Below, in pieces: positions 1 through 64,000 of a stretch of 64,000 bases of DNA. The DNA is from Candidatus Omnitrophota bacterium (GTDB taxonomy: Bacteria; Omnitrophota; Omnitrophia; Omnitrophales; Aquincolibacteriaceae). Within the stretch, counting starts at the first letter, position 1. The number at the start of each line of letters is the position of its first letter. The translations under genes and the position numbers were made by a program. The DNA lies in assembly GCA_035352955.1 (NCBI GenBank), contig DAOPYQ010000002.1, positions 233,267 through 297,266 of the forward strand. Reading direction: 5' to 3'. The notes below the pieces were generated by a model that had not been told where the DNA came from, ran no database searches, and worked only from the letters and a program-made list of their open reading frames with translations.

Positions 1-180
1 GAACCTTTACCGGTCGTTCCGGCGACAAGGACTGGGAAGAATTTCTTTTCGGGATGACCGCTCGCCTTCAGCAGGTGTTCCATCCGCCGGAGGTTGAAAA
101 AGGCATTGTCCGGGAGCCGGCTCAGTTTCTCGAGGTTGACGAACGAATCAAGATAGCGGAGAGATTGGGTGTAATTCATC
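1..180 (-). CDS. folC: Folylpolyglutamate synthase / dihydrofolate synthase, N-terminal part only (gene continues beyond window start)
   Basis: Reverse translation of 180..1 gives MNYTQSLRYLDSFVNLEKLSRLPDNAFFNLRRMEHLLKASGHPEKKFFPVLVAGTTGKGS. This matches the FolC N-terminus, including the VAGTNGKGS P-loop-like motif. Confidence 0.6.
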
Positions 181-185
181 GGAAA

Positions 186-262
186 GCAGGATGACGGGTG
201 ACGGATAACGGATGGCGGAAAAACCGGCTTGTCGTCATCCGCCATCCTCCATCCGGTATCCG
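186..262. repeat. REP-like intergenic palindrome of the GGATGRCGGATGGCGGA family
   Basis: ggatgacgggtgacggataacggatggcggaaaaaccggcttgtcgtcatccgccatcctccatccgg lies between the folC start and the purH stop. Confidence 0.6.
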
Positions 263-263
263 A

Positions 264-1832
264 TCAGTGACGGAAATGCCGTTCGCCGGTAAAAGCCATC
301 GCGATGCCGGCCGCGTCACAGGCCGCAATGACATCGTTATCGCGGATGGAACCTCCGGGCTGGATGATGGCCTTGACCTTGTGTTTGGCCGCGATCTCGA
401 TCGAGTCCGGCATCGGAAAGAACGCGTCGGAACCGACATACGAACCTTCGGCGAGATAACCGGCCTTCTGAAGCGCGATCCCCATGGAATCCACGCGCGA
501 CATCTGTCCCGCACCGATCCCGACGGTGCGTTTGCCCTGCGTCAGCACGATCGCGTTCGACTTGACGACCTTCGAACACTGAAACGCAAAGACCAGGTCT
601 TCGATCTCGGCTTCCGAAAGCTTTGTTTTGGTCACAAATTTGATGTTTTTCCTGAATTCAGCCATATGGGTTTTAATCGGACGGTCCTTTTCCTGGACCA
701 GCACGCCGCTCCGGAGGACTCTCACGTCCAGAAGATTTTCCTCCCGGATCTTGTTGATCGTAATAATCCGGAGGTTCTTGCGCGCCTGAAGGGCCTTCAA
801 CGCGCCGGCCTTGAACGACGGCGCGACGATCACCTCAAAAAAGTTCAGTTTCTCGAGGATCTTCTCCGCGGTCTTGCGGTCACAATCGCGGTTGATCCCC
901 ACGATGCCGCCGAAGGCCGATAAAGAATCGCCGTCGATCGCCATCTCGACCGCAGTAACAATGTCCGGGTCCTGCGCGATCCCGCACGGGTTGTTGTGTT
1001 TGATCACACACGCCGCAGGCGCGCTGAATTCCGCAAGGATGTCGAGCGTGGCTTCGACATCGAGAAGATTATTAAAAGAAAGCTCCTTGCCGTGAAGCTG
1101 CGTCCAAGGTGCTTCCGACTGGGAAAGCGGCAGATAGAACGCCGCCTTTTGATGCGGGTTCTCGCCGTAACGGAGGTCCTGCCCCTTTTTAAAATGGAGC
1201 GCGAGCTGCTTCGGAAGGCCTTCCTCCTTATGTTTGCGGCGTTTGCCCATGTACTGGCTGATCACGGCATCATACGCGGCCGTTCGCTCAAAAACCTTGC
1301 AGGTTAGATCGAACCGCGTTTCGTCGGACACCGCGCCTTTGTATTCTTCCAGCTCCCGAGTCACACGCTCATAATCATTCACGTCCGTGATCACGGTGAC
1401 AGACTGGAAATTCTTCGCCGCGGAACGGAGCATCGAAGGACCCCCGATATCGACGAACTCGATCGCCTCTTCGAGCTCCAGATCGCCCTTACTCGTCGCG
1501 GATTCGAACGGATAAAGATTCACGACCACGAGGTCGATCGGCAGGATCCCATGCTTCTTGACCTGTTCGCGGTGGCTTTTCTTCGCGCGCAAGTACAGAA
1601 GACCGCCGTGGATCCTGGGATGGAGGGTTTTGACCCGTCCGTCGAGCATTTCGGGGAATCCGGTAAATTCGTCCACCGCTTTCGCGGGGACATGCGCTTC
1701 TTTCAGAGCCTTGAGCGTGCCGCCGGTCGAAAGGATCTCAACCCCGAATTTATGCAATGTTTTCGCGAAAGGAATGAGGCCGGTTTTATCGGAGACGCTG
1801 ATGAGGGCGCGACGAATGCGTTGGCGTGACAT
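264..1832 (-). CDS. purH: Bifunctional AICAR transformylase / IMP cyclohydrolase
   Basis: 522 aa. The N-terminal RALISVSDKTGL... MGS-like domain and the C-terminal AICARFT domain are typical of PurH. Confidence 0.9.
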   Translation of the reverse strand: MSRQRIRRALISVSDKTGLIPFAKTLHKFGVEILSTGGTLKALKEAHVPAKAVDEFTGFPEMLDGRVKTLHPRIHGGLLYLRAKKSHREQVKKHGILPIDLVVVNLYPFESATSKGDLELEEAIEFVDIGGPSMLRSAAKNFQSVTVITDVNDYERVTRELEEYKGAVSDETRFDLTCKVFERTAAYDAVISQYMGKRRKHKEEGLPKQLALHFKKGQDLRYGENPHQKAAFYLPLSQSEAPWTQLHGKELSFNNLLDVEATLDILAEFSAPAACVIKHNNPCGIAQDPDIVTAVEMAIDGDSLSAFGGIVGINRDCDRKTAEKILEKLNFFEVIVAPSFKAGALKALQARKNLRIITINKIREENLLDVRVLRSGVLVQEKDRPIKTHMAEFRKNIKFVTKTKLSEAEIEDLVFAFQCSKVVKSNAIVLTQGKRTVGIGAGQMSRVDSMGIALQKAGYLAEGSYVGSDAFFPMPDSIEIAAKHKVKAIIQPGGSIRDNDVIAACDAAGIAMAFTGERHFRH

Positions 1833-2685
1833 CTTCTTGGATCCTCCTAGTTAGCAAACGGTGAAGTTTCAGGGTTACCGGCCCGGGGACCTTGTTGCCG
1901 ATCATCCGGCCGTCAAGCTCTCGTACGGGAAGGACCTCCCAGGAAGTATTGCAAAGGAAAGCTTCATCCGCGTTGAAAAAATCATGCCGGGTCAAAGGCG
2001 TTTCGCGGACCCGGACCCCGAGTTCGCGAGCGCATTTTATCACAAAGCGCCGGGTCACTCCATTCAAGATTAGGTGCTCCGGCGGCGTCAACAGCACTGC
2101 TTCCTCCCCCCTCGGAGCACGGGTTCCCGAAGCTTCGGAGCCCCAGTCTCCGAAGCGGTATTTCACGAGGAAAAAGTTGCCGGTCCGGGTCTCGGCAAGA
2201 TAATTCCCCCGATCCAAAAAGAGCCATTCGAAGATCCCTTCCGGATGCGGCTCCGTGCTCGCCAGAATCGCCTGATGATAGACCGAGGCCTTGACCTGAT
2301 AAGGAAAAGCGTTTGCACTTCCCCGCGGGAACGACGACGTCTTCAAAGTGACACCCTTTTCATAAAAGTCCGGAGAGATCTTACGCGAACCGATTATGAC
2401 GAAAATTTTTCCGCCGCAAAACGTCAGCCTGACCGAAGTGTCTTCTTCGCCGGAAGTTCTGAGCGCTGACTCCGCTTCCCTGCGCAAACTCCGTCGTTCC
2501 GGAAAGGGCCGGCAGCCTACGGTCTTCGCCGACTCCTCAAGGCGGTCGAGATGATCTTCCAGCCGAAAGATCTTTCCTCCGTAGGCGCGCATACTTTCAA
2601 ACACTCCCCCGTCCTCCTCCCGCAGCAACGAAAAGGCCTGCCGGTCTGAAACTTCCCGTCCGTTGGAATAGACCCGGTACTTCAT
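1786..2685 (-). CDS. Class IV aminotransferase-fold protein, probably aminodeoxychorismate lyase (PabC-like)
   Basis: Class IV fold motifs FRLEDHLDRL and EAFLCNT. The start is placed at the internal MKYRVY so it does not overlap the upstream gene. It lies next to a PabB-like gene, and its 3' end overlaps the purH start by ~46 nt. Confidence 0.55.
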   Translation of the reverse strand: MKYRVYSNGREVSDRQAFSLLREEDGGVFESMRAYGGKIFRLEDHLDRLEESAKTVGCRPFPERRSLRREAESALRTSGEEDTSVRLTFCGGKIFVIIGSRKISPDFYEKGVTLKTSSFPRGSANAFPYQVKASVYHQAILASTEPHPEGIFEWLFLDRGNYLAETRTGNFFLVKYRFGDWGSEASGTRAPRGEEAVLLTPPEHLILNGVTRRFVIKCARELGVRVRETPLTRHDFFNADEAFLCNTSWEVLPVRELDGRMIGNKVPGPVTLKLHRLLTRRIQEDVTPTHSSRPHQRLR

Positions 2686-3833
2686 GACATCCTGTGGATG
2701 ATCTTTTTTCCGAGACGCTGGAACGGCTGCTCGATCCACCGGTAGGTCAGTGCGGAAATAGCAAGCGTTCCCACAAGCCCCACCAGAAAGATCATAAAAA
2801 AGTACAGGTTGGGGTGAAACGACGGATTGAACTTCTTCGCAAAACCGAACCAGAACCGGGTGAAACGGTCCAGGACAAAAAAATGACAGAGGTACGCACT
2901 AAAACTCACCTTCCCGACAAACCGGGTGAACCGGTTCACGAAGAAGGAAAACGGCCGCAAGGCAAGCGCCCAGGCCAGGAACAGGAACCCCGCACCGTGG
3001 ATGATGTGCGGCGGGATGACATCCCATTTCAGCTTGAAAAAACTTTCCATCAATAAACAATAAGCGCACAAGACAAGCAACACCCCCGCCGAGACAAGAT
3101 CCTTTTGTCGCGAACCCTCCGTCGCTGGCGCAGCCCCCTCAAAACGGTCCCGGAGCAAATGAAACAGAATGAAACCAAAGCCAAAAACAGGGAGCTGGTT
3201 GGGGAGCCAAAAATAGAGAAATTGACCCGCGATAAGGGGGTCTTTCGAAGGCGAAATCCATTGCTCGCCCAAAAAATTCGCCCCGAGCCGAAAAACCATC
3301 AAAAGGGCCAAGAGCAGCATGGATTTTTTGAGGCTCGAAACATACTTAAAGAAGAACGGGAGCAGGAGATAGAAATTCATCTCCACAGCAATGCTCCAGC
3401 CCCCCGGAACGACATTGTTGATGGTGTCGGGATTCCAGCCGTTCACGAACAGACAGGTCGATAAAACCCGCCAGAACGTGATCTCGTACGGAGGGGCGTA
3501 CAGCTGCTTGAACCCGGTGATCGCGATGTAAAAAAAGGCGGCCGCCCAAAACATCGGCGCGATCCTGAAAAAACGCCGGATAAAAAAGGCCCGGACGTGA
3601 CCGTCGCCTTTCTCTTTCCGGACATGGAAGGAATAAAAAAGCGTGAAGGCGGACACCACAAAAAAAAGCTGCACCCCGAACCGTACTGCCTGAGTCCACT
3701 CCGAAACGGCATTGGCGAACGGAATGCGTTGATCGGTGTGAACGAGAAGGACCAGCAGAAACGCCCAGCCGCGCAAGGCATCGATGAAGTCGAACTGCCG
3801 GAACTCTCTCAGCGCTTTTTCGTCATTACTCAT
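2682..3833 (-). CDS. Acyltransferase family 3 (OafA/OpgC-like) integral membrane protein
   Basis: 383 aa with about 10 hydrophobic helices. The N-terminal FDFIDALRGWAFLLVLLVH motif is typical of acyltransferase_3. Confidence 0.6.
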   Translation of the reverse strand: MSNDEKALREFRQFDFIDALRGWAFLLVLLVHTDQRIPFANAVSEWTQAVRFGVQLFFVVSAFTLFYSFHVRKEKGDGHVRAFFIRRFFRIAPMFWAAAFFYIAITGFKQLYAPPYEITFWRVLSTCLFVNGWNPDTINNVVPGGWSIAVEMNFYLLLPFFFKYVSSLKKSMLLLALLMVFRLGANFLGEQWISPSKDPLIAGQFLYFWLPNQLPVFGFGFILFHLLRDRFEGAAPATEGSRQKDLVSAGVLLVLCAYCLLMESFFKLKWDVIPPHIIHGAGFLFLAWALALRPFSFFVNRFTRFVGKVSFSAYLCHFFVLDRFTRFWFGFAKKFNPSFHPNLYFFMIFLVGLVGTLAISALTYRWIEQPFQRLGKKIIHRMS

Positions 3834-5274
3834 AATGTTGCTCTTCCGAGGCCGCCTTCAGCGCTTTCATCAACGCTTTCGCTTTGTGCAGCGTCTCTTC
3901 GTATTCTTTTTCCGGATCGGAATCATGGACGATCCCGGCTCCGACCTGCAGATGCCCGCGATCTTTCCGGAGAATCATCGTCCGGATCACGATATTGAGA
4001 TCCATGTCCCCGCACAGATCGATATAACCGAGCGACCCGGTATAGATCCCGCGCCGCACAGGCTCAAGCGCGTCGATGATCTCCATGCACCGGATCTTCG
4101 GGCACCCGGTGATGGTCCCGCCGGGGAAGATCGCCCGGACAAGATCAAAGGCGTCTTTCCCTTTTTTCAGCCGGCCGGTGATCTTCGAGACAATATGGAC
4201 GACATGGGAATATTTCTCAAGCGTCATGAATTCCCGGACCTTCACCGAGCGGTAATCGCACACGCGGCCGAGATCGTTCCTCTCGAGATCCACGAGCATC
4301 AAATGCTCTGCCCGCTCTTTGGGATTCCTCAAAAGCTTTTGACGCCATACCGCGGGGCGGTTCCTCTCCCCGCCCGAAGGACAAGTCCCGGCGATCGGAC
4401 GCGTTTCACAGATGCGTCCCGTTTTACGGATCAGCCTTTCCGGAGAACTGCTGATGATCTCGAGGTCCCCCACCCGGAAGAAACAGGAAAAAGGCGACGG
4501 ATTGATCGCCCTGAGTTTTCCGTAAAGCGCGGCCGGAGATCCGGAAAATCCGAACCGGAACCGCTGCGAAAGGTTCGCCTGATAAATATCTCCCGCCGCG
4601 ATGTAGTCCTTGGCTTTTTCCACCATCGCCTTGAACCGCCGCTTCGGCATCTCCGGCACGATCTCCTTCAAATGGAAAGGTTGCGATTTTACCGGCAGAG
4701 TCTCGAAGAATTTTTTTAATTTTTCGCAGCGTTCCCTGCACGTCTTGGCATTTTTAAAAACGTTCCGGCGGGAGGCACGCTGCGCGTCATACGCTACGAG
4801 GTAATAAACACGCCGGTGATGGTCATAAACGATCACCTCCCTGAAAAGGCCAAGGTGAAGCCGCGGAATCCCCAGTTCTTTTTTGGGACGGAAACCGATT
4901 TTGTCGCAAAGCTCCGCAAGCTCATAGCCGAAGTAACCGACAAACCCTCCGGTAAAGAACGGGTACTCCTTCCCGGACGAGCTGCGGTAACGCCGGAATA
5001 TCTTTTTAAGCGCGGCGAACGACTCCGCTGCCGGATATGTTTCGCGGGATTCCCCCGCAACGCGAAGCGAGGTTCCCTCTAACCGGACCTCGAGAACAGG
5101 GTCCATCCCGATGTAGGAATAAATCTGATCCGGCGGAGCGTATTGAGGAGAGTCGAGAAAAAAACAGGTTTTCGACGTTGCGTAAACCGCGCGAAAAACT
5201 TCCCACGGGGTTTTGGAAGATCGGAACTGTTCAACGTGAAGCGGCATAGGATGCAGCCCAAAGTAAAAAGACAC
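3826..5274 (-). CDS. pabB: Chorismate-utilising enzyme, aminodeoxychorismate synthase component I (PabB) or anthranilate synthase component I family
   Basis: 482 aa with the C-terminal chorismate-binding signature GGTITGCPKIRCMEIIDALEPVRRGIYTGSLGY. Confidence 0.75.
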   Translation of the reverse strand: MSFYFGLHPMPLHVEQFRSSKTPWEVFRAVYATSKTCFFLDSPQYAPPDQIYSYIGMDPVLEVRLEGTSLRVAGESRETYPAAESFAALKKIFRRYRSSSGKEYPFFTGGFVGYFGYELAELCDKIGFRPKKELGIPRLHLGLFREVIVYDHHRRVYYLVAYDAQRASRRNVFKNAKTCRERCEKLKKFFETLPVKSQPFHLKEIVPEMPKRRFKAMVEKAKDYIAAGDIYQANLSQRFRFGFSGSPAALYGKLRAINPSPFSCFFRVGDLEIISSSPERLIRKTGRICETRPIAGTCPSGGERNRPAVWRQKLLRNPKERAEHLMLVDLERNDLGRVCDYRSVKVREFMTLEKYSHVVHIVSKITGRLKKGKDAFDLVRAIFPGGTITGCPKIRCMEIIDALEPVRRGIYTGSLGYIDLCGDMDLNIVIRTMILRKDRGHLQVGAGIVHDSDPEKEYEETLHKAKALMKALKAASEEQHYE

Positions 5275-5312
5275 AGGGGACAGGCAGTCAATGAATGCCT
5301 GTCCCCTGTCTG
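5272..5312. terminator. Bidirectional terminator hairpin of a recurring family GGGGACAGGCA-N9-TGCCTGTCCCC
   Basis: ggggacaggcagtcaatgaatgcctgtcccctgtctgttttt lies between convergent/tandem minus-strand genes. Confidence 0.6.
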
Positions 5313-5318
5313 TTTTTA

Positions 5319-6644
5319 TTAGTCTTTATGCGAATAAAAGACGAGGCCGCTTGCGAGCTTGGGATAGAAATACGTCGACTTTTGCGGCATGCGCTCGTTC
5401 ACCGCGCCCATTTTCTCGAGCATCCCCACTTCGGGGGCCTGGAGAAAGAACGCGGCTTGGGCATTCTGCTTTTTCATAACATCCATCGTCCCGTCAACCG
5501 TATGATCGAAACGGAGAACGGATTCCCATTTTGTCTCGGGAAGATCGAGAAGCTTCGCGAAGATCAAGTGCCCGAGCATGTTCACGTTCAGATCGAACCA
5601 GACCTCCGGCTTTTCCTGTGCGACCTTCTGCCGGGCCTGGGCTTTGTCGAGAAGCTTGAGGAGGAACGTCCCGCCGCTTTTCAGCGTCAGACCGAACGTC
5701 ATCGGCTCCGTAGCTCTGGAAAGGACCATCGCTTCAATATCTCGAAGAGTGGCTTTTTCGACCTTAAAAAATCCTTCGAGCCGCTTGAGGATCTCCGCAT
5801 CGCTCATTCCGACGTCCAGAAGAATGCGGTGCGTAGGAAGCACGATAAATCCCGGGTCCTGAAAACTTACAAGCGCCATGTACCCGTAATCGGAAGGATA
5901 GGCTCCCGGAGGAGCGGCCAGCAATTCCTGCCGCTTGAGACGCGAATACTCGAGGTTCGTTTCGTAGCGATGGTGCCCATCGGCAATATAGACCTTTTTG
6001 GATTTCAAGCCTTCGTGGATCTTCGCGATGACACCGGCATCGCGGATCACAAGCAGACTGTGCTTGATCCCGTCATCGTCCGTAGCTGCAAAAACCGGAA
6101 CGGAGGTCTTGGGATCGACAAGCAGTTTGTGGATCGCTAAATTTTCGTCCTTGTAGAGCCCGAATACCGGAGAAAAGTTGGTCTGGGTCGTCTTCAGGAC
6201 CTTCATCCGGTCCACTTTGGGACCGCTCAACGTCTTTTCGTGAGGGACGATGATGCCTTTTTCAAAAGGTTCGAGTTTAACGCGGCCTAAAAGCGCCATG
6301 CGCCGCTTGGCGATCCCGGTAAGGGGATCCTTGAAATCCTGCGTATAAACATAAAAAGCAGGCTCTTTTTCTTTCGTGAGAAATCCCTGTTTGCACCATT
6401 CATTGAAAAAATCTCGGGCGCGGGTATAGGTGTTCTGTTGTTCGTTATCCGAGGCTTCCTTCTTATTCAGGACGAGCCGGACGCAATTCTGCGGGGAACG
6501 TTCGTAAAGCTTCTGCTGCTTTTCGGGAGAAATAACATCGTACGGGGGTGCAAGAACCAGGGAAACATCGATCTTTCGGGGATCGTAATGCCAAGCTTTC
6601 AGGGGCTGAAAATCAAGTACGGTATCGGTCGCGCAATGTGTCAT
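5319..6644 (-). CDS. DUF1015-family protein
   Basis: 441 aa. The N-terminus LKAWHYDPRKI...VLAPPYDVIS resembles the DUF1015 family. Confidence 0.5.
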   Translation of the reverse strand: MTHCATDTVLDFQPLKAWHYDPRKIDVSLVLAPPYDVISPEKQQKLYERSPQNCVRLVLNKKEASDNEQQNTYTRARDFFNEWCKQGFLTKEKEPAFYVYTQDFKDPLTGIAKRRMALLGRVKLEPFEKGIIVPHEKTLSGPKVDRMKVLKTTQTNFSPVFGLYKDENLAIHKLLVDPKTSVPVFAATDDDGIKHSLLVIRDAGVIAKIHEGLKSKKVYIADGHHRYETNLEYSRLKRQELLAAPPGAYPSDYGYMALVSFQDPGFIVLPTHRILLDVGMSDAEILKRLEGFFKVEKATLRDIEAMVLSRATEPMTFGLTLKSGGTFLLKLLDKAQARQKVAQEKPEVWFDLNVNMLGHLIFAKLLDLPETKWESVLRFDHTVDGTMDVMKKQNAQAAFFLQAPEVGMLEKMGAVNERMPQKSTYFYPKLASGLVFYSHKD

Positions 6645-6699
6645 AGGGGTGGAATCCTAACATAAGGGTTAAGGTTTGACAATAACATCGGAAAAACAG

Positions 6700-6765
6700 G
6701 CTAACGGATGGTGGAATGGGGATGACGAAAAACCAGTTTTTACGCCATCCGCCCTCCGAAATTCT
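6700..6765. repeat. REP-like intergenic palindrome of the same family
   Basis: taacggatggtggaatggggatgacg…ttacgccatccgccctccg lies between the DUF1015 gene and csaA. Confidence 0.55.
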
Positions 6766-6776
6766 TCATCCCCCCG

Positions 6777-7097
6777 TTACTTTACCTTCGCTCCGTCGGC
6801 GATCGGGCGATCCGTCGTCACAACGGTCAGCATGGTTTCATTAGATGCGGCCAAAAGCATCCCCTGGGACTCGACGCCACGGATCACCGCCGGATCAAGG
6901 TTGTCGACGATTACGATCTTTTTTCCCTTCAGCTGATCTTCGGTATAATGCGCCCGAATGCCGGCGACGATCTGCTTACGAACCTCGCCTACCTTGATTC
7001 CAAGGACATACAACCGATCCGCATTCGGATGCGGCGCAACAGTCTCGATTTCGGCAATTTTAAGTTCTAATTTCTGAAAATCTTCATAAGAAGCCAC
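6777..7097 (-). CDS. csaA: tRNA-binding protein (CsaA / Trbp111 / EMAP-like OB-fold)
   Basis: 106 aa containing LKIAEIETVAPHPNADRLYVLGIKVG...GVESQGMLLAA, a canonical tRNA_bind domain. Confidence 0.75.
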   Translation of the reverse strand: MASYEDFQKLELKIAEIETVAPHPNADRLYVLGIKVGEVRKQIVAGIRAHYTEDQLKGKKIVIVDNLDPAVIRGVESQGMLLAASNETMLTVVTTDRPIADGAKVK

Positions 7098-7402
7098 GTT
7101 TTTCTCCTTTTTCGATTTTATCGGACGTTCAGTTTTAATTTAAAACTTTCCCAGAGAAGATTATTACCGATAGATTGACATTCTAAATCTCGCTAAGTGC
7201 CACGAGGGCGGTATTTTAGCATAAAATTTTCTCCGGAAAAGAACTTTAAAAATGGATTATCGGACGTATGAACCGTAAGCATTTACAGTTAAAACGCTTA
7301 GAAACGCCTTGTTTTGCTTGATTTCAAGAGGCTGAGTGCTTATCATAGGCGCCTACTTAGAAAATCCCATCGCATTCATTCAAATCCAACAGGGAGGAAT
7401 CA

Positions 7403-8521
7403 ATGGGCAAGATCAAGATCGCCATCGTCGGAACCGGCAATTGCGCAGCGTCGCTCGTGCAAGGGATCGAATATTACCGGGCTTTGGCTAACGAAAAACT
7501 ACCCAAAAACAAGCCGGTCGATCTCATGGGACTGATGAACTACAACATGGGCGGCTATTTTCCCCATGATATCGAAGTTGTCGCGGCCTTCGACATCGAC
7601 AAGCGGAAGGTTGGCGAGCGTCTCGATGTCGCTTTGAACGCAAAACCCAATTGCGTGTGGCCCATCGGCAATCCCCTCCCCAAGAGTAAGATCCGTGTCG
7701 AGATGGGGAATATCCTCGACGGCTACTCTGAACACATGGCGAATTACGCCGAGAACCGGACGTTCGTACCCGCGAACAAAAAACCCTGCAACGTAGAAAA
7801 GGTCCTGAAGGAAAGCGGTGCAGAGGTTCTTCTCAACTATCTCCCCGTCGGCTCGCAAAAAGCCACGGAATTCTATGCCGAGGCCTGTCTGAAAACAGGT
7901 GTCAGTCTCATCAACTGCATGCCGGTCTTCATCGTCTCCAATCCGGCATGGGCGAAGCGCTTTGAAGCGAAACGGATCCCCTGCGTCGGCGACGACATCA
8001 AGGCCCAGATCGGCGCAACGGTCACACACCGCACGCTCGCGAAGCTGTTCATGGACCGCGGCGTCAAGATCGACCGCACCTACCAGCTGAACACCGGCGG
8101 GAATACAGACTTCCTGAACATGCTTAACCGCACGCGCCTGGAATCAAAAAAGATCTCCAAAACCTCCGCGGTCCAGAGCCAACTCGATGTCCCGCTCGAT
8201 CCGGACAACATCCACATCGGCCCTTCGGACTACGTTCCCTGGCAGAACGACAACAAAGTCTGCTACCTTCGTATCGAAGGCCGCGGGTTCGGCGGCTTCC
8301 CGGTGACGGCAGAAATGCGCCTCTCCGTCGAAGATTCTCCGAATAGCGCCGGCTGCTCCATCGACGCCATCCGGGCCTGCAGGATCGCACGCGACCGCAA
8401 GATCGGCGGCCCGCTCATTTCCATCTCGGCTTTTACGATGAAACATCCGCCCAAACAAATCGTGGACTACGATGCCAAGGAGCTGGTGCGCAAATTCATC
8501 CAGGGCACCTGCCCTCGGTAG
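7403..8521 (+). CDS. ino1: myo-Inositol-3-phosphate synthase (bacterial/archaeal short type)
   Basis: N-terminus MGKIKIAIVGTGNCAASLVQGIEYYR. An RBS-like AGGGAGG lies 6 nt upstream of the ATG, and the upstream region is AT-rich and promoter-like. Confidence 0.85.
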   Translation: MGKIKIAIVGTGNCAASLVQGIEYYRALANEKLPKNKPVDLMGLMNYNMGGYFPHDIEVVAAFDIDKRKVGERLDVALNAKPNCVWPIGNPLPKSKIRVEMGNILDGYSEHMANYAENRTFVPANKKPCNVEKVLKESGAEVLLNYLPVGSQKATEFYAEACLKTGVSLINCMPVFIVSNPAWAKRFEAKRIPCVGDDIKAQIGATVTHRTLAKLFMDRGVKIDRTYQLNTGGNTDFLNMLNRTRLESKKISKTSAVQSQLDVPLDPDNIHIGPSDYVPWQNDNKVCYLRIEGRGFGGFPVTAEMRLSVEDSPNSAGCSIDAIRACRIARDRKIGGPLISISAFTMKHPPKQIVDYDAKELVRKFIQGTCPR

Positions 8522-8530
8522 GACGTCCCG

Positions 8531-9130
8531 ATGTTGCGCAAGATCCTCTATCCGAAATTTGAATCGGCGATCAACCGTATCGTTGCCTGGCTGACGCAAC
8601 AAGGGATCTCCCCGAATCAGCTAACGCTGACAGGGGCGGCACTCAATCTCCTCGCCGGCGTGATCTACGCCAAAGGATTTTTCTTCCTCGGCGGATGGAT
8701 GCTCCTCGTCGCGGGCCTCGGCGACCTTCTGGACGGCCCCCTCGCGCGGGCAACAGGGAAAGCCTCTTCCTTCGGGGCCTTTCTTGATTCGACGGTGGAC
8801 CGGTACTCCGATTTCTTCGTCTTCGCGGGAATCGCCGCCTGTTTCATCGGCCGTGGCGAGGTCTTCTGGTTCCTTGTATCGCTCGGGATCATCCTGGGAG
8901 CGTTCGCGGTGAGTTATTCCAAAGCGCGCGCCGAAAATTTCATCAAGGATTGCGGGGTCGGCGTTTTCGGCCGCGGCGAACGGGTGATCCTCTTGGGTCT
9001 CGCATCGATCTTCACGCCGCTCCTCAAACTTGCTTTGTTGGTCCTTCTCGTCGGCACCCATATCACCGCCGTCCAGCGGATCCTCCACACCAAGAAAACG
9101 CTCACCGGCAAATCTTCCGCGAAGGGCTAA
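8531..9130 (+). CDS. CDP-alcohol phosphatidyltransferase (phosphatidylinositol-phosphate / archaetidylinositol-phosphate synthase-like)
   Basis: 199 aa membrane protein with the CDP-OH_P_transf core D-x2-DG-x2-AR...G-x3-D-x3-D (GLGDLLDGPLARATGKASSFGAFLDSTVDRYSD). It lies immediately downstream of the MIPS gene. Confidence 0.75.
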   Translation: MLRKILYPKFESAINRIVAWLTQQGISPNQLTLTGAALNLLAGVIYAKGFFFLGGWMLLVAGLGDLLDGPLARATGKASSFGAFLDSTVDRYSDFFVFAGIAACFIGRGEVFWFLVSLGIILGAFAVSYSKARAENFIKDCGVGVFGRGERVILLGLASIFTPLLKLALLVLLVGTHITAVQRILHTKKTLTGKSSAKG

Positions 9131-9131
9131 G

Positions 9132-10271
9132 ATGGACCGTTTGGCCCGATCCTTCTTTCTTTTCTTAACGGTTATTCTCTGTTCTTTTTCCGTTACTCCA
9201 CAGATCCTTTCCGCCGGACCGGCCCCCCAGGCCGAGCTCGAGAGCGTTCTCCAAAAGATCGAGAACCGTCATTACCGGTGGGTCGCGATACGCGCGGAGG
9301 TGCTCCTCTTTTTCGCTGCTTCGGAAAATTCGAGAGCGATGTGCGGTGGCGAGCTGATCTACCAGCGGCTGGATGAACGGATGTCCCTTTCCTGCGTGGA
9401 TTCCGAAAAAAACCTCGTATTCGTGTTCCGGACGCTCGACCGGCGATTCGACCTTTATTTCCCGTCCCAGAACACGATCTATCACGGTTCCATCTTTGAC
9501 ATGGAGGATTCTCCCGAGATCGAAAGCCATCTAAAACCCCGCGATCTTTACCGCGCCCTTAAACCGATGGCCGTAAACCCTAAAGAAGCCGGGGTCGAAC
9601 GAACAAATTCCGTGATCACGAGCCTGGACGTCTACGGAAAAAAAAGAGACGGCAAATACCTGAAACGAAAACTTTATCTGACGCCCGAGGGCGATGTCCG
9701 CGGCGAACTTTTTTTCAATTCTGACGGAAAGCCCGTCACCGAGATCCAGCGTTACGATTTCCGGGAGATCCCGGCAGACGTCGGCACGTTCCATTCGGTC
9801 ATTTTTCCGAAAAAGATCACCGTCATCTCGCCCGAAACAAAGAAAGGAAGCGCGATCTTTTTCGCGCGGGTGCAGCCGCTTGATTCTATCGACCCGCTGG
9901 AGTTCCTTTTACGAGTCCCGGAAGGGACAAAAGAAGTCTTTCTCGACGAAAAGGATCCGAAGCTCGCCTTCCGGCAAATGGAACTTGATCGGCGCTCGGC
10001 GCGGTCCTCGGAAGTAGGACCGGTAGAAAAGATCGCGCCGGAAGCCGTTCCCGTCCCGGAAAAACCCGCTCAAGAAATCGCCCCGGAACCTTCTCCGGAG
10101 CCTGCCGCAGAAAATCCGGAGACTTCTGCGGACGCTGACATTGCGATCAGCGAAGAACTTTCCGCCCCGGTCCCTCCGTCTGAACCGGAATTTACGGCAA
10201 AGACACCTCCGGAACAAGACTCCCCACCTGCCACTCCGTCCGACAGCGCTCCACTCCCTGCCAAAACATAA
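9132..10271 (+). CDS. Hypothetical secreted protein with C-terminal Pro/Glu/Ala-rich low-complexity tail
   Basis: The ATG lies directly after the upstream stop. It has an N-terminal signal-like hydrophobic segment (FFLFLTVILCSFSVTPQILSA) and a C-terminal PEPSPEPAAENPETSADAD... tail. Confidence 0.5.
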   Translation: MDRLARSFFLFLTVILCSFSVTPQILSAGPAPQAELESVLQKIENRHYRWVAIRAEVLLFFAASENSRAMCGGELIYQRLDERMSLSCVDSEKNLVFVFRTLDRRFDLYFPSQNTIYHGSIFDMEDSPEIESHLKPRDLYRALKPMAVNPKEAGVERTNSVITSLDVYGKKRDGKYLKRKLYLTPEGDVRGELFFNSDGKPVTEIQRYDFREIPADVGTFHSVIFPKKITVISPETKKGSAIFFARVQPLDSIDPLEFLLRVPEGTKEVFLDEKDPKLAFRQMELDRRSARSSEVGPVEKIAPEAVPVPEKPAQEIAPEPSPEPAAENPETSADADIAISEELSAPVPPSEPEFTAKTPPEQDSPPATPSDSAPLPAKT

Positions 10272-10385
10272 CCGTCCGGCATTTGATCGCCGATCAAAAA
10301 TTTGGGACAAATAAAGATCTTCTTTTTTTGGAATTCGGATCTGGAAGGCGGGCTCCGGCCCGGAAGAAAGTCCTGCCGGAAAAAA

Positions 10386-10832
10386 TTATTTTGCTTTTTC
10401 CTTCGCGGATTTTCCGGGAAGCGTGCGGCGCTCGTGACGGGGGCTGTGGAGAGTCCGGTAGTAAGTGATCTCCGGTTCCCCGAGCTCCCAGGAAAAGTAA
10501 ACCGTTTCCCCGTCATGCTCTCCGAGAAATTCCACCTGCCCCTTTTCGATATTACGGAGAATGGAGCCTGAGGCGAAAATGGCTTCTACGTCCTTGGCGA
10601 GTTCCTCGATCGCGTCTTCCAGAGCATGGATGCCCATCTCGAGATCATCCTGCTCCTCGACGAGACCCTTGGAACGTTCGGCAGCGCAGATGAGCTCATG
10701 CATAAAGAGCGAATCGTGGGTGCGGCTGTAGGCTTCTTTTTTATTCTGGAGATGACGCAAACGTTTTTCGAGATCGGGCAAAAGGCTGTTGGCTTGATGA
10801 AGGCTGAAGACTTTGTGTTTTTTCTTCGTCAC
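10386..10832 (-). CDS. Hypothetical protein
   Basis: 148-aa ORF on the same strand as its neighbours, with no recognisable motif. Confidence 0.3.
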   Translation of the reverse strand: MTKKKHKVFSLHQANSLLPDLEKRLRHLQNKKEAYSRTHDSLFMHELICAAERSKGLVEEQDDLEMGIHALEDAIEELAKDVEAIFASGSILRNIEKGQVEFLGEHDGETVYFSWELGEPEITYYRTLHSPRHERRTLPGKSAKEKAK

Positions 10833-10903
10833 AGATGATATCTCCCGCGGAAAAGAATACTCCGCACTTTTCTAAAAATCAAACCCAAATCATCTTATGG
10901 AAC

Positions 10904-12268
10904 TTACGCGGTAAAACCTTCGGGGACAACATCCGACCAGATCGCCGGCATGAGACCGCCGCCGGTCGCGACGTTGATCACGCTTTCGTCGCTCAGCCGC
11001 ACAAACCCGCCCGAATACTTTCCGCCGGAAACGAGCAAGTTAAAGTTATACTTTTTGTAGGCAAAATCCAGCTTCTGGTTCACAACGACCGGAACGGTCA
11101 AGATCGGCACGGGGACCTGCTCCTGGATGACCCAATCTTCCTCTTTGAGAGCCCGATCCACGACCGCGTTCCATTCACTGTCAGGGGTCTCGCGACCGAC
11201 ATACACGCGGCGCGCACCATGGCTGCTCCCGTTCGGCTTGAGGACTAACGTCTCTTTTTCGTCCTTCAGGAAATCGATAATAAAAACCTTCCGGTTTCCG
11301 TAAAAATCCTCGGCATCGGCCAGACAACGTGTCCAGGGCAAGTGTTGCTGCTTCATCGTATTCTCATTCTCCGTGAAGAACCGGTCGAACTCCGGAGTCG
11401 TAAGCAGTGAAAAGATCGACTTGCTCGACGCGAGCCGGGAGCAAAGCGGATTCACCATGCAAACCGCCTTGTCTTTATAGGCCCGCACAAGATCCTGAAC
11501 TTCATCAAGGCGTTCCACGAGCTCATCAAACGCCGCGCGGCGGTAGATGAGATGGACCCGGAAACCTTTATGATAAAGTTTCCCGCCCTTGTACTGAAGT
11601 TCGCGAGGGTCCGCGATCGTCGTCTTATATCCTTTGGATTCAAAATGGCTTTTCATGGGCGTGAATTCGGCGGAGGTTCGCGCGTGGCGCCATTCCACGA
11701 TCGCGATCTGCGGCGTTTCATACCCGCCGAATTCCTCATAGACCGAAAGAAGCGTCGTCAGAATGCTCTGGACGCGCTCCGTGGAGGCGAGATGATGCTC
11801 CTCGGCGAACGGCCAGACCAGTTCTTCCGAAAGGAACGCGGATTCAAGCTGGTCCGTGTACGCGGCGCCGGCCGGAACATCGCTATTGAATTCCAGAAGT
11901 TTGAGGCTTTCCCCTTCCAGGAGCGCATCGAAGCGGCTGAAAACGACGTGCTGAGAATACCCCGGATCGATCTTCACAAGTTCTTCGGCCTCGGGAGAAA
12001 GACGGAAATGGGAGCGGAGCTGGACCTCCTCGAAATAAAGCCGCGCCGTCGTGTTAAGGATCTGATGGAACGCCGACGAAACGCGTTTGAGGAGATGGTG
12101 TTGCTTGGGCGTGACAAAATATCCTTTGTAGAACGCGGGAACGGTGAAACGGCCGAACGCGAACTGGGGGCCCTTGAGTTTTTCGCGGAATTGGAGAATG
12201 GCGGGAACAGCCTGACCGGCCTTCCCGGTCAGATACTGGTCGTAGGCGTGATCAAGATTCGCGCTCAT
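10904..12268 (-). CDS. Circularly permuted ATP-grasp type 2 family protein
   Basis: 454 aa whose length and sequence pattern resemble CP_ATPgrasp_2 proteins, which are often partnered with alpha-E/transglutaminase genes. No such partner is present here. Confidence 0.5.
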   Translation of the reverse strand: MSANLDHAYDQYLTGKAGQAVPAILQFREKLKGPQFAFGRFTVPAFYKGYFVTPKQHHLLKRVSSAFHQILNTTARLYFEEVQLRSHFRLSPEAEELVKIDPGYSQHVVFSRFDALLEGESLKLLEFNSDVPAGAAYTDQLESAFLSEELVWPFAEEHHLASTERVQSILTTLLSVYEEFGGYETPQIAIVEWRHARTSAEFTPMKSHFESKGYKTTIADPRELQYKGGKLYHKGFRVHLIYRRAAFDELVERLDEVQDLVRAYKDKAVCMVNPLCSRLASSKSIFSLLTTPEFDRFFTENENTMKQQHLPWTRCLADAEDFYGNRKVFIIDFLKDEKETLVLKPNGSSHGARRVYVGRETPDSEWNAVVDRALKEEDWVIQEQVPVPILTVPVVVNQKLDFAYKKYNFNLLVSGGKYSGGFVRLSDESVINVATGGGLMPAIWSDVVPEGFTA

Positions 12269-12285
12269 GATTGCCTATGATAAAC

Positions 12286-12332
12286 AAAAGGGGACAGGCA
12301 TTCAATCATTGCCTGTTCCCTTTTTTATTTCC
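12286..12332. terminator. Terminator hairpin of the same family
   Basis: aaaaggggacaggcattcaatcattgcctgttcccttttttatt lies downstream of the gltA stop. Confidence 0.6.
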
Positions 12333-13491
12333 GCTGTTCGGCGGGAATGTAATAGCCTTCCTGGGGACCGACGTATTCGGCAAGGGGCCGGATGAGCCGG
12401 TTGTCGAGCTGCTGCTCAATGATATGCCCGCTCCATCCTGCGACACGGCTGGCCGCGAAAACGGTCGTGAAAAAATCCGGCGGAAATCCGAGCACGTAAA
12501 GAACGGGGGCCGAGAAAAAGTCCACGTTGCAGGGGATCTTCTTCCGTTCCCACATGACCTTTTCGACGCCGTCGGCGATCTCAAGCCATGTCGTCTTGCC
12601 GGCTTTGACGCAAAGGTCGCGGGCGATCGCGCGGAATGCCTCGGCACGCGGGTCGCGGGTCTTGTAGATCCGGTGACCGAAACCCATCACCTTCTTTTTT
12701 TCATCCAGCAGCTTGTTCACATACGGGATCGCGTTTCCCGGGGCGCCGATCTCGAGGATCATTTCCATGGCGTACTGGTTCGCCGCGCCGTGCAACTCGC
12801 CGGAGAGTGTCCCGACCGCTGAAGTGACGGCCGAATAAAGATTAGAAAGCGTCCCGGTCGTCACGCGCGCCGCAAAAGTCGACGCGTTGAGACCGTGGTC
12901 CGCCAAAAGGATCAGGTACGCATCGAGCGCCTTTTCCATCTCGAGCGTGGGTTTCTTGCCTGTCAGCATATAAAGAAAGTTGGCCGCGTGCGAAAGCTCC
13001 ATGTCGGGCGCCACGGGTTCTTTCCCTTCGCGTAGCCTGTAGAACGCCGCGATGATCGTCGGGAAAACTCCGGTCAGATGATAGGCTTTCCGTTGGGACT
13101 CCTCGGGATTTACGATGTGAGCACGCGGATCCAGGGAACCCATGAGCGAACACATCGTACGGAGCGCGCTCATCGGATGCGTCGTGGTCGGGATCAGCCG
13201 GAGGATCGCGAGCGCCTTTTCAGAAAGCGGACGCTGGGCCTTCAGGGTATTCTTGAAAACCTCAAGGTCCTGGGGATTGGGAAGTCTCGCGTACCAAAGA
13301 AGGAAAGCAACTTCTTCAAAATGGGATTTTTCGACAAGCTCGCCGATCGGAAAACCGCGGTAAAGAAGCCGCCCGTTCGCGCCGTCGACATCGCTCAGGG
13401 ACGTCTGCGCCGCCACGACGCCTTCAAGGCCTTTGATCAGCTTGGATGCGCTGGAGGGTTCTTTAACTTTTGGTCCCTTTGAATTAGGCAT
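12325..13491 (-). CDS. gltA: Citrate synthase
   Basis: 388 aa with the GFGHRIYKTRDPRA active-site region and overall citrate synthase architecture. Confidence 0.9.
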   Translation of the reverse strand: MPNSKGPKVKEPSSASKLIKGLEGVVAAQTSLSDVDGANGRLLYRGFPIGELVEKSHFEEVAFLLWYARLPNPQDLEVFKNTLKAQRPLSEKALAILRLIPTTTHPMSALRTMCSLMGSLDPRAHIVNPEESQRKAYHLTGVFPTIIAAFYRLREGKEPVAPDMELSHAANFLYMLTGKKPTLEMEKALDAYLILLADHGLNASTFAARVTTGTLSNLYSAVTSAVGTLSGELHGAANQYAMEMILEIGAPGNAIPYVNKLLDEKKKVMGFGHRIYKTRDPRAEAFRAIARDLCVKAGKTTWLEIADGVEKVMWERKKIPCNVDFFSAPVLYVLGFPPDFFTTVFAASRVAGWSGHIIEQQLDNRLIRPLAEYVGPQEGYYIPAEQRK

Positions 13492-13784
13492 TTCTGGAAT
13501 TTCCTTCCCGGTCCACGTTGACCTTCCTCATCGCCTGCCACCCTTGGCAGGCCGGCGGCACTGACTCTCATTGATTCTTTAACCGAGGTCAGTACTGCAC
13601 TGAACCTCCCTTTGACTTCAATGGAGCGTTCAGTGCGGTATTATACTCAAAGCTCCGGGAATGGGAACTAGGAAAGAGTGTAAAACTGAGGGCCACGCCC
13701 GCCTGCCGGCGAGGCAGGCACCACGGACATCGGGCCACGATCTGCCTTCTCCGTGGGCCGTGGCCCGTTGATCGTGGACCGGTC

Positions 13785-16700
13785 TTAGAAATCAAATCTC
13801 GCGGTGCCGTAATACGTGTTCGAGATGAACTCGTCCTTGAGCTCCATGTCATAATTCGCCGTCAAGGTCATGTTCCCCTTGTTCAGGAACGCGAGCTCGC
13901 CGCCTAACAACAGGCCGCTCTTCGCGGGCTTGGCGCCCTTCGACACGAACGAATTTCCGCCCCCGGCAAAAGACGCCGTCGTCTCCACCTGATCCCCAAT
14001 ATAATCGTACATCCACGCCGCTTTCACCGCCGGCAGGAATGTCCCGACCTTTTTCGACACGAACGGGTACGCGAACTTCGTACCAAGAGCCTGCAGAAGC
14101 TCATTGTAACCTTCCCCCTGCACCGTCAGATTGAGTGCCCCCGCGCCATCTTCCTTGTACTTGTTGATGTTCAGATAGCTGTACTGTAACGACGCAAAAG
14201 GCGTGACCTCGAGGTCCTTCGTCGCTTTCGTCAGGAACGTATACCCCGATTCAAGCTTCGTGCTGTACTGCTGGCCGTGGTGGTCCGATTTTGCCACGCG
14301 CTTCGTCGCGGGTGTCAGCCAGATCTCACGGCGAGAATCATAATTATTCTCCGTAAAACCGAACATGCTGTCCACGTACCACGCGTTATCCCGGCGCTCT
14401 CTCACGCCGCCTTTCCCGCCGCGCTGGTTCTCTTGTAACTTGCAAAGGTTCACGGAATCATAGCTCCCGTAAAGCGTCGCCTGCCAACTATTGATGTCAT
14501 CGCTCGGACTCCCAGGCGTCTTCGCGTTCACGTTCGAGAATCCGTAACCGCCCGCCGCACCCAAACGAATGTGATCGTCCACCAGTTTATCCGCGCCGAT
14601 CGAGGTGCCGAACACGTTCGCATTAAACCCCTCGATGCCCTTGCGCGTGCCTTGCTGGATGTTGCTCCCCAAGGCCTGATACCAAAATCCCGTACCCTGG
14701 AGCATGTCCCCCGTCGAAACACCGCCCTCACCGCCCGTCCGGCCATAACCCAAGCGATTGCTAACGCTCCCTAAAAACTGGTTCGCCGTCTGCTGGCTTG
14801 CCTGCATCGTCCCCGAGCTCATGTCCGGCGTCATCGTTTCCAATGCGCTCCCGACATTCCCGGACGATTCTCCGTCCAGCGTGTTCAACACCCCGAGCAT
14901 ATCCCCTGAAGCGCCCGTAATATTATCCAGTACATCGCCCACCGCCCCAGCGTTCCCGTTCCCCGCCGGTGCGTCGCTCGCAAATCCGTTCTCCGCGCGG
15001 CTCGCCGTCAGGATCAGGATGTTCCCCGATTTCGTGCCCGTAAACGTGTACTTCGTATCCCCGAGCACGTTGATCGTCGTCGCCGTGTCGTACGTCAGCG
15101 CTCCCGTACTCGTCAGCACCGACAGCGTGCCGCCGTTCGGGATATAACCGTTCACCGTAAGATCGATCACGCCGGCCAGATTCCCCGTACCGCCTGCCGT
15201 GATCGAACCGTAACTCGACGTCGAATCCGCCGTCAGTTTCAGCGTTCCCGTCTGCGCGTAGTTCCCGCCCACCGCAAGAGCCGTCGTCCCAATATCCAGC
15301 GTCGCGCCGTTCGTCACATGCGCCGCAGCTCCCGTCCCGAGCGCACCGGCGTTACTCACCTGCACCGTCCCCGCATTGATCGACGTCGTGCCGGTGTACG
15401 TGTTCGCGCCGCTCAAGGTTAGTGTCCCCTCGTCGTTTTTTATGAGTTTACCTGTGCCCGTACCAATCACGCTATTGATCGTGGTATTGCCTGCTCCGCC
15501 TACGGTAAGCCAGAAACCAGCGCCTGTTATCGTGCCTGCGTTGCTGAGCGTGAGCGTGCCGGAATCGGACTTTATCCCGGTATCTGCACTGAGCGTCACA
15601 AGACCGGTGTAGTTGTTGTCGCCCGATACGTTCTGTAATGCACCCGAATCGCTTATTCCATAGCTGGCAAGCGAGAGGGCGTTGGCATTGGTGGTGATGA
15701 TACCTCCCTGTAGCTGCAACCCGGCGACGTTACCGCCTGTCACGCTCACGCTGCCGCTGCCCAAAGCACCATTGTTTTGGATATTCAAGACGCCCGCTGA
15801 TACCGTCGTCCCCCCACTGTAAGTATTTGCGCCGGAAAGTGTCAGCTTACTCCCGCCCGCTTTCACAAAACTGCTCGCCGCCGTGCCGCTGATCACACCG
15901 GCGTACGTCGCGTCCGCGCCCTGCGTGACCGTCAGCGCGCCCGCGCCAAGCGCCACCGTGGCGTTGCTGTCGCCCGTCAAAGTACCGATCACCTCGGTCA
16001 TCCCGTTCACATCCAGCGTGCTCCCCGCGTTCGCGATCGTTACCGCGCCGTCGTTCGCCAACACACCGCTCGCGCCCAACCTCAATGTACCTCCGTTAAT
16101 GTTTGTGCCGCCGGCATAGGTATTATTCCCCGAGAGAGTAAGCATCCCCGATCCCGTCTTCGTCAAAGCGCCGTTACTGATGGCGCCGGAGATCGCTGTC
16201 GCGCCGGAACCGTCCACCGTCAGCGTGTGCGTACCGTTATTCACATTGCCCGCCACGGAAAGCGTGTTACTGCTGCCGTTCAGCCAGGTTTGTGATGCAC
16301 CCAACACGACATTGCTATTGACCGTCAGAGCGCCCGCGGTCGCCTCAAGATTGATCGCATTGCCGGAACTGTTCAGCGTCAGCGTGTTGCCGCTGATGCT
16401 CACGGCATTCGTCCCGGCATTCATCGTCAGACTGTTGATCGTAAAATCCTGACCCAATGTGGTATCAAGATTCGTCGCGTCGGTGTAATAAAAATGAACG
16501 TCAGAGGTCGAACCCGGGATGGCATTCGCTTCAGTGCCCGATCCATTGACCCAGTTCGTAACACCGCCGGCCGTGTGATAATTCCACGCCGTACTCGTGC
16601 CGCCCTTCCAAGAGATCGGATTGGCGGGCGTGTTCACGGCCCCCGTGTAGACCACCTGAAGAAGATCCGGGCTTCCGCCGGAATTGTCCACGTCCACAAA

Positions 16701-19508
16701 GCTGATGCTAAAAGAACCGTTCGTGCAGCCGGCGCCGGTGCAAGCGATGCTGTTGGTCCCGGTGAAATTGCCGTCCGCCAGAGTGAATTTGTTAGTCGCA
16801 AAACCGCTGATACCGCCCGAAGCGCTGGCAATGGTCCAGGTATAATTCTGGTATTTGTTAAAATCCGCCAAGGCCCCGGTGGCGGTGATATCGATCTCGA
16901 AGGTGTTGGCCGGAAAAACACCCGGAGTCGAAGCGATCGTCAGAACGTTGCCGACGCCGCCGGTGATGTTCTGGAGATCCCAGTTGGTGCCCGCGACGCC
17001 AACGGCGTTCGCGATCTCCCAGGTATACGTCCCGCCGTCACTGTAAGTAACATTGCCGGCGGTCGTGAGCGTTCCCGGGCTGTTCCCCGGAGCAAGCGTG
17101 CCGCCGCTTGCGATCGTCAGGTCGCCGGTCGTGCCGGTCCCCGAAAGCGTCCCCGCCGTCTGCACCGTCGTAAGAGAACTTTCCGCAATGGAACCATCCA
17201 CCACCAGCGTCCCCGCGTTCACGTTCGTCGCGCCCGTATACATATTCGCGCCGGAAAGCGTCACAGTCCCCGAAGTCGTCTTGGTCAATCCCGCATCTCC
17301 GGCCAAGATCGTTGACGAGGAACCGCTTTGAGCATCGATCGTGTTGACGCTCGTCAAAGTCCCCGACCCGCTCACCGCGCCGCCCGCAAGAATAAGCGTG
17401 CCGATGGTTTCATCCTTGCCGTTCTGGTCAAAAGTTCCGCCGTTAAGCGTCACGGTGGCGCCGTCCCAGATCTGAAGATTGTTCGTGCCGTTCAGCCGTA
17501 ACGTCCCGTCGTTGACGACCACGCGCGACGTCGCATTAAAACCCGCGCCGGTCTTTGCCAATACCAGTGTGCCGGCATCGACCGTCGTCGCGAGACTCGT
17601 GTTGTCCGTACTTCCGCTCAGCGTCAGAGTGCCCTCGCCGGTTTTATCCAGGATCTGGAAGCCGGCTCCGGAGGAACCGATCACGGAACCGGAAAGAGTG
17701 AGCGCTGTGGTGACATCCACGGTGCTGGTTCCCGTCACCTGAATTTGTCCGGACATGCTGTTCGTTCCGGAACTTGACGAAAGAGTGCTGCCGCCGGCAA
17801 GCGTCAAGCCTTCATTCCCCACCCCGAAAGTCCCGTTAAGATCCAGTGTGCCCCCGTTCCCAACCGAAGTTGCGCCTACCGTGCTGCCCAATCCCGTCGC
17901 TGAAGTGATCCGCAACGTGCCATGGCTGATCGTGGTCGCGCCATCATAGGTATTCGCCCCGGAAAGTGTTACTGCGTCGTCCCCGTCCTTGGTCACACCT
18001 CCCGATCCTTTAATGTTCGATGAGACCGTACCGCTTTGGAACGTGATCCCACTGACGGTCCGAAAATCTCCGGTCACGGTACCGGCAGCACCCGCATTGA
18101 TCGTTCCAGTCTGGTCCCCGGCAGTAGGATCCGTCAGATTGAATGTCACGCTCCCATTGATCGTACCGTTGCTTTGCGATGAACCATTGAACACCCACGA
18201 AAGATCGCCGTCTGTGTAATCCCAGCCGCTCGTGTCTTCGGTCCAAGTCTCGCCATCCTCGAGCGTGAACTGCACGTCATTTGTCGCTCCTACAAAGCTG
18301 CCCGTTCCCTGAAAGATATACGGAATCCCGCCCGCATTTCCGTAGTTCCCATAATCACCGGGGTCGACCGTCTCTGCAAAAAACGCCGTGCCGGTCACCG
18401 TTCCGTCACCACCGCCGACTCCGTGGTTGGCACTCGTGTCATTGAAAATGGCATTTCCAGTGACCGTGCCACCTTCGTTCTTGGACGAATTATTGAACGT
18501 CGCATTGCCCGTGACGGTGCCGTTGAAATTACTGCTATGGTCATAAAAATAGCCGGTGCCGACGCTGCCCCAGTTCATGGCTCTCCCGTAAAGAGTAGCC
18601 GTGCCTTGGACAGAACCCTGGTTGTAGGCATCGTCCTCACTGCCAGCCGTGCCGAACGTCGCATTGCCCGTGACGGTGCTGGAGTTGACGGACAAATCAT
18701 TGAATACCCAGCTGTATACCCCATCATGGTCCGAGGTATACTGGCTCCAGCCCCCGGCGCTCGTATCGGTCGACCAGGTCTCGCCAGTCAGGGTGAATTG
18801 CACGTCATAGCCGCCATGGCCTGATGTGAACGCAGCTGTACCGGCGCTAAAATCAAGCTTTGTTCCCACACTACCAAAGTTAGTAGCGCTGGGGCCAAAG
18901 AAGCCATAGCCGGTGACGACGTTGCCGTTCCGGCTACTATCATTGAACGCACCAACGGTGACATTGCCTTCGGCGTTACTGCTTGAATCGTTAAACGTGC
19001 CGATGGTGACAGAACCTCCGTTGGTGCTCGTACCATTAAACGTACCGATAGTGGCGTTGTTGTTGTTATAGCTAGTATCAGCAAACGTTGCGATGGTGAC
19101 GGTGCCAAAGTTGAGGCTGCTGCCATAGAAATAAGCACCGTTCGTAGCAGTGAGCGTAGCTCCTGAGAATCTAATGCTGGGTGCCGTATCGCTTGTAAGA
19201 GTGTTGATGGTCGTATTCCCTGCGATCGAGATATTGGTGAGGAATATCACGTCATCCGATGCGTTAACTTCCCTGCCGAGAAGGATTGTGTGGTCGTAAT
19301 CCGAAAACCAGTTGCTCGCCGTTTCCCAGGCGTAATCCGAATCCGAATAAAAGTAGATGGGGTCCGCCGCCTGCGCCGCGGGCGTGACCGGAACGGATAA
19401 GACCATAGCGATAACCGTGGCGAACGAGATGAGTTTTTTTACCCCGTGAGAGACCGGGCTGATGGTTTTGGGAGTTTTAAAAGATAAATTGAAATATGAA
19501 GTTTTCAC
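13785..19508 (-). CDS. Autotransporter-type outer-membrane surface protein / adhesin with many passenger-domain repeats
   Basis: 1,907 aa with an N-terminal signal peptide. It has dozens of G/T/N/S-rich 'GTLTLSGANTYTGGT'-type autotransporter-associated beta-strand repeats and a C-terminal beta-barrel region ending in an aromatic F (…YYGTARFDF). Confidence 0.75.
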   Translation of the reverse strand: MKTSYFNLSFKTPKTISPVSHGVKKLISFATVIAMVLSVPVTPAAQAADPIYFYSDSDYAWETASNWFSDYDHTILLGREVNASDDVIFLTNISIAGNTTINTLTSDTAPSIRFSGATLTATNGAYFYGSSLNFGTVTIATFADTSYNNNNATIGTFNGTSTNGGSVTIGTFNDSSSNAEGNVTVGAFNDSSRNGNVVTGYGFFGPSATNFGSVGTKLDFSAGTAAFTSGHGGYDVQFTLTGETWSTDTSAGGWSQYTSDHDGVYSWVFNDLSVNSSTVTGNATFGTAGSEDDAYNQGSVQGTATLYGRAMNWGSVGTGYFYDHSSNFNGTVTGNATFNNSSKNEGGTVTGNAIFNDTSANHGVGGGDGTVTGTAFFAETVDPGDYGNYGNAGGIPYIFQGTGSFVGATNDVQFTLEDGETWTEDTSGWDYTDGDLSWVFNGSSQSNGTINGSVTFNLTDPTAGDQTGTINAGAAGTVTGDFRTVSGITFQSGTVSSNIKGSGGVTKDGDDAVTLSGANTYDGATTISHGTLRITSATGLGSTVGATSVGNGGTLDLNGTFGVGNEGLTLAGGSTLSSSSGTNSMSGQIQVTGTSTVDVTTALTLSGSVIGSSGAGFQILDKTGEGTLTLSGSTDNTSLATTVDAGTLVLAKTGAGFNATSRVVVNDGTLRLNGTNNLQIWDGATVTLNGGTFDQNGKDETIGTLILAGGAVSGSGTLTSVNTIDAQSGSSSTILAGDAGLTKTTSGTVTLSGANMYTGATNVNAGTLVVDGSIAESSLTTVQTAGTLSGTGTTGDLTIASGGTLAPGNSPGTLTTAGNVTYSDGGTYTWEIANAVGVAGTNWDLQNITGGVGNVLTIASTPGVFPANTFEIDITATGALADFNKYQNYTWTIASASGGISGFATNKFTLADGNFTGTNSIACTGAGCTNGSFSISFVDVDNSGGSPDLLQVVYTGAVNTPANPISWKGGTSTAWNYHTAGGVTNWVNGSGTEANAIPGSTSDVHFYYTDATNLDTTLGQDFTINSLTMNAGTNAVSISGNTLTLNSSGNAINLEATAGALTVNSNVVLGASQTWLNGSSNTLSVAGNVNNGTHTLTVDGSGATAISGAISNGALTKTGSGMLTLSGNNTYAGGTNINGGTLRLGASGVLANDGAVTIANAGSTLDVNGMTEVIGTLTGDSNATVALGAGALTVTQGADATYAGVISGTAASSFVKAGGSKLTLSGANTYSGGTTVSAGVLNIQNNGALGSGSVSVTGGNVAGLQLQGGIITTNANALSLASYGISDSGALQNVSGDNNYTGLVTLSADTGIKSDSGTLTLSNAGTITGAGFWLTVGGAGNTTINSVIGTGTGKLIKNDEGTLTLSGANTYTGTTSINAGTVQVSNAGALGTGAAAHVTNGATLDIGTTALAVGGNYAQTGTLKLTADSTSSYGSITAGGTGNLAGVIDLTVNGYIPNGGTLSVLTSTGALTYDTATTINVLGDTKYTFTGTKSGNILILTASRAENGFASDAPAGNGNAGAVGDVLDNITGASGDMLGVLNTLDGESSGNVGSALETMTPDMSSGTMQASQQTANQFLGSVSNRLGYGRTGGEGGVSTGDMLQGTGFWYQALGSNIQQGTRKGIEGFNANVFGTSIGADKLVDDHIRLGAAGGYGFSNVNAKTPGSPSDDINSWQATLYGSYDSVNLCKLQENQRGGKGGVRERRDNAWYVDSMFGFTENNYDSRREIWLTPATKRVAKSDHHGQQYSTKLESGYTFLTKATKDLEVTPFASLQYSYLNINKYKEDGAGALNLTVQGEGYNELLQALGTKFAYPFVSKKVGTFLPAVKAAWMYDYIGDQVETTASFAGGGNSFVSKGAKPAKSGLLLGGELAFLNKGNMTLTANYDMELKDEFISNTYYGTARFDF

Positions 19509-19605
19509 GATGTTTTCGCCTCTCCTTAGCGGACTTGCCCAACAGCAAGTCCTGTTTCTAACGGGGTGAATGATCTTAAAAGTTCCGCTAGAATTGACCC
19601 GGACG

Positions 19606-19795
19606 GCGGCCCGACCGTCCCTGAAGCCTCCGGAAGGGAAATCTCCTCCCGAACCCTTGGAAATAATGAAAGCTGAAAGTCAAATGCCGACTGTTTTCGT
19701 TATCGGCATCTTCCGCTCCGATATTGACCGCGTTATACCCCCCAGGGGGGGGGGAATCCGAAACGCAAAATCCTAAATCCAAAAAACTTTAATCC
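19606..19795. repeat. ~190-bp direct repeat, copy 1 (flanks the COG1373 ATPase gene); contains C6-A-G9 and other hairpins
   Basis: Near-identical to 21113..21302 (…gaaataatgaaagctgaaagtcaaatgccgactgtt..cgttatcggcatcttccgctccgatattgaccgcgttataccccccagggggggggaatccgaaacgcaaaatcctaaatcc…). Confidence 0.8.
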
Positions 19796-19800
19796 ACCCT

Positions 19801-20964
19801 CTATAACGGAAGAGGTCCTATTTCTTTTAATAAACTCGAAATGGAAACAGCCTTTATTTTGGGGGCCATTCTGTAATTTTGAGTACCCGCGTGGATCACG
19901 GTCAGCTCTTTGAGTTTCAGGTCGCGAAGGGCGTGCCCCATGGACGGCGTCACGGAAGGGGAGCTGGTCCGTTTGATCTCGAATCCGAGGCGGGTCCGGC
20001 CGCGGACGACCAGAAGGTCCAATTCCGCTCCCGCGTGCGTCCCCCAATAAAAACATTCTTCGGGCAAAGCGCCCAGCCGCCGGATCAGCTCATGGATTAC
20101 AAAACCTTCCCAGGAGGCCCCGATCTTGGGATGCCCTTCGAGGTCGCGAAGGGTTCTTAAATTCAAAAGGGTATGGAGCAATCCGCTGTCCAGGATATAA
20201 ACCTTGGGCGCCTTGATCTGCCGTTTTCCGATGTTTTCGTGCCAGGGCAACAGCTGTCTCACGACAAGAGCGGCGGTAAGGATGTCCAGATAATGCCGCA
20301 CCGTCGTATCCGCAACGCCAAACGCCCGGCCAAACTCCGAAGCATTCCACTGCTGTCCGTGATAGTTCGCCAACATCGACCAGAACCTTCTGAGTGTCAC
20401 GGCCCGGATACTGATCCCGAGCTGGGGCAGATCCCTTTCCAGGAAATTCTTGATAAAAAACTGCCGCCAGGCAAAGCTTTTGGCTTCCGTCCCTGCCAGA
20501 AAGGACAGGGGGAACCCCCCCCGTATCCACAACCGCTCACCGTTCTTCGCGCCAACTTCGCTTAGCGAAAACCCTCCCAGTTCATGATAGGCGATTCTCC
20601 CCGCAAGCGTTTCCGAACTTTGCCGCAAGAGTTGGGGCGAAGCGCTGCCCAGGATCAGGAACCGGGCAGGCCGCGAGGGACGGTCGGCAAGCACTCTCAG
20701 GGCCCGGAATATTTCCGGTTTTTGCTGGATCTCATCGATGACGACCAGTCCGCGGAGCTGTTTGAGCGCAAACATCGGGTCGTCCAGCCGGGAAAGGTCT
20801 TCGGAGTTTTCGAGGTCAAAAAAAGACGCGGGACCTCCTTGCGCTTTCATTAGGGTATGGGCCAAAGTCGTTTTACCGACCTGCCTTGCTCCGACGATGC
20901 CGACGACCGGATGATCGTTCAAAAAGGCTTGTAAGGTTTTTAATTCTGAAAGGCGCTTCAGCAT
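19801..20964 (-). CDS. AAA-family ATPase, COG1373 / DUF4143-type
   Basis: 387 aa with Walker A GARQVGKTT, Walker B VVIDEIQ and a C-terminal DUF4143-like region. Confidence 0.7.
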   Translation of the reverse strand: MLKRLSELKTLQAFLNDHPVVGIVGARQVGKTTLAHTLMKAQGGPASFFDLENSEDLSRLDDPMFALKQLRGLVVIDEIQQKPEIFRALRVLADRPSRPARFLILGSASPQLLRQSSETLAGRIAYHELGGFSLSEVGAKNGERLWIRGGFPLSFLAGTEAKSFAWRQFFIKNFLERDLPQLGISIRAVTLRRFWSMLANYHGQQWNASEFGRAFGVADTTVRHYLDILTAALVVRQLLPWHENIGKRQIKAPKVYILDSGLLHTLLNLRTLRDLEGHPKIGASWEGFVIHELIRRLGALPEECFYWGTHAGAELDLLVVRGRTRLGFEIKRTSSPSVTPSMGHALRDLKLKELTVIHAGTQNYRMAPKIKAVSISSLLKEIGPLPL

Positions 20965-21112
20965 GCCAAAAGGTTACCTTGAATATTCGGTTATGTCAAC
21001 CGAGAATTCAATGTTTGTTCCAACGTGAAAATCGGATGCGCCATGCTCATCCTTCAATGATACTCCTCTGATCGAAAGACTAACTCCTCGCTTCCGTTTA
21101 TGATCGGAATGC

Positions 21113-21302
21113 CGGCCCGACCGTCCCTGAAACCCACGGAAGAGAATTCTCCTCCCGAACCCTTTGAAATAATGAAAGCTGAAAGTCAAATGCCGACTGT
21201 TTCCGTTATCGGCATCTTCCGCTCCGATATTGACCGCGTTATACCCCCCAGGGGGGGGGGAATCCGAAACGCAAAATCCTAAATCCAAAAAACTTTAAAT
21301 CC
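21113..21302. repeat. ~190-bp direct repeat, copy 2
   Basis: Same sequence as 19606..19795 in the same orientation. Confidence 0.8.
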
Positions 21303-21402
21303 GCCGCGCGAAATCCGAACTGCTTTCGGTCTGAAGGCCGGGATCCGGATGGGTTTATGCAGGATGGCGATTCACCCTGCTAACGTCGGGGTTAGGAACG
21401 GG

Positions 21403-22257
21403 TCATTCTTTGACGACACGCTGGTCCTGGCGGCCGAGGGATTCGATCTCGAGGGTCACGCGATCGCCGGGTTTCAGGAATTTGTCCTCCCCCCAGGATT
21501 TTGCGTTGCCCGGCCCGGAACCCATGGCAATGATGTCGCCGGGGCACAGGGTAAAAAACCGGCTGAGGTAGCTGACCGCTTCTTCCGCGTTCAAAACGTA
21601 GTCGCTCGTGTTGAAATCCTGCCGGAGTTCACCGTTCACCCAAAACTTCACGTCAAGGTCGGAGGGATTCGGGACTTCATCCGGCGTGACGATCTGGGGC
21701 CCGACGGGAGCGAACGAGTCGAAACCTTTCCCTTTGGTGTATTGCTTGTCGCCGGTCTCGAACTGCCAGTAGCGATCGGAGACATCGTTAAAACAGGTGT
21801 AGCCGAGGATGTGGGTTGCGGCGTCCGCCGGCTCGATGTACTTCCCTTTTTTCCCGATCACGACGCCAAGCTCCGCTTCCCAGTCAAGTTTTCCGGCATG
21901 GCGGGAGTAAAGGATCGGATCGTTCGGCCCGGAAACGGCGGTCGCGGGCTTGAGGAACACGGTGATCGGATCGTCCGCGACCGGCGCGTGCCCCATCTGC
22001 TGCGTGTGGAGCCGCGAATTGAATCCGATGCACATCACCTTGCCGGGACGGCTGACGCAGGGGCCGGTACGGACATTCTCCTCGATAACGGGGAGCGAAC
22101 GGAGATCGGCGGAACGCAATATGGAAACGATATCGACGGCGGCAAGCGACTGCGGGTCCAGGTCAGAAATGAGACGCGAAATATCGCGGATCTTGCCCTC
22201 GGGATCAAGAACGGCCGGCTTCTCTTTTCCCGCCGGCCCGTACCGTAATAGTTTCAT
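21403..22257 (-). CDS. Fumarylacetoacetate hydrolase (FAH) family hydratase/isomerase
   Basis: 284 aa with FAH-fold signatures (…KVMCIGFNS…, …DWEAELGVVIGK…, …GDIIAMGSGPG…). Confidence 0.8.
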   Translation of the reverse strand: MKLLRYGPAGKEKPAVLDPEGKIRDISRLISDLDPQSLAAVDIVSILRSADLRSLPVIEENVRTGPCVSRPGKVMCIGFNSRLHTQQMGHAPVADDPITVFLKPATAVSGPNDPILYSRHAGKLDWEAELGVVIGKKGKYIEPADAATHILGYTCFNDVSDRYWQFETGDKQYTKGKGFDSFAPVGPQIVTPDEVPNPSDLDVKFWVNGELRQDFNTSDYVLNAEEAVSYLSRFFTLCPGDIIAMGSGPGNAKSWGEDKFLKPGDRVTLEIESLGRQDQRVVKE

Positions 22258-22374
22258 CTCACCCTCTTACAAAAGAGAAAAATTCAAAGCTTAAAGATTA
22301 AAATTCCGGTAACGGCTTTGCCGTTCTTATTTTAAAAAAGCGCGAAGCGCTTCTTTAATTCTGATCTTTGAACT

Positions 22375-25074
22375 TTACTTCAGCAATTGGCGAAGGACGT
22401 ACTGGAGGATGCCGCCGTGGCGGTAATACTCGATCTCGATCGGCGTATCGATCCGGCAGACAAGTTCAAAACTCTGCTGGGTCACGGTGCGGCGACCGCC
22501 GGAGACCGTGCAGGTCAGGATCTTCCCCGGTTTGAGGTTTTCGGAAATGCCTTCGATCGCGTAGATCTCCTCACCGGTCAGGCCAAACGACGCGGCGGTC
22601 TGTCCCTGGAAGAACTGGAGCGGCAGGATGCCCATCCCGATCAGATTACTGCGATGAATGCGCTCGTAACTTTCGGCAATCACGGCTTTGACGCCGAGAA
22701 GCGCGGGGCCTTTGGCAGCCCAATCCCGCGATGATCCGGAACCGTATTCCTTCCCGGCCAGAATGATGAGGGGAACCTTGTCTTCCTGGTATTTCACCGA
22801 GGCGTCGTAGATGGTGGTTTCCGACGCCTTGCCTTCCTTCGGGAAATATTTCGTGAATCCGCCCTCGACCCCCGGCACAAGCTGGTTCTTCAACCGGATA
22901 TTCGCGAACGTGCCGCGGACCATGACTTCGTGATTGCCGCGCCGTGAGCCGTAAGAATTGAAGTCCACGGGCGCGACGCCATTCTCGATCAGGTATTTCC
23001 CGGCGGGGCTGTCCGCCTTGATGGAGCCGGCCGGGGAAATGTGATCGGTCGTGATGGAGTCCCCGAGCACGGCCAACACGCAGGCGCCTTTGATATCCCT
23101 CAGCGCCCCGGGCTGCGCGGGCATGCCTTTGAAATAGGGCGGGTGTTTCACATAAAGCGATTTTTTGTCCCAGGCGAACGTGTTGCCCGCCGGCGCCTCG
23201 AGGGCGCGCCAGGCGTCGCCGCCTTCAAAAACATTGCGGTACCGGTTCCGGAACATCGCGGGATCAACGCTCTTCAGGGCCTGACCGATCTCTTTCGCGG
23301 ACGGCCAAAGATCGCGAAAATAAACGGCCTTCCCTTTCTTGTCTTTTCCGAGCGGATCTTTTTCGAGATCAACGTTCACATTCCCCGCGATCGCATACGC
23401 CACCACAAGCGCCGGGGTCGCAAGATAATTCGCCCGGACCTGCACATGAACGCGGCCTTCGAAGTTGCGGTTCCCGGAAAGCACCGCCGAGACGACCAGG
23501 TCTTTTTCCTTGATCGCTTGGGACACCGGCGCGGAAAGCGGCCCGGAATTCCCGATGCAGGTCAGACAACCGTAACCGACGAGATCGAATTTCAATTGTT
23601 CCAGATAAAATAAAAGTCCGCTCGCCTTCAGATAATCGGTCACGACCTGTGAGCCCGGCGCAAGGCTTGTCTTGACCCACGGTTTCACGGTGAGACCTTT
23701 TTCAACCGCCTTCTTCGCGAGCAATCCCGCGGCAAGCATCACGGACGGGCTGGAGGTGTTCGTGCAGCTCGTGATCGACGCGATCACCACCGCGCCGTGC
23801 CCGAGCTGGCATTTTTCGCCCCCGATCGACACGACCGCCTTCCGGGAAAGATCCGCCTTGGTTTTGACCGCTTCACCAAGCGTTTTCCCGAACGACGCCT
23901 TTACTTCTTTCAGGCGCACGCGCTCCTGCGGCCGGCGTGGCCCGGCAAGACTCATCTCGACCGTCGCAAGGTCGAGTTCGACGACGTCCGAGTAAACGAT
24001 CTTCTCTTCCCCGCCGTCGCGGAAAAGCCCCTGTGCCCTCAAATACGTCTCGGCAAGCGTGATCTGCTCCTCGCTCCGGCCGGTCAACCTCAGAAAATCG
24101 AGCGTCTCCTGATCCACCGGGAAAAATCCCGCCGTCGCGCCGTATTCCGGTGCCATATTGGCCACCACGGCCCGGTCCGCCAGCGGAAGTGTCGCGACGC
24201 CGGGTCCGAAAAATTCCACGAATTTTCCGACCACGCCTTTTTTGCGAAGCATCTGCGTGACCGTCAGCACAAGATCCGTCGCGGTGACGCCCTCCGGTAG
24301 CTCCCCGGCCAGTTTGAACCCGATGACCTCGGGGATCAGCATCGACACCGGCTGACCGAGCATCGCCGCCTCGGCTTCGATCCCGCCGACGCCCCAACCC
24401 AGCACTCCGAGACCGTTGATCATGGTCGTGTGCGAATCCGTACCGACCAGCGTATCCGGATAAAGGAAGGTTTTCCCGCCGTCCTTGCGGCTAAAGATCA
24501 CGGGCGAGAGATATTCCAGGTTCACTTGGTGGATGATGCCCGTGGCCGGCGGCACCACGCGGAAATTATCGAAGGCCTTCTGGCCCCATTTGAGGAACTG
24601 GTAGCGCTCACGATTGCGCTCGAATTCTTTTTCGATGTTCAACCGGAAAGCGTCCGGTGTCCCGGAAAAATCGGTCTGGATCGAGTGATCGATCACAAGG
24701 TCGACCGGCTGGAGAGGGTTGATCTTCTTCGGGTCGCCTCCCATTTTTACCATTGCTTCGCGCATCGCGGCAAGATCGACCACCGCGGGAACGCCCGTAA
24801 AATCCTGCAAAAGCGCCCTCGCCGGCGTGAACGCGATCTCATGCTCGCTCTTGCGCGCAGGGTCCCAGGTCGCGAGCCGCTCGATATCCTTTCGCGTGAC
24901 ACTCTTCCCGTCCTCGTTGCGGAGCAGGTTCTCGAGCAATACGCGGATCGAATACGGCAAACGCAGGACCTTCGCGATCCCGCATTCCTGCAGCGCCCTC
25001 AAACGATAGATCGTGAAATCCTTCCCCGCGATCTTGAGCGTGACCTTACTTCCAAAACTGTTCAAAAGACTCAT
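22375..25074 (-). CDS. acnA: Aconitate hydratase A
   Basis: 899 aa with aconitase family signatures (SITSCTNTS, the cluster-ligand region [10 protein letters not shown], and a C-terminal swivel domain). Confidence 0.9.
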
Positions 25075-25310
25075 CGTTAGAAGATCCCTTGTTTATTTAG
25101 GAAAGGGCCGTACTTCTTGTCCACTTCCATGATGTGATGATCCAGCCGGTTCGTCAAGCCGGGGCGTTCCTTTCTCCGCGTCCTTCTGGAGCCCGGCCGC
25201 AGTGGCCCTGAACACATCGTGCTGTTGATCGATCCCCTCGACCCCGCCGCTGTACTTCTCATCCCACTTTATCTGCGACATGGAAGCCCCCCGCTCCGGA
25301 TTTTCGTTCG

Positions 25311-26393
25311 CTATCTCATTTTCCGGATGATCGCCTGCGCCATTTCTCTTGTGCCGACGGCGGTCGGATCGTTCCGGTCCGCCTTCATGTCATACGTCAC
25401 ATCCTTGCCTTCCCGGATCACGTCCGCCACCGCTTTTTCCAACCGGTCCGCGGCACCCACTTCCCCGAGATGCCTCAGCATGAGAACGCCCGAGAGGATC
25501 AGCGCCACGGGGTTCATCTTGTTCTGGCCCTTGTACTTCGGCGCAGAACCGTGCGTCGCTTCAAAGAGCGCGCTGTTCGTCCCGATATTCGCGCCGGGCG
25601 CCACCCCGAGCCCGCCGATCAGTCCCGCGCAAAGGTCGGAAAGAATGTCGCCGTAAAGGTTCGGCAGGACCAGCACGTCATAAAGCTCCGGCTTTTGTAC
25701 GAGCTGCATGCACATATTGTCCACGATACGGTCTTCGAATTCGATATTCGGATATTTTTTGGCGACTTCGCGCGCGACCTCGAGGAAAAGTCCGTCCGAA
25801 AATTTCATAATGTTCGCCTTATGGACCGCGGTAACCTTCTTACGCTTGTACTGCCGGGCATATTCAAAAGCGAACCTCACGATACGCTCGGTCCCCGTCA
25901 CAGAGATCGGCTTGATGCTCACGCCCGAATCGGGACGGATCTTTCTTTGGGAAAGTTTTTCGATCTCCGTGATCAACGCCGTCGCTCCGGGCGTCCCTTT
26001 CTGGAACTCGATCCCGGCATAAAGATCCTCGGTGTTCTCGCGGACGATCACGAGGTCGATATTCTTGTAGCGGGAGCGCACGCCGTCGTAGGACTTGCAC
26101 GGCCGGAGGCAGGCGTAAAGATCGAGTTCTTTGCGGAGCGCGACATTTACGGAGCGGAACCCGGTCCCCACCGGCGTCGTGATCGGCGCCTTGATGGCGA
26201 TCTTGTTCTTGCGGATGGATGCGATCACGCGATCCGGAAGCGGCGTCCCTTCCTGGGCCATCACATCCACCCCGGCGGTCTGGACATCCCAATCGAATTT
26301 AACGCCCGTCGCTTCAAGACACGCCTTCGTTGCTTCCGCAAGTTCGGGGCCGACTCCGTCCCCCGGGATCAATGTTACTTTATAAGATTTCAT
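25311..26393 (-). CDS. icd: Isocitrate dehydrogenase (NAD-type) / isopropylmalate dehydrogenase family
   Basis: 360 aa. The N-terminus [14 protein letters not shown] and the [10 protein letters not shown] motif are typical of IDH/IMDH. It sits in a TCA gene neighbourhood. Confidence 0.8.
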
Positions 26394-26650
26394 CGATATT
26401 CTCCGACTTTACGAACGACGAGCAACGGATCACGAGTAACGAGCCGCGTCACTCGTCGCTCGTGACCCGTTACTGATGCGTCAATGAGTTGCAGAAGGGA
26501 GGGAACCTTAAGTCCCCCTTGCCTTAGATTTTATTCCAAAAAGGGTTGGCAAAGCTCGTCCCAATTTCAACTTCGTTGAAATTGATAGGCCTTGGGACTA
26601 CAATGCAACCCGACCCGCAATATATCTCACTGAAAGGATTCGTATTCTAT

Positions 26651-27439
26651 ATGAAGACCGCTGAAATTAAAAGAACGCTCTTGGAAGCCATCGCTCGGGC
26701 CGGAAAGATCGTCAAAGCGAATTTCGGAAAGCAGCAAAAGATCACGAAAAAGGGTGAATTCAACCTCGTCACCGAGATCGACAAAGCTTCCGAAAAAGCC
26801 GCGCTCGCGGTCATCCTCAAACGTTTCCCGGACCATTCTGTCCTTGCCGAAGAATCCCCCGAAGTGGCGGGCTCCGGCTGCCGTTGGATCATCGACCCGA
26901 TCGACGGCACCACGAACTTCGCTCATGGATTCCCCATCGTTTCGATCTCCATCGGATTTGAGCATCACGGCCGTCTCTTGATGGGCGGGGTGCTTGACCC
27001 GACGCGCGATGAACTTTTTTTCGCAGAACGCGGCCGGGGCGCTTTTCTAAACGGGAAGCGGATCCGGGTCTCGACCGCCAAAACGCTCTCGGATTCCCTT
27101 GTCGTCACGGGATTCCCCTACGACCGGAAAGAGAACCCGGAAGTCTACCTCGCCTTGCTCCGGACATTCCTCACCCGCGTCCAGTGTATCCGCCGCACAG
27201 GCTCCGCCGCGATAGACCTCTGTTACGTGGCCTGCGGGCGCTTCGACGCTTATTATGAAATGAAGCTGAGGCCCTGGGATAAGGCCGCCGGAATGATCGT
27301 CGCGGAAGAAGCGGGCGCAAAACTCACGGATTTTTCGGGAAAACCGCTCACGCTCACAAGTGTTCAGAACCTTGCGACGAACGGCCGGGTCCATCAGGAA
27401 ATGCTTCGCCTGTTGAAACCGTTCAAGAACTTAAAATAG
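26651..27439 (+). CDS. suhB: Inositol monophosphatase family protein (SuhB/ImpA)
   Basis: IMPase signatures WIIDPIDGTTNFAHGFP and a metal-binding region. The start is chosen at MKTAEIK; a longer ORF begins at 26546. Confidence 0.8.
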   Translation: MKTAEIKRTLLEAIARAGKIVKANFGKQQKITKKGEFNLVTEIDKASEKAALAVILKRFPDHSVLAEESPEVAGSGCRWIIDPIDGTTNFAHGFPIVSISIGFEHHGRLLMGGVLDPTRDELFFAERGRGAFLNGKRIRVSTAKTLSDSLVVTGFPYDRKENPEVYLALLRTFLTRVQCIRRTGSAAIDLCYVACGRFDAYYEMKLRPWDKAAGMIVAEEAGAKLTDFSGKPLTLTSVQNLATNGRVHQEMLRLLKPFKNLK

Positions 27440-27525
27440 CGCAACGCACAACGCGCAACAGAAAGACCTTTGTTCTTTGCGTTGGGCGTAGTTCTCAATG
27501 TCACTGGATCGAAATGGTTGTAGCA

Positions 27526-27672
27526 TGAAGAAAAAATCACTCCGAGCTCCGAAACCGCGTCACGCCTGGAAGATCAACCCGAAAACCCGCGTCAAAGACT
27601 CCGCGAAAAAATACTCCCGCCCAAAAACCAAAAGATCCGAAAAAACCTGGGCCGACGAATTCTTTGATTAGA
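27526..27672 (+). CDS. Possible small highly basic protein (48 aa)
   Basis: The ORF MKKKSLRAPKPRHAWKINPKTRVKDSAKKYSRPKTKRSEKTWADEFFD lies in an otherwise empty spacer and is followed by a strong terminator. Confidence 0.25.
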
Positions 27673-27730
27673 AAGACCCCTCTGCTAAAAAACGAGGGGA
27701 GATATTGCGGAAGATAACGCCACAAATAAA

Positions 27731-27766
27731 AAGCGCCGGGCTCTAGAGCCCGGCGCTTTTCGAAAC
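27731..27766. terminator. Bidirectional rho-independent terminator
   Basis: The GC stem-loop aaaaGCGCCGGGCTCtagaGCCCGGCGCtttt has a U-run on both strands. Confidence 0.7.
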
Positions 27767-27781
27767 AGCTGAAGTTTTTAC

Positions 27782-28111
27782 TTATTTCCCGGAAAGATTG
27801 ACATCGTCCGGAATCGGAATATCCGCGGCGATCGGGAAAGTGACCAACTGCGCAGCGCCAAGAACCGTCGTGACGGCTGCGGTGATCATACCCTGACCAA
27901 CGCCCGACCACACATTCTTGCCGGCGGTGGAATATTCGTTAGGAACGGAGAAGATCTTGGTCCAACCGAGAACCGTGTTGGTCAAGCCGTACCCTAACTT
28001 GCCCGCGGCTTTTTCACCGTAGGTTTTTTCCTCAACCCACGGGCTGGCGGCGAATGCCATCGGCGCGAGGATCATGGAAAGGACTATCGCTAAGCTGATG
28101 ATTTTCTTCAT
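27782..28111 (-). CDS. Small secreted protein, paralog of 29992..30516 (possibly exosortase-system-associated TIGR04073-like family)
   Basis: MKKIISLAIVLSMILAPMAFA signal peptide, then KAAGKLGYGLTNTVLGWTKI. This parallels GGMLGRGFVNALTSPVDIFV in the paralog. Confidence 0.4.
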   Translation of the reverse strand: MKKIISLAIVLSMILAPMAFAASPWVEEKTYGEKAAGKLGYGLTNTVLGWTKIFSVPNEYSTAGKNVWSGVGQGMITAAVTTVLGAAQLVTFPIAADIPIPDDVNLSGK

Positions 28112-28295
28112 TGCTGTTTCCTCCTTGGTTTTTAAAGCCTCGGATTTACGCGATTGCTTGAGAGTGATTCTGCCACAACTCAACGCCATCGACAACTATT
28201 AATATGCCTGATGGTTATCGTCCTCTCCCTGCTTTCCTTAAGCAATATTTATCAGAAATCTTGCCGCCGCACGGCTCCCCCTATATGATACCCGG

Positions 28296-29351
28296 ATGAA
28301 ATCCCCCTTCCGGCCCCAAACACGCTTACAAGATCATCTCTTGGCATGGTACCACCGCCACAAAAGAGACCTGCCTTGGAGAAAAATCCGGGATCCTTAC
28401 AGCATCTGGGTTTCCGAGATCATGCTGCAGCAAACCCAGGTCGTTACCGTAATCCCCTACTACCGGAAATGGCTTAAAAAATTCCCGACCCTCGCATCGC
28501 TTGCGCGAGCCCCCCTCTCGGAAGTCCTGAAAAGTTGGGCCGGTATGGGATATTACCGCCGCGCCAGAACGCTCCACGCAGCCGCACGGCATATCCGGAA
28601 AAACCTCGATGGAAAAATTCCGCGCACGGCCCTTGAGTTAAGGCGGCTGCCCGGGATCGGCCGGTATACCGCCGGCGCCATCGCAAGCATTGCATTCGGT
28701 GAAAAAACCCCGGTCCTGGACGGCAACGTGATACGCATTCTCACAAGAATCTTCGGGATTTCCGCAAGTATCGACCGCCCCGCAACGATCGAAAAACTCT
28801 GGGACCTCGCGGAAACCCTTCTCCCGGAAAAAGATCCCGGGGATATGAACCAGGCTCTCATGGAACTGGGGGCCACCGTCTGTTTTCCGTTAACGCCCCA
28901 GTGCCCCCGCTGTCCCGTCCGCTCTTCCTGCAAGGCGCGCAGAAAAGGAAAAGCGCTATCGTATCCCGTCCGTTCCAAGAAAGACGTTTATGAAAACATC
29001 CGGATGGCCGCGTTGGTTTTACGGAATGGAAAAAACGAGGTCTGGCTCGAGAAGCAACCCGCGCATGGCCGCTGGGGCGGCCTCTGGATCTTCCCTTCGC
29101 ACAAAAACAAAATAGAACTCGCGAAAAAAAACAGCCTCGCCCCCGCTTCGCTAAGACCCCTTTTAACCGTGCGGCATGCTTTCACGAAATACCGGATTCG
29201 ACTGGATGTGTACGATTCTTCCGTCAAAACAAAACCGGGAAAGAACCCGCTCAGCGGACGCTGGCTCGCCATCAAAAAACTTGGGGAGACCGCGTTGCCG
29301 TCTCCCCACAGGAAAATCGCAGAACACCTTCGTGCGGAAAAAAACTCCTGA
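28296..29351 (+). CDS. mutY: A/G-specific adenine DNA glycosylase
   Basis: Motifs WYHRHKRDLPWR, SEIMLQQTQV, an HhH-GPD region and a C-terminal FeS Cys ligands/NUDIX-like domain. Confidence 0.85.
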   Translation: MKSPFRPQTRLQDHLLAWYHRHKRDLPWRKIRDPYSIWVSEIMLQQTQVVTVIPYYRKWLKKFPTLASLARAPLSEVLKSWAGMGYYRRARTLHAAARHIRKNLDGKIPRTALELRRLPGIGRYTAGAIASIAFGEKTPVLDGNVIRILTRIFGISASIDRPATIEKLWDLAETLLPEKDPGDMNQALMELGATVCFPLTPQCPRCPVRSSCKARRKGKALSYPVRSKKDVYENIRMAALVLRNGKNEVWLEKQPAHGRWGGLWIFPSHKNKIELAKKNSLAPASLRPLLTVRHAFTKYRIRLDVYDSSVKTKPGKNPLSGRWLAIKKLGETALPSPHRKIAEHLRAEKNS

Positions 29352-29473
29352 CATTCTCTTTTCCCCAAAAGAGAACGCCCCGGCCGGTGGAAACCGGCCC
29401 TTCCCATAAGACCTTACGGTCCCGGCTCACCTGAACACGTTATCGTAAAGATAACCTTTGAGCCCGAAAAGTC

Positions 29474-29701
29474 TTATTGGTTCATTCGATCCATCAGCCA
29501 CTTATCCAGAACGTCCTTCTTGAAGCGCCACTGTCCGCCGATCTTCGTCGCCGGAACCTCGTTTTTCTTCAGAAGACGATAAATCGTCACAAGGTGAAAC
29601 CCGAGATACTTCGCCGCTTCCTTGGGCGTCATGATCTGCGTTCTCTCGCGCCTCGGATACTGGAATTCCTGGCCCTGATTCTGATCTTTTGCCTGCTCCA
29701 T
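29474..29701 (-). CDS. Excisionase-family helix-turn-helix DNA-binding protein
   Basis: 75 aa containing the HTH_17-like core MTPKEAAKYLGFHLVTIYRLLKKNEVPATKIGGQWRF. Confidence 0.7.
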   Translation of the reverse strand: MEQAKDQNQGQEFQYPRRERTQIMTPKEAAKYLGFHLVTIYRLLKKNEVPATKIGGQWRFKKDVLDKWLMDRMNQ

Positions 29702-29811
29702 CTTTGTTCTCCTTGTTTAGTATTGCTATTTTTAAGATCGATTAAGCTATATGCTACAACACAAACTACACTACATACTATAAATTGTCAATAGTTGCTA
29801 GTTTTTACAAC

Positions 29812-29832
29812 TCGGCGCTGTTTTTGCAACTC
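29812..29832 (+). promoter_or_regulatory. Candidate sigma-54 (-24/-12) promoter
   Basis: cGGcgctgtttttGCaact has GG-N10-GC spacing with a TTGCA -12 box. It lies in the AT-rich divergent spacer about 160 nt upstream of the 29992 ATG. Confidence 0.35.
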
Positions 29833-29991
29833 CATACTGTAATTGAAGTTACAATGAAATCACCACTTGTAAAAAAAATAATATTGCTTGTTATTTTTAT
29901 TAAATGTAGTATCCTAACTCGTCAGATTTTTAGAAGTACCAATCCAGCCAATCGGTCATATTCAAAATCTTTCAAAAGAGGGAGGTTGTTC

Positions 29992-30516
29992 ATGAAAAAG
30001 GCAAAAGTATTGCTGGCTCTAGCGGCCTGCGCTTTTCTGTTGGTCCCGCAGGGTCTCGCAAAAGATGTTTGGGAAATGGCGCAATCGGACGTCTATAAAG
30101 AAAAATCCGGCGGAATGCTCGGTCGTGGCTTTGTGAACGCCCTGACAAGCCCTGTAGACATTTTCGTCCAAACTGTTGATAAGAGCAAAAAAGGCCCGGC
30201 GCTTGTGGGTACGCTGACCGGTATGGCCGGGGGTCTTGGTTGCACCGCACTGCGCGCCTCTTCCGGCATCGTTGACGTTGCCTTTTTCTGGGTCCCGGGT
30301 TTTAACGGGTTCCCTGTCGCAAAGTCTTACGAAAACTGCCTCGAAGATGATACGGAAGTTGTTGAGCCCATCCAGGCTCCCGTTGTGCAACAGCCGATCG
30401 TGCCTGTCGTGACCCCGGCAGAACCTCAGAAGCCCCTGGTAACGGTTGTGGAAGATCAGCCGGCGCCGACGCCGAAAAAGGTTGTCCGGGATCCGTACCG
30501 CTACGTGAAAAAGTAA
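29992..30516 (+). CDS. Small secreted protein, paralog of 27782..28111, with C-terminal Pro/Val-rich extension
   Basis: An RBS AGAGGGAGG precedes the ATG. It has the signal peptide MKKAKVLLALAACAFLLVPQGLA and a shared GxxGRGxxNxxT core. Confidence 0.4.
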   Translation: MKKAKVLLALAACAFLLVPQGLAKDVWEMAQSDVYKEKSGGMLGRGFVNALTSPVDIFVQTVDKSKKGPALVGTLTGMAGGLGCTALRASSGIVDVAFFWVPGFNGFPVAKSYENCLEDDTEVVEPIQAPVVQQPIVPVVTPAEPQKPLVTVVEDQPAPTPKKVVRDPYRYVKK

Positions 30517-30544
30517 TTTCAGAAATTTCCTAAAATAAAAAAAC

Positions 30545-30578
30545 CGCTCCGTGATGTACGGAGCGGTTTTTTTATGTC
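30545..30578 (+). terminator. Rho-independent terminator
   Basis: aaaaaaCCGCTCCGTgatgtACGGAGCGGttttttt. Confidence 0.7.
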
Positions 30579-30599
30579 TGAATGCAAAAAAAAGGGAAC

Positions 30600-30632
30600 A
30601 GACAATGATGGCATGCCTGTCCCCTTTTTAAC
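30600..30632. terminator. Terminator hairpin, diverged member of the same family
   Basis: aaaaaaaagggaacagacaatgatggcatgcctgtccccttttt lies downstream of the pyrE stop. Confidence 0.45.
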
Positions 30633-30638
30633 TTAAGA

Positions 30639-31199
30639 TTAAAGACCGAGTTCGCGCAGCGTGAAGATCGGCGAATAATTGTAATTGGCCAACGTTTCCG
30701 AAGCGCCCTCATTCCGGTCAACAAGGCACGCAACCTTCACGACCTTCGCTCCTAGTTTTTCCACTTCCGCGATCGCCTTCAGGACCGAACCTCCCGTCGT
30801 GATCACATCTTCGACCATTATAACCTTATCGCCGGGTTCAAGTGCGGGCCCTTCAATCATTTTCTGCATCCCGTGATCTTTGGCCTCTTTGCGGACAATG
30901 AACGCCTTGATCGGATGACCGCTTTGAGAGCTCAGAAGCGATACCGCAGCAGCGATCGGATCCGCACCAAGCGTAGGGCCTCCTACGGCATCCGCGCCGA
31001 CCGCCTGGGCCATATGAAGGATCGCCTTCCCCACGAGCCAAAGCCCCTGGGCGCTGAGCGTCACCTGCTTGCCGTCGATATAGTACTGGGAGATCTTCCC
31101 AGAGGCGAGTTTGCGCTCCCCGCGCACGACCGCCTTTTCCTGGATCAACTTTAAAAGTTCTTCTCTGACCTGTTGTTCGTCCATGATTACGTCCCTCAT
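30639..31199 (-). CDS. pyrE: Orotate phosphoribosyltransferase
   Basis: PRTase type I fold with a PRPP-binding motif (VMVEDVITTGGS). Confidence 0.85.
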   Translation of the reverse strand: MRDVIMDEQQVREELLKLIQEKAVVRGERKLASGKISQYYIDGKQVTLSAQGLWLVGKAILHMAQAVGADAVGGPTLGADPIAAAVSLLSSQSGHPIKAFIVRKEAKDHGMQKMIEGPALEPGDKVIMVEDVITTGGSVLKAIAEVEKLGAKVVKVACLVDRNEGASETLANYNYSPIFTLRELGL

Positions 31200-31205
31200 T
31201 TTCCG

Positions 31206-31967
31206 TTATTCTATCCTGTCCTCCGGACAACTCAAACGCTTTTTCGTCAAAACCTTGTCCGAGATCCTCCTTGAGAGCCCTTTGATCATCTGCGCTTCGG
31301 CCGGGAGAAGACCGCTCCTCTTGATAAGCCCGCGCAATGTCTGAAGGATCCTCGGCAAAAGGTCCGACCCGCCTTCACGGTAGCCAAGCACCCTAAGCGC
31401 CTGCTCAAAATGTCCTAATGCGGCTTCGATCGCGATCCGGTTTAAAAAAGATCCAGCCTGCGGGCTTTCCTCCCCGCCCTCTTTTCCCGCCGTGGCGATC
31501 GAAAACAGAACGACCATAACCGCCTGCGCGAGGTTCAGTGAGGGATAGACCTTCCCGGTCGGGATGGTCATCAGCAGATCGCACTGATCAATATCCTCGT
31601 TGGCGAGACCTTTGGACTCGCAACCAAAAACAAGCCCGGTTTTCTTCACCTTAGAATTCCGGCGGATCTTTTCAACCGTTTTTGAGAAAGCGCAGAAATT
31701 TCCGCGGTGCGATCCTCTCCGGCGCGAGGTCCCGACGACGAGATTCAGATCCCGCACGGTTTCTTCCAGCGAACCAAAAACTCTGGCCTTCTGGAGGATA
31801 TCGCCGGCCGACATCGCCATCTTTTTCCCTTGGGTCCGCCAGTTCGTCGGAGGCCGCACCAAACGGAGATCGGAAAATCCCATATTCTTAACCGCGCGGG
31901 CAACGGCGCCGATATTATCAATGTTTTCGGGACGGACGAGGATGACGGAGATATGCTCAGGTTTCAT
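31206..31967 (-). CDS. trmJ: SpoU/TrmH-family RNA 2'-O-methyltransferase (TrmJ-like)
   Basis: 253 aa. The N-terminus ISVILVRPENIDNIGAVARAVKNMGF and the SPOUT knot motifs are typical of the family. Confidence 0.75.
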   Translation of the reverse strand: MKPEHISVILVRPENIDNIGAVARAVKNMGFSDLRLVRPPTNWRTQGKKMAMSAGDILQKARVFGSLEETVRDLNLVVGTSRRRGSHRGNFCAFSKTVEKIRRNSKVKKTGLVFGCESKGLANEDIDQCDLLMTIPTGKVYPSLNLAQAVMVVLFSIATAGKEGGEESPQAGSFLNRIAIEAALGHFEQALRVLGYREGGSDLLPRILQTLRGLIKRSGLLPAEAQMIKGLSRRISDKVLTKKRLSCPEDRIE

Positions 31968-32002
31968 GAAGAGCCCTTCGAACTGGAAGACGCGGACCGC
32001 GG

Positions 32003-32368
32003 CTATTCTTTATCCCAGCAATAGTCCGGAAGATCAAAATGCCTTGTGATCGGCCGGGAATCGTCCGCTTGGATCATGTAAACCGGAAGGACAAGGACAT
32101 CGCTGATCCCGGAGGAAAGCCGGACCGCGGTGTTCATAAAGGCCCTGGGAATATAGGTCACCGGCCAAGCCTTCGGGTACGTCTTGGGCTCGAGCTTTGC
32201 GACGCGGATAAACTCACCGCCGCTGGTAAAGATATTCTTGATCCCGCGCTCCTGGACATCCAGGATCTGTTTGAAAGCACTTGGCTTTTTAACCGTCTCG
32301 ACCGCATCGAGAGCGGTTGCTCCGAGAAGCATGAGGCTGAAGAGAACCCACACCGTTATTTTTTTCAT
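32003..32368 (-). CDS. Hypothetical secreted protein
   Basis: 121 aa with the signal peptide MKKITVWVLFSLMLLGATALDA. Confidence 0.4.
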   Translation of the reverse strand: MKKITVWVLFSLMLLGATALDAVETVKKPSAFKQILDVQERGIKNIFTSGGEFIRVAKLEPKTYPKAWPVTYIPRAFMNTAVRLSSGISDVLVLPVYMIQADDSRPITRHFDLPDYCWDKE

Positions 32369-32393
32369 TTTTAAGTTCCTTATCGTTTAAGAC

Positions 32394-33722
32394 TTAGGGG
32401 ATCTTTTCAAAAGCCGCAAGAAAAAAACCGTCAGTCGCGCTCTGCGGAGGCCATAATTTCAGATAGTCCGCCCCATCCTCCCCACAAGGCGCCAATCTCA
32501 ATTCGGGATGCGCCTCAAGGAATTTCCGGACCACGTCCTCGTTCTCGGCGGTCTCCACCGAACACGTCGCGTAATATAGTTTGCCGTTTTTCCCGAGATA
32601 TGGCAAAGCTTTTTCAAGGATCCCGAGCTGCTGCGCCTGAAGTTCACTGAACCATTCCTCGGTCAGTTTCCATTTTGCGTCCGGATTGCGACCCAGGGTC
32701 CCGGTCCCTGAACAGGGCGCATCCACAAGGATCCTGTCAAACCCCGCCTTGGCGATCTTGATCTCGGACATCCGTTCGAGTTCGGCAGGAAACACGTTAA
32801 AGACCCCCGCGCGCTTCGCTCGTTTTTTTAACTCTTCCAGTTTGTACGAGCGGAGATCCGTTGCCACGATCCGGCCTTTGTTCTCCATGATCGCCGCCAG
32901 AAGTAACGTCTTTCCGCCGGCGCCCGCACAAACGTCCCAAATATTTTCTCCGGGTTTTGGCCCTACCGCCTGACAGACCAGCTGGCTTCCCTCGTCCTGA
33001 ACCTCGAACCATCCGTCGCGAAAGGCCGGGGTATCGAACACGTTACGCCGCTCCTGAAGGACGAGACCATAATAGGAGCGTGCCGTCTGGTTGGCCTCCG
33101 CGCCGAACCGGCGGAACATATCCACCAGTTTCTTCCGGCTGATCTTCAGCGTGTTGGCCCGCAGGACAAGAAGCGGTCGCTGCTGGAAGAACCCGAGCAA
33201 CCTTTCCGTTTCGGCCACCCCGAACATCTCCACCCAGTGCTGCACAAGCCAGAGCGGAAAAGAATAAAGCAACGCCATCATTTCTTCTTTGGATTTCGTT
33301 CCGGACGTTTCCGGAAGGAGGTGTTCCCGGAGCGCCGCGTAGACTTTCTCGTTCTCTTTGAAGATCTCGCGGAACTCTTCTTTCGTGACAAGGTCCTCTT
33401 TGACCGCCGCAAAAAGGCAGAACCGCTCGGCCTTCTCCGCATCGGTCAATAGAGGCCGGCCCTTCGCTTTTTCGATCCAGGCTTGGAGAAAACTTTTGTG
33501 GCGGAACGCGCTATAAATAGTTTCGGAGAGAAATTTGCGGTCGCGGGACCCGACCTTCTTGCGGTTCTGGAAGAAGTATTTCGAAAGACAGCGGTCCGCC
33601 GGCACGGGATCGTTCTCGATCCTCTGCCAAAGCTCTCCGGCCAGCCGAAGCTGCGAAAAAAGAAGCCGCCGTTCGTTGTCTTTGATCATCCCGCATCTCT
33701 CATCATGTTCCCCATGATACAC
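32394..33722 (-). CDS. rsmB: 16S rRNA (cytosine-C5) methyltransferase, RsmB/Sun family
   Basis: Motifs IWDVCAGAGGKT, DRILVDAPCSGTGTLGRNPD and a catalytic Cys (ATCS). Confidence 0.8.
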   Translation of the reverse strand: MYHGEHDERCGMIKDNERRLLFSQLRLAGELWQRIENDPVPADRCLSKYFFQNRKKVGSRDRKFLSETIYSAFRHKSFLQAWIEKAKGRPLLTDAEKAERFCLFAAVKEDLVTKEEFREIFKENEKVYAALREHLLPETSGTKSKEEMMALLYSFPLWLVQHWVEMFGVAETERLLGFFQQRPLLVLRANTLKISRKKLVDMFRRFGAEANQTARSYYGLVLQERRNVFDTPAFRDGWFEVQDEGSQLVCQAVGPKPGENIWDVCAGAGGKTLLLAAIMENKGRIVATDLRSYKLEELKKRAKRAGVFNVFPAELERMSEIKIAKAGFDRILVDAPCSGTGTLGRNPDAKWKLTEEWFSELQAQQLGILEKALPYLGKNGKLYYATCSVETAENEDVVRKFLEAHPELRLAPCGEDGADYLKLWPPQSATDGFFLAAFEKIP

Positions 33723-33809
33723 ACCCGGCGCACGTCACGGTGATTTAAAATAAAAAGGCCTGATCTTGAGGACCAGGCCTTTTGACGATCTCAGATTAAA
33801 CGCGAACGC

Positions 33810-34247
33810 CTAATTCTCTTCGCCCGCCTTCAAGAGCCTCTGGCGGATATCCGATTCCCGGTCGAAGCGGTTCTGCCGCGACACATCCAACGTGCGCTGC
33901 GCGGAGGTCAGTTGCTGCTGAATGTAAGGGTCGTTATTGCCGCTGCGCGCGGTTTTGAAAGCATCTGCGGCGCTCCAGGCATGGTTGGCGAGCAAGGGAC
34001 CAAGGCCCGCCCAGATAATACCGCCGCCCACGAGCGTCGCAAGCAAAATGGTCGTCGTAACCGCGGCGACTTCAATGCCCGCCATGATCTTCGTCTTCGT
34101 GGCGCCGATCTGGCCGTTCATGGCCTGACCGGTGGTCGGAAGAAGTAACGATGCCCCGAATTCTTTCGCGCCCTGCGCAAAAACGGGAGTGGTCAACGAG
34201 GCAAAGATCAATAAAAAGGCGGCCAAACAAGCAAAGGTTTTCTTCAT
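33810..34247 (-). CDS. Hypothetical membrane/secreted protein
   Basis: 145 aa with a signal peptide and one additional hydrophobic segment. Confidence 0.35.
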   Translation of the reverse strand: MKKTFACLAAFLLIFASLTTPVFAQGAKEFGASLLLPTTGQAMNGQIGATKTKIMAGIEVAAVTTTILLATLVGGGIIWAGLGPLLANHAWSAADAFKTARSGNNDPYIQQQLTSAQRTLDVSRQNRFDRESDIRQRLLKAGEEN

Positions 34248-34427
34248 GGAAATTCTCCTTCTGTTGATGATTTTCCTTCCCCTAGAGTAACGGTTTTTTC
34301 AAGAAAATCTTTACCCCGTTAGAGTCTTAAATCACTCGGTCCGCAATACCCATGATAAAGAAACGGAGGAATCTATAAAAGGCTCTCTTAAAGACCCGCG
34401 AGGTGAAGGCTCTAACGGGGTGAACCC

Positions 34428-35954
34428 TTACTCGGCTTTGGAAAAACTCTCCGGCCCCCAGTTCGAAAGGATCTCCGCAAAAAGACGGACGCCGTACCCG
34501 GTCGCGCCCTTCGGACAATCGAACCTGTTCTGAGTAATGTTCGCGACGCCCGCGATATCGAGATGGACCCACGGCGTCTTCGCCGGCACGAATTCTTTGA
34601 GGAACATCGTCGCCGTAATGGTTCCGGCGTAACCGTCCCCGACATTCTTGAGATCGGAATGGTGGGATTTTATGCACTCGCCGTATTCTTCCCAAAGCGG
34701 GAGCTGCCAGCAACGTTCCCCGGTCTTCTCCCCCGCTTTCACGATCCCGTCGATCAGTTTCTGATCGTTGCCGAGGATGCCGCTCGTCTTGTCTCCGAAC
34801 GTGTGGTGGCACATCCCCGTCAGCGTCGCAGCGTCAAGGATCGCCTGCGGTTCGTATTTTGCCGCGTACGACAGCGCATCCGCCAGGATCAAACGGCCCT
34901 CCGCATCGGTGTTCATCACCTCCACGGTCTTCCCGTTGAACATCTTGATGATATCGCCCGGACGTTGCGGATCGTTCGCGACGTTGTTCTCGACGCACGG
35001 CGCGAGTCCGACGATATGGAGCGGCAGCTTCAACTCCGCCGCGAGCGCCATCGTCGCGATCACCGCGATCGCGCCGGACTTATCGTATTTCATTTCTTCC
35101 ATGCTCTTGGAGGGCTTGATCGAGATCCCGCCGGTGTCGAAGGTGACGCCTTTGCCGATCAAACAGACCGTTCCCTTGTCTTTGTGTTCGATGCCGTACT
35201 CAAGCGCGATCAGGACCGGCGGCGTCGGGCTCCCCTGGTTCACCGCAAGGATCCCGTTCATCCCCATTTTTTTGAGTTCCGCAAGACCGAACACCTGGCA
35301 GGACAACTTCTTCTCCGCGGCGATCTTCTTCGCTTCCTGCGCAAGACGCGGCGGGTTCATGATGTTCCCCGGCTCGTTGTTAAGATCACGGGCAAGAAGC
35401 ACTGCCGCGGAGATCTTCCCGGACCGCACCATCACGGAGCGCATTTCCTTCACCGCTTCCTTTTGTTCCGTTACAAGCTCGATGGACGCCGGAGTTTTGG
35501 CGGGTTCGTTCTTCTTTTGGGTCTTGTATTTGTCAAAACGATACGAAGCTAAAAAGGAGATCTCGGTAAAAATCCCCGCGGCTTGCTCCGCGCTGACCGT
35601 GTCGGTCAGAAAAGAATCGAGAAACACGCGAACCTTTGCGGCCTTCTTGCCGGAAGCGAGCGCCACCACGGACCCGACCGCCTTCCTCAGGGAAGCAACC
35701 TTGAGATCCTTTTTCCCGCCGAGACCGAGCAGCGCCGTTTCCGAAGCCTGCCGGTAACCGGTCTGAAAAGAGCTGAACACCTCTCCCGCTTTACCGGAAA
35801 AGATCTTTTTCGCGATGGCAGCCTCGGCCGCCTTGGCAAAAACAGGATCGATCTTCCGGAGCGCCGTTAGATCCTTTTCTCCTTTGAAATAGCCGATCAC
35901 AAAAAGGTCCGCCTTGGGAGCTGATTTCGTCAGATTCGTCAAAGAAACTTTCAT
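34428..35954 (-). CDS. pepA: Leucyl aminopeptidase (M17)
   Basis: Motifs NTDAEGRLILADALSYA and the M17 metal-ligand pattern. Confidence 0.85.
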   Translation of the reverse strand: MKVSLTNLTKSAPKADLFVIGYFKGEKDLTALRKIDPVFAKAAEAAIAKKIFSGKAGEVFSSFQTGYRQASETALLGLGGKKDLKVASLRKAVGSVVALASGKKAAKVRVFLDSFLTDTVSAEQAAGIFTEISFLASYRFDKYKTQKKNEPAKTPASIELVTEQKEAVKEMRSVMVRSGKISAAVLLARDLNNEPGNIMNPPRLAQEAKKIAAEKKLSCQVFGLAELKKMGMNGILAVNQGSPTPPVLIALEYGIEHKDKGTVCLIGKGVTFDTGGISIKPSKSMEEMKYDKSGAIAVIATMALAAELKLPLHIVGLAPCVENNVANDPQRPGDIIKMFNGKTVEVMNTDAEGRLILADALSYAAKYEPQAILDAATLTGMCHHTFGDKTSGILGNDQKLIDGIVKAGEKTGERCWQLPLWEEYGECIKSHHSDLKNVGDGYAGTITATMFLKEFVPAKTPWVHLDIAGVANITQNRFDCPKGATGYGVRLFAEILSNWGPESFSKAE

Positions 35955-36086
35955 CGTGTATCTCCTTATTGTGTGAATGATTCGTCATTCTGAGACCGTC
36001 CCGTTTTGGGACTTACGAAGAATCTCCCAAATAAGATCCTTCGACTTCGCGCCTGCGGCGCTTCGCTCAGGATGACACCGTCGGTG

Positions 36087-36443
36087 TCATTTCGAAAAGA
36101 TCATCTTGAGAGCGACCAACAGCAGAAAACCCCCGAACAACCGCTTCATCAGGGTCTCCGGAAGATTCTGCACAAAATGCGCGCCGAGCCAGCCTCCGAC
36201 CACGAACCCCGCGCAGATCAGCGCGGCCATCCCCAGCTTCACGTTCCCGCTCTGGTAATAGCGCCACGCCGCAAGTAATCCGATGGGCGGCACCATAATG
36301 GCCAGCGTCGTGCCCTGCGCCTGGTGTTGGGTCAGTCCGAAAAAGTAAACCATCGCCGGGATCATGACCGCACCGCCGCCGATCCCGAACATCCCGCCGA
36401 ACACGCCCGCGACAAGACCTAGAAGGATATATGCAAGCGTCAT
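36087..36443 (-). CDS. TauE/SafE (DUF81) family membrane transporter, short form
   Basis: 118 aa, four TM helices, and the GxGGG motif FGIGGGAVMIPAMV. Confidence 0.65.
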   Translation of the reverse strand: MTLAYILLGLVAGVFGGMFGIGGGAVMIPAMVYFFGLTQHQAQGTTLAIMVPPIGLLAAWRYYQSGNVKLGMAALICAGFVVGGWLGAHFVQNLPETLMKRLFGGFLLLVALKMIFSK

Positions 36444-36538
36444 ATCTCGCCTCCCGTTACATCATGAGAGCTGTTGTCAGCTTAATCGCGCAACGCTCGT
36501 TGATCGTTGTGCGTTGACCGTTGCCCGTTGCGCTGCTT

Positions 36539-37039
36539 TTAGTATCCCGCCCGATTCAACGCGATATTCACGAGCCTGTCCACGTGCTTAATCTTCGGAT
36601 GTTCGCGCGGCACGTGAAAATAACTGACTCGCTGAAATTTTTTCTCAAGCGCTTTGACTTCCATAAAGAACGGCCGAAGATGTTCGGCCTTGAGCTTATA
36701 GATGCCGGAAAGTTGCCGGGCCACGAGTTCGCTATCGAGGAAATAATCCGCTTCTTCGATCCCGAGTTCGGCGGCAAGTGTCAGTCCGCGGATCACGGCC
36801 GTATATTCCGCGATATTGTTGGTCGCGTCTCCGATGGTTTCGCCGTGATCGGTGAGTTTTTGGTCCTGGGCATCGCAAACGAGAACGCCGATCGCCGCGG
36901 GGCCGGGGTTGCCGCGCGCGCCGCCGTCGGAATAAATCTTTCCCTTCTTAGCGGATAACGGATGGTGGATGGTGGATGGTGTTTGGGCTTTTTCGCCCTC
37001 CGCCTTCCGCCCTCCTTCATCCCGTTTCAGAGGTACCAT
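36539..37039 (-). CDS. rnhA: Ribonuclease HI (true start probably downstream of the annotated ATG)
   Basis: RNase H core IYSDGGARGNPGPAAIG...TNNIAEYTAVIRGL...D. The ATG-defined N-terminal ~30 codons overlap a REP-like palindromic element (36953..37018). Confidence 0.7.
   Translation of the reverse strand: MVPLKRDEGGRKAEGEKAQTPSTIHHPLSAKKGKIYSDGGARGNPGPAAIGVLVCDAQDQKLTDHGETIGDATNNIAEYTAVIRGLTLAAELGIEEADYFLDSELVARQLSGIYKLKAEHLRPFFMEVKALEKKFQRVSYFHVPREHPKIKHVDRLVNIALNRAGY
36953..37018. repeat. REP-like palindrome of the same family
   Basis: gcggataacggatggtggatggtggatggtg…cgccctccgccttccgccctcc lies between cysE and rnhA. Confidence 0.55.
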
Positions 37040-37042
37040 CCT

Positions 37043-37747
37043 TTATTCATTCCCTGACTTCTTTTGCTGCTGCCCCTTATGCTGCGCTTCGATCTGTTCG
37101 ACTTCTTTTTGGAGTTCCAGAACGCGGTTCTTGAGTTCCTTGACGGGGTCCGGGAGATCTCCGTGTTCGAGATCGATCTCTTCGGGCCGCTTGCCGTCGA
37201 TCCGCACGATCTCGGCAGGCACGCCGACCACGGTGCAATTATCCGGCACCGGATGGATCACAACCGATCCGCCGCCGATCTTCACATGATCGCCGATCCG
37301 GATGTTGCCAAGCACTTTGGCGCCCACGCCGACCACCACGCTGTTCCCGAGGGTCGGGTGACGTTTGCCGCGTTCTTTCCCGGTGCCGCCGAGCGTCACA
37401 CCCTGATAGATCGTCGCGTTCTCACCGATCTCCGTCGTTTCCCCGATCACGACCCCCATGCCGTGATCGATAAAAATACCGGGGCCGATCTTCGCGCCGG
37501 GATGGATCTCCACGCCGGTCAGGAAACGCGCGATCTGGGAAATAAGACGCGGAATAAAAGGGATCCGGAGCAGCTGCAGAACATGCGCAAAACGGTAGAG
37601 AAGGATCGCGTGAAACCCCGGATATAAGAAAAGGACCTCAAGAACCCCAAGCGGCGTCCGGGCGGCCGGATCGCGCTCAAAGCAGGCCTTGAAGTCGCGG
37701 TAGACTCTATAGAAAGGATAATGTTTCATAGCCAGGATTATACTCAT
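37043..37747 (-). CDS. cysE: Serine O-acetyltransferase
   Basis: SATase N-terminal domain followed by hexapeptide repeats (IHPGAKIGPGIFIDHGMGVVIGETTEIG). Confidence 0.85.
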   Translation of the reverse strand: MSIILAMKHYPFYRVYRDFKACFERDPAARTPLGVLEVLFLYPGFHAILLYRFAHVLQLLRIPFIPRLISQIARFLTGVEIHPGAKIGPGIFIDHGMGVVIGETTEIGENATIYQGVTLGGTGKERGKRHPTLGNSVVVGVGAKVLGNIRIGDHVKIGGGSVVIHPVPDNCTVVGVPAEIVRIDGKRPEEIDLEHGDLPDPVKELKNRVLELQKEVEQIEAQHKGQQQKKSGNE

Positions 37748-37779
37748 TCATTACGGGATGGGCAATTGATTCAAAAACT

Positions 37780-37860
37780 GGATGAAGGATAACGGAAGAA
37801 GGATGGAGCCTAGTTTGTCGCCATCCACCATCCGCTGCCCTCCATCCGTCTTTTCCGGTT
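37780..37860. repeat. REP-like palindrome of the same family
   Basis: ggatgaaggataacggaagaaggatggag…tcgccatccaccatccgctgccctccatccg lies between cysE and ychF. Confidence 0.55.
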
Positions 37861-37865
37861 TTCTC

Positions 37866-38960
37866 TTATACAGAAAACCGGAAAAGCATGACATCGCCAT
37901 CCTGCGTCTCATATTCCTTACCTTCGATGCGAAGCAGGCCTTTTTCCTTCACCGCCGGTTGGGAACCGTACTTGATAAGATCCTCGTAACGCATGACCTC
38001 GGCGCGGATGAACCCGCGTTCGAAATCCGAATGGATCACGCCCGCCGCCTGCGGCGCCTTGGAACCTTTTCGAACGGTCCACGCGCGGACTTCTTTTTCG
38101 CCGGCCGTGAAATACGTGATGAGCTGAAGCGTGGTATAACCCGCGCGGATCAGCGAATTCAGCCCCGGTTCTTCAAGGCCGAGCTCCTTGAGAAAGATCT
38201 TCTGGTCGTCTTCGGAAAGATCGATAAGCTCCGACTCCACCTTCCCCGAGATCACCACCGTTTCCGCGCCTTCCTTGGCCGCGTGCTGCCGCACAAGATC
38301 GACATACTTCCCGCCCGCCGGAAGTTCGTTCTCCGCAACGTTCGCGCAATAAAGCACCGGCTTGAGCGTGAGGAACGCCAGATCTTTCACGATCTTTTTT
38401 TCTTCTTCCGTGAGCCCGATCCCCCGGAGCGGCGTGCCGTCCTCAAGCGCCTTTTTGACCTTCTCGTAGACGGGCATTCTTTCCTTGGATTCCTTGTCAC
38501 CGGTCTTGGCGAGCTTCTCGGTCTTGTCGTAGCGCGCGTTGATGGTGTCGAGGTCTTTGAGGCATAGCTCGGTATCGATGACGCCGATATCGCGCTCGGG
38601 ATCGATCGAGCCGGAAACGTGGACGATGTTCGGGTCTTCGAAACAGCGAACGACGTGGAGAATGGCTTCGACTTCCTTGATGTGTCCGAGGAACTGGTTC
38701 CCGAGACCTTCCCCTTTAGACGCTCCGGCGACAAGTCCCGCGATATCATAAAATTCAACCGTGGTGGGCGTTGTTTTCTGGGGATTGTACAGCTTACTCA
38801 GCGCCAGAAGGCGTTCATCCGGAACCGGTACCATGCCGACGTTCGGCTCGATGGTACAAAAAGGATAGTTCGACGCCGCGGCGTGTGCCTTGGCGATCGC
38901 GTTAAAGATGGTGGACTTGCCGACGTTCGGAAGCCCTACGATACCGCATTTGAATCCCAT
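37866..38960 (-). CDS. ychF: Ribosome-binding ATPase YchF (Obg-like)
   Basis: N-terminus [22 protein letters not shown], followed by a TGS domain. Confidence 0.9.
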
Positions 38961-39018
38961 GATGACTCCTTGTGATTTGAGGGGAGACTATAACAGAAAA
39001 GCAGAATAGGAACAATCA

Positions 39019-39173
39019 GGATGGAGGATGACGGATGGCGGAGGGCGTAAAAGCCAAAGCTCCATCCGCCCCAACTTTTAATTTTATTTCTGAAAAGGTA
39101 GTTGGGACGGCCCCAATTTCCGCTTCGCAAAAATTGATAGGTATTGGGACCGCCCTCCGTCATCCGACATCCG
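39019..39173. mobile_element. MITE-like element with ~22-bp terminal inverted repeats GGATGACGGATGGCGGAGGGCG, intergenic copy
   Basis: The left end ggatgacggatggcggagggcg and the right end cgccctccgtcatccgacatcc are reverse complements. An inverted copy of the whole element lies at 39842..39942. Confidence 0.6.
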
Positions 39174-39178
39174 TACTG

Positions 39179-42100
39179 TTATGCCGCCCACGCGACGACC
39201 TGCTGGTTCAGATAATCCTGAAGGACCGCGCGAAGCTCCGCGTGAACGATCAGATCGCCATCCGGCGATTCCGTCACGCCCCGTTCTTTCCCTTCGGAAA
39301 GCACGTACAGAAGCGCGAGCGAGATCAGGCCCTGCTCCTCATCCAGCCTGAGCGCTTTAACGAGAGGATGCCGTTTACGCCGCGCATTCTTTCCGTAAAG
39401 ATCGACGGCGGCACGATTCGGGAGACCAAATTTCGCGAACGCCTGTTCCATCCCGAGTTCCGTGACCGCGATCTTCCCGCCCTCGATCTGCCGGAGGATC
39501 GTTTCGCGTGCCAAAAGCGGCTCTTGCTCTTGCCGCGCAACCTTCGTCATCCTGAGCGCAGGCTTCGTCATCCTGAGCGCAGCGAAGGATCCCGTCTGAG
39601 ATTCTTCCCCCGCCGATGGCGGGGTCAGAATGACGGCCTTATTAGTTGGTGCTTCCCCGTAAAGAACGATCCGGGCGTCTTTGCGGCCTTCGGCAACCGC
39701 CGTCGCAACAATAAAGAATTCTTCCCACTGTTTTGCCGTGAGCGCGGCAAGTTCCGCACGGCTCATCAGGATCGTCCCAGCGCCGTTCAATGTTTCGATC
39801 CGGCTGCGGACCGCGAGCGCGTGACGCACAGCGCTTCGCGCTGAGGATGACGGATGACGGAGGGCGGTCCCAATACCTATCAATTTTTGCGAAGCGGAAG
39901 TTGGGGCGGATGGAGCTTTGGCTTTTACGTCCTCCGTCCTCCGTTTCCCTTCCTCCTGCTTTTCGGGTGTTGCACGGAGGGCGGGTGAAGCAGAAGCTGA
40001 GGGGTCAGAAAACTGCTTCGTGCCCGCCTCTCCGCGCGGTTGAATGGTTGTATTAATTATAATTTTTTCTCGCTTGGGTTCTTCGCCAGAGGCGAATCCG
40101 TCCACTTGCTGGTGGATTCGACTCGGGACGAATCCGCCGCGCTGCGTGGCGGAGAGTCTCGACGGGGCCGATACACGCCTCGGGTTTACGGCCGTAAACC
40201 CGAGGGCTGCTTCATTGACACCCCTAAAAGGCTGTGATAGGCTTTGGGTGGTTTCGCGGGAAAGAAGCTGTAAAGAAGATAAGCTACGGGTTGTTAAACC
40301 GCTCGGTTGAGAGATCAGCCGGGCGGTTTTTTTGTTGTCCTGCCTGCCCACCAAAACTTCAGCGCGGATTTCAGAGCGGGGCCCCGAAAAAACCGACGCC
40401 CACGCGTAAAACCCTCGGACGACGGCCCGCTCATAATCCAGGGAGTCTTTTTGGAGACGGGTCAATAGCGACTTGCCGACCTCGCCTCCCGTCGACATAA
40501 ATTCACCTTTATCGTCATCCGCCCGGCGGCTTTCCTGTGCTTCGTTTTCAAGAAGCTTGAGCCATCTCCGAAGCGGTTCAGTTTCTTGACCGGAAAATGG
40601 GGTCACCGGCTCACCGTGAACGGCTGCCCGGAAACGAACTCCCGCTTGCGCGATAAAAGACAGAACTTCCTCGGCAGCTTCCGAAGCCTGCGCCTGTTCT
40701 TTCTCGGGATAAATTCCCAGAAACTTGCGCCGCTGCGACAGCGCCTCTTCAAGGGCTTGCCGCATCGTGAAATATCGTGCCGCCATCTCCGCCTGCCTTT
40801 CGCCAAGCGTTCCCTGCCACGGGTTAAGAGCCTGAAGCGCTTTCCCGACAAGGCTCTGCGGCACGGCATCCCAGGCCCCTTTCTTCCGGATCTCAAGCGC
40901 AAGATTCTCCACATCGGCCCGAATACTCATGAATTCTTTCAATAATGTCCCCTCCGAAGACACATTGCCGGTAAGTGCTTCCTGAGAATAGATCTTTGTC
41001 AGCAGCCGGTCGGAAACGGTTTCACCTGCGGGATCCACAAGGAAGGGACGCAGGGTCGGAGTCGGCTCAAAGTGCGCGAAACCATACCCCAGCTCCCAAT
41101 CAGAAAATTCTATCCCTTGGGCAGCTATATCCCATTGGGCGCTCCTGAACTTCCATGTTGCCACACCCATCCAGGTATTCTGCAAAGCAACAAGAGCTGC
41201 CAGCGCCTTGAGCGCCGCAGCTTGATGAGGGCTCACTTCTTCGAGCGTTTCCACAAACACATCTTTTAACGAGTGGACGATATCGTCGACATCGGCGTAG
41301 ACCTTGCGCAGCCTCTCGATCAGGGATTTATTATGAAGTCCTTTATCCGCAAAATCACGCCGCAACGCCGTCTGGAAGCTCTGAAAGGATTTAAGAGCCA
41401 CCGCAAGTTCTCCGTGAGCCTTTATCTTGTTCTGGGTTTTCAAAAATTCTCCGGCGCGGATCAGATGGTTCACTCCATCGCCCAATGAAATCCTTTCGGC
41501 AGAGATTGTTTCCGCCATGCCCGCAAACGCCGGCTGGTTCATTTCCGTGAGCGTGTTCCTTACGCGCGCAACGATCGCCGCGATCTCAGGAATCGCCGCC
41601 CGCATCTCGGCGCGGCCGCCCACCTTTGCGGCCGGCCGAGAAATGCTTGAATACGGATTCAAGCGCGCTTCGGAGCGTTTGGCGGATTGGGAAGAAAGCT
41701 TCGCCTGGACGGCTTTGGCCACGGCCGCGACTGTTTTCCAGTCGCTTCGCGAAAGCTGTGCGGCGCGCAGACCCACGCCCATCATCCCGAAACTCGCTAA
41801 AGCACGTGACGCCGCGACCCAATTTTCATGCTCCAAAGCCTCAAGCACGCGGCGGAAATACGGCCGCAGCTTCATCGGAACTTGGATACTCCGGAAGAGT
41901 TCCGTGATCCGGCGGTGGTTCCGAACTGCTACGGAACTTTTTCCGGAGGCTCTCCTCAGGACCAATCCATCGTCCGTTAGCCGATAGATCCTCTGACTGA
42001 GGCTCCTCGCGGGCGTCCGGCGAGATCCCGTCAATCTTGTGATCTCGACCACGTCTTGATAAAGATTGATCCGGACATTCACTCCGTATTGCTCAAACAA

Positions 42101-45100
42101 AAACCTTTCAAAATTATTCAAAGAATCCGTGAGGGCGCGCCCGTGCTCCTGATCGTAATCGATCAACATATCCGGTATTTTCGGAGCAAACTCCGCCAGA
42201 AGAAAATGAGAAGCAAAATCCATACCGAAGATCTCGTATTTCACGAATTGTTGGAGCGCAAGCTTAAGTGTAGATATGTCGACCAGCAACCGGCCCCCCG
42301 GCTTGAGGGCCTTGACCCATTTGGAAAAAAATCTTGGAGCTTCTTTTTCGTCATTAAAGGCATAACTCAGGGACTTCGTTCCTATCATCAGGTCAAGCTG
42401 TCCTTCCCCATAATCAAGCGTGCTGAAGTCCGCCAGCAACGGATAGGCCGCCACATTCCCCGGAAGGACCGCGCGATATTTAACCCCACCTGAAGATCCT
42501 TGGAACGAACTGTCTTTCTGAAAGAATTGTTCAAAGATCAGCTTGAGCGGCTGGGAAACATGATATTCGCCCCAGTTTCTATCGGTCATATAATTACGCG
42601 CTTGGGAAGGATTCGCGCTGATCCCCCTCAGGACCTCTATCTCCGGCCGCTGATTCGAGACCACTGAGAGCTCGATCGGGCGCTTACCATATCTCCCGGC
42701 AAGCACGCCGGCAACTTCCAGAAATTGGGGCGACTCTAGGGAGCCTGCTTCATCATGTAATCCAGGTCCCATTAAAGCCACTTTTAGAGGGCCGCGTTTA
42801 GCAGTATCAAGAGGGCGCAGCAAAAGATCGTATAACCCCGGAAATCGCTGTGCCTCAGTAAAGTCACCGTATCCGGACCGTCCGTAGAATTTCGCCAGCT
42901 GCGGATTGATCGTCCGCAGATAATCCGCGTAGGGGCCCGCCGCTTGAGCTGCCTTATCCGCAGGCTCCCGAATCTCGGCTCGGACTTCCTTGGTCCGGGC
43001 ACGAGTGCGTGCAGGACTAGGGGTGTCCTGCCGCATCTCAGCACGGCCGCCCACCTTTGCGGCCGGCCGAGGAGTGCTTGAATGCAGATTCAAGCGCACC
43101 TCGGCTGGGACTTCCTTGGTCCCAGCACGAGTGCGTGCGGGACTAGGGATGTCCTGCCGAATCTCGGATCGAAGGGCGGCGATCGTTCTGACGGCTGAAT
43201 CCAGTTTGTCATAGAACTCAAGGGAGTCGGCTTCGCGGGTGATCACGAGCGGCTTGCTCAAACCGGGATGGCCGAGGATCAGCTCTCCTCTGTCCGCTGT
43301 CACGGAAGCCCCGTACATCTTGTTCAAAACCTCGTTCAGGATCTCCCGGATCCCGGCGGCGGTCCTGTCGGAAGGATTGCCGTGAAGCTGGATCGGCGCT
43401 ATCCAGAGGATCATTTTCAAAAGCTCCCGGTCGTATTGACCCGGTGTGGCATGTTCTTTTTGCCGGACCAATACATCGAATTCTTTCAAGGATTCCCGGA
43501 GCGCGGGATAAAAATACCGGTTCAGCGCCTCTCTCGCATTTTGAGATCTTCCGAACCGAACTCCGCTCAAATGCATCGCGATCCGCTCGGTCCCTCTTTC
43601 CAAAAAGATCTTCGGCTTTACATCGACCTCGTGGTCCCCATAACCGGATGCGAAAAGGATCGCGTGCTCCGTTGATTTGCGGAGACACTGGGCCGCTTTT
43701 TTCGCAAAATTGACGGCATCCTCCCCGTATTCCCCGTAGCTTTGAACGTCCAGCTCGGCTCTTAAAAGTTCGGTCCGGGCTTGATCGGCTTCTTTTTCCG
43801 CCTGATCGAGCGCGCGCCGGAAAACAACCTCCTTACGGGCGGCTTCCAGAACGGCGTCCCGATGGCTTTCAAAATACCCTTTCAAGTCCAGCATCAGATC
43901 GAGGACCAGATCTCCGTACGTGGATAAAACCTGTTCTTTAAGAGCAGCCTCTTTCGCTTTATAGATCGTTCTTTGTCCGGAACCCTGAAAAACCATCATG
44001 AAATCCGCCGCCAGCGCTGCGGCGGCGATCCTTTCCCGGATCTCTCCGGAAAAATACTTTTCAAGCGCCGGCCAGGCGACCGCAAGGTCCGGGTCTGTCT
44101 GCAGAAGTTTCGCGGTTTCATCGACCATCTCTTCATCCACCCACTTCAGCAGAACCGGCGCATCCAGACCGGCCACTTCCATTTCACGTCCTCTTGCCGC
44201 GAAACTTTTGGGGAACATTTTTTTAGCCCGGGCGATCCGTCTTCGATCTCTTTTCCATTCTTCGTTCGCGTCCCGGATCTTTTCAGGAAGGGATTGAACC
44301 GCTTTTTTGAGCTGTTTGATCAGGTCTTGGGGCACGTATTCCTTCGAGGACTTCAAGCCCCCTCTCGCTACCGAAAAAGACGCCAAAATGAACTGGTACG
44401 CGACCTTGAGCATGGGAACGGTTTCTCTCAACGCGTCCGGACCCGTCACATCCAGATCGTATTTCTGCTCTTTCATGGCCTGATAAAAAATATCGAGCTC
44501 AGCTTCGTCCCACGGCATGCCGCGTAAAAAGAAATCCATGAGCAGTTCTTTATCCGTCCCCATCTCCGTCCCCGCAGGCTCTGTTTTAGCAAGGGACAGG
44601 AATGTATCGCCGCCGGATGAGCGCAAAGTCGCGCGAGCAGGCGAGTTCACGTCCGCCTCGCTGATCGCGAGAGCCAGGGCCTCCGCGATCCATCGGCGGG
44701 TCCTGTCAGTGGAGCGGGCTTCCCGCCTGTCCGCCGGCAAGGGGCTGTTACCCGAGATAGAGTCGGGCTTCATCTCGGGTCCGGCATCCTCCTTTTGGAA
44801 GGTGAAACTCAGGGAGGCGGGATCGAACCTCATGTGCTTGAGGAAAGCGAAAACAACGGCCGGGTCGTAAAAAACGCCCGCGAGATTCGCGATCTCCGTC
44901 AGGGCTTCCGACGGTTTGAAGATATGATTGTAGGGCCGCTGAAAGGTCATCGCGTCGAACGAGTCAGCGACCGCCGTGATCTTCGCGATAAGCGGGATCT
45001 GATGGCCCGCGAGCCCTTTGGGGTAGCCCTGCCCGTTGTATTTTTCATGATGCGCGACGACATTCGCCGCGACCTCACGGAGATATTCGAACTTCTCCAT

Positions 45101-48100
45101 CAGCGGTCTCAGCACGTTAAACCCCTCTGCCGCGTGGCTCATCATCACGGGCCACTCCGCGGGATCGAGCCGCCCCGGCTTCTTCAGGATCGCGTCGGGC
45201 ACCGTGAGTTTGCCGATATCGTGGAACGCGAAGCTGTCGACCAGCGTCCGGGTGACATCAAGTCCCATAACCCCGGCCGTGGCAACGCCAAGCTCCGTCA
45301 CGCGCGCCATGTGATCGAGCGTGACTTCGTCTTTTTCCGCCATCTGTTCGAGCAGTGCGAGAAGCTCGCTCCCGACCGGCCCGTATTTCAGGACCCTCCC
45401 GATCGCCTCCTCCCCCGCCCGAAGTTCGCTCCGGTCCGCGGGAGTTCCCCAGGAGGAGCGGGAAACCTTCAGGGATATCTCGAGGGAAACTGCATAACTG
45501 CCTTGTTTTAAGATTGAAGCAGAGCTCTGAAGTCCGGCAATTTCATTCGTTCTTTTAATTCGATAGACACTTTCCGGGAATTGGTCTTTCAAAACCACTG
45601 CCCACTCGTTCCGTCCTCCAAACTCCGCTGTAAAATCATCCGTATCATCAGGAGCAATAACCAACCGCCCCTTTGGCTTCAATAAACGGAAAATGCTGGC
45701 CGCCTTCCTCTTCCCAGAATCAAAAAGATACGTTTCATCCGGATAAGGCGCCAAACAATAGACCCCCGCCACGAAAGCCGCTCCCTTTTGCGCGGCAAAA
45801 GCTTCGGAGTCCTTACCGAGGATGATCCGGACATTCCTCAAACCTTCCTGCCGGATCAATAAAACCATTTTGTTGAACAACGCCGGATCGGGTTCGATAA
45901 AAATGAACCGGGCCCCGGGATTCTCACGCACAAGCGAAAGCGAAATCCAGGATTCGCCGGGACCGATATCTACGAACAGGGGCGCCGCGGCATTACCAAA
46001 AACTTCCCGCCAGTCCGCCGTCACAGAAATGATCGGAGAAAAATCGTTTTTCGCGGTTGCTTGGCGGTCGTTTGTTTTTTCATTTTCCGGCGACGCTTTT
46101 TGCGTTTGCCGCGACTCGGAGCGGGCCTCCTGCCTGTCTGCCAACGTGTCCACGGCAGAGCTATCTCTTGTTTGTTTGCGGGCCAGTTCCTCTTCAGCGG
46201 CCCGCCGGACTTCCGTCAAAAGCGCTTCGGTCGAAATGTCTTCGGGCGTGCTTAAGAGGATCGCGGGAGCAACGCGGGCCAGGAACCGGAGGATGGCGAC
46301 ACTGCCGTAAGAATAGGTCCATTTCTTCTTGAGGTGCGTGATGTCACTAAAGCCTTCCTTGACGAAAACGCTGGTCGAGGCCTGGAAGGTGCTTGGCGTA
46401 TTTCCGTCCTCGCGCGCGGTCCGCACCAAGAGATCGGAAAAAGGAAGCATTCTCTCCAGGGTCAGCTGCGGGTACGGATCAAAGACCTCCTGCATCCCGG
46501 TAGCGTCCGTATCGAGATTGTAGAATAACGCCTGCTTCCTTGGCCTCGTGACGGAGGGATTCCCGAAAAATTTCCCGATCCATCCCCAACTGGTTTGCCC
46601 GTCAATGCCCGGCACGGACGCCGTCCGCCACAGATCAAGGCTTCCCTTGACCCAGAAGTGCCCGGCCAGGAACCCCGTCGCGCGAAAAGCCTGATTAAAA
46701 TTTTTCATGGTGATCCAGAAAAGGGAATCTCCAAGCACCCCGGATATTTTTTCCCAGTCTTTTAACCGCGCCGGATCTCCGACGGGAGGAAATTCACCGG
46801 GCATTTTAAAGAATGGCTTTGCCGGATCCGGGATCGCGCCATCCGGACCCGCCGAAGGGCTTTCGTCATGGTGCTCGTCCATAAAAAGCTGGATATTGCC
46901 GGAAGTCGGCATCTCCCCCCGGGCCGCCGCTTCCATGGCATATTTAGCGGAACTTCCGTGATCCCCCGCAAAATAAAAACTGACCGTCCCGCCGCCGGGT
47001 CTTTTGAAACGGATCACCACGTCCCGCGCGGGGACCACGGGATTTTCCCCCGCCTGGACGATGTCCTGCCAGGTCCCCAGGATCAGGGCCGGAAAATCGT
47101 TGGATTGCCAAACGCCCTTTCCGTCGGCCTGCCGCACAAAATGATAATGTGCCCGGTCGAATTCATCGAGGAAGGGGGGTTGTCCTTCTACCGAAGGTGC
47201 GTGAAGTTTCTCCGCCGGATAATACATCATGCCTTCCGCCAACCGATCGATCCGCATCTCAGCACGGCGGCTTTCATTAGAAGCCGGCTGAGAAGTGCTT
47301 GAATATTGATTCAAGCGCATCTCGGCTGGGGCTTCCTTGGTCCCAGCACGAGTGCGTGCAGGACTATGGATGTCCTGCCGCACCTCGGCGCGGGGAAGGT
47401 TTTGGTCCATGACGGCGATCACGTCTGTCACTATCCGCCGGAATTGCTCGTACGTAGGCGCGGCATTGGCAATACGCTGCCCATCCACCAGCTGTTGACC
47501 ACGGGCAGAGCTGTAAAACGACGCCGCGGTCGCGTCGGACACCGCATGACCCGTGACCCGGTTTGAAACAAGAGTGAGTACATCCTGTAAAACATGGCAT
47601 AACTCATGCCCCGAAGATTTCAGGAATAATCCGGTTAACCAGATACTTCCTCCCACAACGATCGTCGCGCCCGCCGAATACAGGAACAAGCCGGCATCGA
47701 TATGAGATCCTCTGTTCGCCAAGTCGTGAAGAACCATGCTCGCAAAGAGCGCCGGATAAACATGAATCCGGTCAAAGTAGCGGATCACTTTCACAGAGCC
47801 CGCCTCATCGAAATGGGTGGCGGTCTCTCCTCCGTTATATTGGAATATAAGCTTCCCCAACGAAAACACCAGGCTCCCAAGCCCCCATAGCGTGTGGAGA
47901 TAACGTTTGTGTTTGAGATCTTTAAAAATTTCCAACGGAGTGCGATAAAAGAACCGGTAAAGTTCATTGAATATGACTGCCGTCCAACTCCCCGGGGCTC
48001 GGACCACGGGAACGCCGTACCGGGCTGCCAGGATTTTGACAAAACGCTCGTAATCGGCCGCGTCCCTGAGCTGGCCGGGAACGGAGAACATCGTTGATTC

Positions 48101-51100
48101 CATCCAGGCCGAAGCCAAAACATCGTTCAATAACCGCTTTAAGGGCGGCCGTAATCGCTCATCCGCCGCAACGGCCGCGGTGGAACTGTCATCGATTTTC
48201 CGTGCCGTCCCGGTCCGTAATTCGTTTCGTCCGAATTTTTCGAGCCGCTCCCCGGTGAATTTCTCGAGATCCGCAAAACCTTCCCCCATCCTCCGGACAG
48301 CCTCCGAAAAAACCTCCCGGTTCCACGCCCGGTCCTGACTTTCAATGAAGACCTCGTAAGGGAAATAGAACATCTGCTCCATCTTTGTCATCGGATGTTC
48401 TTCGGAATTATTTTCCACCAGACGCCCGGCATCCCGGTATTTTGCGTAGCGCGGGCCCGCAAAGTCCTCCCGGATCGCCTTGACCAATTCCTGATACTGG
48501 GCCAGCACCGCCCCGACCCGGTCAAGATCGCCGCGGATATCTTTCGAAAGGTCCCGGGCCAAAAGACCTTTCTTTAAAAGAACATACATTTCGAGTTTGA
48601 GGGCGGCCAGCGAGTTCCTGATGTTATGGTCAAACCATTCTCCCCAGGTCACCCGGTCGCCGTCATAACCCTCCCCGAAGACCGAAAAACCGTTCTCAAG
48701 TTCTGTCACGATCCCGATCAGGTCCTCTAGATACTGGACCTTCTGGCGGAGTCTATAGATGTCCGTTCCCTTTTCCTCGCCCGCCGCGGCCTTGCCTCCG
48801 AAAGAATCCGCCCTTATCGGAGCCTCCGGATCGGGCCATGCGATCTCCCGGGGAACCTGGATCACGGAAGGAATCGTTCCATAAGACGCCACCGTCTTCG
48901 CGCCGAACAAAAGATCCTCATATCCGGGAACGATCCGGTCGTCGAACGCTTTTTCCGCCGAAGTATAAAAAAGCGACGCGCGGTCAAGGCGAACCTTCTG
49001 CGGCTCATGCGCCTCGCGGTTCGTGCGGCTTACGGCATCCGCGAGAATGGCCGCTTCTTCGGGGGAAAGCGGCGCCACCACATGCATCGCCGTAACGTGA
49101 TAACGGGTCCGCGGCCTGAAATTCGAAAGACCTTTGTGCCTTTCGAGAAGTCCTTCCACCATCGCGTCCATCGCGGCAAGATCCGAGTCCCGCGCCGGGT
49201 CGAACTCAAAAACAAGAAGCCGGCCTCCCTTGAAAAAAGCAAGCTTTCCGAGGTAACCTTCGGCCGACTTCATGGTCTCAGCCGCTTCGCGAAAAACCGA
49301 CGGGTCCTTTTCCAGTTCCGGGTTCCGGTCTGCGGGTCCCGCAACCAACGTGATGTGCCGGACCTCCGAAGGAACCAGCCTTACCTTGGCCGCGAGCTTG
49401 GGATCCGCGCGGTCGAGCTTGCGAAAAAGTTTCAAAAGCATTCCGTCCATATACGCGTTCGCTTCGGGATCGTTCCCGAGCCTGTGGGCAAACACAACAT
49501 GACGCGCCGGCTCGATCGGCTCTCCCTTGACACCCTCCGCCTTCATCGCGGCAATATCGTCCTCTTCGAGCCTCGCGAACTGTTTGCGGTATTCCTGAAC
49601 TCGCTGAACGGTACCGGGCACCTTGTGGACACTAAAGTGCTGCTTCGCCGCAGGTTGATCCGCCCGCATCTCAGCACGGCGGCCCCCCTCTGCCGCCGGC
49701 TGAGAAGTCCTCGGATATCGATCCGAAGGATCCTCGGCCCTCGGGATTCCCACAACGATGCGGTACAACTGCTCATTGTGCCGGTACAGTCCCGCGACCC
49801 GGCCAAGCGATTCCAGCGACCATCCTCGCTTTCGGGCCAGGGCCGTCAAGGAAGCAATCTCGTAATCGGTATACTTGGGAGATTCATCGCCGAGCATCAA
49901 CAGGGTCCCGGGATGCGAGCGCTTCAGAACATTCCCGACTAGCTCATCGATCTCTGGCTTGGAGGACAGGTAACGCGCCTGTTCCGGATGCTGCATGATC
50001 GAGGGCAATACATTGAGCATGATGACCAGATCAAAATTCTCACCAGCGGGGATCCCCCCGAAATCGGTCTTCCTCCCGCGGTCCATCGCGTCAAGCCGGT
50101 CCTTCAGGACCGAAGCCCAGGCCGACACTTTCGGCACTTTGAACTGCCGGTCAAGAGCCTCCCGGAGCGCCGCCACCCGCTCAACGTATTTCTCGTCGTG
50201 CACATCGCTGGGCTGCAGCAGGGTCACATCCACCCCGGCAGTTTCTAAGGCAAAACTGATATCAAAGAAATCGGACGGTCCCACCTCGAGGACTTTCTGC
50301 CCTGCCTTGATCCTGCCGCTCGCGAAAAGTTCCTGCGCAAACCGGACGGCACCTTCCTGAACCCGCCGCGCTTCCTCTTGCTCGAAGGAATACCAGCGCA
50401 CCACCCAGCTCAGAACATCCAGCACACCGGTCCGGTCAAACGCTGTCAGAAGGTCCCGGACAGGAATGCTCTTTCCCTGAGCCTTCGCGGGCGCCGTTGC
50501 TTTCACGGATGTTTTCCCCGCCCGTGATTCGGCGCGGACGTCCGGCGCAAGCCGGACCTTGAAGATCTTCACCGTCTGCGTGCCGGCGGGACGGCCGAAC
50601 GCGCTGACCGAAATGACCTCCTGGCGGATCTTTCTGACCGAAAGACCCTTTTCCTGTTTGAAGAGAGGCTCCAGGGTATTTCCAATTCCCATGACGTAGT
50701 AGGCGCCGCCGGGTTTGAGACGAACGGACAATTCGGACAGGGTTTTGGAAAACGTCCTGCCTCCGGGGTCTTCCGTCCTGAGATCCGCTTCGTTTCGGTC
50801 TTCGGAAGGAGCCGGGGCGTTATCAATAATGGCATCGTAGGTATCGCGGACATTCTCAAACCCGTCGCTTTCCCAGACCCGCACACGGTCCTGAAGGTTG
50901 TGCGCGTACACATTGGCCAGGCTGTTTTGAACTTCCAGCTTACCAATGTCCACGCCGTCGAGCTCGATACCCGGTACCGTTTTCCCGAGAACCACAAGCT
51001 CCGGACCTGCCCCCGACCCCTTAACCAGGATCTTTTGACCCGGACGGATCTCCGGAAGGACCGCGGCGAGCAGGACGGCAACATAGGGATTTTCGGGAGA

Positions 51101-54100
51101 ATACACATTGGCAAAAACGAGGAACCGGTAGTCGTTTAATGTCTGCTCCCGGAATTGAATGCGGTGGGCACTCGAAACATTGATCCGCTCGCCGGTCTTC
51201 TTTCCCGGAAAAACCACGGGCGAAAGCAGGTCCCGGCGGTCCCGCCAGAAGGAGAGCCACTCTTCTCCCGGATCAAATATGGATTTTCGCCCCTCAAAAA
51301 CCGTAGGGTCCAATTCCATCAAGCTGAGGTTCCCGCGTCTTGTTTTCTCAACCGCCAGGCCAAGAGGGTCGCCCTTATACGCAAGGAGCCAGGAACGGAA
51401 AACTTCGCCGTCTGAAAACCAATCGGCAAACCGGATCACCCGGTCAAGCGATGCGGACGGCTCGATCGGAAAAACGCTATAGCCCTCGCCAAGCGAAAGA
51501 CCGGCGGGTCCCTCGGGAGATATCCCGAGCGCCTTCAGGTAAAAATAAAGCGGCGAATTTTCCGAGACTTTCAAACCCTCCGCCCGCTTCCCTTCCCTCG
51601 GCGCCGCCCGCATCTCCGCGCGAAGATCGTCCTTTTTGCTCCCGGAATCAGCGTCTGCGGCTGAGCCCCTTCCCGAGATAAGATTTTCCCTCATGTACCA
51701 AGCCCCGTAGAGCTTCATATTTTCGGAAGGCGCCGGCACGGAAAACGCAACGGGCTTTTCCAGTGACCGGAGTGCGGCGGCAATAGCCTCGCGGGTTTCC
51801 CGATTGAAGTCCCCCGTTTTCGCGCGCAGATCCGCAAGAGCAGCCCGGATCCTTTCCGAACAACTCCGGTAAACGGAAGAGTTTCCGAGCGCGCGTCCCG
51901 CCTCAACCGCGATCCTCGATGCGCTGATGAAAACCGAGATCTTCACATAAATGTTCTCGCTCTCCTCTCCGAATCCGGTCAGCCCTTGCAGAAGATCTTC
52001 CAAAGCTGAGGGAGAAAGGACGGGCGCTACGCGCTCCATCCCCGCAAGGGCTTTCTTTCTCAGATCGCTTTCGCCGATCCCCTTGAAATTGGAAATAACC
52101 ATCCACTGGGCCGTAAAAAACATGGCCCCAAAAACCGCTAACCCGGCCAAAACCATGCCGTTTTCGGCAAACCATGCGTTCATCGGAGATTTTGCGGCAA
52201 ATTCGGGACGAAGCGCGAAAAGAACTCCGACCATCATCGCCGCTTGAGCTACCGCAATGCTTTGAACGAGCCCGACGAGCGCGATCCTTTTCAGGATCTT
52301 TATCAGCCGGCGGTCTCGCCATGTCTCGGCGGTTCCTTTACTGCCATCCTTGAGCACTTTCAACCAGTAGACCGCCTCGACCGAAGCGATCCATTCCGTT
52401 CTCACCTGCTGCATCAGCTGTGAAGATCCGGCCGGTGCGGCGTCCTCAATCAACGCATCGAGGACCCTTCCGAGATTTTCTTCATAAATAATGGTGAGCC
52501 CTTTAGGAAAGAGACGGGCGAGACGCGAATCGCTCGGCAATCGGGAGAGATCAGCTCCCGCGGCCAACATCTCCCGGAGCGCAAAAAGCCGGGCGATCAC
52601 TTCAAGCTCCAGAGAAGTCGCCGGACGTTTAATGTCTTTTCGTAGGATCGCAAGCTGTTCGCGTGTCCGGGACGCCCATTCTTCATCTACATTCGTGCCC
52701 CGTTCCACGATCCGGACCGCCCCAGAACCTTGGGACAGCTTCGCGCCTGCACCCACGGGAGCGGCGTCAGAAACGGTAACAGAAGGCTCGTGAAGAGCCT
52801 TTTGCGGAACGGTTTTCTCCAAACCCTCGACCGCCAGAGAAATTTCCTTCCCCAACGCGAAGCCAACGATCCCGAGTCGGGACCGGGTCTCGAGAAGCCC
52901 TCTCCGGAGCATCCGGACTTTCTCTTCGCTCACATGGATGACCGGAAGCTCCCCGGGATCTTTGGAGACCGAAACGGCGAGCCGGGAAGCACTTAAAAAT
53001 GCCTGCATTTTCAGGGAGAGATCTTTCTGGTCCTCCGCGAACCGGATCAGACGGTCCGTCATATCCGCGCGAACTTCGGACGCCAGATCCGGCGCGATCT
53101 TCGCAAGCTCCACAAGTGCGTTTTTTCTCAAAACGGCTTCCGCGATCCCGCCGGTGCAAGCGAGGATCAGGAAATTTAAACCGGAGAAAAGCCCCACGAA
53201 TCCGGACACCGCGGTAAAAAGAACCCGGCTCTCCGCGAACCCTCCCTGCGCCGCGGAATTCGCGCCGCCGAAGTAAAAAGACCCCAAAGCCCCGGCCAAA
53301 ACCGCCGCAGCCTGAACGATCCCGGCGATCGAAAGTCTCCGCAAAAGTTTTTCGGTGCGCCGCTGTTTTTCCGTCCGGGCAAAGCCTTTTCTGCCGTCCA
53401 CCAGGACCTTGAACCAGTAGCCGGCTTTCACCGTAGCGCTCAAGGCCGCTTTTTGATCCGGCGAAAGCCCGGCATCCCCGGCCCTTTCGACTTCCCCGAT
53501 CAACGCTTCCAGGATCCTTTCCAGATTCCCGGAATAAATAAGCAGGAGCCCTTTCGGGAAAAGGCGGCCAAGCCGAGAATCAGCCGGAAGTCCGGAAAGA
53601 TCCGCGCCCTCGGCCATCATGTCGCGAAGCGCGAAAAGCCGGGAGAGAACTTCAAACTCTCGCGGGAGCGCGGAACGCCTGATGTCTTTTTGAAGCGTCA
53701 CATACTGTTCGCGTGTCCGGGCCTCCCATTCTTCATCCGCGGTCCAGACACGAGTGCGTGCAGGGCTAAGGATGTCCTGCCGCAATTCAGCCCGGACAGA
53801 TCTGGGTTCCTTTTCATATCCCCTTGCGGCCTCGCGGGCGGTCGAAAGAACGGCAATGCTGCCAAGATCGAGAGCTTCGTTCATGGGCCGGATCTTTGAC
53901 CGGTCTTCCCCAGAGAAGGTGCTGCTCACCCCTCCCACGTACGTCGCGAACTTCGGGGAAGAACCCGTTGCTCCGGTGGAAGGATACATTTTTTCCAAAG
54001 TCCTGAGCATCAGCCGCGCGGCCAGGATAAGACGATCGCGAAGTTCCTCCTTGGAGGAACCTTTTTCGAAAGAAGCCGCGAGGGTGTGTTCCCCCGAGAG

Positions 54101-57100
54101 ATCGCCCTGGGGTTCGAAATCAAAGATCATATGAACCGCCTGCTTGGGATCATGCCCTCTAAAGCCGAGGTCTTGATGCCGGTAGGTCCGTTTGAGACCG
54201 TGGTGAGGCGTTACGACGATCGTGATCTCATGCTCAAGAAAATAGAGGCTTGCGAAAACGTTCACGTCCTTCTGCCCGCTGTGTTGAAAGGCCCGCATGG
54301 CTGCGACCTCGCCGGAAAGACGCTGCGCAAAAGTTTCCAGAGACGCTTCATTCCACTCGCCGGAGCGGAGCGTCAAGGCTTTCCGGTCCCCTTGCTCATC
54401 GAGAAATTCTTCCGCGATCTTTCCCTGCGATATTTCCGTAGCGGTTTCCGTCTGCGGGGCAAGCGCCTTGGGGGCGACAGCCGGGGTCTTTTTTTCCGGA
54501 AAATATTTCTCGAGGAAAAGGGCTATCCGACGGAACAGCCCCGGAGCTTTGGCTAAAAAAACTTCTTTGGGGCCGGGGAGAGCCTGCTCCGCGTTTCTCG
54601 ATAGGATCGCGCTAATTGAACTAATATCCGCTTCGACCCTGTTCGTCCGGGAGCGCGTCATGAGCCACGGACCTTCCTGGATCTCACGGAGTATGTTGTC
54701 AACTTTCGCCTGAAGGACTACGGCGTCGGCTTCGAGCGACGCGTCAGGCTCGCAGAACGTCCCCTGCGGGGTTTCCGTCGCAAGTTCGAGCGCACGAAGA
54801 TAAAGGTTGGTCGCGCGGAAAAGCGCGGGGTCTTCCGACTTGAGGAGTTGTCTCTGCGCCAATAAATTCCGCGCCATTGATTCCGCAAAACGTTCCCGGT
54901 TCGCCCCCAGGATCACCGTATTGACGATAAGATCCGCGGTCAATGTTCCGACCGCATACTGCTGGTTCGCATTAAGCCGTCCGTCCGGATCCAGATCGTA
55001 AATGGGCCCGTGAATGCCAAGCTCCCTCAACAGCCGTTCCCCGGCCTGCCGAACGAGCGCGTGGTCGAACGAATAAGAAAGGCCGAGCTGGAGCGCGTTC
55101 CGCGGGATAAGGATTATTTCCCCCATCATCGAGACCGCGACGTCATTCGCCAAAGCAAAAGAGAGGTTTTCCAGGGGAGAAATCGCTTTTGCTTCCTGGC
55201 GTTCGTAATGGGCCCAATAATCATTCCGGAACTTCGCGAAATCTTCTCCGGTCTCGAGGATCCGGACCCGGGGCGTCACGTCCAGATGCGGGAAGATCTT
55301 TTGCGCCTCCTCCATCGTTCGCGCCACCCAGGCTTCCGAAAGAACGTCCCCCTCCGCCCCATGTTGGCGCATCTCGGCTGGGACTTCCTTGGTCCCAGCA
55401 CGAGTGAGTGCAGGACTATGGAGGTCCTGCCGCAGCTCGGCACGTACGGGAAGCAAAGAACGGGTTTCCGCGCCGGCCTGGCCGACAGGCTGGCCGTCCC
55501 CTTTCTTTTTGAGTGTGACGACTTTTTTCCGGAGCTCGAGGGGGGAGGTGTAAAGCGGAACGGTCCCGTCCAGTTTTCCGGAGGCTTCCCCGGCGGCTTT
55601 TTGAACGATCTCCGAAGGATCTTTTTGCCCCCCGGCAAGAGTTGTCAGAATATTTTTCCAGGCCTCTTCTTGCCCGGTGCCAAGACGCCCGGCGATCTCC
55701 CCGATCGCAAAAAAGGCCGCCCTCCGGATAGCGTAATGATCATGCCTTGCGGCTTTCATTAATACAGGGAGCGATTTTGTGTCGCCGGCCCGGCCCAAGG
55801 CCTCGGCGGCTTCCTTACGGGCCGGAAGGAAATCATCTTTCCGGACCGTTTCGCGGAGCGCGGCAAGTACAACCTCCCGCATTTCCGCTCCCAGATGCCC
55901 GGTGCGCAGGAACGCGCCCAACGCGATCGCCGCCGCCGGCCTCAAAGCCATATCTTCCACATCATTCTTTTTCAGTAGATCGATCAGAAACGGGATCAGC
56001 TCGACTTGCTCTTTTGTGCCGGCGCCAAGGATGGCGAGGATCTTGCCGGTATTCATGATCGGAATAACCTTGAGCCTGGCCCTTGCCTCAAGCCATCGGG
56101 TCACGAGACGATAGGCGGCATAGGCAGCCAGCGCAGCGCCGGCGACGTAGTAGAGGTCGCTCCCCGTCCATTCGCCGCGGATCAATCGGTCGCCCAGGAA
56201 CGCGACGCCCGGGACCGCATCCGCCCGCAGCTCGGCTGGGACTTCCTTGGTCCCAGCACGAGTGAGTGCAGGACTATGGATGTCCCGCCGCAGCTCGGCG
56301 CGCATCGGCTTCCGGTCAAATTTCCGGCGCAGCACGGTAACATTGTCGGGCGCGGTCTTGCCTCCCGCGTACTCGACATATTGTTCCGCTGAAGTTCCGT
56401 ACGAAACAAACCCCCGGATCCGCTCATCGCGAAACTCCCGGGACTTCCCCGCGTGGAATCCATAGATCCCGTCCGAAGCCAGAAGGACCTCGACCGCGCT
56501 TGCGTCGCTCAGGTCGATCGTCTGGATATCGACTACCGGGATCAGGATCTTCCGGAAAGCCCGGTCCCCGAAAGAACGGCCCGTGATATGGGATTTCCCG
56601 GTCACGGGATCCGTCAAATACCACCCGCCGTTTTTTTGTTCCGCAAACGTATAATCGCGTCCTTCCAGGAGCCCGGCTTTTGCGGCCACCCCCCGGTAAG
56701 CATCCCGCTGTTTCGGGTCCGAAAAATGCTGTTCCTCGACCGGAACTTCCTTTCCGTCCTTGAGAAGATATGCCGGAGAATCTCCGATCAGCATAAGGTG
56801 CAGCGTCTTCCGGTCCGACGGCACGAATACGCAGGTGAGGGTCGAGCCCGACTTGAATCCTTTCATCATGGAATAAAGGATTTTGAACGTCCTCTCAAAC
56901 GCCGCGCGGATATCGCCTCGATTCAGGAGAAGCGCCCACTTGAAGACGGGCGTCAAAAGAACGCTCAGAAATCTCGAAACGGCCTTTCCGCCGTGCCCGT
57001 CCATGACCGCCATCATCTGCCCTTCAACCTTCATCCATCCCGGGACCCATACTCTGAGTTTTCGATCCACAAAACTGTCTTCCTGGGGCAGCGCAAGTTC

Positions 57101-60100
57101 CGGGTGTCCGATCTCGCTGCCGCGGGCCTGCGCGATCTCCGTTCTTTCCGGATCCTTGAAAGAGATCCGCTCCCAGGCGCGAGAAGAAACACTGGCAAGG
57201 CTGCGAAGGACGGCCCCGAGGACCTTAAGGGCGGTGCCGCCGGCGATGCTGATCATCAACCCGAGGGACCATTCCCTGACTTCCCGGGCGTTAAGGAACA
57301 TCGCCCACTTGAATTCCTGCGGAGAAAGAACGCCTTTCCCGAAACCGCGATCCAACATGAACAGGGAACAGCCTCCCGGTTTTCGCATATCAAAGACGGC
57401 GGCGTAATCGGGGTAGAGCTTCAGTTCGTCGGCGGGGAGCGGCCTCGGCCCGACAAGAGACATTTCTCCCTTAAGGATGTTGAGGATCTGCGGGAGTTCG
57501 TCGAGAGCGGTCCGGCGAAGGAACGCGCCGATCGGGGTCGGGATCCGGTCGCCTCCTTCCGGCATGGTCCGGAACTTGTACATCCAGAAAAGTTTCTGCC
57601 GGTAACCCGGCCGTTCCTGCCTGAAAAAGACCGGCGCCCCGATCCACGGCGCAAAGAGCAGTGTCGCCGCCGCCAGGAGCGGCAGCAAGGCCACCGCCGC
57701 CGCGACATCGATCACCCGGATCCACGGCGCCCATTTCGCGTACGGCGTCTTCCGGAATTCTTTCGGCGTAATAATATTCCGGTCGCGCCCCCCGAAAGAA
57801 ACCGCTTTACCACCCCCCTCGGAGACCCGGTCTCCGAGCTGCGGCGACTGATCGCGAAGCTCGGCGCGGCCGCGAGCTTTCGATGGAGCGGACGAATTAA
57901 GATCCAGAGCGGCCAATTCTTCCAGCGAGGAAGCTTTTAGTTCCGGAAAAAGCTTCGCTTCCGTAAAAGCGAGGATCCTGCCGGAGCGCCCCCGGACCTG
58001 CTGATCGATCGCTTTTGAGATCAGCTGCGCCGCGCGGATCACTCCCTGCCGCTGCCTTTTCAAGATAGCTTTGGCGCCCGCGCGCAGAAGACCTTCCTCG
58101 CTCTCCCCGAAGAAATCTTGCATGGCTTCCGTATAACCGGACAAATTCTGCTGAGGCCAGAGATGAACGCCCGATAAAATCCCTTTCTGATCGTAAATAA
58201 GCGTGACTCTGATCCAGTCGGAAGCGTAGAGACTGCGCGACACGTCGTACTTTGTTCCCCGGATCGCCTGGAGATGGGAAGTGGCCTTTTCTTCGAATCC
58301 CAGAAGCACCTGCTGCCTCTTTTCGGAGATCGCCAAGGCGCCCAACCGTTGCCCCGGTCCGGCTTTCGCGGGGATCATTTGAGAAAGGATCCGGACAGTG
58401 ATGTCGTCGTTTAATCCGTAGGGGCCCAGTTCCGCCTCTCGCTGGCGGACCAAGCTTTCCTCCGGCTCGTCTCCCGCAAGATCCGTCCGCAGCTCGGCTG
58501 GGACTTCCTTGGTCCCAGCACGAATGCGTGCAGGACTATGGATGTCCTGCCGCCGCTCAGCGCGAGGCTGGCCTTCGGAGGATCTCTTCTGCTGCAAGTC
58601 GGCACGGGATAACCACCCCCACCGGATCAGGAGATCGACGGCTTCTTTTTGAAAATTTCCCGCCGCGGATCCTTTCGCCTTCAACTCGGATGCGATCCTC
58701 TCGATCACCTGCCATTCATCCCTGTGTTCCAGAGCGGCTCTTTCAAAGACGGCTTCGAGCATTCTTCCGCGAATTGAAAGATCTTCTTCCTGAGAAGCGG
58801 TGAACGCCAGGATCTCCTCAAGGAGCGAACGGGCCACAAGCTTTTTTTCTTCGGCTTCCGTCAGCGGGACCTTGTGCAAATACCGCTCCTGAAGCTGGCC
58901 AAAATAACCCGTCAAACCCGAGCCTGTTCCCGGAAGGCCGGAGGCCATCAAGGGGCCTCCCCTCATGCCGTCTTGCAGGAGCTTTGCGTTCATCGCGTGC
59001 GCTGCTCCGACGTTGTAGACGACATTCGCCCGGGGATAGCGGCGCAAGAGTTCGAGTTTTTGCTCGCGAATGAGTTCATCTCGCCGGAGAGTTAATTCCG
59101 CCATCAGTTGCCCGATCTCGCGATAGGTTTTGAACAATTCACCGGTTTCATTTTGATAAAAGAACTGCCCGAGGGAGCCCCCGAGCGCCCTGGCCCGGAA
59201 ATAAAGGTCCCGCCAGACCTCATAGCTCACTTGCATCGGGAATCTTACACGCACGCCGGCGCCGGCCATCCAAAAATCCCGTCGCTTGACGAAACCGTCT
59301 GCCGGTACTTTCGCCCACCGATCACGGGTCTTTTCAAGCCGCCTCGAAACCGTAAGGTCATCCTGTTCGATATATCTCACGGCCCTTTCGCGGGTGACCT
59401 TTTCATAAACCGCTCGGAGCTCCCGGTCATGTTCCGCGAGGATCGCCGGCCACGGAAGTTCACGGATCCCCGCCGGCAGGCGCGCCAGCATATGCTGCGG
59501 AGACATGATCTCTTCAGGGATCACGATCAGTTCCGGATACCCATGGCGGGCAGGATTTTTGTAGGACCTTGCGACAAGCCTCTCCAGCTCCGGACGGATC
59601 TGCTCAAAATCTGCCGTGGTCAGATGCGACGAATACAGGTCGAAGGCGTGCCCTTCGATCACCGCGTCCCGGGAACTTTGCACCCGGAAGACCCGGAAGA
59701 CGCTCAGACCCATGCCGGCCGCCACCGCGAGAGTTCCGCCCATGAAAAAATTCCGCCTTGAAAAACCCCTGCCCTTCGCCGGTAAGGAAGGTTTTTCCGG
59801 TTGCCGCAGAAGCTGAACGCCTTCCGCTGCCCGCTTCCCTTCAACCACGATTGCCTTCGCCCGTATCTCCGAGCGCTTTTCACCCATCCCAGAACCAGGT
59901 TCCCAATCTCCGTCTTCAGGGGCCTCACCTACAGCATCTTGAGCGGGCCGCTGCATCCATTTCCAAAGAACTGACGGACGGATCCCCAACCCCAACCGGA
60001 GCATGGCCCCGACAACCGCTCCGAATTCGAAACCCAGAACCCATGTGGATGCAAAAACCGTAGCGATCGAACCCGCGAGGATCATCCATATTTCCCAATC

Positions 60101-63100
60101 AAGAATAATGCGGAGAGCCGCATAAGCGTTCCAGCTCCGCGGGGAATGGAAGAACCTCAAGATACCTTTTTTCCCTTCCAGGAGATCCTTGAGGGTAAAC
60201 AGAACGGGAACATCAAAGAAAAAGCTTGGCGTTGTAAACTCAGCGAACCCGCGCACCTGTTCATAGGGCTTTTCGACGACACTCCAGCCGAATTTTTCGA
60301 CGGGGATGTAAGCAAAGTTCCGCGCAATATCCGGACCGCAGGTATACGTCACGAAAATTTCTTTTTTGCGCTTGGCGTCTTTCATCCAGCTTGCGATATC
60401 GTCTTCGGTAACATCTCCGTCCGAAGCCGTCCAGGTATTCCACTTCCCGTGCCCTGCCACGCCAAGGTACCCCACAGACGGATCCAGAAGATTTCTTTTC
60501 AGATCTTCCCGGCCGGAATTCTTCAGAACGCGGAACGAAAACCCCTTGAGCCGCCAGTAGATCCGCGCGAACCAAAGCCATGGCTGGATCGCTTGATAGA
60601 TCTCCTGTGTACTGACCAGAAGAACAAATTCCTTTTTCGCTTCCGCGGAAACCGGCAGCGTCTTCACCTGATCGGGTTCTTGAGCGGAAATGCTTCGCGA
60701 AAACACCTCCGGTTCTTCGGCCTCCGGGATCTTCATGACGGCGAGAACGTCCTCGAGATCTCCGATGAAATCATCCAGGGACTCATACCGGAACTGCCGT
60801 TCAAGCCCGCAGCGCTTGAGCATGGCAAGCAATTCCGCCGGCATATAGCCGATCTCCGACAACGCTGCCGACGTCAACCCCTCGTCATTGCGCAGGGCGA
60901 TCCCGTTGAGCATTTTCCCAAGGCGCATCAAGTCCTTCGTGGAATACAAATTAAAGTCGATGACCGTGAATCGCTTTTCGGGACCGGAAAGAAAAACGTG
61001 CCAGTATTGCAGGTCCCCGTGGTTTTCGCCCGTCCAACGCTGGAATTCCCTGAGAGCTTTCGCAAAAGCCAAAAGCTGCGGCGCCAGCACCGGAAAATTT
61101 TCCCGGAAATAATCCTCACCCCGAAGATCCTTTGTGCCCCAGAGAAAGTCACCCAGTTTGACGCCTTCAACGGGCTCTGTAACATTGACCGGATTCCCCA
61201 GAGGGTCCTTCAGCGTGATCCCTCCCGCGAAATACCGGGTCCAGGGCTCCATCTCATGTTCTTTCAGGACTTGAAAGATCCGGGCCTCCCGCAGCAGGAA
61301 CCGAGGCTCCCGCCGGTCGTTCAACCGGAGCCAAAAATCTTTTCCGAGGAAGCCGTCGGGACGGATCTCCACCGCTTTTTTGACCCGCTTGCGCTCGTCC
61401 TGATCCGACGCGTCATGGAAACCTTCCCCCTCGATCAAAAACCGCCTGCCTTCCAGCGCCACGATGTCCCCGGCCAGGATCTTCTCGTAATGTCTCGTAT
61501 CCTTCACCACCCGAAGCCCCGAAAGATCGGGCCGGACCTTCCCTTTCCGGCTCACCCCTTCGGAGACCCGGTTTCCGAGGCGGGTCGGTTGGTCGCGCAA
61601 TTCCGAACGCCGCCGAAATTCGTCCGAGGCCCAGCCGCGAAGCGTCGAGAGAATATGTTTTTTAAGAAACCTGCTTTCAAGCGAGTCTTCGGCAACGGCG
61701 CGCGCTTCGAAAGAACGCGGCATCGCAAGAGGCCCCGGGCAGGCATCATGAAAGAAAGGCTGGATAAGCGCGTCTTGGGCGACCCGTGCAGGAGGAGAGC
61801 GGCCTTCATCGTCGCCCTGCGGGTCCACCGCGATCCAGGTCTTCAGATGTTTTTCTTCCAGGGTCCTAAAATATTCGGAGAAAAATGTTTTGATCACCGT
61901 GCCCGGATCCGGGAAGAACTCCTTCCGGCCTCCGATATCGAGCGAACGGAAAACAGCGCCGAAGATCGCGGCCTTCACGACCACCTGATCCGCACCCCAA
62001 CGTTCCCCGAAGGACCGGAGGCTTGTCAGGTCCGTTTCCTCTCCCGCGAGCGTTTCGTCTTGAATGTGAAGCGTGTTTTTCCTCAGGCCGGCGTTCTGCT
62101 TGAACGCCTCCTGCCTGCCCATTTTCTCCGCGTTCATCAGGATAAGTTCGGAAGCCGAAAGAACTTTCCCTTTGGGAAGCATCCCAAGGCCGGCCAGGGC
62201 TTCCGAAAGACGCGTCCGGAACCGGGCGAGGTGCGGATCGCTTTGCAAAAGCTGCGGGAACTTGACCCAGCGGTGCGGCGTCAGCGTCCGGTAGAAAAGA
62301 AGGCGGGCAGTCAATGTTTTCCCCTGTCCCTTCGTTCCTTCGCGAAGTTCGGAAACCGTCTGAAGGGCCCCGGCTCCATCGGGGAGAGCGTCGAGGCCGC
62401 GGATCCCGAGGAGCTCGATGAATTCGCGGTTTTTATTCGTCATTTTTTGAAAATGTCTTTTCCCGAATCCGATAGAATCCTCCGTCAGCACGCCTTCATA
62501 ACGGCCAGCAAGATCATTCCAGAAGTGGACCGGAGCATGCTTCGTTTCCTCGTTGGAATAAAGCTCCCCCACGCCTTTGACCGCAAGCCATGTCCCGTCC
62601 CGCAACGGGAAATAAACGGTCCGGAGATTCGCCACCAGAACCGGCATCAGACTTTTTTCGGACGAACGGTCCGTCACGCCCACAAGGATCTTTTGCCCGC
62701 GGCGGAGCATCTCCGCGACGACGGCCGGATCGCGCGAAGCGAGAAAAACGGCATGCTTGTCAAAAAACTCCTCACCTCCCATCGCTTTCACCGCGCCGGG
62801 ATCGATCGCCTCGAACGACCCGGTAAAATGTCCGGCCGGCATCACCGCCATGAACACCGGTTTAAGCGCATGATCCTCCAAAAGAACCCGTTGGATCTCG
62901 TCCGTGAACAAACCTCTCAGCGCCGGATATCCCGCCAGCCCTTCTTCGTGGAAATAAGCCTCGAAGCGGCCGCTCACCCCCTCGGAGACCGGGTCTCCGA
63001 AGTGGGTGGGTTGTTCACGCAATTCCGCGCGAACGGAATCTGCTTCGGCGATGCGAATCGCCGAAGGGAGATCTTCCCATCCCGGAAACGGCTTCATGTC

Positions 63101-63793
63101 TTTCAGGAAATCTTCCAGGGAGGCTCCTTTTTTAAGAAACATCCGGCGACTGAACACCGGCACGAAGGTGTTCAGCGCGGCGTCCCGAACCAGATAATAC
63201 TCCGGCTTTCTCCGGCTGTTCTGATGGTAAGCCTCCCCATCATGCGCCGCGATCAGAACGCGTCCCTTTTTCTGGAAAACAGGGACGAGCGTCACGGTCT
63301 TCCCCGCCAGATCGGAAAGCCGGTGGATGTCAGCGCTCCGCCCGTTTTCTTTTAAATACAGGATGCCGTTGGAAGCCACCGCAACGTCATGTCCGTAAAT
63401 CCCAAGCGGGACCTCTTTGCCGTGCGCGTAATCGATCAGCGCAAGCCGCCCAAACCGCACCGGCGCCGCCTTTTCGCCACCCGGGACTTGCTTAAAACTT
63501 TCTTTCCCGGAAGGAAAACGCGGGACGGCCGCTTGTCCCAAAGAATGCCTGTAATAAGTCGAAACGATCTTTCCGGAAACTTTGTCGCGTACGGCCATGT
63601 AGATCCCGTAAACGGGGTGTTCCTCCAGAGAGATCTCGGCAGGCTGAAAACCGCTACGCCCTTCATAAATAGCTTTGGCCTCCGGGAGCGTCACAAGCTG
63701 GTTTCCCAAAAAATTCACAAAATGCGGGGAGCCGTGGTAGCGATCGATCAACCCGCGGCTCTGGTGCCGCGATTCACGGACAGAAACCGTCAC
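39179..63793 (-). CDS. Giant multidomain protein (8,204 aa; putative GTG start). Modules N→C: unknown (aa 1–740), kinase-like fold, TM/[8 protein letters not shown] segment, phosphoglycosyl transferase (Bac_transf), PP2C phosphatase, HEAT repeats, unknown, 2× ~380-aa membrane module, 2× SAM-MTase, possible 2H phosphoesterase, HExxH, SAM-MTase, HD-GYP, SAM-MTase, unknown C-terminus
   Basis: A single stop-free frame of 24.6 kb carries recognisable motifs throughout. A PglC-like block …[22 protein letters not shown]…[22 protein letters not shown] lies at ~57340–57700. A PP2C block MAVMDGHGG…GSTLTCVF…LIGDSPAYL…LLASDGI lies at ~56300–57030. An HD-GYP block HD…[14 protein letters not shown] lies at ~44860–45380. 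Four GxGxG SAM-MTase folds lie at ~50600–51120, 49920–50310, 45550–46010 and 42050–42650. Chance absence of stops over 8,204 codons is implausible at this GC content. Confidence 0.8.
   Translation of the reverse strand: [8204 protein letters not shown]
39842..39942. mobile_element. Inverted, partially degraded copy of the MITE-like element, inserted in-frame inside the giant ORF
   Basis: It is the reverse complement of 39040..39170, including the core cccaatacctatcaatttttgcgaagcggaagttgggg. In the giant ORF it is read as …[29 protein letters not shown]…. Confidence 0.6.
41600..41672. repeat. In-frame palindromic repeat, A-type unit (encodes …[23 protein letters not shown]…)
   Basis: cgcatctcggcgcggccgcccacctttgcggccggccgagaaatgcttgaatacggattcaagcgc contains the hairpins GGCCG…CGGCC and GCTTGAAT…ATTCAAGC. 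Confidence 0.75.
42972..43168. repeat. In-frame palindromic repeat, composite B-A-B units
   Basis: Two copies of the B unit ctcggctgggacttccttggtcccagcacgagtgcgtgc(a/g)ggactagggatgtcctgccg flank one A unit. It encodes [67 protein letters not shown]. Confidence 0.8.
47253..47392. repeat. In-frame palindromic repeat, A+B units
   Basis: Near-identical to the other copies and encodes [47 protein letters not shown]. Confidence 0.8.
49665..49740. repeat. In-frame palindromic repeat, diverged A-type unit
   Basis: cgcatctcagcacggcggcccccctctgccgccggctgagaag… encodes …[18 protein letters not shown]. Confidence 0.6.
53735..53795. repeat. In-frame palindromic repeat, truncated B unit
   Basis: …cacgagtgcgtgcagggctaaggatgtcctgccgcaattcagc encodes [18 protein letters not shown]. 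Confidence 0.6.
55367..55443. repeat. In-frame palindromic repeat, B unit
   Basis: cgcatctcggctgggacttccttggtcccagcacgagtgagtgcaggactatggaggtcctgccgcagctcggc encodes [27 protein letters not shown]. Confidence 0.8.
56225..56303. repeat. In-frame palindromic repeat, B unit
   Basis: Same unit, encoding [27 protein letters not shown]. Confidence 0.8.
57811..57870. repeat. In-frame palindromic repeat, C-type unit (hairpin CGGAGACCCGGTCTCCG)
   Basis: It encodes [20 protein letters not shown] immediately N-terminal to the phosphoglycosyl-transferase module. Confidence 0.75.
58488..58563. repeat. In-frame palindromic repeat, B unit
   Basis: It encodes [28 protein letters not shown]. Confidence 0.8.
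61551..61612. repeat. In-frame palindromic repeat, C-type unit
   Basis: ctcaccccttcggagacccggtttccgaggcgggtcggttggtcgcgcaattccgaacg encodes [20 protein letters not shown]. Confidence 0.75.
62974..63033. repeat. In-frame palindromic repeat, C-type unit
   Basis: ctcaccccctcggagaccgggtctccgaagtgggtgggttgttcacgcaattccgcgcg encodes [20 protein letters not shown]. Confidence 0.75.
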
Positions 63794-64000
63794 GGGATAA
63801 ACCTGACGGGCCCGGGTTCGCGCGAGCTCAAAAGAGCTCCCGCTGTAATAATCCGAAATATCCCTCTCGGAAAAAACGAAAGCCTCCTTGCCGGCATACG
63901 AAAAAAGCGGATAAAGAACATCCGCCCGGCCTTGCTGGTAGTTCCAGAATTCGGATTCCAGATAAAAATTCGCGACCTGCCCGCGCTTCGGGTCCCGCTC

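Follow-up and report, generated by a model that had tools for sequence, protein, structure and literature searches.

The hairpin-forming units that recur within a giant modular open reading frame (ORF) of Candidatus Omnitrophota belong to several unrelated families, and each of them sits in frame directly after a junction peptide, R-[A/S]-E-x-R, which delimits protein-sized modules. The reading we favor, to which we give about an even chance, is that these families (designated A, B, C, and D) are short non-autonomous hairpin repeats, similar to REP/REPIN sequences and Rickettsia palindromic elements (RPEs), that target the DNA of the junction motif and leave passenger peptides in the linkers. 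On this best explanation, the host range of such repeats would be a narrow lineage of Omnitrophota. All positions below refer to the window, i.e., the whole 64,000-nt stretch of DNA that was analyzed.

The Giant Gene and Its Junction Motif

The giant ORF comprises 8,273 codons inside the window, and in GCA_035403665.1 (Candidatus Omnitrophota) the same gene is predicted to encode 10,513 aa. Its length is given as 31.5 kb. Pfam domains found in frame are Bac_transf+PP2C, HEAT, two methyltransferase modules (MTS; Methyltransf_4/_31), and HD_5, and the protein divides into about 18 modules, one of which shows a tandem duplication (52428-52687 vs 53478-53737). It shares the phylum, and the tiling of unrelated enzyme domains (methyltransferase, HD, sugar transferase, HEAT) in one polypeptide, with the “multi-enzyme” class of Omnitrophota giant proteins, whose cleavage into smaller products has been proposed (bioRxiv 10.64898/2026.06.07.730766; 10.1101/2023.11.21.568195). 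Information on the cleavage points was lacking according to the 2023 preprint (10.1101/2023.11.21.568195). Term searches returned no mention of palindromes, hairpins, or linkers in either preprint, and no occurrence of “motif” in that of 2026 (10.64898/2026.06.07.730766).

R-[A/S]-E-x-R occurs 21 times in the giant protein of the window, against 1.2 expected, and marks 27 borders in the loci of other metagenome-assembled genomes (MAGs). Variation in its DNA, CGY KCN GAR NNN CGG, is confined to third codon positions and the codon for x, and the motif thus behaves like a peptide-level signal. A unit follows it at 11 of the approximately 17 borders in the window, while 6 are bare; in the loci of the MAGs, units occupy about 2 of 10 junctions in L003 and 1 of 4 in L004. 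L003 also contains a double motif, RSEARAESR, with nothing between both copies. A decayed junction is considered probable within the Bac_transf+PP2C module (Table 1); the PP2C homolog on contig L001 begins directly after a B unit. The sequence-only reading had overlooked the motif that precedes every unit, as well as family C and the fact that the ORF runs off the end of the window.

Inventory and Placement of the Hairpin Units

Seven B units (one truncated) and four A units (one diverged) occupy eight junctions of the giant ORF, at the places and coordinates that the sequence-only reading had reported. All are encoded on the coding (minus) strand in a single frame, and each measures 21 codons (63 nt) if counted with one motif copy; the earlier description of in-frame units whose length is a multiple of three and which lie exactly at module borders was accurate. 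The B coordinates in Table 1 span 78 nt, consisting of the unit and both flanking motif codons. A third family, C, has three copies in the window, and a fourth, D, was seen in a related MAG (L003). Among the genomes compared, A and C are restricted to the window genome and D to L003. Across the families, unit length ranges from 57 to 117 nt. Decayed copies exist at 53794 and in L004.

Table 1. Positions of the giant ORF, its hairpin units, and junctions without a unit.
Feature	Position	Strand	Remarks
Giant modular ORF	39179..64000	-	Stop codon 39179-39181; runs off the window at 64000
A unit	41600..41677	-	Solitary
B unit	42968..43045	-	Last of B-A-B composite; compensatory G>C / C>G stem change
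A unit	43031..43108	-	Middle of B-A-B composite
B unit	43094..43171	-	First of B-A-B composite
A unit	47252..47329	-	Of B-A composite; PAEMR codons common to preceding B unit
B unit	47315..47392	-	First half of B-A composite; core with 0 mismatches
A unit, diverged	49664..49741	-	Both hairpins retained via compensatory changes
B unit, truncated/decayed	53717..53794	-	B-like for ~45 nt after RAELR, then diverges; 64.9 bits
B unit	55367..55444	-	After HEAT module
B unit	56225..56302	-	After Bac_transf+PP2C module
B unit (RAERR-QDIHSPARIRAGTKEVPAELR)	58487..58564	-	102.6 bits, B covariance model
C unit	57812..57868	-	Before Bac_transf module; absent at homologous border in L003
C unit	61553..61609	-	Weakened hairpin
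C unit (RAELR-EQPTHFGDPVSEG)	62975..63031	-	9-bp hairpin TTCGGAGAC-CCG-GTCTCCGAG
Bare motif RSEIR	40364..40378	-	No hairpin unit
Bare motif RSELR	45419..45433	-	No hairpin unit
Bare motif RSESR	46109..46123	-	No hairpin unit
Bare motif RAESR	50522..50536	-	No hairpin unit
Bare motif RAEMR	51608..51622	-	No hairpin unit
Bare motif RSEIR	59861..59875	-	No hairpin unit; Tat-like signal 38 aa later
Probable decayed junction (RTEIA..RGSEIG)	57107..57145	-	Between Bac_transf and PP2C halves of one module

Recurrence in related genomes, which had been anticipated for a genuine element, was found: B is present in two other MAGs, exclusively in giant ORFs and in the same frame and orientation (the MAG accessions named with GCA_035403665.1 are CAZPCF01 and CAZDVO01). 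The accompanying expectation that copies would turn up elsewhere, for example between genes, failed; the other 39 kb of the window contain no B or A copy, and all five pattern matches in the two whole MAGs lie inside giant ORFs. Over the three genomes, 13 of 13 B copies immediately follow the motif and agree in both frame and orientation, although five of the six reading frames of B are open. This indicates targeted placement and speaks against the suggestion that the units colonized the gene only where an in-frame linker was tolerated, if this is taken as random insertion followed by filtering.

The search for target-site duplications proposed in the sequence-only reading yielded direct repeats composed of motif DNA. 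The repeats flanking D are identical at 15 of 15 nt on each side, and those flanking B have 11–12 nt in common in L001, L002 (including a shared GAA), and L004 and at 56302. The two motifs that border a given unit agree at 8.0 of 9 nt, compared to 6.2 for random motif pairs, in a test that is biased by the right-hand GCCGAG belonging to B’s own stem. Homologous borders, for which the compared modules may be paralogs, differ in unit presence: in L003 the motif is followed 4 aa later by the start of the Bac_transf module, whereas in the window a C unit and approximately 12 further residues lie between, and B follows just one of the two homologous modules L004_1703-2366 and L002_1-606. Module order varies between the genomes, and homologous modules retain the motif as their border.

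Conservation and Folding

A 47-nt core of B gave five matches at ≤3 mismatches and none in 100 shuffled sequences. On average, B copies are 90% identical to one another across 78 nt, but only 26–30% identical in the adjacent 78 nt, in agreement with the claim that the units are far more conserved than their surroundings. The description of the copies as near-identical captures this strong similarity, but is slightly generous in view of pairwise identities from 85 to 97%, with 1–5 differences per copy from the 57-nt consensus. Conservation at the nucleotide level, as opposed to that of a peptide, could also be upheld. All ten full B copies use the same codons, and the 14 distinct variants comprise 11 nonsynonymous ones over 43 sites and 3 synonymous ones over 14 sites (ratio ~1.2), so that synonymous sites are almost invariant. 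Nine of the 14 fall on codon position 2, and amino acid changes inside B include H>P/L, R>L, G>R, and P>R/L. What is conserved is hence the nucleic acid sequence with its stems; on the favored reading, QDIHSPARTRAGTKEVPAE and similar peptides are passengers that can be tolerated owing to their location in a linker. Between genomes, where the compared modules may be paralogs, B alone is conserved (87–97%), and the next best match reaches 65%, in a catalytic domain. B identity is the same within (93.3%) and between genomes (93.4%), and different genomes have B variants in common. Gene conversion, which the sequence-only reading had invoked for the uniformity of the copies, is therefore not the explanation.

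The hairpins named in that reading are present in the units, and B has an additional small third one (GCACG-n4-CGTGC). Overall, B is a quasi-palindrome of two inverted small hairpins, and its covariance model gives the reverse strand roughly half the score of the forward strand. The 3′ stem of B comprises 8 bp and reaches into the flanking A-E-x-R codons, and the junction motif DNA itself pairs into unit stems. The RNA folding that had been suggested as a check gave z-scores for the two strands of −6.9 and −6.7 for B and −4.0 and −6.3 for A, and folding as DNA gave −6.1 and −6.7 for B and −7.9 for D. When 51 kb of giant ORFs were ranked by local structure, 16 of the top 21 segments of 60 nt were no more than 60 nt away from a junction motif, a zone that makes up ~11% of the sequence. 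The hairpins are moreover preserved through compensatory changes. In B, pair 49/65 is GC in seven copies, CG in two, GU in one, and UA in the truncated copy, and pair 41/72 is CG in seven, UG in three, and UA in one; 89.6% of cells are paired, vs 31–37% with the partners slid. The stems of A show four pairs changed on both sides among only four copies, with 92% of cells paired vs 35–45% when slid; the diverged A unit accounts for TCGGAT/ATCCGA vs TTGAAT/ATTCAA and CGGCGGC/GCCGCCG vs CGGCCGC/GCGGCCG. GU and AC mispairs are equally frequent, and consequently no RNA strand is favored. The units match no Rfam family, and neither of the REP tags GTAG and CGTC is present in them.

Origin of the Units

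Of the two possibilities offered by the sequence-only reading, a REP/MITE-like element or a structured element kept uniform by gene conversion, the REP/MITE-like branch is preferred, and in-frame intragenic REPs and RPEs encoding 20–30 aa are documented (PMC3733652, PMC10969869). The units would live in frame within disordered linkers between the modules of giant genes, and they may have been copied into junction-motif DNA, always 3′ of the motif and in one orientation, leaving a second motif copy on the far side. Their placement points to a directional, hairpin-dependent single-strand mechanism, which could be either a Y1-type transposase (IS200/IS605 TnpA or RAYT) inserting beside a short target or template switching between motif copies. 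A transposase or other mobilizing gene was not seen in the DNA read, which amounted to 64 kb from the window genome and 26 kb from the two MAGs. Low copy number and the lack of copies outside giant ORFs also argue against mobile repeats, as REPs, MITEs, and RPEs populate intergenic DNA and unrelated genes too.

A possible, though distinctly less probable, alternative is that the units serve the host as cis-acting RNA or DNA structures at module borders, kept uniform by purifying selection on nucleotides. They might cause ribosome pausing for module folding, block 3′-exonucleases or direct mRNA processing, or bind gyrase or nucleoid proteins, as intergenic REP/BIMEs do in operons; a gene this long may offer ordinary REPs no intergenic space. 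REPIN families usually keep less between-species identity than 93% where a shared catalytic domain is at 65%, and purifying selection at the level of the host would explain these values for B and the best shared enzyme domain no less well. The equal identity of B within and between genomes, the compensatory changes, and the position of the most stable local structures at borders of whole-protein-sized modules agree with such a role as well. Yet bare borders are common, occupancy differs at homologous borders, there are four unrelated families, some confined to a single genome, decayed copies are tolerated, and neither the mispair frequencies nor Rfam speak for a functional RNA. Selection on the peptide itself appears quite unlikely. 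Here, QDIHSPARTRAGTKEVPAE and the flanking R-A-E-x-R would form a linker for a protease, docking partner, or modifying enzyme, and the DNA identity would stem from recent duplication. The wobble variation of the motif and its presence at so many borders are what a peptide signal would produce, and the Tat-like signal behind one junction suggests that modules may need free N-termini. This applies to the motif; the units themselves have nearly frozen synonymous sites and mostly amino acid-changing variants, three or four unrelated peptides share the position, many junctions have none, and searches of 1.84 billion representative proteins, Pfam, and NCBIfam, where giant proteins may be missing, returned no match to the B peptide.

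Since all of the proposed mobile repeats share the reading frame and are directly oriented, recombination between any two would delete or duplicate whole modules with the frame intact. It is nevertheless unlikely that units and motif DNA are joints designed for module gain, loss, and shuffling, an in-frame analog of a cassette array in which shuffling is selected. The differing module order with the motif retained as border, the frame-preserving direct repeats, the tandem module duplication, and the double motif in L003 would all suit such joints, but no recombinase was seen, the wobble variation of the motif DNA is unlike a recombination core site, and no assemblies with deleted or duplicated modules were observed, the single comparable assembly matching the window exactly over 21 kb. 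The palindromes do make assembly fragile, as had been predicted: short-read contigs break at units, L001 and L002 ending inside B, and the JGI contig L009 stops ~350 nt before the B-A-B cluster. That repeats or giant ORF are products of mis-assembly is nonetheless extremely improbable, since a second assembly (L008) agrees with the window at every position over 21,095 nt, a stretch with three unit sites, neighboring genes lie on 11–12 contigs from NCBI, JGI, ENA, and Logan (some >0.2 Mb), two other MAGs have these units in giant ORFs as well, and in-frame Pfam domains are distributed over the entire ORF.

Comparison with Known Systems

Integron attC cassette arrays consist of imperfect palindromes in one orientation that punctuate gene-sized modules of varying order, and in these respects resemble the arrangement described here. 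The units, however, lie inside one reading frame, lack an integrase, attI, and R/L core boxes, and their shared flank is a peptide-constrained 15-mer. In IS200/IS605 single-strand transposition, including the cargo-less derivatives (PATEs), subterminal hairpins replace terminal inverted repeats and insertion is orientation-specific beside a short fixed target sequence. B likewise has a hairpin at each end (xGGAC-n7-GTCCx). IS200/IS605 elements and PATEs are not known to duplicate their target, whereas repeated motif DNA borders the units; A, C, and D moreover lack two similar end hairpins, and no TnpA was found in the 64 kb and 26 kb read.

The REP/REPIN sequences associated with RAYT, including the intragenic REPs of Opitutus terrae, are also short stem-loops rich in GC, the build of B corresponds to two REPs joined head to head (REPIN), and REP dimers inside genes similarly encode 20–30 aa; for these, location in the linkers of modular proteins was already proposed to be neutral (PMC3733652, PMC2817692, PMC3337134). 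Unlike them, the units have no GTAG or CGTC tag, are not extragenic, have a low copy number, and are strictly motif-dependent and unusually conserved between genomes; no RAYT was seen in the 64 kb and 26 kb read. RPEs (Ogata et al., 2000, 2002, as summarized in PMC10969869 and PMC3733652) are likewise repeated palindromic DNA in frame within functional ORFs, with several families per genome and passenger peptides inserted where the protein tolerates them. They are ~100–150 bp long and scattered over many unrelated genes, intergenic DNA, and RNA genes of a different phylum, while the units, for which no sequence relationship to RPEs was found, measure 57–117 nt and occur only in giant modular genes, directly 3′ of one motif and in one orientation. 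The units would thus represent an unusual, site-specific relative of the “coding palindromes” of Rickettsia.

Hairpin Units at the Module Borders of the Giant Gene

All hairpin units of the window lie within a single minus-strand ORF, which ends with a stop codon at 39179 and has no stop before the window end. The window DNA is identical to contig DAONFQ010000006.1 of GCA_035403665.1 (0 mismatches across 21,095 nt), where the gene is called as a protein of 10,513 aa. The B and A units that the sequence-only reading had reported from this giant ORF were confirmed: seven B and four A units occupy eight junctions, and a further family, C, was found beyond them (see table). Each unit is 21 codons long, one flanking motif included. 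The B copies have a mean pairwise identity of 90% over 78 nt, compared to 26-30% in the adjoining 78 nt.

In the B unit, a small central palindrome lies between two hairpins in inverted orientation, each with a 7-nt loop and a stem of 6-8 bp. The sense RNA of B is predicted to fold with -47.5 kcal/mol (z = -6.9) and its antisense RNA with z = -6.7; as DNA, the two strands reach z = -6.1 and -6.7. For A, the folds of the two strands yield z = -4.0 and -6.3. The borders between protein-sized modules are marked by a junction motif, the pentapeptide R-[A/S]-E-x-R. Among 60-nt windows across 51 kb of giant ORFs (three genomes), the 21 with the strongest structure included 16 that had such a motif no more than 60 nt away. 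A covariance model of B scores about half as high on the reverse strand as on the forward strand, so that the entire B unit is a quasi-palindrome with the layout of two REPs placed head to head. The model also weakly recognises A, C, and D, a fourth family in contig L003 of another metagenome-assembled genome (MAG); run in search of hidden or degraded copies of B, it retrieved none beyond the 13 known ones. Intrinsic terminators were dropped as an explanation of the stems, which have no following T-run. A perfect 28-nt palindrome (CCTCGGGTTTACGG/CCGTAAACCCGAGG) is located within the last module of the giant ORF, away from the junctions, and has a CCTCGG/CCGAGG core in common with the junction units.

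Hairpin units, repeats, and associated features of the window and of contig L003 (window positions unless a contig is named)
Feature	Position	Strand	Description
B units	giant ORF	-	six full copies and one decaying after ~45 nt at 53794
A units	giant ORF	-	three close copies and one diverged (49664-49741)
C family	63031, 61609, 57868		encodes (D/E)Qxxxx(L/F)G(D/N)xVSEG; 9-bp hairpin
D unit	L003 2518-2649	-	102-nt double hairpin, -69 kcal/mol, DNA z = -7.9
Double motif RSEARAESR	L003 about 4000-4026	-	4 aa before the start of the sugar-transferase module
In-frame Pfam domains	giant ORF		Bac_transf+PP2C; HEAT; two methyltransferase modules (MTS; Methyltransf_4/_31); HD_5
28-nt palindrome	40178-40205		last giant-ORF module
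Direct repeat, 260 nt	52428-52687 and 53478-53737		73% identity
Tat-type signal GFSRRNFFMGGTLAVAAGMGLSVF	59687-59761	-	SRRNFF, Tat-like; 38 aa past RSEIR junction at 59875
Extragenic palindrome	5264-5318, 12286-12330, 30586-30634		three copies, flanked by A and T runs
Autotransporter gene	13785-19508	-	1,907 aa, PATR repeats
Direct repeat, ~195 nt	19595-19792 and 21101-21298		94% identity
nhaA-I riboswitch	19601-19656		full, 53.9 bits, in first ~195-nt copy
AAA_14/DUF4143 ATPase gene	19801-20964		flanked by the ~195-nt copies
GGATGG(C/T)GGA repeat	196-219, 6699-6724, 36946-37027, 37780-37803, 39014-39070		G-rich, intergenic
57-nt inverted pair of GGATGG(C/T)GGA	36971-37027 and 39014-39070		brackets two genes immediately downstream of the giant gene

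Conservation as Nucleic Acid

The claim that the units are conserved at the nucleotide rather than the peptide level was borne out, and the codons are identical in 10 of 10 full B copies. The 14 distinct variants among the B copies comprise 11 nonsynonymous changes (H>P/L, R>L, T>I, G>R, P>R/L, and others) and three synonymous ones, with nine variants at codon position 2. Given 43 nonsynonymous and 14 synonymous sites, the resulting ratio is ~1.2. The stems tend to keep their pairing: in B, pair 49/65 is GC in seven copies, CG in two, and GU in one, and pair 41/72 is CG in seven copies, UG in three, and UA in one. In A, both sides have changed in four pairs among the four copies (e.g., TTGAAT/ATTCAA to TCGGAT/ATCCGA), and 92% of the cells are paired versus 35-45% with the partners slid. 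With these small copy numbers, the covariation and dN/dS figures are indicative, not decisive. Since GU and AC mispairs are equally frequent, the data are silent on the strand that folds and on whether it does so as RNA or DNA. A function of the unit itself at the peptide level is unlikely, and the encoded peptides are best regarded as passengers in disordered linkers.

The Junction Motif

All units begin immediately 3' of R-[A/S]-E-x-R, and the B and A units close with a second copy. The giant ORF frame contains 21 motif copies versus 1.2 expected from composition, with one or two in each of the remaining five frames of the same DNA; the rest of the window (39 kb), translated in all six frames, has 11. 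The motif marks essentially all module borders of the giant protein, and the giant ORFs of the two other MAGs add 27 copies. Copies differ at third codon positions and in the x codon (GAG 25 vs. GAA 23; TCN and GCN of all kinds), which shows that the constraint acts on the peptide. The idea that the motif is purely a recognition site in DNA was discarded, because the variable positions are exactly the wobble positions. Codon usage is biased nonetheless: of 48 copies, 39 encode the first Arg by CGY and none by AGR, 30 have CGG for the last Arg, and AGR and AGY codons are avoided. Motif DNA also takes part in the unit stems. GCCGAG-NTG-CG finds its partner in the central CGCACTCG of B, and in A the motif pairs with CCTCGGC. 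Internal translation starts at the x codon were considered and dropped, as about half of these codons are ATG, GTG, TTG, CTG, or ATH and the rest encode Ala, Ser, Thr, or Arg, with no ribosome-binding site evident at them. R-[A/S]-E-x-R is treated here as a candidate processing site or joint.

The motif delimits ~18 modules of 230-820 aa, and each Pfam domain is confined to one of them. These domains are sparse, belong to unrelated enzymes, and are without exception in frame, the remainder of the protein being mostly without a match. Such an architecture fits the "multi-enzyme" class of Omnitrophota giant proteins (bioRxiv 10.64898/2026.06.07.730766). Modules resemble whole proteins; that of the sugar transferase, for instance, has its N-terminal membrane helix shortly after the joint. 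Another module carries a Tat-type signal near its start and, judged from this sequence, looks as if it once had, or regains, a free N-terminus. Module 9, to which the 260-nt direct repeat belongs, is an internal tandem duplication of a ~350-aa membrane-containing unit, with no junction motif between the halves.

Distribution and Conservation Between Genomes

Scanning 185,579 species genomes with a degenerate B pattern yielded matches in only two other MAGs (CAZPCF01 and CAZDVO01), on four contigs (L001-L004). All five pattern matches in the two whole MAGs are inside giant ORFs. These open frames, of 1,719 to >2,660 codons, are rich in RSExR motifs, and the copies have the same frame and orientation as in the window, immediately 3' of the motif. 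A spread of B or A beyond the giant gene, for example into intergenic DNA, was not found, with no copy in the other 39 kb of the window. The B pattern had no matches in JGI metagenomes and viral contigs, blastn with a 204-nt B-A-B composite found none in plasmids and phages, and a module-based metagenome scan retrieved no relatives. Neither Pfam nor NCBIfam has a family for the units, and Rfam gave no match on them (whole window at the gathering threshold, 41500-43300 at E<=1). Protein searches with the linker (68 aa) and modules M12 and M4 detected no relatives, and HMMER, run against all 1.84 billion representatives, found nothing; the libraries appear to be without such giant proteins.

B is the sole DNA conserved between the genomes (87-97%). 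The next best match is the sugar-transferase domain with 65%, and homologous modules share 27-55% protein identity. Uncorrected for the kinship of the three genomes, B identity is 93.3% within and 93.4% between genomes, and individual variants are common to several of them. Gene conversion, which had been proposed as the cause of the uniformity of B, is rejected on these grounds. The units are confined to borders between giant-gene modules, and their conservation across genomes exceeds that of the enzymes on either side.

The expectation that such repeats render assembly fragile proved correct: short-read contigs end within B units at the 5' end of L001 and the 3' end of L002, and a JGI contig (L009) ends at about window position 42616, ~350 nt short of the B-A-B cluster. 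The units thus account for short-read assembly fragmentation at giant-gene loci, and copy numbers in the MAGs are underestimates.

The window holds further repeats. The palindrome AAAAGGGGACAGGCA...TGCCTGTCCCCTTTT is a separate intergenic family of this genome, unrelated to A, B, and C, and from its sequence looks like a bidirectional terminator. Two ~195-nt direct repeat copies flank an ATPase gene; the first contains the nhaA-I riboswitch, and the 3' part of the second has diverged and gives no Rfam detection. Immediately upstream of the riboswitch-bearing spacer is the autotransporter gene, whose internal 26-52-nt repeats reflect repeat domains. A G-rich repeat recurs between genes, in part as an inverted pair.

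Signs of Gain and Loss of Units

Our reading covered 64 kb of the window genome and 26 kb of the two MAGs; within this sequence, families A and C are restricted to the window genome, and D turned up in L003 alone. The D unit encodes GTHIPPTRWDMGATRPEISLSLVAPRTSRDSLEP and is flanked by a perfect 15-nt direct repeat of motif DNA, CGCTCCGAAATGCGC (RSEMR). In several B copies the flanks have 11-12 nt in common, and in L002 GAA is common to both sides. The left and right motifs of one unit match at 8.0 of 9 nt versus 6.2 of 9 for random motif pairs, a comparison with a built-in bias, since the stem of B itself extends into the right flank. That B comes after one and the same homologous module in each of three genomes, as it had first seemed, was refuted when the modules were compared one by one. 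Among the homologous modules L004_1703-2366 and L002_1-606, B follows one and is absent after the other. The PP2C module in L001 begins immediately past a B unit, where the window has only a probably decayed RTEIA..RGSEIG. At the sugar-transferase border of the window, a C unit and ~12 further residues intervene between motif and module; in L003, nothing separates the two motif copies in RSEARAESR, which may represent an empty or vacated unit site. Truncated B copies are present both in the window and in L004.

Origin and Possible Role of the Units

The reading that fits these observations best is one of hairpin repeats that propagate themselves in the manner of REP/REPIN or RPE elements and are specialised for motif-encoding DNA at the joints of giant genes. 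Colonisation of the gene only where an in-frame linker is tolerated, as the sequence-only reading had suggested, does not suffice. B can be read through in five of its six frames, yet 13 of 13 copies share one frame and one orientation, a pattern that random insertion followed by filtering cannot explain. The niche of the repeats would rather be the motif DNA itself, and their placement is directional and motif-dependent. Such placement suggests a hairpin-dependent single-strand mechanism, which might rely on a Y1 transposase or on switching of the template from one motif copy to another. The main rival explanation holds that the units are structures serving the host as punctuation of the 31.5-kb message or gene. 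Their extraordinary conservation between genomes would be readily understood if this were so; however, junction occupancy is patchy, several unrelated families are genome-specific, and decayed copies occur. Mobile repeats and host punctuation are compatible if the elements have been domesticated.

The complete-protein-like modules, together with conservation of the motif as a peptide, suggest that the joints may be polyprotein processing sites. In its full form, this idea would make the giant gene an in-frame chain of once-independent genes (a bacterial polyprotein or "fused operon"), R-[A/S]-E-x-R the processing site that frees the modules, and the units mobile or recombinogenic DNA that homes to the joints and lets whole modules be gained, lost, and reshuffled with the frame intact. 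We consider this combination improbable, but if true it would constitute an in-frame counterpart of cassette arrays and give the giant proteins of Omnitrophota their first candidate cleavage points defined by sequence. Information on cleavage points of giant proteins is stated to be absent in a 2023 preprint (bioRxiv 10.1101/2023.11.21.568195). Term searches found no mention of palindromes, hairpins, or linkers in that preprint or in bioRxiv 10.64898/2026.06.07.730766, and no occurrence of "motif" in the latter. The motif and the units supply concrete candidate processing points, information missing from the literature, as well as an objective, sequence-based way of cutting giant proteins into modules for structure prediction. 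As direct, in-frame repeats, the units also suggest a mechanism for growth, shrinkage, and reshuffling of giant genes.

Comparison with Known Systems

Integron attC sites are built from R''-L''...L'-R' boxes and are used by an IntI integrase with attI. The in-frame location of the units does not fit this scheme, and no integrase is among the neighbouring genes of the window locus. Elements derived from IS200/IS605 (PATEs) have subterminal hairpins and a fixed orientation to a short target, cause no target duplication, and are mobilised by TnpA in trans. The hairpins at both ends of B and the strict orientation agree with this type, whereas the flanking repeats argue against it. Classical MITEs possess terminal inverted repeats of 15-30 bp and a short target-site duplication; the units lack long terminal inverted repeats, their structure consisting of internal hairpins, and their flanking direct repeats of 9-15 nt, although present, coincide with a functional peptide motif.

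REP sequences are short imperfect palindromes of 20-40 nt, often paired in inverted orientation as REPINs, and B with its two inverted hairpins around a small central palindrome resembles them. REPs are mainly extragenic, with tens to thousands of copies per genome, in contrast to the units, which had no copies outside giant ORFs in the window or, by pattern match, in the two MAGs. RAYT-associated REPs go with a RAYT (Y1 transposase) gene that the repeats flank; no transposase was found among the called genes around the window locus. In-frame coding palindromes have mainly been a curiosity of Rickettsia, with scattered intragenic REPs elsewhere. A tetranucleotide tag, GTAG or CGTC, marks the stem foot of REPs (PMC3733652); the aligned B, A, C, and D copies have no such tag at that place. 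Documented in-frame palindromic repeats are the Rickettsia RPEs (PMC3733652, PMC10969869), and the units likewise are in-frame palindromic insertions in functional ORFs. Compared by description, RPEs are scattered over many unrelated genes and intergenic DNA, whereas the units are found only at giant-ORF junctions. Intragenic REPs are known from several bacteria including the PVC bacterium Opitutus terrae, with dimers encoding 20-30 aa, and those in linkers of modular proteins have been proposed to be neutral (PMC3733652, PMC10969869). The units behave like REP/RPE elements, but because of the missing GTAG/CGTC tag, extragenic high-copy pattern, and RPE-like scatter we file them as a new variant and not as members of either group. 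Coding palindromes are thereby recorded from a different phylum, with a previously undescribed tie to one motif, one frame, and one orientation.

Follow-up and report, generated by a model that had tools for sequence, protein, structure and literature searches.

A first-pass annotation of a 64,000-nucleotide stretch of DNA (the window) had placed an HD-GYP domain of the c-di-GMP phosphodiesterase type and several SAM-methyltransferase folds in the C-terminal half of one giant protein, which raises the question of which of these domains are present and what they would do within a single polypeptide. The host is an uncultured Omnitrophota bacterium represented by a Candidatus Omnitrophota MAG, and the neighbouring genes carry the Candidatus Omnitrophota annotation. 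All of the quoted peptide strings were recovered in one minus-strand frame running from 39179 to beyond 64000, at the places given for them: ILVKGSGAGPE (aa 4255), DNAPA (aa 4324), VLEVGPSDFF (aa 4501), RHITLV (aa 4812), YHVTAM (aa 4898), HELCH (aa 5396), LFVDIGPGESW (aa 5939), HHEKYNGQGYP (aa 6248; codons 45020–45052) and DYGEGQLDLMIG (aa 7127).

The giant gene and its protein class

The visible part of the gene (39179–64000, minus strand, from the ORF list) comprises the stop and the last 8,273 codons of a gene for 10,513 aa; the first 2,240 residues of the protein lie outside the window. The start previously set at 63793 has to be abandoned because the ORF continues past the right end of the window, with no in-frame stop at 63794–64000 and the frame open across 24.8 kb. 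The length of 10,513 aa is that annotated in GCA_035403665.1, of which 21,095 nt are identical to the window. The giant sequence is identical in the NCBI and JGI assemblies, and no long exact DNA repeats were found. Residues are numbered here by window; the true residue number is the window number plus 2309.

The protein belongs to the already described class of Omnitrophota multi-enzyme giant proteins, termed “Archaeovorin-type” (West-Roberts et al. 2023, bioRxiv 10.1101/2023.11.21.568195) and also “multi-enzyme metabolic clusters / Module 1” (Nielsen & Lui 2026, bioRxiv 10.64898/2026.06.07.730766). Published members have methyltransferases, phosphatases, HEAT repeats, GGDEF domains, HD-domain regulators, transmembrane anchoring and linked PilZ genes. 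Like them, the present protein comes from the same phylum and is a single ORF tiled with many unrelated, mostly divergent enzyme domains, including methyltransferases, a Ser/Thr phosphatase, a sugar-transfer enzyme, HEAT scaffolding and an HD-type domain, with a few transmembrane helices and long unannotated stretches; its modules recur in shuffled order in other Omnitrophota giants. At >30,000 aa, the proteins that served to define the Archaeovorin type are much longer than this giant. Unlike the published giants, its visible part has no glycosyl hydrolase, NUDIX, SecA-like, C39/S8 peptidase or GGDEF domain, and a YchF gene lies downstream in place of a PilZ gene. Membership of this class had gone unrecognised in the first-pass annotation.

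The HD-GYP domain

The HD-GYP domain occupies 44819–45406 on the minus strand (aa 6130–6325, true residues 8439–8634), in keeping with the signature previously located at approximately 44860–45380. It matched Pfam HD_5 (3.6e-24) and HD (6e-14), the NCBIfam HD-GYP response-regulator / NosR-family model (5.5e-26), and the PDB chains 5z7c (V-cGAP3, 1.5e-32), 4mcw (PmGH, 2.5e-26) and 4r8z (PA4781, 2.1e-24), and 233 HD-GYP proteins were found as homologues at E ≤ 1e-5 with identities of up to 49%. The AlphaFold (AF2) model of the domain had a pLDDT of 93.2 and a pTM of 0.88, and its top 13 Foldseek matches were all HD-GYP structures (including 4r8z, 4mcw, 9rbz, 3tmc and 5z7c), with TM values of about 0.7 for 4r8z and 4mcw. 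The metal ligands and the GYP loop, the conservation of which had been left to be checked, are all present: the seven ligands are H6161, H6191, D6192, H6220, H6248, H6249 and D6277, and the loop is at 6256–6258. The domain keeps the H, HD, GK, KPG, H, HHE, GxGYP, D, R and Y columns, which do not vary in an alignment of 15 sequences and are fixed or ≥90% conserved in one of 80; the N of its HHExxNG is common to 14 of the 80 homologues. The assignment is solid and far beyond chance.

With the HD-GYP c-di-GMP phosphodiesterases (PF13487; PA4781 4R8Z, PmGH 4MCW, DvhD 9RBZ, RpfG-type) the domain shares the fold (TM ~0.7), the H..HD..H..HH..D ligands, the HHExx(D/N)GxGYP loop, and the KPG and RPY motifs; its identity is 29–32% with the structures that have been solved and reaches 49% with family members from metagenomes. 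Unlike these enzymes, it has no attached REC, GAF, PAS or HAMP input domain and is an internal module, at about residue 8,450 of 10,513, between R[AS]ExR linkers. The Glu (H-4) that ligates a third metal in PmGH is absent here and in most homologues, so the metal centre is probably binuclear like that of PA4781. The best PDB sequence match, V-cGAP3 (5Z7C), is the Vibrio cholerae HD-GYP 3′3′-cGAMP phosphodiesterase; it shares the catalytic motifs but has tandem HD-GYP domains against the single one of the giant, and it scored lower in the structure search (E 1.1e-4, TMq 0.54). The sequence does not disclose the substrate specificity.

The enclosing module (43169–45433, minus strand, aa 6121–6875) is bounded by RSELR at aa 6121 (45419–45433), immediately N-terminal to the HD-GYP domain, and by RSEIR at aa 6875. 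The roughly 540 aa that follow the domain within it (aa 6330–6880) had no Pfam match. A second giant-gene fragment, L005, also has an HD-GYP module (HD_5 5e-32), adjoining the same linker and an HExxH module. The two HD-GYP domains share 41% identity, no more than the up to 49% shared with ordinary bacterial HD-GYPs, so the comparison does not show this module to be conserved among the giants as a family.

Methyltransferases and other modules

The visible giant is a mosaic split by the R[AS]ExR linker into roughly 15–20 modules, all on the minus strand. It carries a polyprenyl-phosphate glycosyl-phosphotransferase (Bac_transf, 57218–57718; Pfam 6.4e-32, NCBIfam EPS_sugtrans 1.3e-32) in which hydropathy marks aa 2030–2048 as a strong hydrophobic helix, a PP2C-type protein phosphatase (56462–57022; Pfam PP2C 2.8e-7, 30.9 bits vs 20.3) with homologous modules in P0136 and L004, and HEAT repeats (55583–55864; HEAT_2 8.3e-12). 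Two predicted transmembrane hairpins follow at 52094–53335 (aa 3487–3546 and 3830–3900; Kyte–Doolittle peaks 1.7–2.0), within an internal duplication (aa 3334–3662 / 3698–4015; self-BLAST 35% identity, 2e-41). The C-terminal ~4,300 residues contain four methyltransferase candidates (MT1–MT4) together with the HD-GYP domain, a 2H candidate and an HExxH module, in the order MT1, MT2, 2H, HExxH, MT3, HD-GYP, MT4; in about 80% of the C-terminal half no domain can be recognised.

The claim of several SAM-methyltransferase folds stood for MT1 and MT3, and sequence comparison supports at least two class I domains, with nearest matches that are RNA-methyltransferase-like. MT1 (50627–51121; motif I KGSGAGPE, motif IV DNAPA) is assigned to the MTS type (PF05175: RsmC/RsmD/PrmC-like): its motifs I–IV are in canonical order, it exceeds the MTS cut-off (3.1e-8, 33.9 bits vs 23), it weakly matched NCBIfam PrmB/RsmC-type models, and its PDB match was 2jjq, a P. 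abyssi RNA methyltransferase (1.3e-4). MTS-type enzymes have (N/D)PP(Y/F) in motif IV, whereas MT1 and its approximately 145 homologues among representative proteins have N-A-P (family consensus “fNaP”, not NPPY), and the substrate chemistry may therefore differ. MT3 (45644–46027; DWREVFGN..PLFVDIGPGES) resembles the N-terminal SAM-binding half of TrmB-like enzymes (PF02390), with the same “W..FGN..P..(E/D)IGxGxG” start, but aligns only to the N-terminal third of TrmB. Its Pfam Methyltransf_4 match is at threshold (1.9e-5, 24.6 bits vs 24) and that to TIGR00091 has 23 bits against a cut-off of 113 (3.5e-5); PDB 1yzh (6.7e-4) and PADLOC mad2 (6.4e-8) were also matched, and hhalign linked MT3 to the MT1 family (81%, P = 1.2e-5). 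Neither MT1 nor MT3 qualifies as the equivalog of a named enzyme.

The other two candidates are weak or degenerate. MT2 (49886–50341), possibly a degenerate Rossmann/methyltransferase-like module, has VLEVGPSD in place of GxGxG, and no Pfam match, and none of the best 150 (of 176) matches in 1.84e9 representative proteins covers it; hhalign aligned it to the MT1 family over 127 columns (56% probability, P = 1.1e-4; controls P 0.07–0.6). In MT4 (42224–42781), a possible class I methyltransferase, the motif III–V region (DLMIG...LKPGGRLLV) alone is recognisable. It matched only the C-terminal half of Methyltransf_11/12/25, below cut-off (E 0.009–0.03), hhalign gave 27% over 26 columns, and a homologue search found none.

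The 2H phosphoesterase proposed previously maps to 48944–49504, where RHITLV and YHVTAM are 86 residues apart. As in LigT/ThpR enzymes (PF02834/PF13563), there are two H-x-T/S tetrapeptides in hydrophobic context within a ~190-aa domain, and both motifs are invariant in five homologues from Omnitrophota large proteins. The Pfam 2H families were the sole ones matched by this six-member family, weakly and always below the gathering score (three of six members, 0.0015–0.004; LigT_PEase 0.005 in the giant). The motifs are thus kept, but no family or profile test was significant: the PDB profile search was negative, and hhalign against four solved LigT/ThpR sequences gave P = 0.28. The HELCH motif (47594–47608) lies in a module of hydrophobic helices followed by GHExxHVxQxVL and a downstream VDGQ motif (47378–48205, aa 5197–5472). 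This module is 37% identical to P0198 over 280 aa (1e-42) with HExxH kept, and a third copy occurs in L005; GHExxH is invariant in all three. It had no Pfam or PDB match.

Proposed function, alternatives and linker punctuation

The comparisons above establish the identity of the domain, its ligand conservation and fold, the mosaic architecture and the taxonomic class; substrate, topology and physiological role are inferred. We consider it fairly probable that this catalytically intact HD-GYP module sits on a membrane-tethered, cytoplasm-facing multi-enzyme scaffold, with local c-di-GMP hydrolysis as its most likely function. The protein would be anchored in the cytoplasmic membrane with its SAM- and nucleotide-dependent modules on the cytoplasm side, a topology derived from simple hydropathy, by which the strong transmembrane candidates come in pairs and the last ends at aa 3900. 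The HExxH helices reach transmembrane level in homologues, making the membrane side after aa 5400 uncertain. Hydrolysis of c-di-GMP to pGpG/GMP would take place at a binuclear centre of Fe/Mn type (ligands H, HD, H, HH, D) and so lower the second messenger locally, beside the envelope and polysaccharide enzymes of the same polypeptide.

Neither the visible giant nor the sequence directly downstream yielded a GGDEF, EAL or PilZ domain, and the window therefore offers no independent sign of c-di-GMP signalling. Both cGAMP and c-di-GMP are documented substrates of HD-GYP enzymes, and c-di-GMP is not the sole substrate candidate, given that the best PDB sequence match is 3′3′-cGAMP-specific. A V-cGAP-like activity on 3′3′-cGAMP, or on another cyclic dinucleotide or pGpG, would agree with that match, with the lack of a c-di-GMP synthase or receptor in the window and with the presence of cGAMP and c-di-GMP enzymes alike among the PDB sequence and Foldseek matches. 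We regard it as quite unlikely: the tandem domains of V-cGAP3, which matched as two stretches, inflate its score, the best structural matches are the c-di-GMP enzymes PA4781, PmGH and c-di-GMP-bound DvhD, c-di-GMP is the substrate of most characterised family members, and other Omnitrophota giants are accompanied by GGDEF domains and PilZ genes. That the domain is a non-catalytic sensor or scaffold binding nucleotide or partner proteins, like the degenerate Bd1817 and PA2572, is highly improbable; no dedicated sensory input domain adjoins it and other enzyme-like modules look degenerate (e.g., the MT2 glycine loop), but the seven ligands, HHE triad and GYP loop, some of which are typically missing from degenerate family members, are all intact here.

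The first-pass reading of nucleotide, RNA or second-messenger chemistry rather than an adhesin or toxin role fits the C-terminal half as far as adhesins are concerned. The exclusion of a toxin role is unsettled, because Omnitrophota have been proposed as predators or parasites, with anti-prey effector roles for their giants, and related giants carry toxin-type domains (a cytidine deaminase with a weak MafB19-deaminase match in L004; P0136 is a “Fic family protein”). The giant could carry anti-prey or anti-host effectors, with proteolytic cleavage at the R[AS]ExR linkers, perhaps catalysed by the HExxH module it contains, setting the modules free. The target would then have its cyclic (oligo)nucleotide signals degraded by the HD-GYP and 2H-like modules and its RNA modified by the methyltransferases. 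The strict pentapeptide with variable flanks that brackets each module and whose protein sequence is conserved in several giants, the invariant GHExxH module in the same proteins and the cGAMP phosphodiesterase match are all compatible with this. We nevertheless hold it unlikely, as the visible 8,204 residues have no secretion signal, secretion-system or known toxin-delivery domain, PADLOC matched one methyltransferase and nothing else, no similarity between the HExxH module and a peptidase family was detected, and the 2H identity is unproven. Local c-di-GMP hydrolysis remains our preferred reading.

A recurring pentapeptide, R[AS]E[LIVMA]R, brackets every candidate domain of the giant and recurs in other Omnitrophota giants; this punctuation is absent from West-Roberts et al. 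2023 (10.1101/2023.11.21.568195) and Nielsen & Lui 2026 (10.64898/2026.06.07.730766). It occurs 18 times in the visible giant, against 0.23 expected from shuffles (shuffle maximum 3), and 0 times in the 10,867 aa of other window genes. Besides the RSELR copy next to the HD-GYP domain, the 17 other strict copies (minus strand, each +14) have the window coordinates 63017, 61595, 59861, 57854, 56288, 55430, 53780, 51608, 49664, 47378, 47252, 43157, 43031, 42968, 41663, 41600 and 40364, and their codons vary synonymously.

The giant gene and its architecture

The region flagged in the first-pass annotation lies within an Omnitrophota multi-enzyme giant protein whose HD-GYP domain is canonical but sits in an unusual setting, as a cassette without a sensor. 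All peptide strings quoted in that annotation were recovered in the minus-strand frame of this protein (hereafter the giant), at the positions assigned to them. The frame was listed at 39179..63793 (minus strand, 8,204 aa), with no in-frame stop from 63794 to the window end, and the ORF continues past the window edge. The gene beside YchF was called at 10,513 residues in GCA_035403665.1 (contig DAONFQ010000006.1), a contig of which 21 kb were identical to the window. From this gene call and the lack of a stop after 63793, the visible part was identified as the C-terminal 8,273 of 10,513 aa, the N-terminal 2,240 residues falling outside it; residues are numbered as in the window, where residue i is true residue i + 2309. 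The GTG at 63793 was rejected as the true start: the exact sequence beginning there was absent from the protein collection, and the actual protein extends further.

The window and a separate JGI metagenome contig were identical over 6.4 kb, a stretch that takes in the final 1,144 codons of the giant. The gene contains a repeated linker whose DNA copies were only 83–89% identical over 60–137 nt; these repeats therefore pose no threat to the assembly here, and a chimera formed through them was rejected. We consider it very unlikely that the giant is an assembly or annotation artefact. The YchF protein and a 1,907-aa autotransporter of the window were exact matches to “Candidatus Omnitrophota bacterium” MAG proteins, and the identity of these flanking proteins, together with the locus in GCA_035403665.1, established that the host is an Omnitrophota genome. 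The neighbours in the window were ordinary chromosomal housekeeping genes (aconitase, isocitrate dehydrogenase, citrate synthase, PurH, RsmB, MutY, and M17 peptidase). The autotransporter (13785–19508, minus strand) has a passenger with at least six PATR repeats, and its C-terminus forms a beta-barrel (Autotransporter, 2.7e-52). Two genes downstream of the giant gene is a small RVT_3/RNase H-like ORF (36539–37039, minus strand), and an AAA_14/DUF4143 ATPase gene is located further along the window (19801–20964, minus strand).

The same polypeptide encodes, upstream of the flagged region and within 55583–57718 (minus strand), a polyprenyl-phosphate sugar-phosphotransferase (Bac_transf, Pfam 6.4e-32), a PP2C phosphatase (2.8e-7), and HEAT repeats (8.3e-12). 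Strong hydropathy peaks were located at aa 1229–1261, 2030–2048 (the membrane helix of the transferase), and 2177–2195, and paired peaks at aa 3487–3546 and 3830–3900; after aa 3900, no peak exceeded the same threshold. The paired peaks fall within an internal duplication of approximately 330 aa at 51749–53794 (minus strand; aa 3334–3662 and 3698–4015, 35% identity, 2e-41), each copy of which carries a predicted transmembrane hairpin. Approximately 80% of the C-terminal half had no detectable domain, and a Pfam search of six of its inter-domain stretches at E ≤ 1 returned nothing. No relatives of aa 4200–6400 were found in genome and metagenome contig collections from which the source genome is absent. 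The word-indexed protein search retrieved neither the giant itself nor its large relatives, which the representative library did retrieve, and negatives from that index are not equated with absence. Queries of this index with the profile of the candidate 2H domain and with the MT4 block (both described below) were likewise empty.

As judged from its predicted domains, the architecture of the giant resembles that published for Omnitrophota giants. The Archaeovorin-type proteins described by West-Roberts et al. (10.1101/2023.11.21.568195) combine glycosyl transferases, methyltransferases, phosphatases, HEAT repeats, GGDEF domains, and many transmembrane helices, with PilZ genes downstream. Nielsen & Lui (10.64898/2026.06.07.730766) described “multi-enzyme” giants, with methyltransferases and “HD-domain regulators” among the contents of Module 1, and interpreted these giants as transmembrane-anchored with cytoplasmic enzyme content. 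In its visible part, the giant has a sugar-phosphate transferase, PP2C, HEAT repeats, methyltransferases, HD-GYP, and transmembrane hairpins; glycosyl hydrolase, NUDIX, SecA-like, and C39/S8 domains were not found there. It has modules in common with other Omnitrophota giants. At 10,513 aa, it falls inside the ≥10 kAA class of Nielsen & Lui and short of the cut-off of West-Roberts et al. (>90 kb, or >30,000 aa).

The HD-GYP domain

The interval in which an HD-GYP domain had been proposed gave significant matches in domain searches. Residues 6159–6313 matched Pfam HD_5 with 85.8 bits (cut-off 27.2; E 3.6e-24) and HD with 52.8 bits (cut-off 22; E 6e-14), and the HD-GYP response-regulator family of NCBIfam was matched at 5.5e-26. 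Among solved structures, the 200-aa segment matched V-cGAP3 (5z7c, 1.5e-32), PmGH (4mcw, 2.5e-26), and PA4781 (4r8z, 2.1e-24). An 801-aa query (aa 5900–6700) retrieved 233 HD-GYP proteins at E ≤ 1e-5 from 5.8 billion proteins, with identities of up to 49%, all of them restricted to the HD-GYP part of the query. An antisense ORF at 44795–45511 (plus strand) was rejected as a real gene because the domain evidence was all on the minus strand.

Conservation was assessed in alignments of the giant with 14 and with 79 of the 233 proteins (15 and 80 sequences, respectively). The giant retained each position that was invariant in the smaller alignment and either invariant or conserved to 90% or more in the larger one, namely H6161, H6191-D6192, G-K, K-P-G, H6220, H6249-E6250, G6254, G6256-Y6257-P6258, D6277, R6286, and Y6288. 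The metal-ligand pattern H...HD...H...HH...D was complete (H6161, H6191, D6192, H6220, H6248, H6249, and D6277), including H6248, whose column is His in 57 of the 80 sequences. In the GYP loop (HHEKYNGQGYP), G, G, and Y were invariant in all 80 sequences and P was present in 77; the Asn, which replaces a consensus Asp, is common to 14 of the 80 homologues. The ligands and loop that the first-pass annotation had singled out for checking were thus all present in invariant or strongly conserved columns. The third-metal Glu of PmGH (E185, at position −4 relative to the first His) is replaced by Val in the giant and is present in only 8 of the 80 homologues. The giant thereby differs from the trinuclear PmGH subgroup, and because of this replacement a binuclear, PA4781-like site is likelier.

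The AlphaFold2 model built with the 80-sequence alignment had a mean pLDDT of 93.2 and a pTM of 0.88. In a Foldseek search of the PDB, the 13 top-ranked matches of the model were without exception HD-GYP structures, including PA4781, PmGH, c-di-GMP-bound DvhD, Bd1817, and V-cGAP3, with 4r8z, 4mcw, 9rbz, 3tmc, and 5z7c at the top (probability 1.00, TM 0.54–0.70); the next match was PgpH, an HD-type c-di-AMP phosphodiesterase. With a family match above the curated threshold, intact ligands and GYP loop, and an all-helical modelled fold, the domain is almost certainly HD-GYP, as had been claimed. No HD-GYP domain was named for Omnitrophota giants in the literature searched, and a search combining HD-GYP and Omnitrophota returned nothing relevant.

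Methyltransferase, 2H and HExxH candidates

Four methyltransferase candidates (MT1–MT4) had been proposed in the C-terminal half of the giant, of which only MT1 and MT3 combined a match at a curated threshold with the motif I and acidic residue of class I SAM methyltransferases. MT1 (aa 4225–4389) matched Pfam MTS at 3.1e-8 (33.9 bits, threshold 23), and its motifs were KGSGAGPE and GVDIG (motif I and the acidic beta-2 residue). It also gave weak NCBIfam matches to PrmB/RsmC-type enzymes and a PDB match to a P. abyssi RNA methyltransferase. Approximately 145 homologues were found among 1.84 billion representative proteins, mostly uncharacterised proteins of 200–400 aa from Acidobacteriota and Deltaproteobacteria MAGs, with some inside other giants. 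Because the motif IV consensus of this family is “fNaP”, the DNAPA string noted in the first-pass annotation is a family trait and not a degenerate NPPY.

MT3 (aa 5923–6050) had four weak but concordant lines of evidence: Methyltransf_4/TrmB in Pfam (1.9e-5, 24.6 bits against 24), TIGR00091 in NCBIfam (3.5e-5), TrmB 1yzh in the PDB (6.7e-4, with the characteristic W..FGN..P..IGxGxG start), and the mad2 methyltransferase of PADLOC (6.4e-8). Apart from this one methyltransferase match, PADLOC found no defence-system signature. The motifs of MT3 were DIGPGES and FIEPD (motif I and the acidic beta-2 residue), and it aligned with the MT1 family profile at 81% (hhalign, P=1.2e-5). MT1 and MT3 are credible SAM methyltransferases, with RNA-methyltransferase-like enzymes as their nearest relatives.

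The claim of several methyltransferase folds did not extend equally to the other two. MT2 (aa 4485–4636) matched no Pfam family and has the loop VGPSD, and none of the best 150 of 176 representative-library matches covered it. Its sole support was the hhalign alignment to the MT1 profile (56%, P=1.1e-4 over 127 columns), which placed VLEVGP-SD on the glycine-rich loop of the profile; five control segments gave P=0.07–0.6. MT2 is retained as a candidate methyltransferase-like module that is possibly degenerate. For MT4 (aa 7005–7190), the matches to Methyltransf_11, 12, and 25 were below threshold and confined to the C-terminal half of the models (Methyltransf_11, 17–21 bits against 21.2), and the MT1 profile was matched at 27% over 26 columns. 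A methyltransferase identity of MT4 is unproven.

The candidate 2H phosphoesterase (aa 4764–4950, minus strand) had homologues in five proteins, and both of those with a named source were from Omnitrophota. Its two HxT/S motifs, RH(I/V/L)(T/S) and (Y/H)H(V/I)TA, were invariant in the six sequences. Three of the six members matched only 2H families in Pfam, all below threshold (best 0.0015, 2_5_RNA_ligase2; LigT_PEase 17.4–17.8 bits against 23.3). A profile of the domain found nothing among PDB sequences and only non-significant matches in PHROGs, and its profile-profile comparison with a four-sequence LigT/ThpR profile, built from the E. coli ThpR sequence (identical to 4qak), was non-significant (P=0.28). 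The domain was not filed as a 2H enzyme because these three comparisons were all non-significant. A single-sequence AlphaFold model of MT2 and this domain was unusable (pLDDT 36). The proposed motifs are thus conserved while significant similarity to known members is absent, and a 2H phosphoesterase identity is no more than plausible.

The HELCH motif belongs to an HExxH module of approximately 275 aa (47378–48205, minus strand), in which an invariant GHExxHVxQxVL follows hydrophobic helices and a VDGQ motif lies downstream. The module showed 37% identity to that of P0198, a 4,071-aa Omnitrophota protein, and a third copy was found in L005, a locus retrieved with the linker profile described below. 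The motif reads GHELCHVLQDVL in the giant, GHEVSHVLQHVL in P0198, and GHESCHVYQRVL in L005, so that GHExxH is invariant in three homologous modules, all in Omnitrophota giant proteins. The helices before it reached transmembrane level in the two homologues, and a paralogue within the giant (aa 6759–6923) lacks the motif. No peptidase family or other Pfam family matched the module, and its profile matched no solved structure in the PDB. The motif itself therefore stood as conserved without a family to place it in, and the module could be a novel metallopeptidase-like one. The suggestion of nucleotide, RNA, or second-messenger chemistry was in this way partly supported, by HD-GYP, MT1, and MT3, with MT2, MT4, and the 2H and HELCH modules remaining candidates with graded support.

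A module-delimiting motif and the probable role of the HD-GYP cassette

Self-comparison of the giant revealed a repeated linker, and its R[AS]ExR module-delimiting motif is the most interesting by-product of the analysis. The core R[AS]E[LIVMA]R occurred in 18 copies in the 8,204 visible residues, whereas residue shuffles gave 0.23 copies on average and 3 at most; none was present in the other 25 genes of the window (10,867 residues). The sites span 40364–63031 (minus strand; e.g., 43157–43171, 45419–45433, and 47378–47392). The pentapeptide is often part of a 27–47-aa linker: a long form of 27–34 aa, RAExRQDIHSPARTRAGTKEVPAExR, was present in seven copies, one of them partial, and a composite form adds LNxxSSTSxPAAKVGG-RAEMR. 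Linker codons vary synonymously, which places the constraint at the protein level and rules out a DNA- or RNA-level element. Together with three one-off variants (RAERR, RAESR, and RSESR), the motif brackets each candidate domain, delimiting modules for MT1 (aa 4058–4420), MT2 (aa 4420–4706), 2H and HExxH (aa 4706–5468), MT3 (aa 5891–6121), HD-GYP (aa 6121–6875), and MT4 (aa 6938–7373). It was not mentioned in the preprints of West-Roberts et al. and Nielsen & Lui, and a literature text search for RSELR returned nothing relevant.

Other large Omnitrophota proteins carried RSELR in 14 (P0136), 10 (P0131), 9 (P0198), and 5 (P0188) copies, each against ≤0.2 expected. Homology of the giant with such proteins was modular and in shuffled order, and the ends of BLAST homology blocks often coincided with the motif. 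Modules were common to the giant and P0131, P0136, P0198, P0124, L004, and L005 at 28–55% identity. The transferase module (54% identity) and aa 4984–5199 have counterparts in P0131, aa 4706–5187 in P0124, and the HExxH module in P0198. P0136, a 7,989-aa protein that carries the annotation “Fic family protein”, matches the giant in the PP2C and MT1 modules and over its final 230 residues. When GTDB genomes were scanned with the linker profile, four loci were recovered, distributed over two MAGs. Two of these, L004 (1–5350) and L005 (1–5158) of MAG CAZPCF01, are short contigs with one open frame from end to end that break exactly within the linker, and are therefore regarded as fragments of at least one giant gene. 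L004 encodes PP2C and, in addition, a cytidine deaminase domain that weakly matched a MafB19-like toxin deaminase. L005 encodes its own HD-GYP domain (HD_5 5e-32; 41% identity to that of the giant), followed by the linker and the HExxH module, which makes HD-GYP a recurrent cassette in this giant-protein family and not a one-off.

We favour, with moderate confidence, a cytoplasm-facing HD-GYP domain that would hydrolyse c-di-GMP locally beside envelope and polysaccharide enzymes. The observations behind this reading are the intact HD-GYP domain, two credible methyltransferases, upstream membrane-anchoring helices, and cassette-like modules. The C-terminal half probably faces the cytoplasm, because cytoplasmic substrates are required by the phosphotransferase and by the modules that depend on SAM or nucleotides, and because the strong transmembrane segments are paired; the topology beyond the HExxH module is uncertain. 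At a binuclear metal centre, the HD-GYP module would break c-di-GMP down to pGpG/GMP and so tune the messenger locally, next to the envelope and polysaccharide enzymes, a role consistent, by analogy, with the GGDEF domains and PilZ neighbours of other giants. Within the window, no diguanylate cyclase or c-di-GMP receptor was visible, and the best PDB sequence match of the domain was a cGAMP-specific enzyme; action on a different cyclic-dinucleotide substrate nevertheless seems improbable to us, given a structural match to c-di-GMP-bound DvhD. That the domain serves as a non-catalytic sensor is highly improbable with every metal ligand in place.

The main rival, unlikely but the strongest of the alternatives, is an effector or polyprotein whose modules, once freed at the linker, would target a prey or host cell; anti-prey effector functions have been proposed (Burroughs et al.). 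The motif bracketing the domains speaks for it. R[AS]E[LIVMA]R may serve as a signal for processing or docking. A more specific version, which we hold to be decidedly doubtful, treats the motif and its long form as a maturation or cleavage code by which the giant would be cut into approximately 15–20 free enzymes, the freed HD-GYP and 2H-like modules quenching cyclic-nucleotide signalling. The signalling quenched would be its own, or that of prey or host, and the cutter would perhaps be the embedded, membrane-proximal GHExxH module. If true, this code would be the source of the “cleavage points” that, according to West-Roberts et al. (10.1101/2023.11.21.568195), were missing and whose absence blocked their analysis.

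On the favoured reading of a local c-di-GMP hydrolase, the locus would add a clean, intact c-di-GMP-type phosphodiesterase to the repertoire of the giants, a degradative counterpart to the GGDEF domains and PilZ neighbours of others. Omnitrophota multi-enzyme giants are recently recognised, functionally opaque, and mostly unannotated; they may work as a single chain or be cut into pieces. Between giants, enzyme modules are swapped as cassettes with a strict short motif at their boundaries. Should this motif be a processing or docking signal, it would offer a way to split giants into segments for structure prediction and proteomics, and would open the cleavage question to a direct test. The last 230 residues of the giant (39182–39871, minus strand) aligned with the C-terminus of P0136 at 29% identity (4e-10), which suggests a conserved C-terminal domain.

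Follow-up and report, generated by a model that had tools for sequence, protein, structure and literature searches.

Probable old in-place duplication of a putative membrane-anchoring helical module within a giant Omnitrophota gene

The window (the complete stretch of 64,000 nucleotides of DNA that was analysed) harbours a large part of a giant open reading frame (ORF), the frame of which is still open at base 64000 and runs uninterrupted for 24.6 kb inside the window (Table 1). This is longer than the 20 kb above which Omnitrophota ORFs are regarded as giant. The identical sequence is present in GCA_035403665.1, where it was called as a protein of 10,513 aa; the strain is represented in roughly 12 assemblies, and the organism occurs in samples such as JGI 3300025858 and SRR5007244. 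The neighbouring genes encode YchF, citrate synthase and PepA, which are exact matches to NCBI proteins labelled 'Candidatus Omnitrophota bacterium' by NCBI; on this naming of the neighbour proteins the giant ORF belongs to an Omnitrophota genome. Pfam analysis of the 8,204 aa encoded in the window revealed a mosaic of Bac_transf, PP2C, HEAT, several methyltransferase and HD/HD_5 domains, and the modules of the gene have the size of normal proteins, about 200-750 aa. No dockerins were found among the Pfam matches of these 8,204 aa, nor any match to SecA-DEAD, C39 or S8 domains at E <= 0.01. Assignment of the giant ORF to the 'Archaeovorin' type (West-Roberts et al.) was rejected, since these 8,204 aa lack the domains of this type. 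The window part of the giant ORF shows no signal peptide, the N-terminal ~2,300 aa being encoded beyond the window. Inversion of the segment between inverted repeats at the 3' end would give an in-frame alternative tail of 224 aa, the composition of which resembles antisense noise, and a phase-variable end of the gene is not proposed.

Table 1 Features of the giant gene around the tandem units A and B (window coordinates)
Feature	Coordinates	Strand	Description
Giant ORF	39179..64000	-	Open frame and Pfam mosaic; 8,204 aa from first GTG within window
Truncated type-1 linker RAELRQDILSPARTRVWTA	53738..53794	-	Directly upstream of unit A; hairpins 1 and 2 kept, break in loop of hairpin 3
Unit A, 350 aa (aa 3353-3702)	52688..53737	-	All-alpha module with central hydrophobic helical hairpin and disordered tail
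5' third of unit A	53385..53737	-	DNA-detectable part of the repeat, 70.3% identity to the corresponding third of unit B
Unit A hydrophobic helix 1, LSIAGIVQAAAVLAGALGSFYFG (aa 3487-3509)	53267..53335	-	Preceding 15 residues contain 7 K/R and 2 D/E
Unit A hydrophobic helix 2 (aa 3523-3550)	53144..53227	-	After a 13-residue, almost uncharged loop
Unit B, 355 aa (aa 3703-4057)	51623..52687	-	Paralogue of unit A with matching helix pattern
5' third of unit B	52335..52687	-	DNA-level partner of 53385-53737
Unit B hydrophobic helix 1 (aa 3837-3861)	52211..52285	-	Preceding 15 residues contain 6 K/R and 2 D/E
Unit B hydrophobic helix 2 (aa 3879-3903)	52085..52159	-	From hydropathy scan
RAEMR junction motif	51608..51622	-	Marks the end of the A-B pair; methyltransferase (MTS) module follows

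Just upstream of the MTS (SAM-dependent methyltransferase) module, the gene contains two units, A and B, which a self-comparison of the gene placed in head-to-tail order; the repeat period is exactly 1050 nt. A reading of the sequence alone had described two consecutive units of ~380 aa at this place, with a boundary around position 52640 and ~75% DNA identity. The presence of two consecutive homologous units inside the giant gene was borne out by blastp (124/315 residues identical, 39%, E 4e-68) and by the period, and the self dot-plot proposed as a check has its diagonal at the protein level and at the DNA level. The units are smaller than described, 350 and 355 aa, and meet at 52687/52688. 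Unit A starts with DEEWEARTREQ (aa 3353, window position 53737) and unit B with DEEWASRTREQ (aa 3703, window position 52687), both sharing the start GATGAAGAATGGG. The DNA identity value comes close for the first third of the units only (73% over 260 nt, 70.3% over 353 nt at the unit start), whereas the codon alignment over the full length gave a nucleotide identity of 54% and an amino acid identity of 38%. DNA similarity was detectable over just 353 of the 1050 nt, and third codon positions are 43% identical, compared to 27% expected by chance. Residues conserved between A and B are grouped in blocks, and the N-terminal ~130 residues are the best-conserved part of the module.

Exactly two copies of the module were detected by tblastn in the whole window. 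Both lie in one uninterrupted frame, with GC1/2/3 values that agree with the rest of the gene, and both are kept as coding sequence. The self-comparison was run in chunks, as a whole-gene blastp self-match gives the identity diagonal only; Tandem Repeats Finder is blind to a period of 1050 nt. The A-B pair is the sole module-sized internal repeat in the 8,204 aa, while the ~2,300 residues upstream, outside the window, could hold more. What looked like another repeat within the gene (aa 5338-5516 versus aa 6759-6923) was gone once the linkers described below had been removed.

Modules of the giant gene are joined by the motif R-[AS]-E-x-R, and some of these junctions bear in-frame three-hairpin elements. 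The motif is present in 21 copies versus 0.37 expected, and was also found in the giant ORFs of two other MAGs. The three-hairpin element, or linker, measures 63 nt and is located behind an R-[AS]-E-x-R junction and in frame in 12/12 copies collected (11 complete, one ended by the contig). Nucleotide identity among its copies amounts to 83-88%, and they are nearly identical across the three MAGs, the modules of which are common to the giant ORFs in differing order and share only 27-55% amino acid identity where they match. The hairpin structure of the linker is strongly predicted (z = -5.3) and a direct repeat, GCCGAGnTGCGG, flanks the linker core. The linker DNA pattern had no match in JGI metagenome contigs or IMG/VR, and an empty site lacking the 63-nt element, which would prove insertion, was not found. 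Two preprints on such genes (bioRxiv 10.64898/2026.06.07.730766; bioRxiv 10.1101/2023.11.21.568195) mention neither the junctions nor the hairpin linkers and do not contain the word 'linker'; 'palindrom' is likewise absent from the latter. The A-B pair itself appears to lie inside a split type-1 linker, with the 5' part upstream of unit A and a weak match to the 3' part (20/27 nt) after unit B, as read by eye from the sequences. It is conceivable, as a tentative suggestion, that the pair is one cassette of a cassette-built giant gene in which the junctions are sites of polyprotein cleavage and/or of recombination for module exchange.

Putative membrane segments were called from a hydropathy scan, an apparent-free-energy scale and the positive-inside rule. 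The TM helices that had been read in each unit are there as two hydrophobic helices in the hydropathy scan, but not as the cluster of a polytopic module with several membrane spans. The 8,204 aa contain only about 10 hydrophobic windows, and these include the four hydrophobic helices of A and B. The loops between the paired helices contain 0 K/R and 1 D/E in unit A, and 2 K/R and 2 D/E in unit B. Helix 1 is only marginally hydrophobic in each unit (summed values 3.1-3.5 kcal/mol), and conservation between A and B within the hydrophobic helices is limited to a GxVQxxAV stretch in helix 1. AlphaFold independently predicted a pattern of 11-12 helices for unit A (pLDDT 63.6) and unit B (pLDDT 68.0), the same in both, from models built on a two-sequence alignment and of modest confidence; the weakest region is the hairpin of unit A (pLDDT 48-60).

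From the sequence of both copies we infer that the two TM-like helices of each unit form a positive-inside hairpin. Each copy would then consist of three parts. The first would comprise about five cytoplasmic helices. In the second, the hydrophobic hairpin would enter the membrane past a strongly basic stretch and return after a loop of 13-17 residues, so that both ends of the unit would be inside the cell. The third would be another cytoplasmic helical region, followed by a disordered tail. The even number of membrane passes would keep neighbouring enzyme modules, e.g. the downstream methyltransferase, cytoplasmic. In view of topology and context, the A-B pair would most likely serve to tether this part of the giant multi-enzyme protein to the inner side of the cell membrane, and the two hairpins, of parallel topology, may pack as a four-helix bundle.

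Alternatively, the hydrophobic helices might be the buried core of a soluble helical-repeat scaffold, in which case the module would not be inserted in the membrane. Fold searches, which returned no specific fold for the module, matched designed helical proteins and soluble proteins of the helical-repeat kind only; helix 1 is rich in Ala/Gly besides being marginally hydrophobic, and AlphaFold places the hydrophobic parts within much longer helices. However, both copies contain a pair of uncharged stretches, 23-28 residues long and with a short loop between them, and the 6-7 basic residues before the first stretch and the basic stretch after the second were kept despite the diverged helix sequences. 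Furthermore, hydrophobic windows are rare in this protein (0.6% of positions) and a TM-only architecture is common in this protein class. A soluble scaffold is therefore considered unlikely.

The sequence-only reading had regarded the duplication as recent. Low synonymous divergence along the full length, as would mark a recent event, was not observed: the NG86 dS between A and B is 1.34 over the whole alignment, with 0.76 in codons 1-70 and 1.61 in the remaining codons, and DNA similarity extends over 353/1050 nt. Beyond codon 90, the same codon is used at conserved residues in 25 cases, versus 26.0 expected from codon usage, i.e. at chance level, while in codons 1-90 the same codon was observed 32 times versus 18.9 expected (p = 2e-4). 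Silent sites beyond codon 90 are thus saturated and, judged by this saturation alone, the duplication is ancient and not recent. The saturation affects two thirds of the unit. An orthologue of the module, on which a tree-based date would depend, was not found. The amino acid identity of 38% between A and B falls within the range of 27-55% seen for matching modules across MAGs. The greater likeness of the 5' ~270-350 nt would reflect either later partial gene conversion (homogenisation) or extra constraint.

Taken together, we regard an old, in-place duplication of a membrane-anchoring helical module, in which the flanking linkers had no visible part, as the probable explanation of the A-B pair. 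In this event, a module of 350 codons within the multi-module gene would have given rise to a second, directly adjoining copy in head-to-tail orientation. The junction between the units reads ...ERGTNV|DEEWASR and contains no linker, linker remnant or R-[AS]-E-x-R motif.

It is rather less than likely, and in our opinion quite improbable, that two homologous cassettes which had already diverged were placed side by side by module shuffling. Cassettes do move, as shown by the reordering of shared modules in the giant ORFs of the two other MAGs, and the pair seemingly lies within a split type-1 linker. However, R-[AS]-E-x-R stands at every other visible module junction but is missing between A and B, the copies adjoin exactly head to tail, unit B starting at GATGAAGAATGGG like unit A, and their 5' ends keep an excess of synonymous identity, as expected of neighbouring copies that exchange sequence.

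The palindromic units had been proposed to promote the duplication, in a gene evolving by internal segmental duplication. A recent segmental duplication through recombination between palindromic linkers, with the gene now growing in this way, has very little probability. It would agree with the type-1 linker that directly borders on unit A, with the RAEMR junction after unit B, and with the 70% identity and above-expectation same-codon use in the first 353 nt. Unequal crossing-over between flanking repeats would, however, be expected to yield a hybrid linker where the two units meet, and none is present. The saturated silent sites in two thirds of the unit argue against it as well. Moreover, the linkers are 83-88% identical, versus 54% for A and B, and thus had no visible role in promoting the duplication; nearly identical in the three MAGs, they appear to be of younger age than a duplication with saturated silent sites. 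The A/B pair is a true tandem duplication, but no further module-sized internal duplication was found in the 8,204 aa, and evolution of the gene by internal segmental duplication is weakly supported by this single case. The reordering of shared modules in related giant ORFs indicates that mosaic assembly or shuffling dominates.

Relatives of the module were not detected among 5.8 billion clustered proteins searched with an A+B profile, by HMMER against all of 1.84 billion representatives, in GTDB species genomes, JGI metagenome contigs and IMG/VR, or in Pfam and NCBIfam at E <= 1. The best PDB sequence match, ZapA (E 0.14), was judged to be noise and rejected as a homologue. The linker peptide and the N-terminal 728 aa also matched nothing in the protein database, the gene itself included. 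As the gene's own pieces go unmatched, these protein-database negatives say little on relatives of the giant ORF; relatives do exist at the DNA level, and the related contigs include CAZDVO010000011.1 (51.6 kb) and CAZDVO010000036.1 (21.3 kb). Two-component alpha-helical pore-forming toxins of the ClyA/AhlB/Nhe type are all-alpha proteins of about 340 aa with a central hydrophobic hairpin, encoded by adjacent paralogues. That the A-B pair is such a toxin, directed against prey cells, is highly improbable: size, all-alpha content, central hairpin and adjacent paralogues are family-like, a connection with predation has been made for giant proteins of Omnitrophota, and AhlB, SmhB and MakA chains are in the Foldseek list of unit B, but these matches are not significant (E 0.17-0.5, TM-score 0.13-0.23), no Pfam HBL or HlyE match was found at E <= 1, the units are surrounded by cytoplasmic enzyme modules, and the window shows neither a signal peptide nor a secretion signal. 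Membership of the ClyA/Hbl/AhlB toxins was rejected, as neither sequence nor fold gave a supporting match.

The duplication in itself adds little, being one more case of the rule known for long Omnitrophota proteins, that internal repeats are old and their DNA similarity has decayed. The result does correct the idea of a gene that is growing now by recombination between palindromic units, and presents it as an assembly of protein-sized modules, in which the membrane hairpins fit a membrane-tethered enzyme array facing the cytoplasm. The junction motif and the in-frame hairpin elements could be concrete candidate points of cleavage or recombination in giant proteins, for which information on cleavage points does not exist (West-Roberts et al., bioRxiv 10.1101/2023.11.21.568195). 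If the junctions were processing sites, this would settle whether giant proteins work whole or in pieces.

The closest known system is formed by the Omnitrophota giant ORFs of the 'multi-enzyme' and 'TM-only' classes (bioRxiv 10.64898/2026.06.07.730766; 10.1101/2023.11.21.568195; PMC10066038). The host is likewise named Omnitrophota and the ORF exceeds 30 kb. The gene mixes methyltransferase, HD, HEAT, phosphatase and sugar-transferase domains, and has scattered TM helices and no signal peptide visible in the window; these multi-enzyme and TM-only features, distinct Pfam domains and about 10 hydrophobic windows, refer to the 8,204 aa, with the N-terminal ~2,300 aa outside the window. Of the long Omnitrophota proteins, 46% are 'TM-only', which was read as membrane-anchored with cytoplasmic domains, and their internal repeats are mostly ancient duplications of which the nucleotide tandems have dissolved (bioRxiv 10.64898/2026.06.07.730766). 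The A/B repeat, too, has lost most of its nucleotide similarity. In contrast to the giant ORFs as described, the duplicated module has no Pfam domain and no detectable homologue, and unlike the 'Archaeovorin' type the window part of the ORF is without SecA-DEAD, C39 and S8.

Internally duplicated membrane proteins of parallel topology have an even number of spans per repeat, e.g. the 6+6 halves of MFS transporters. Units A and B are similarly adjacent and homologous, with two predicted spans each; this even number would orient both the same way in the membrane, and they could pack as a pseudo-dimer. Unlike MFS-type repeats, they have one hairpin each and consist mostly of soluble helices, and a channel or transport function has no support. 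Rickettsia palindromic elements (RPEs) and other MITE-like repeats become inserted in frame into coding genes (PMC10969869). The linkers resemble them in being short, palindromic, multi-copy within the ORF and in frame, and in adding a conserved peptide. They are also strongly predicted to form hairpins and have a core flanked by the direct repeat GCCGAGnTGCGG. They differ from RPEs in length, the insert being 63 nt compared to about 150 bp, and, whereas RPEs are scattered in unrelated genes, the linkers follow R-[AS]-E-x-R between modules of giant genes in 12/12 copies.

Units A and B are a true tandem repeat within the giant gene. Their shared opening, GATGAAGAATGGG (repeat family D3), recurs at a spacing of exactly 1050 nt, and the units show 39% amino acid identity (124/315; positives 58%, E 4e-68, blastp). 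Exactly two copies were found in the window by tblastn with either unit as query in all six frames, and likewise two in the giant protein by a maximum-sensitivity HMM search. When the whole window ORF was compared with itself in chunks at the protein level, the A/B diagonal was the sole module-sized internal repeat, the remaining off-diagonal matches being short linker peptides; a second apparent internal pair, of 180 aa, was gone after linker removal. At the DNA level, self-comparison yielded just two off-diagonal matches of at least 90 nt, one joining the 5' parts of A and B (see table) and one a 137-nt compound linker. The dot-plot thus bears out the tandem repeat of the sequence-only reading, which nevertheless overstated it: the units measure 350-355 rather than ~380 aa, the boundary between them had been placed ~45 nt off, and the ~75% DNA identity holds for the first third but not for the remainder.

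The silent sites do not support the view that the duplication is recent. Over a codon alignment of 345 codon pairs A and B share 38% amino acid and 54% nucleotide identity, with 58, 62 and 43% nucleotide identity at codon positions 1, 2 and 3 (third-position chance level 27%). NG86 estimates of dN and dS were 0.58 and 1.34 for all codons, 0.23 and 0.76 for codons 1-70, and 0.70 and 1.61 for the remaining codons. A same-codon test, free of a substitution model, was applied to aligned identical residues with degenerate codons, with the expectation taken from the gene's own codon usage. Beyond codon 90 same-codon use was observed 25 times against 26.0 expected, which means that silent sites are fully randomised there, while in codons 1-90 it was observed 32 times against 18.9 expected (p = 2e-4). 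Together, dS and the same-codon test indicate that the duplication is old; its 5' ~270-350 nt were either later homogenised via partial gene conversion between the neighbours or held under extra constraint.

It had also been suggested that the palindromic units, the in-frame linkers at module junctions, promoted the duplication. A truncated type-1 linker lies directly against the start of unit A, and unit B is followed by an RAEMR junction; nothing linker-like lies between the units. Unequal crossing-over between flanking linkers would leave a hybrid linker at the A/B junction, so that its absence argues against this route, and the linkers are far more alike one another (83-88%) than A is to B. 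The suggestion is therefore without support. The type-1 linker, which reads RAExR-QDIHSPARTRAGTKEVP-AExR and occurs at some junctions only (seven copies in the window, repeat family D2, 83-88% identity), is an in-frame 63-nt insert with three hairpins (RNA fold -44 kcal/mol, z = -5.3) and a direct repeat, GCCGAGnTGCGG, on either side of its core. In two copies a stem pair shows a compensatory change from G-C to C-G, at the cost of two amino acid changes. The giant gene contains two more linker repeat families, types 2 and 3 (see table). A type-3-like palindrome within a class-IV aminotransferase ORF may have been inserted in frame into a gene of the ordinary kind.

The giant protein contains 21 instances of the junction motif R-[AS]-E-x-R, where shuffles give 0.37. 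The motif marks the borders between protein-sized modules, ~19 of them at ~200-750 aa. In the rest of the window it turned up just three times, always on the opposite strand and never within the genes identified there. It could be a polyprotein cleavage site or recombination site. The exact degenerate type-1 DNA pattern matched four loci, which belong to two further MAGs of uncultured bacteria (CAZPCF01 'SRP178699_co1_136' and CAZDVO01 'binchicken_co117_427'), each locus being spanned over its entire 5-8 kb by one open frame with RSExR junctions. Modules shared with the giant gene (Bac_transf 55%, HD 41%, aa 33-242 39% and PP2C 32% identity) stand there in a different order, which points to module shuffling among related giant genes. 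The type-1 copies are nearly identical across the three MAGs, while modules are just 27-55% identical, a range that includes the A/B protein identity. No A/B-like module was found within 26 kb of sequence of these loci.

Instead of the polytopic cluster of TM helices described before, each unit has two hydrophobic helices. Hydropathy scans placed two uncharged hydrophobic stretches in each, and such windows number only ~ten over the 8,204 residues, these four included. Ahead of helix 1, the last 15 residues contain 7 K/R vs 2 D/E in unit A and 6 vs 2 in unit B, the loop joining the helices has 13-17 residues and nearly zero net charge, and beyond helix 2 comes another basic stretch. Under the positive-inside rule, an established principle of membrane-protein topology, this pattern predicts a helical hairpin with both ends cytoplasmic. 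Conservation between A and B peaks in the N-terminal soluble part (57-77% per 30-residue window) and drops to 20-40% over the hairpin and the part C-terminal to it, GxVQxxAV of helix 1 being the sole stretch retained within the helices, a pattern more in keeping with an anchor than with a channel. A SAM-dependent MTS-type methyltransferase adjoins the pair downstream, and we infer that the flanking modules are, like this one, enzymes using cytoplasmic substrates; two spans per unit would leave both neighbouring modules on one membrane side. On these grounds A and B are most likely paralogous, putative membrane anchor modules. They would fix this part of a multi-enzyme protein facing the cytoplasm to the inner membrane, with their hairpins in the same orientation and perhaps packed against each other.

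Neither unit matched Pfam or NCBIfam at E <= 1, or any PDB sequence. An A+B profile gave zero matches in 5.8 billion clustered proteins and, in a full HMMER scan, in 1.84 billion representatives; zero matches were also found in GTDB species genomes, JGI metagenome contigs and IMG/VR, the DNA-collection scans being reliant on exact short peptide patterns. Two further queries from the giant gene drew a blank in the protein database, failing to return even the giant gene; the small genes next to it are represented in both large protein collections. Those collections evidently lack the giant protein and its relatives. Since giant ORFs seem to be absent from both, negative homology for any part of one is weak evidence, and the 'orphan' status of the module is provisional.

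The giant ORF frame is stop-free from 63793 out to the window edge, and the giant gene is annotated at 10,513 residues on contig DAONFQ010000006.1 of GCA_035403665.1, so that the window holds just its C-terminal four fifths. The neighbours YchF, citrate synthase and leucyl aminopeptidase are 'Candidatus Omnitrophota bacterium' proteins by NCBI naming, and elsewhere the window carries ordinary chromosomal genes (PurH, TCA-cycle enzymes, MutY, RsmB, PepA, autotransporter). The giant gene's last ~224 codons and stop are enclosed by inverted repeat arms, of which the right one is translated in frame; the segment keeps an open frame when inverted, yet its product resembles antisense noise. An ORF antisense to the giant gene resembles the sense frame in GC by codon position and probably arises as a side effect of sense-strand composition. 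A direct repeat lies on either side of an AAA_14/DUF4143 ATPase gene, its first copy containing the sole Rfam match in the window.

Positions of features in the window (nt) and the giant protein (aa)
Feature	Position	Strand	Remark
Giant ORF	39179-63793	-	8,204 aa as listed
Unit A	52688-53737; aa 3353-3702	-	starts DEEWEARTREQ (53737)
Unit B	51623-52687; aa 3703-4057	-	starts DEEWASRTREQ (52687)
A/B DNA match	53385-53737 vs 52335-52687		353 nt, 70.3%
Hydrophobic stretches, A	aa 3487-3509, 3523-3550		
Hydrophobic stretches, B	aa 3837-3861, 3879-3903		
Type-1 linker	42987-43046, 43113-43172, 47334-47393, 53736-53795, 55386-55445, 56244-56303, 58506-58565		
Type-2 linker	41600-41673, 43031-43104, 47252-47325, 49664-49737		encodes ...LNPYSSxSRPAAKVGGRAEMR
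Type-3 linker	57814-57875, 61555-61616, 62977-63038		encodes RAELRDQPxxLGxRVSEG; palindrome CTCGGAGACCCGGTCTCCGAG
Type-3-like palindrome (D9, inverted repeat I17)	2103-2158		aminotransferase ORF 1786-2739 (-)
R-[AS]-E-x-R	aa 255, 729, 1307, 1744, 1976, 2498, 2784, 3334, 4058, 4420, 4706, 5468, 5510, 5891, 6121, 6875, 6917, 6938, 7373, 7394, 7806		
Match to GCA_035403665.1 locus	27866-48960		21,095 nt, 100%
3' inverted repeat arms	39014-39172 / 39845-39961		63 nt at 97%, plus 64 nt at 86%
Kin of these arms	~187-210, 26557-26598, 36951-37027		
Antisense ORF	60146-63355	+	1,069 aa; GC 0.66/0.41/0.63
Direct repeat	19595-19792, 21101-21298		198 nt, 94% identical
AAA_14/DUF4143 ATPase gene	19801-20964		
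nhaA-I RNA (Rfam)	19601-19656	-	53.9 bits
Autotransporter	13785-19508	-	1,907 aa; PATR repeats, C-terminal beta-domain, internal 52-nt repeat family (D6)

The junction motif and in-frame hairpin elements are more unusual than the A/B duplication. The type-1 linker resembles an RPE- or MITE-like element inserting in frame. Rickettsia palindromic elements are likewise in-frame palindromic repeats (PMC10969869), but the type-1 linkers differ from them in size and in the specific junction motif that precedes every collected copy. Earlier work described giant ORFs across Omnitrophota that are poorly conserved and rich in TM helices (bioRxiv 10.1101/2023.11.21.568195; PMC10066038). Internal repeats of Omnitrophota long proteins are reported to be mostly ancient duplications with 'dissolved' nucleotide tandems; by the same account, methyltransferase and HD-type domains form the core of a large group of these proteins, and 46% (422/916) of those localised are 'TM-only', a class interpreted as having cytoplasmic domains and a membrane anchor (bioRxiv 10.64898/2026.06.07.730766). 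The anchor reading of A and B agrees with this 2026 preprint, and the pair adds a new case to a known class, that of old internal duplications within giant genes of Omnitrophota.

What the first reader, a model, noticed from the sequence alone, without database searches (positions are those of the whole stretch)
57811..63033. Second in-frame hairpin unit (CGGAGACCCGGTCTCCG) encoding '…LGDRVSEG…', restricted to the N-terminal third of the giant protein
Three copies at 57811, 61551 and 62974 share a 17-nt perfect palindrome flanked by conserved arms (ctcaccccctcggagaccgggtctccga…gcaattccg). Like the B units, they begin with RAELR in the peptide and share the gcgca/ttccg flank logic, which suggests one repeat super-family with exchangeable hairpin cores. 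One copy sits immediately before the phosphoglycosyl-transferase module.
Basis: seen in the sequence. Interest (0 to 1): 0.6.

Follow-up and report, generated by a model that had tools for sequence, protein, structure and literature searches.

The report
In-frame palindromic element in giant-gene linkers
Three short hairpin-coding repeats between modules of a giant Omnitrophota protein combine an old peptide "punctuation" motif with a small palindromic DNA element that also sits in-frame in an unrelated housekeeping gene and in that gene's counterparts across the phylum.

Summary
In detail: three in-frame ~60-nt units (RAELR-DQPTxLGDRVSEGVS) lie at 57809-57868, 61550-61609 and 62972-63031 on the minus strand, and their flanks are unrelated. 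Each unit has two layers.

1. **Peptide motif.** R[AS]E[LMIVA]R is conserved as amino acids: all 10 third-codon positions in motif plus spacer vary. It occurs 18 times here (0.26 expected). It also punctuates giant modular proteins of other organisms without any hairpin (P0062, P0044, P0028).
2. **Palindrome.** TCGGAG-ACCSGGT-CTCCGA is conserved as nucleotides (1 of 7 third positions varies).

Module homology begins right after the units. The palindrome is not confined to the giant gene. A doublet of it forms a 17-19-aa in-frame insertion in a disordered loop of a class-IV aminotransferase 55 kb away. Orthologues in other Omnitrophota carry hairpins at the same site and register, with an invariant ACCSGGT centre and covarying stems (0/500 shuffles). 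Within this genome the outer stems of the two loci match 12/12, against 2-9/12 for orthologous arms elsewhere.

Best reading: a REP/RPE-like palindromic DNA element family, tolerated in-frame at permissive protein sites. A function for the hairpin is not excluded. The organism is Candidatus Omnitrophota. The ORF runs off the window, so "N-terminal third" is an artefact.

The parts
39179..64000 (-). Giant multi-enzyme ORF. It is open to the window edge: 8,204 codons counted from the GTG at 63793 plus 69 further open codons up to the edge; called at 10,513 aa in the identical MAG contig.
62972..63031 (-). C unit 1 (aa 255-274, RAELREQPTHFGDPVSEGVS). Motif at 63017-63031, palindrome core at 62983-62999. 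Homology of module M1 starts right after it.
61550..61609 (-). C unit 2 (aa 729-748, RSELRDQPTRLGNRVSEGVS). Palindrome at 61561-61577 with one A.C (sense) / G.U (antisense) position. Homology of module M2 starts 8-15 aa after it.
57809..57868 (-). C unit 3 (aa 1976-1995, RAELRDQSPQLGDRVSEGGG). Palindrome at 57820-57836. About 30 aa upstream of the PglC-type sugar-transferase domain.
2110..2155 (-). Doublet of the C-type palindrome (CTTCGGAGACTGGGGCTCCGAAG | CTTCGGGAACCCGTGCTCCGAGG). It forms an in-frame 17-19-aa insertion (YRFGDWGSEASGTRAPRGEE) in the class-IV aminotransferase gene (1786-2739). The first half is read in the C-unit frame and the second half in another frame.
63043..63066 (-). 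Unique 10-bp hairpin (CTTCGGCGAT..ATCGCCGAAG) immediately upstream of C1's RAELR. It shares the CTTCGG/CCGAAG ends.
58502..58564 (-). Family A unit (RAERRQDIHSPARIRAGTKEVP), one of 7. The other six are at 56240-56302, 55382-55444, 53732-53794, 47330-47392, 43109-43171 and 42983-43045.
43025..43108 (-). Family B unit with both flanking motifs (PAEVRLNLHSSTPRPAAKVGGRAEMR), one of 4. The other three are at 49658-49741, 47246-47329 and 41594-41677.
59861..59875 (-). Bare RSEIR punctuation motif with no repeat core. Other bare motifs are at 51608-51622, 45419-45433 and 40364-40378.

Best explanation
Each C unit is a composite of two things. The first is an ancestral peptide punctuation motif, R-[AS]-E-[LMIVA]-R, that precedes modules in a family of multi-enzyme giant proteins. 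The second is a small palindromic DNA element (TCGGAG-ACCSGGT-CTCCGA in this genome). This element belongs to a family with an ACCSGGT centre found across Omnitrophota. Members sit in-frame inside coding sequence where the protein tolerates extra residues: inter-module linkers, and a disordered loop of a PabC-like aminotransferase. Shown: the two-layer constraint; the bare motif in other organisms; module homology starting right after the units; the same palindrome as an insertion in an unrelated gene, read in two frames; hairpins at the orthologous site in other species with an invariant centre and covarying stems; and stem sequences that match between unrelated loci within this genome better than between orthologous loci across genomes. 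Inferred: the copies are spread or homogenised at the DNA level, either by transposition through a hairpin-recognising enzyme as for REP/REPIN elements, or by gene conversion or template switching between copies. Also inferred: selection only filters for frame, absence of stops and a permissive location, as with Rickettsia palindromic elements. On this reading the encoded 'LGDRVSEG' peptide is a by-product. The three C linkers themselves look like old duplicates of a 60-nt motif+spacer+hairpin segment, since their synonymous sites are saturated outside the palindrome.
For: 1. In motif plus spacer, 10/10 third-codon positions vary against 5/20 first/second positions. In the palindrome, 1/7 third positions vary. 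Fisher p = 0.0014. The two amino-acid changes in the palindrome (D->N, R->P) fall on a wobble position and on the loop centre. 2. Two of the three C hairpins are more stable than recodings of the same peptide (1/500 and 33/500). 3. The motif count is 18 against 0.26 expected here; P0044 has 14, P0062 has 11 and P0028 has 4, all bare. In P0062 the motif is coded by mixed Arg and Ser codons with z about 0. 4. Module homology starts at ORF aa 272-277, where C1 ends at 274, and at aa 756-763, where C2 ends at 748. 5. The aminotransferase insertion is absent from PDB homologues and lies in a loop with pLDDT < 50 between two strands. Each of its halves is 19/23 identical to the C255 core, and the second half is read in a different frame. 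6. The loop insert is 0, ~5, ~12 or ~19 aa in 120 orthologues. 7. Five orthologues with DNA share the same pairing register; 7 of 22 pairs have double-sided changes; covariation is 0.441 against 0.227 +/- 0.039, with 0/500 shuffles as high. L011 has a perfect 22-bp stem. 8. The outer stem is 12/12 identical between the window's aminotransferase arm and C255/C1976, against 2-9/12 for orthologous arms. 9. The exact genome-specific variant is absent from 185,579 species genomes, the metagenome set and viral contigs apart from chance matches.
Against: No transposase or RAYT-type gene is in the window. The rest of the genome could not be read, so copy number, intergenic copies and mobility are untested. 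All three giant-gene copies share strand, frame and position relative to RAELR, which fits duplication of a linker segment better than three independent insertions. Perfect 22-bp stems kept at an orthologous site across species, with an invariant centre, could equally reflect purifying selection on a functional hairpin. Only two loci carry the C core in 64 kb. The 12/12 stem identity carries only about 6 independent positions because the sequence is a palindrome.
Confidence: 0.55

Rival explanations
1. The hairpins are functional mRNA structures placed at module junctions. They would pause ribosomes for co-translational folding, block exonucleases, or mark sites where the very long transcript is processed.
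For: The units lie exactly at module boundaries. Structure exceeds synonymous recodings. Covariation is seen in family B and in the orthologous aminotransferase hairpin. Whether giant Omnitrophota transcripts or proteins are cut is an open question in the literature.
Against: An RNA structure does not need the same stem sequence at unrelated loci of one genome. C2 does not fold in sense RNA. Single stem changes show no strand preference, about 7 G.U in sense against 5 in antisense. Relatives with the same motif have no structure at their linkers. Many orthologues have lost or degraded the aminotransferase hairpin. A 22-bp duplex inside a housekeeping coding sequence has no obvious benefit.
Confidence: 0.2
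2. The palindromes are duplex DNA sites for a sequence-specific protein. Candidates are a dimeric regulator, a nucleoid protein, or a CCSGG-specific modification or restriction enzyme. In this case the conserved centre is the point and the hairpin is incidental.
For: The ACCSGGT centre is invariant in every arm across five species while the outer arms vary.
Against: The outer stems change by paired substitutions that keep intrastrand complementarity. That fits a folded hairpin or cruciform better than a fixed duplex site. The sites are all intragenic. The bare 9-mer GACCSGGTC occurs only 4 times in 64 kb.
Confidence: 0.1
3. The unit is purely a protein linker, duplicated with the linker segment and kept similar by peptide selection or gene conversion. 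The palindrome is then a coincidence of codons.
For: All copies share frame and orientation. The RAELR-DQ part is under amino-acid selection. The linkers are rich in P, S, T, R and A.
Against: Third-codon positions in the palindrome are invariant while neighbouring synonymous sites are saturated. Radical replacements (R->P) are tolerated. The same DNA is read in a different frame in the aminotransferase. The hairpin exceeds recoded controls.
Confidence: 0.05

Closest known systems
Rickettsia palindromic elements (RPEs; Ogata et al. 2000, 2002, as summarised in PMC10969869)
   Same: Palindromic repeats inserted in-frame into unrelated protein-coding genes. They add a peptide at sites compatible with the protein fold, form several families, and can be shared at orthologous sites between species.
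   Different: RPEs are about 100-150 bp, while these elements are 23 nt as a singlet, about 46 nt as a doublet, and 60 nt for the whole C unit. The phylum differs (Omnitrophota, not Rickettsia) and no sequence relationship was found. Here the centre is invariant and the stems covary across species. Most copies seen here lie in the linkers of a single giant gene.
REP / REPIN elements mobilised by RAYT (HUH Y1) transposases (from my own knowledge)
   Same: Short 20-40-nt palindromes occurring as singlets and as inverted doublets that fold into one long hairpin. Each genome has its own 'master' sequence, they persist at orthologous sites, and they evolve in concert within a genome.
   Different: REPs are extragenic by definition and carry a conserved GTAG end. 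These elements are intragenic, in-frame, and have no GTAG. No RAYT gene was seen, and copy number is unknown.
[quoted passage not shown]
   Same: Coding repeats whose DNA shows dyad symmetry. They are dispersed within and between genomes.
   Different: PARCELs are 25-residue amphipathic domains in tandem arrays in membrane or surface proteins of Mollicutes and others. The units here are single and non-amphipathic, and sit between enzyme modules.
Structured RNA at polyprotein domain junctions (HIV-1 genome SHAPE work; from my own knowledge)
   Same: Strong RNA structure coincides with inter-domain linkers of a long multi-domain translation product.
   Different: That case concerns unique structures in a viral RNA, not a repeated element shared with other genes. 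No functional evidence exists here.

Membership tests
Rickettsia palindromic elements (RPE) | Palindromic repeat inserted in-frame in protein-coding genes | tested here: met
   In frame in the giant ORF. In-frame insertion in the aminotransferase relative to homologues.
Rickettsia palindromic elements (RPE) | Length about 100-150 bp and membership of the ten described RPE sequence families in Rickettsia | tested here: not met
   Elements are 23-60 nt. The organism is Candidatus Omnitrophota.
Rickettsia palindromic elements (RPE) | Dispersed in many unrelated genes of one genome | tested here: inconclusive
   Two unrelated genes within 64 kb carry the C core.
REP/REPIN | Short imperfect palindrome occurring as singlets and as inverted doublets that form a long hairpin | tested here: met
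   C units are singlets. The aminotransferase insert is a doublet that folds as one long hairpin.
REP/REPIN | Extragenic location | tested here: not met
   All copies lie inside ORFs. The nhmmer search found none in intergenic DNA of the window.
REP/REPIN | A cognate RAYT (Y1 HUH transposase) gene in the genome | not testable with these tools
   None in the 64-kb window. The whole genome is not available, and the organism is apparently not among the species representatives: the exact C variant gave no true hit in that scan.
REP/REPIN | Genome-specific master sequence, meaning within-genome similarity exceeds between-genome similarity | tested here: met
   Outer stem is 12/12 identical within the genome against 2-9/12 for orthologous arms elsewhere.
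Known structured RNA family (Rfam 15) | Match to a curated covariance model | tested here: not met
   No hit at gathering threshold or at E <= 5 within 39000-64000.
Polyprotein cleavage site | Short conserved peptide motif recurring at boundaries between independently folding modules | tested here: met
   18 motifs against 0.26 expected. Pfam domains and module homology lie between motifs. The same motif is present in P0044, P0062 and P0028.
Polyprotein cleavage site | A protease that cuts there, and cleaved products | not testable with these tools
   No peptidase domain in the part of the ORF inside the window. The upstream 2,309 aa were not seen, and no proteomic data are available.

The most novel reading that the evidence does not exclude
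The R[AS]ExR motif, and in other lineages GARL or SSSP motifs, would be true punctuation marks of 'multi-enzyme' giant genes: the sites where the polyprotein, or with the adjacent hairpins the transcript, is cut into module-sized products. Omnitrophota giant genes would then work as operons written as one ORF. The palindromic elements would have been recruited at, or preferentially kept at, these junctions.
Probability: 0.2. Interest if true: 0.9.

Novelty: new variant of a known kind. Interest (0 to 1): 0.7.

Why it matters
Giant genes of Omnitrophota are a recent puzzle. The two papers I could read describe their domains but say nothing about linkers, palindromes or hairpins. One of them states that cleavage points are unknown. 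This work contributes two things.

- **Candidate module boundaries.** A peptide motif enriched roughly 70-fold or more over chance sits at module boundaries in several unrelated giant proteins. That gives concrete candidate boundaries or cleavage sites that proteomics can test.
- **A second case of palindromes living inside coding sequence.** A palindromic element family with an invariant ACCSGGT centre, stems that covary between species, and stems that are homogenised within a genome is a rare example outside Rickettsia. It may help explain how linkers of giant modular genes evolve.

It also matters for annotation. Short repeated 'peptide' motifs in these proteins can be by-products of DNA elements.

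Tried and rejected
- **Known RNA families and tRNAs:** nothing at the units.
- **Internal translation starts.** The idea was that x in AExR is often Met and that the A-unit loop reads AAGGAA. Real genes here use AAGGAG 5-8 nt before ATG in AT-rich spacers. The unit's SD-like loop is 13 nt away and inside a GC stem, and the x codons include CTT, ATA, ATC, CGG and GCG.
- **Frameshift or slippery sites before the hairpins:** none seen by inspection.
- **'AExR plus any hairpin' as a general rule:** the four bare motifs show no excess structure.
- **Target-site duplication of the motif around A units:** left and right copies differ in most units, so this looks like a tandem-repeat register instead.
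- **Strand of folding from G.U versus A.C changes:** about 7 against 5, uninformative.
- **Public-collection scans with GGARACCSGGTCTCCGARGGGG:** one hit each in genomes and metagenomes. Both are chance: L004 has no shared flanks, and L005 is an HlyD-type 'LGDRVSEG' lipoyl motif. Viral scans for A, B and C gave zero.
- **Linker-peptide search in 5.8 billion proteins:** nothing at E <= 10, but a single 20-aa unit would be below detection.
- **Other checks:** two further GACCSGGTC 9-mers in the giant gene are not extended palindromes. The perfect hairpin in purH (1038-1061) is not an insertion.
Full report
**Observation.**
The 17-nt palindrome is present at 57820-57836 and 62983-62999. Both copies are perfect and differ only in the unpaired centre base. 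A third copy with one stem mismatch is at 61561-61577. This is far more than chance gives: 7 matches at <=2 mismatches against 0.05 expected. All three lie on the minus strand, in the frame of a very long ORF. They encode RAELRDQSPQLGDRVSEGGG, RSELRDQPTRLGNRVSEGVS and RAELREQPTHFGDPVSEGVS. DNA similarity is confined to about 60 nt, and protein self-comparison finds only these 20-29 residues in common. The ORF is open to the window edge. The window is 100% identical to a public MAG contig in which the gene is called at 10,513 aa. 'N-terminal third' is therefore a truncation artefact. A housekeeping neighbour identifies the organism as Candidatus Omnitrophota.

**Context.**
The ORF is a mosaic of modules. 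The recognisable ones are a PglC-type sugar transferase, PP2C, HEAT, four methyltransferases and an HD domain. The remaining modules have no Pfam match. Besides C there are two other short in-frame repeat families:
- A, seven copies (RAELRQDIHSPARTRAGTKEVP).
- B, four copies (AEVRLNLHSSTPRPAAKVGGRAEMR).

Each has its own hairpins. All families are much more structured than synonymous recodings of the same peptides. Family B has five compensatory pairs, with 0/500 shuffles as high. Family A has a G-C to C-G swap that costs two radical amino-acid changes. With only three copies, family C shows no significant covariation of its own.

**Two layers in the C unit.**
In the RAELR motif and the following spacer, all 10 third-codon positions vary but only 5 of 20 first/second positions do. 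This is the pattern of amino-acid selection with saturated synonymous sites. In the 21-nt palindrome only 1 of 7 third positions varies (Fisher p = 0.0014). Its two amino-acid changes (D->N, R->P) fall on a wobble-type position and on the loop centre. The motif is therefore conserved as peptide and the palindrome as nucleotides.

**The motif.**
R[AS]E[LMIVA]R occurs 18 times in the ORF against 0.26 expected, including four boundaries with no repeat core. An exhaustive profile search with ORF aa 187-1306 found 124 relatives of the modules, many of them proteins of 4,000-7,000 aa. Homology starts at ORF aa 272-277, and C1 ends at 274. It starts again at aa 756-763, and C2 ends at 748. Three relatives from other organisms carry the same motif:

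| Protein | Motif count | Expected |
|---|---|---|
| P0044 | 14 | 0.13 |
| P0062 | 11 | 0.05 |
| P0028 | 4 | 0.04 |

In these proteins the motifs have unique flanks and no repeat cores. In P0062 the motifs use mixed Arg and Ser codon families and show no excess structure. The M1-type module is preceded by the motif there too, with short unique spacers. Other relatives use different repeated marks: GARL x20, SSSP x14 and QGTGE x7. P0014's linkers are also repeated, palindrome-rich DNA. The motif is thus an ancestral peptide-level punctuation, and the hairpin cores are lineage-specific additions.

**The palindrome elsewhere.**
A weak profile hit at 2106-2158 lies in a class-IV aminotransferase gene. 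Its neighbours suggest a PabC-type lyase: orthologues sit in a PabB-like / aminotransferase / PurH arrangement, and in the window an Acyl_transf_3 gene lies between the PabB-like gene and the aminotransferase. Against solved homologues the protein has a precise 19-aa insertion between the conserved 'FxVK' and 'TPP' strands. In a model the insert is a loop with pLDDT < 50 between two strands. The insert DNA is two tandem hairpins, each 19/23 identical to the C255 core. The first is read as FGDWGSE, the same frame as the C units. The second is read in another frame, as ASGTRAPRG. The nucleic-acid palindrome, not the peptide, is therefore the conserved entity.

**Across the phylum.**
Among 120 Omnitrophota orthologues the same loop carries 0, ~5, ~12 or ~19 extra residues. 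Many of the long inserts read as translated palindromes such as DRVS...ETRS. DNA from five orthologues shows long hairpins, including a perfect 22-bp stem at -46.4 kcal/mol in L011. Four of them, plus the window, align without gaps in one pairing register; L012, with one extra codon, was left out of that count. Each arm has an invariant centre (ACCGGGT or ACCCGGT). Seven of 22 pairs carry double-sided changes. The covariation score is 0.441 against 0.227 +/- 0.039, with 0/500 shuffles as high. Cells paired are 87%, against <=51% when the partner is slid. With the shared centre excluded, the outer stem of the window's aminotransferase arm is 12/12 identical to the C255 and C1976 stems in the giant gene. 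It is only 2-9/12 identical to the orthologous arms in other genomes. Similarity between unrelated loci within a genome thus exceeds similarity at the same locus between genomes. That is the signature of an element family that spreads or is homogenised genome-wide.

**Public collections.**
The exact genome-specific variant has no true match in 185,579 species-representative genomes, in the metagenome set or in viral contigs. This fits a lineage-specific stem.

**Mechanism.**
I favour (0.55) a REP/REPIN-like or RPE-like palindromic DNA element. It would be copied by an unidentified hairpin-recognising enzyme, or by gene conversion or template switching, and retained only where it is in frame and the protein tolerates it. 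The three C linkers look like old duplicates of a motif+spacer+hairpin segment.

Rivals:
- A functional mRNA hairpin at module junctions (0.2).
- A duplex protein-binding or modification site centred on CCSGG (0.1).
- A purely peptide-level linker (0.05, largely refuted).

No transposase is present in the window, and the rest of the genome could not be read. Mobility and copy number therefore remain inferred.

**Comparison and novelty.**
RPEs share the in-frame palindromic insertion but are 100-150 bp and specific to Rickettsia. REP/REPINs share the singlet/doublet form and the genome-specific master sequence, but they are extragenic with a GTAG end. PARCELs are tandem amphipathic domains. Neither Omnitrophota giant-gene paper mentions linkers, palindromes or hairpins. 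One notes that cleavage points are unknown. I class this as a new variant of a known kind. The separate open possibility is that the punctuation motif marks real processing sites.

Noticed in passing
window 19601-19656 (-): An nhaA-I (Na+) riboswitch match (53.9 bits; gathering score 37). It lies just upstream of the 1,907-aa PATR autotransporter gene (13785-19508), which is an unusual gene to follow this riboswitch.
   Followed up: no
window 39110-39172 and 39845-39907: A 63-nt inverted repeat (about 97% identical) brackets the last ~220 codons and the stop of the giant ORF. Between the arms a 20-nt unit (CTTCGTCATCCTGAGCGCAG) occurs twice in tandem at about 39542-39582. This may be a small inserted element that supplies the present C-terminus.
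   Followed up: partly
proteins P0015, P0078, P0084, P0033, P0014; L009 218-8767: Other giant relatives use different highly repeated short marks between modules: GARL x20, SSSP x14, SSPI x10 and QGTGE x7. P0014's linkers are 80-93% identical palindrome-rich DNA repeats. Whether GARL and SSSP are peptide-level or DNA-level was not tested.
   Followed up: partly
window 29283-29307 (+), 3' end of the MutY gene: A perfect 8-bp hairpin, GGGGAGAC-N9-GTCTCCCC. Its arms share GGAGAC/GTCTCC with the C stem. It could be a relative of the element or a terminator.
   Followed up: no
window 52428-52687 and 53478-53737: A 260-nt direct repeat (73% identical). It reflects a tandem duplication of a ~350-aa segment inside one orphan module (aa ~3350-3980; 50% protein identity over 97 aa).
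   Followed up: partly
P0001 (L006/L007), 2,744 aa: The module upstream of C1 (M0) has repeated homologues in a protein from another organism that also contains two sigma-70-like regions. No AExR linkers are present there.
   Followed up: partly
window 40179-40204 and 63150-63175: Two further perfect hairpins inside the giant ORF: CTCGGGTTTACGG..CCGTAAACCCGAG and CTGAACACC..GGTGTTCAG. Neither belongs to families A, B or C. The first shares the CTCGG/CCGAG ends.
   Followed up: no
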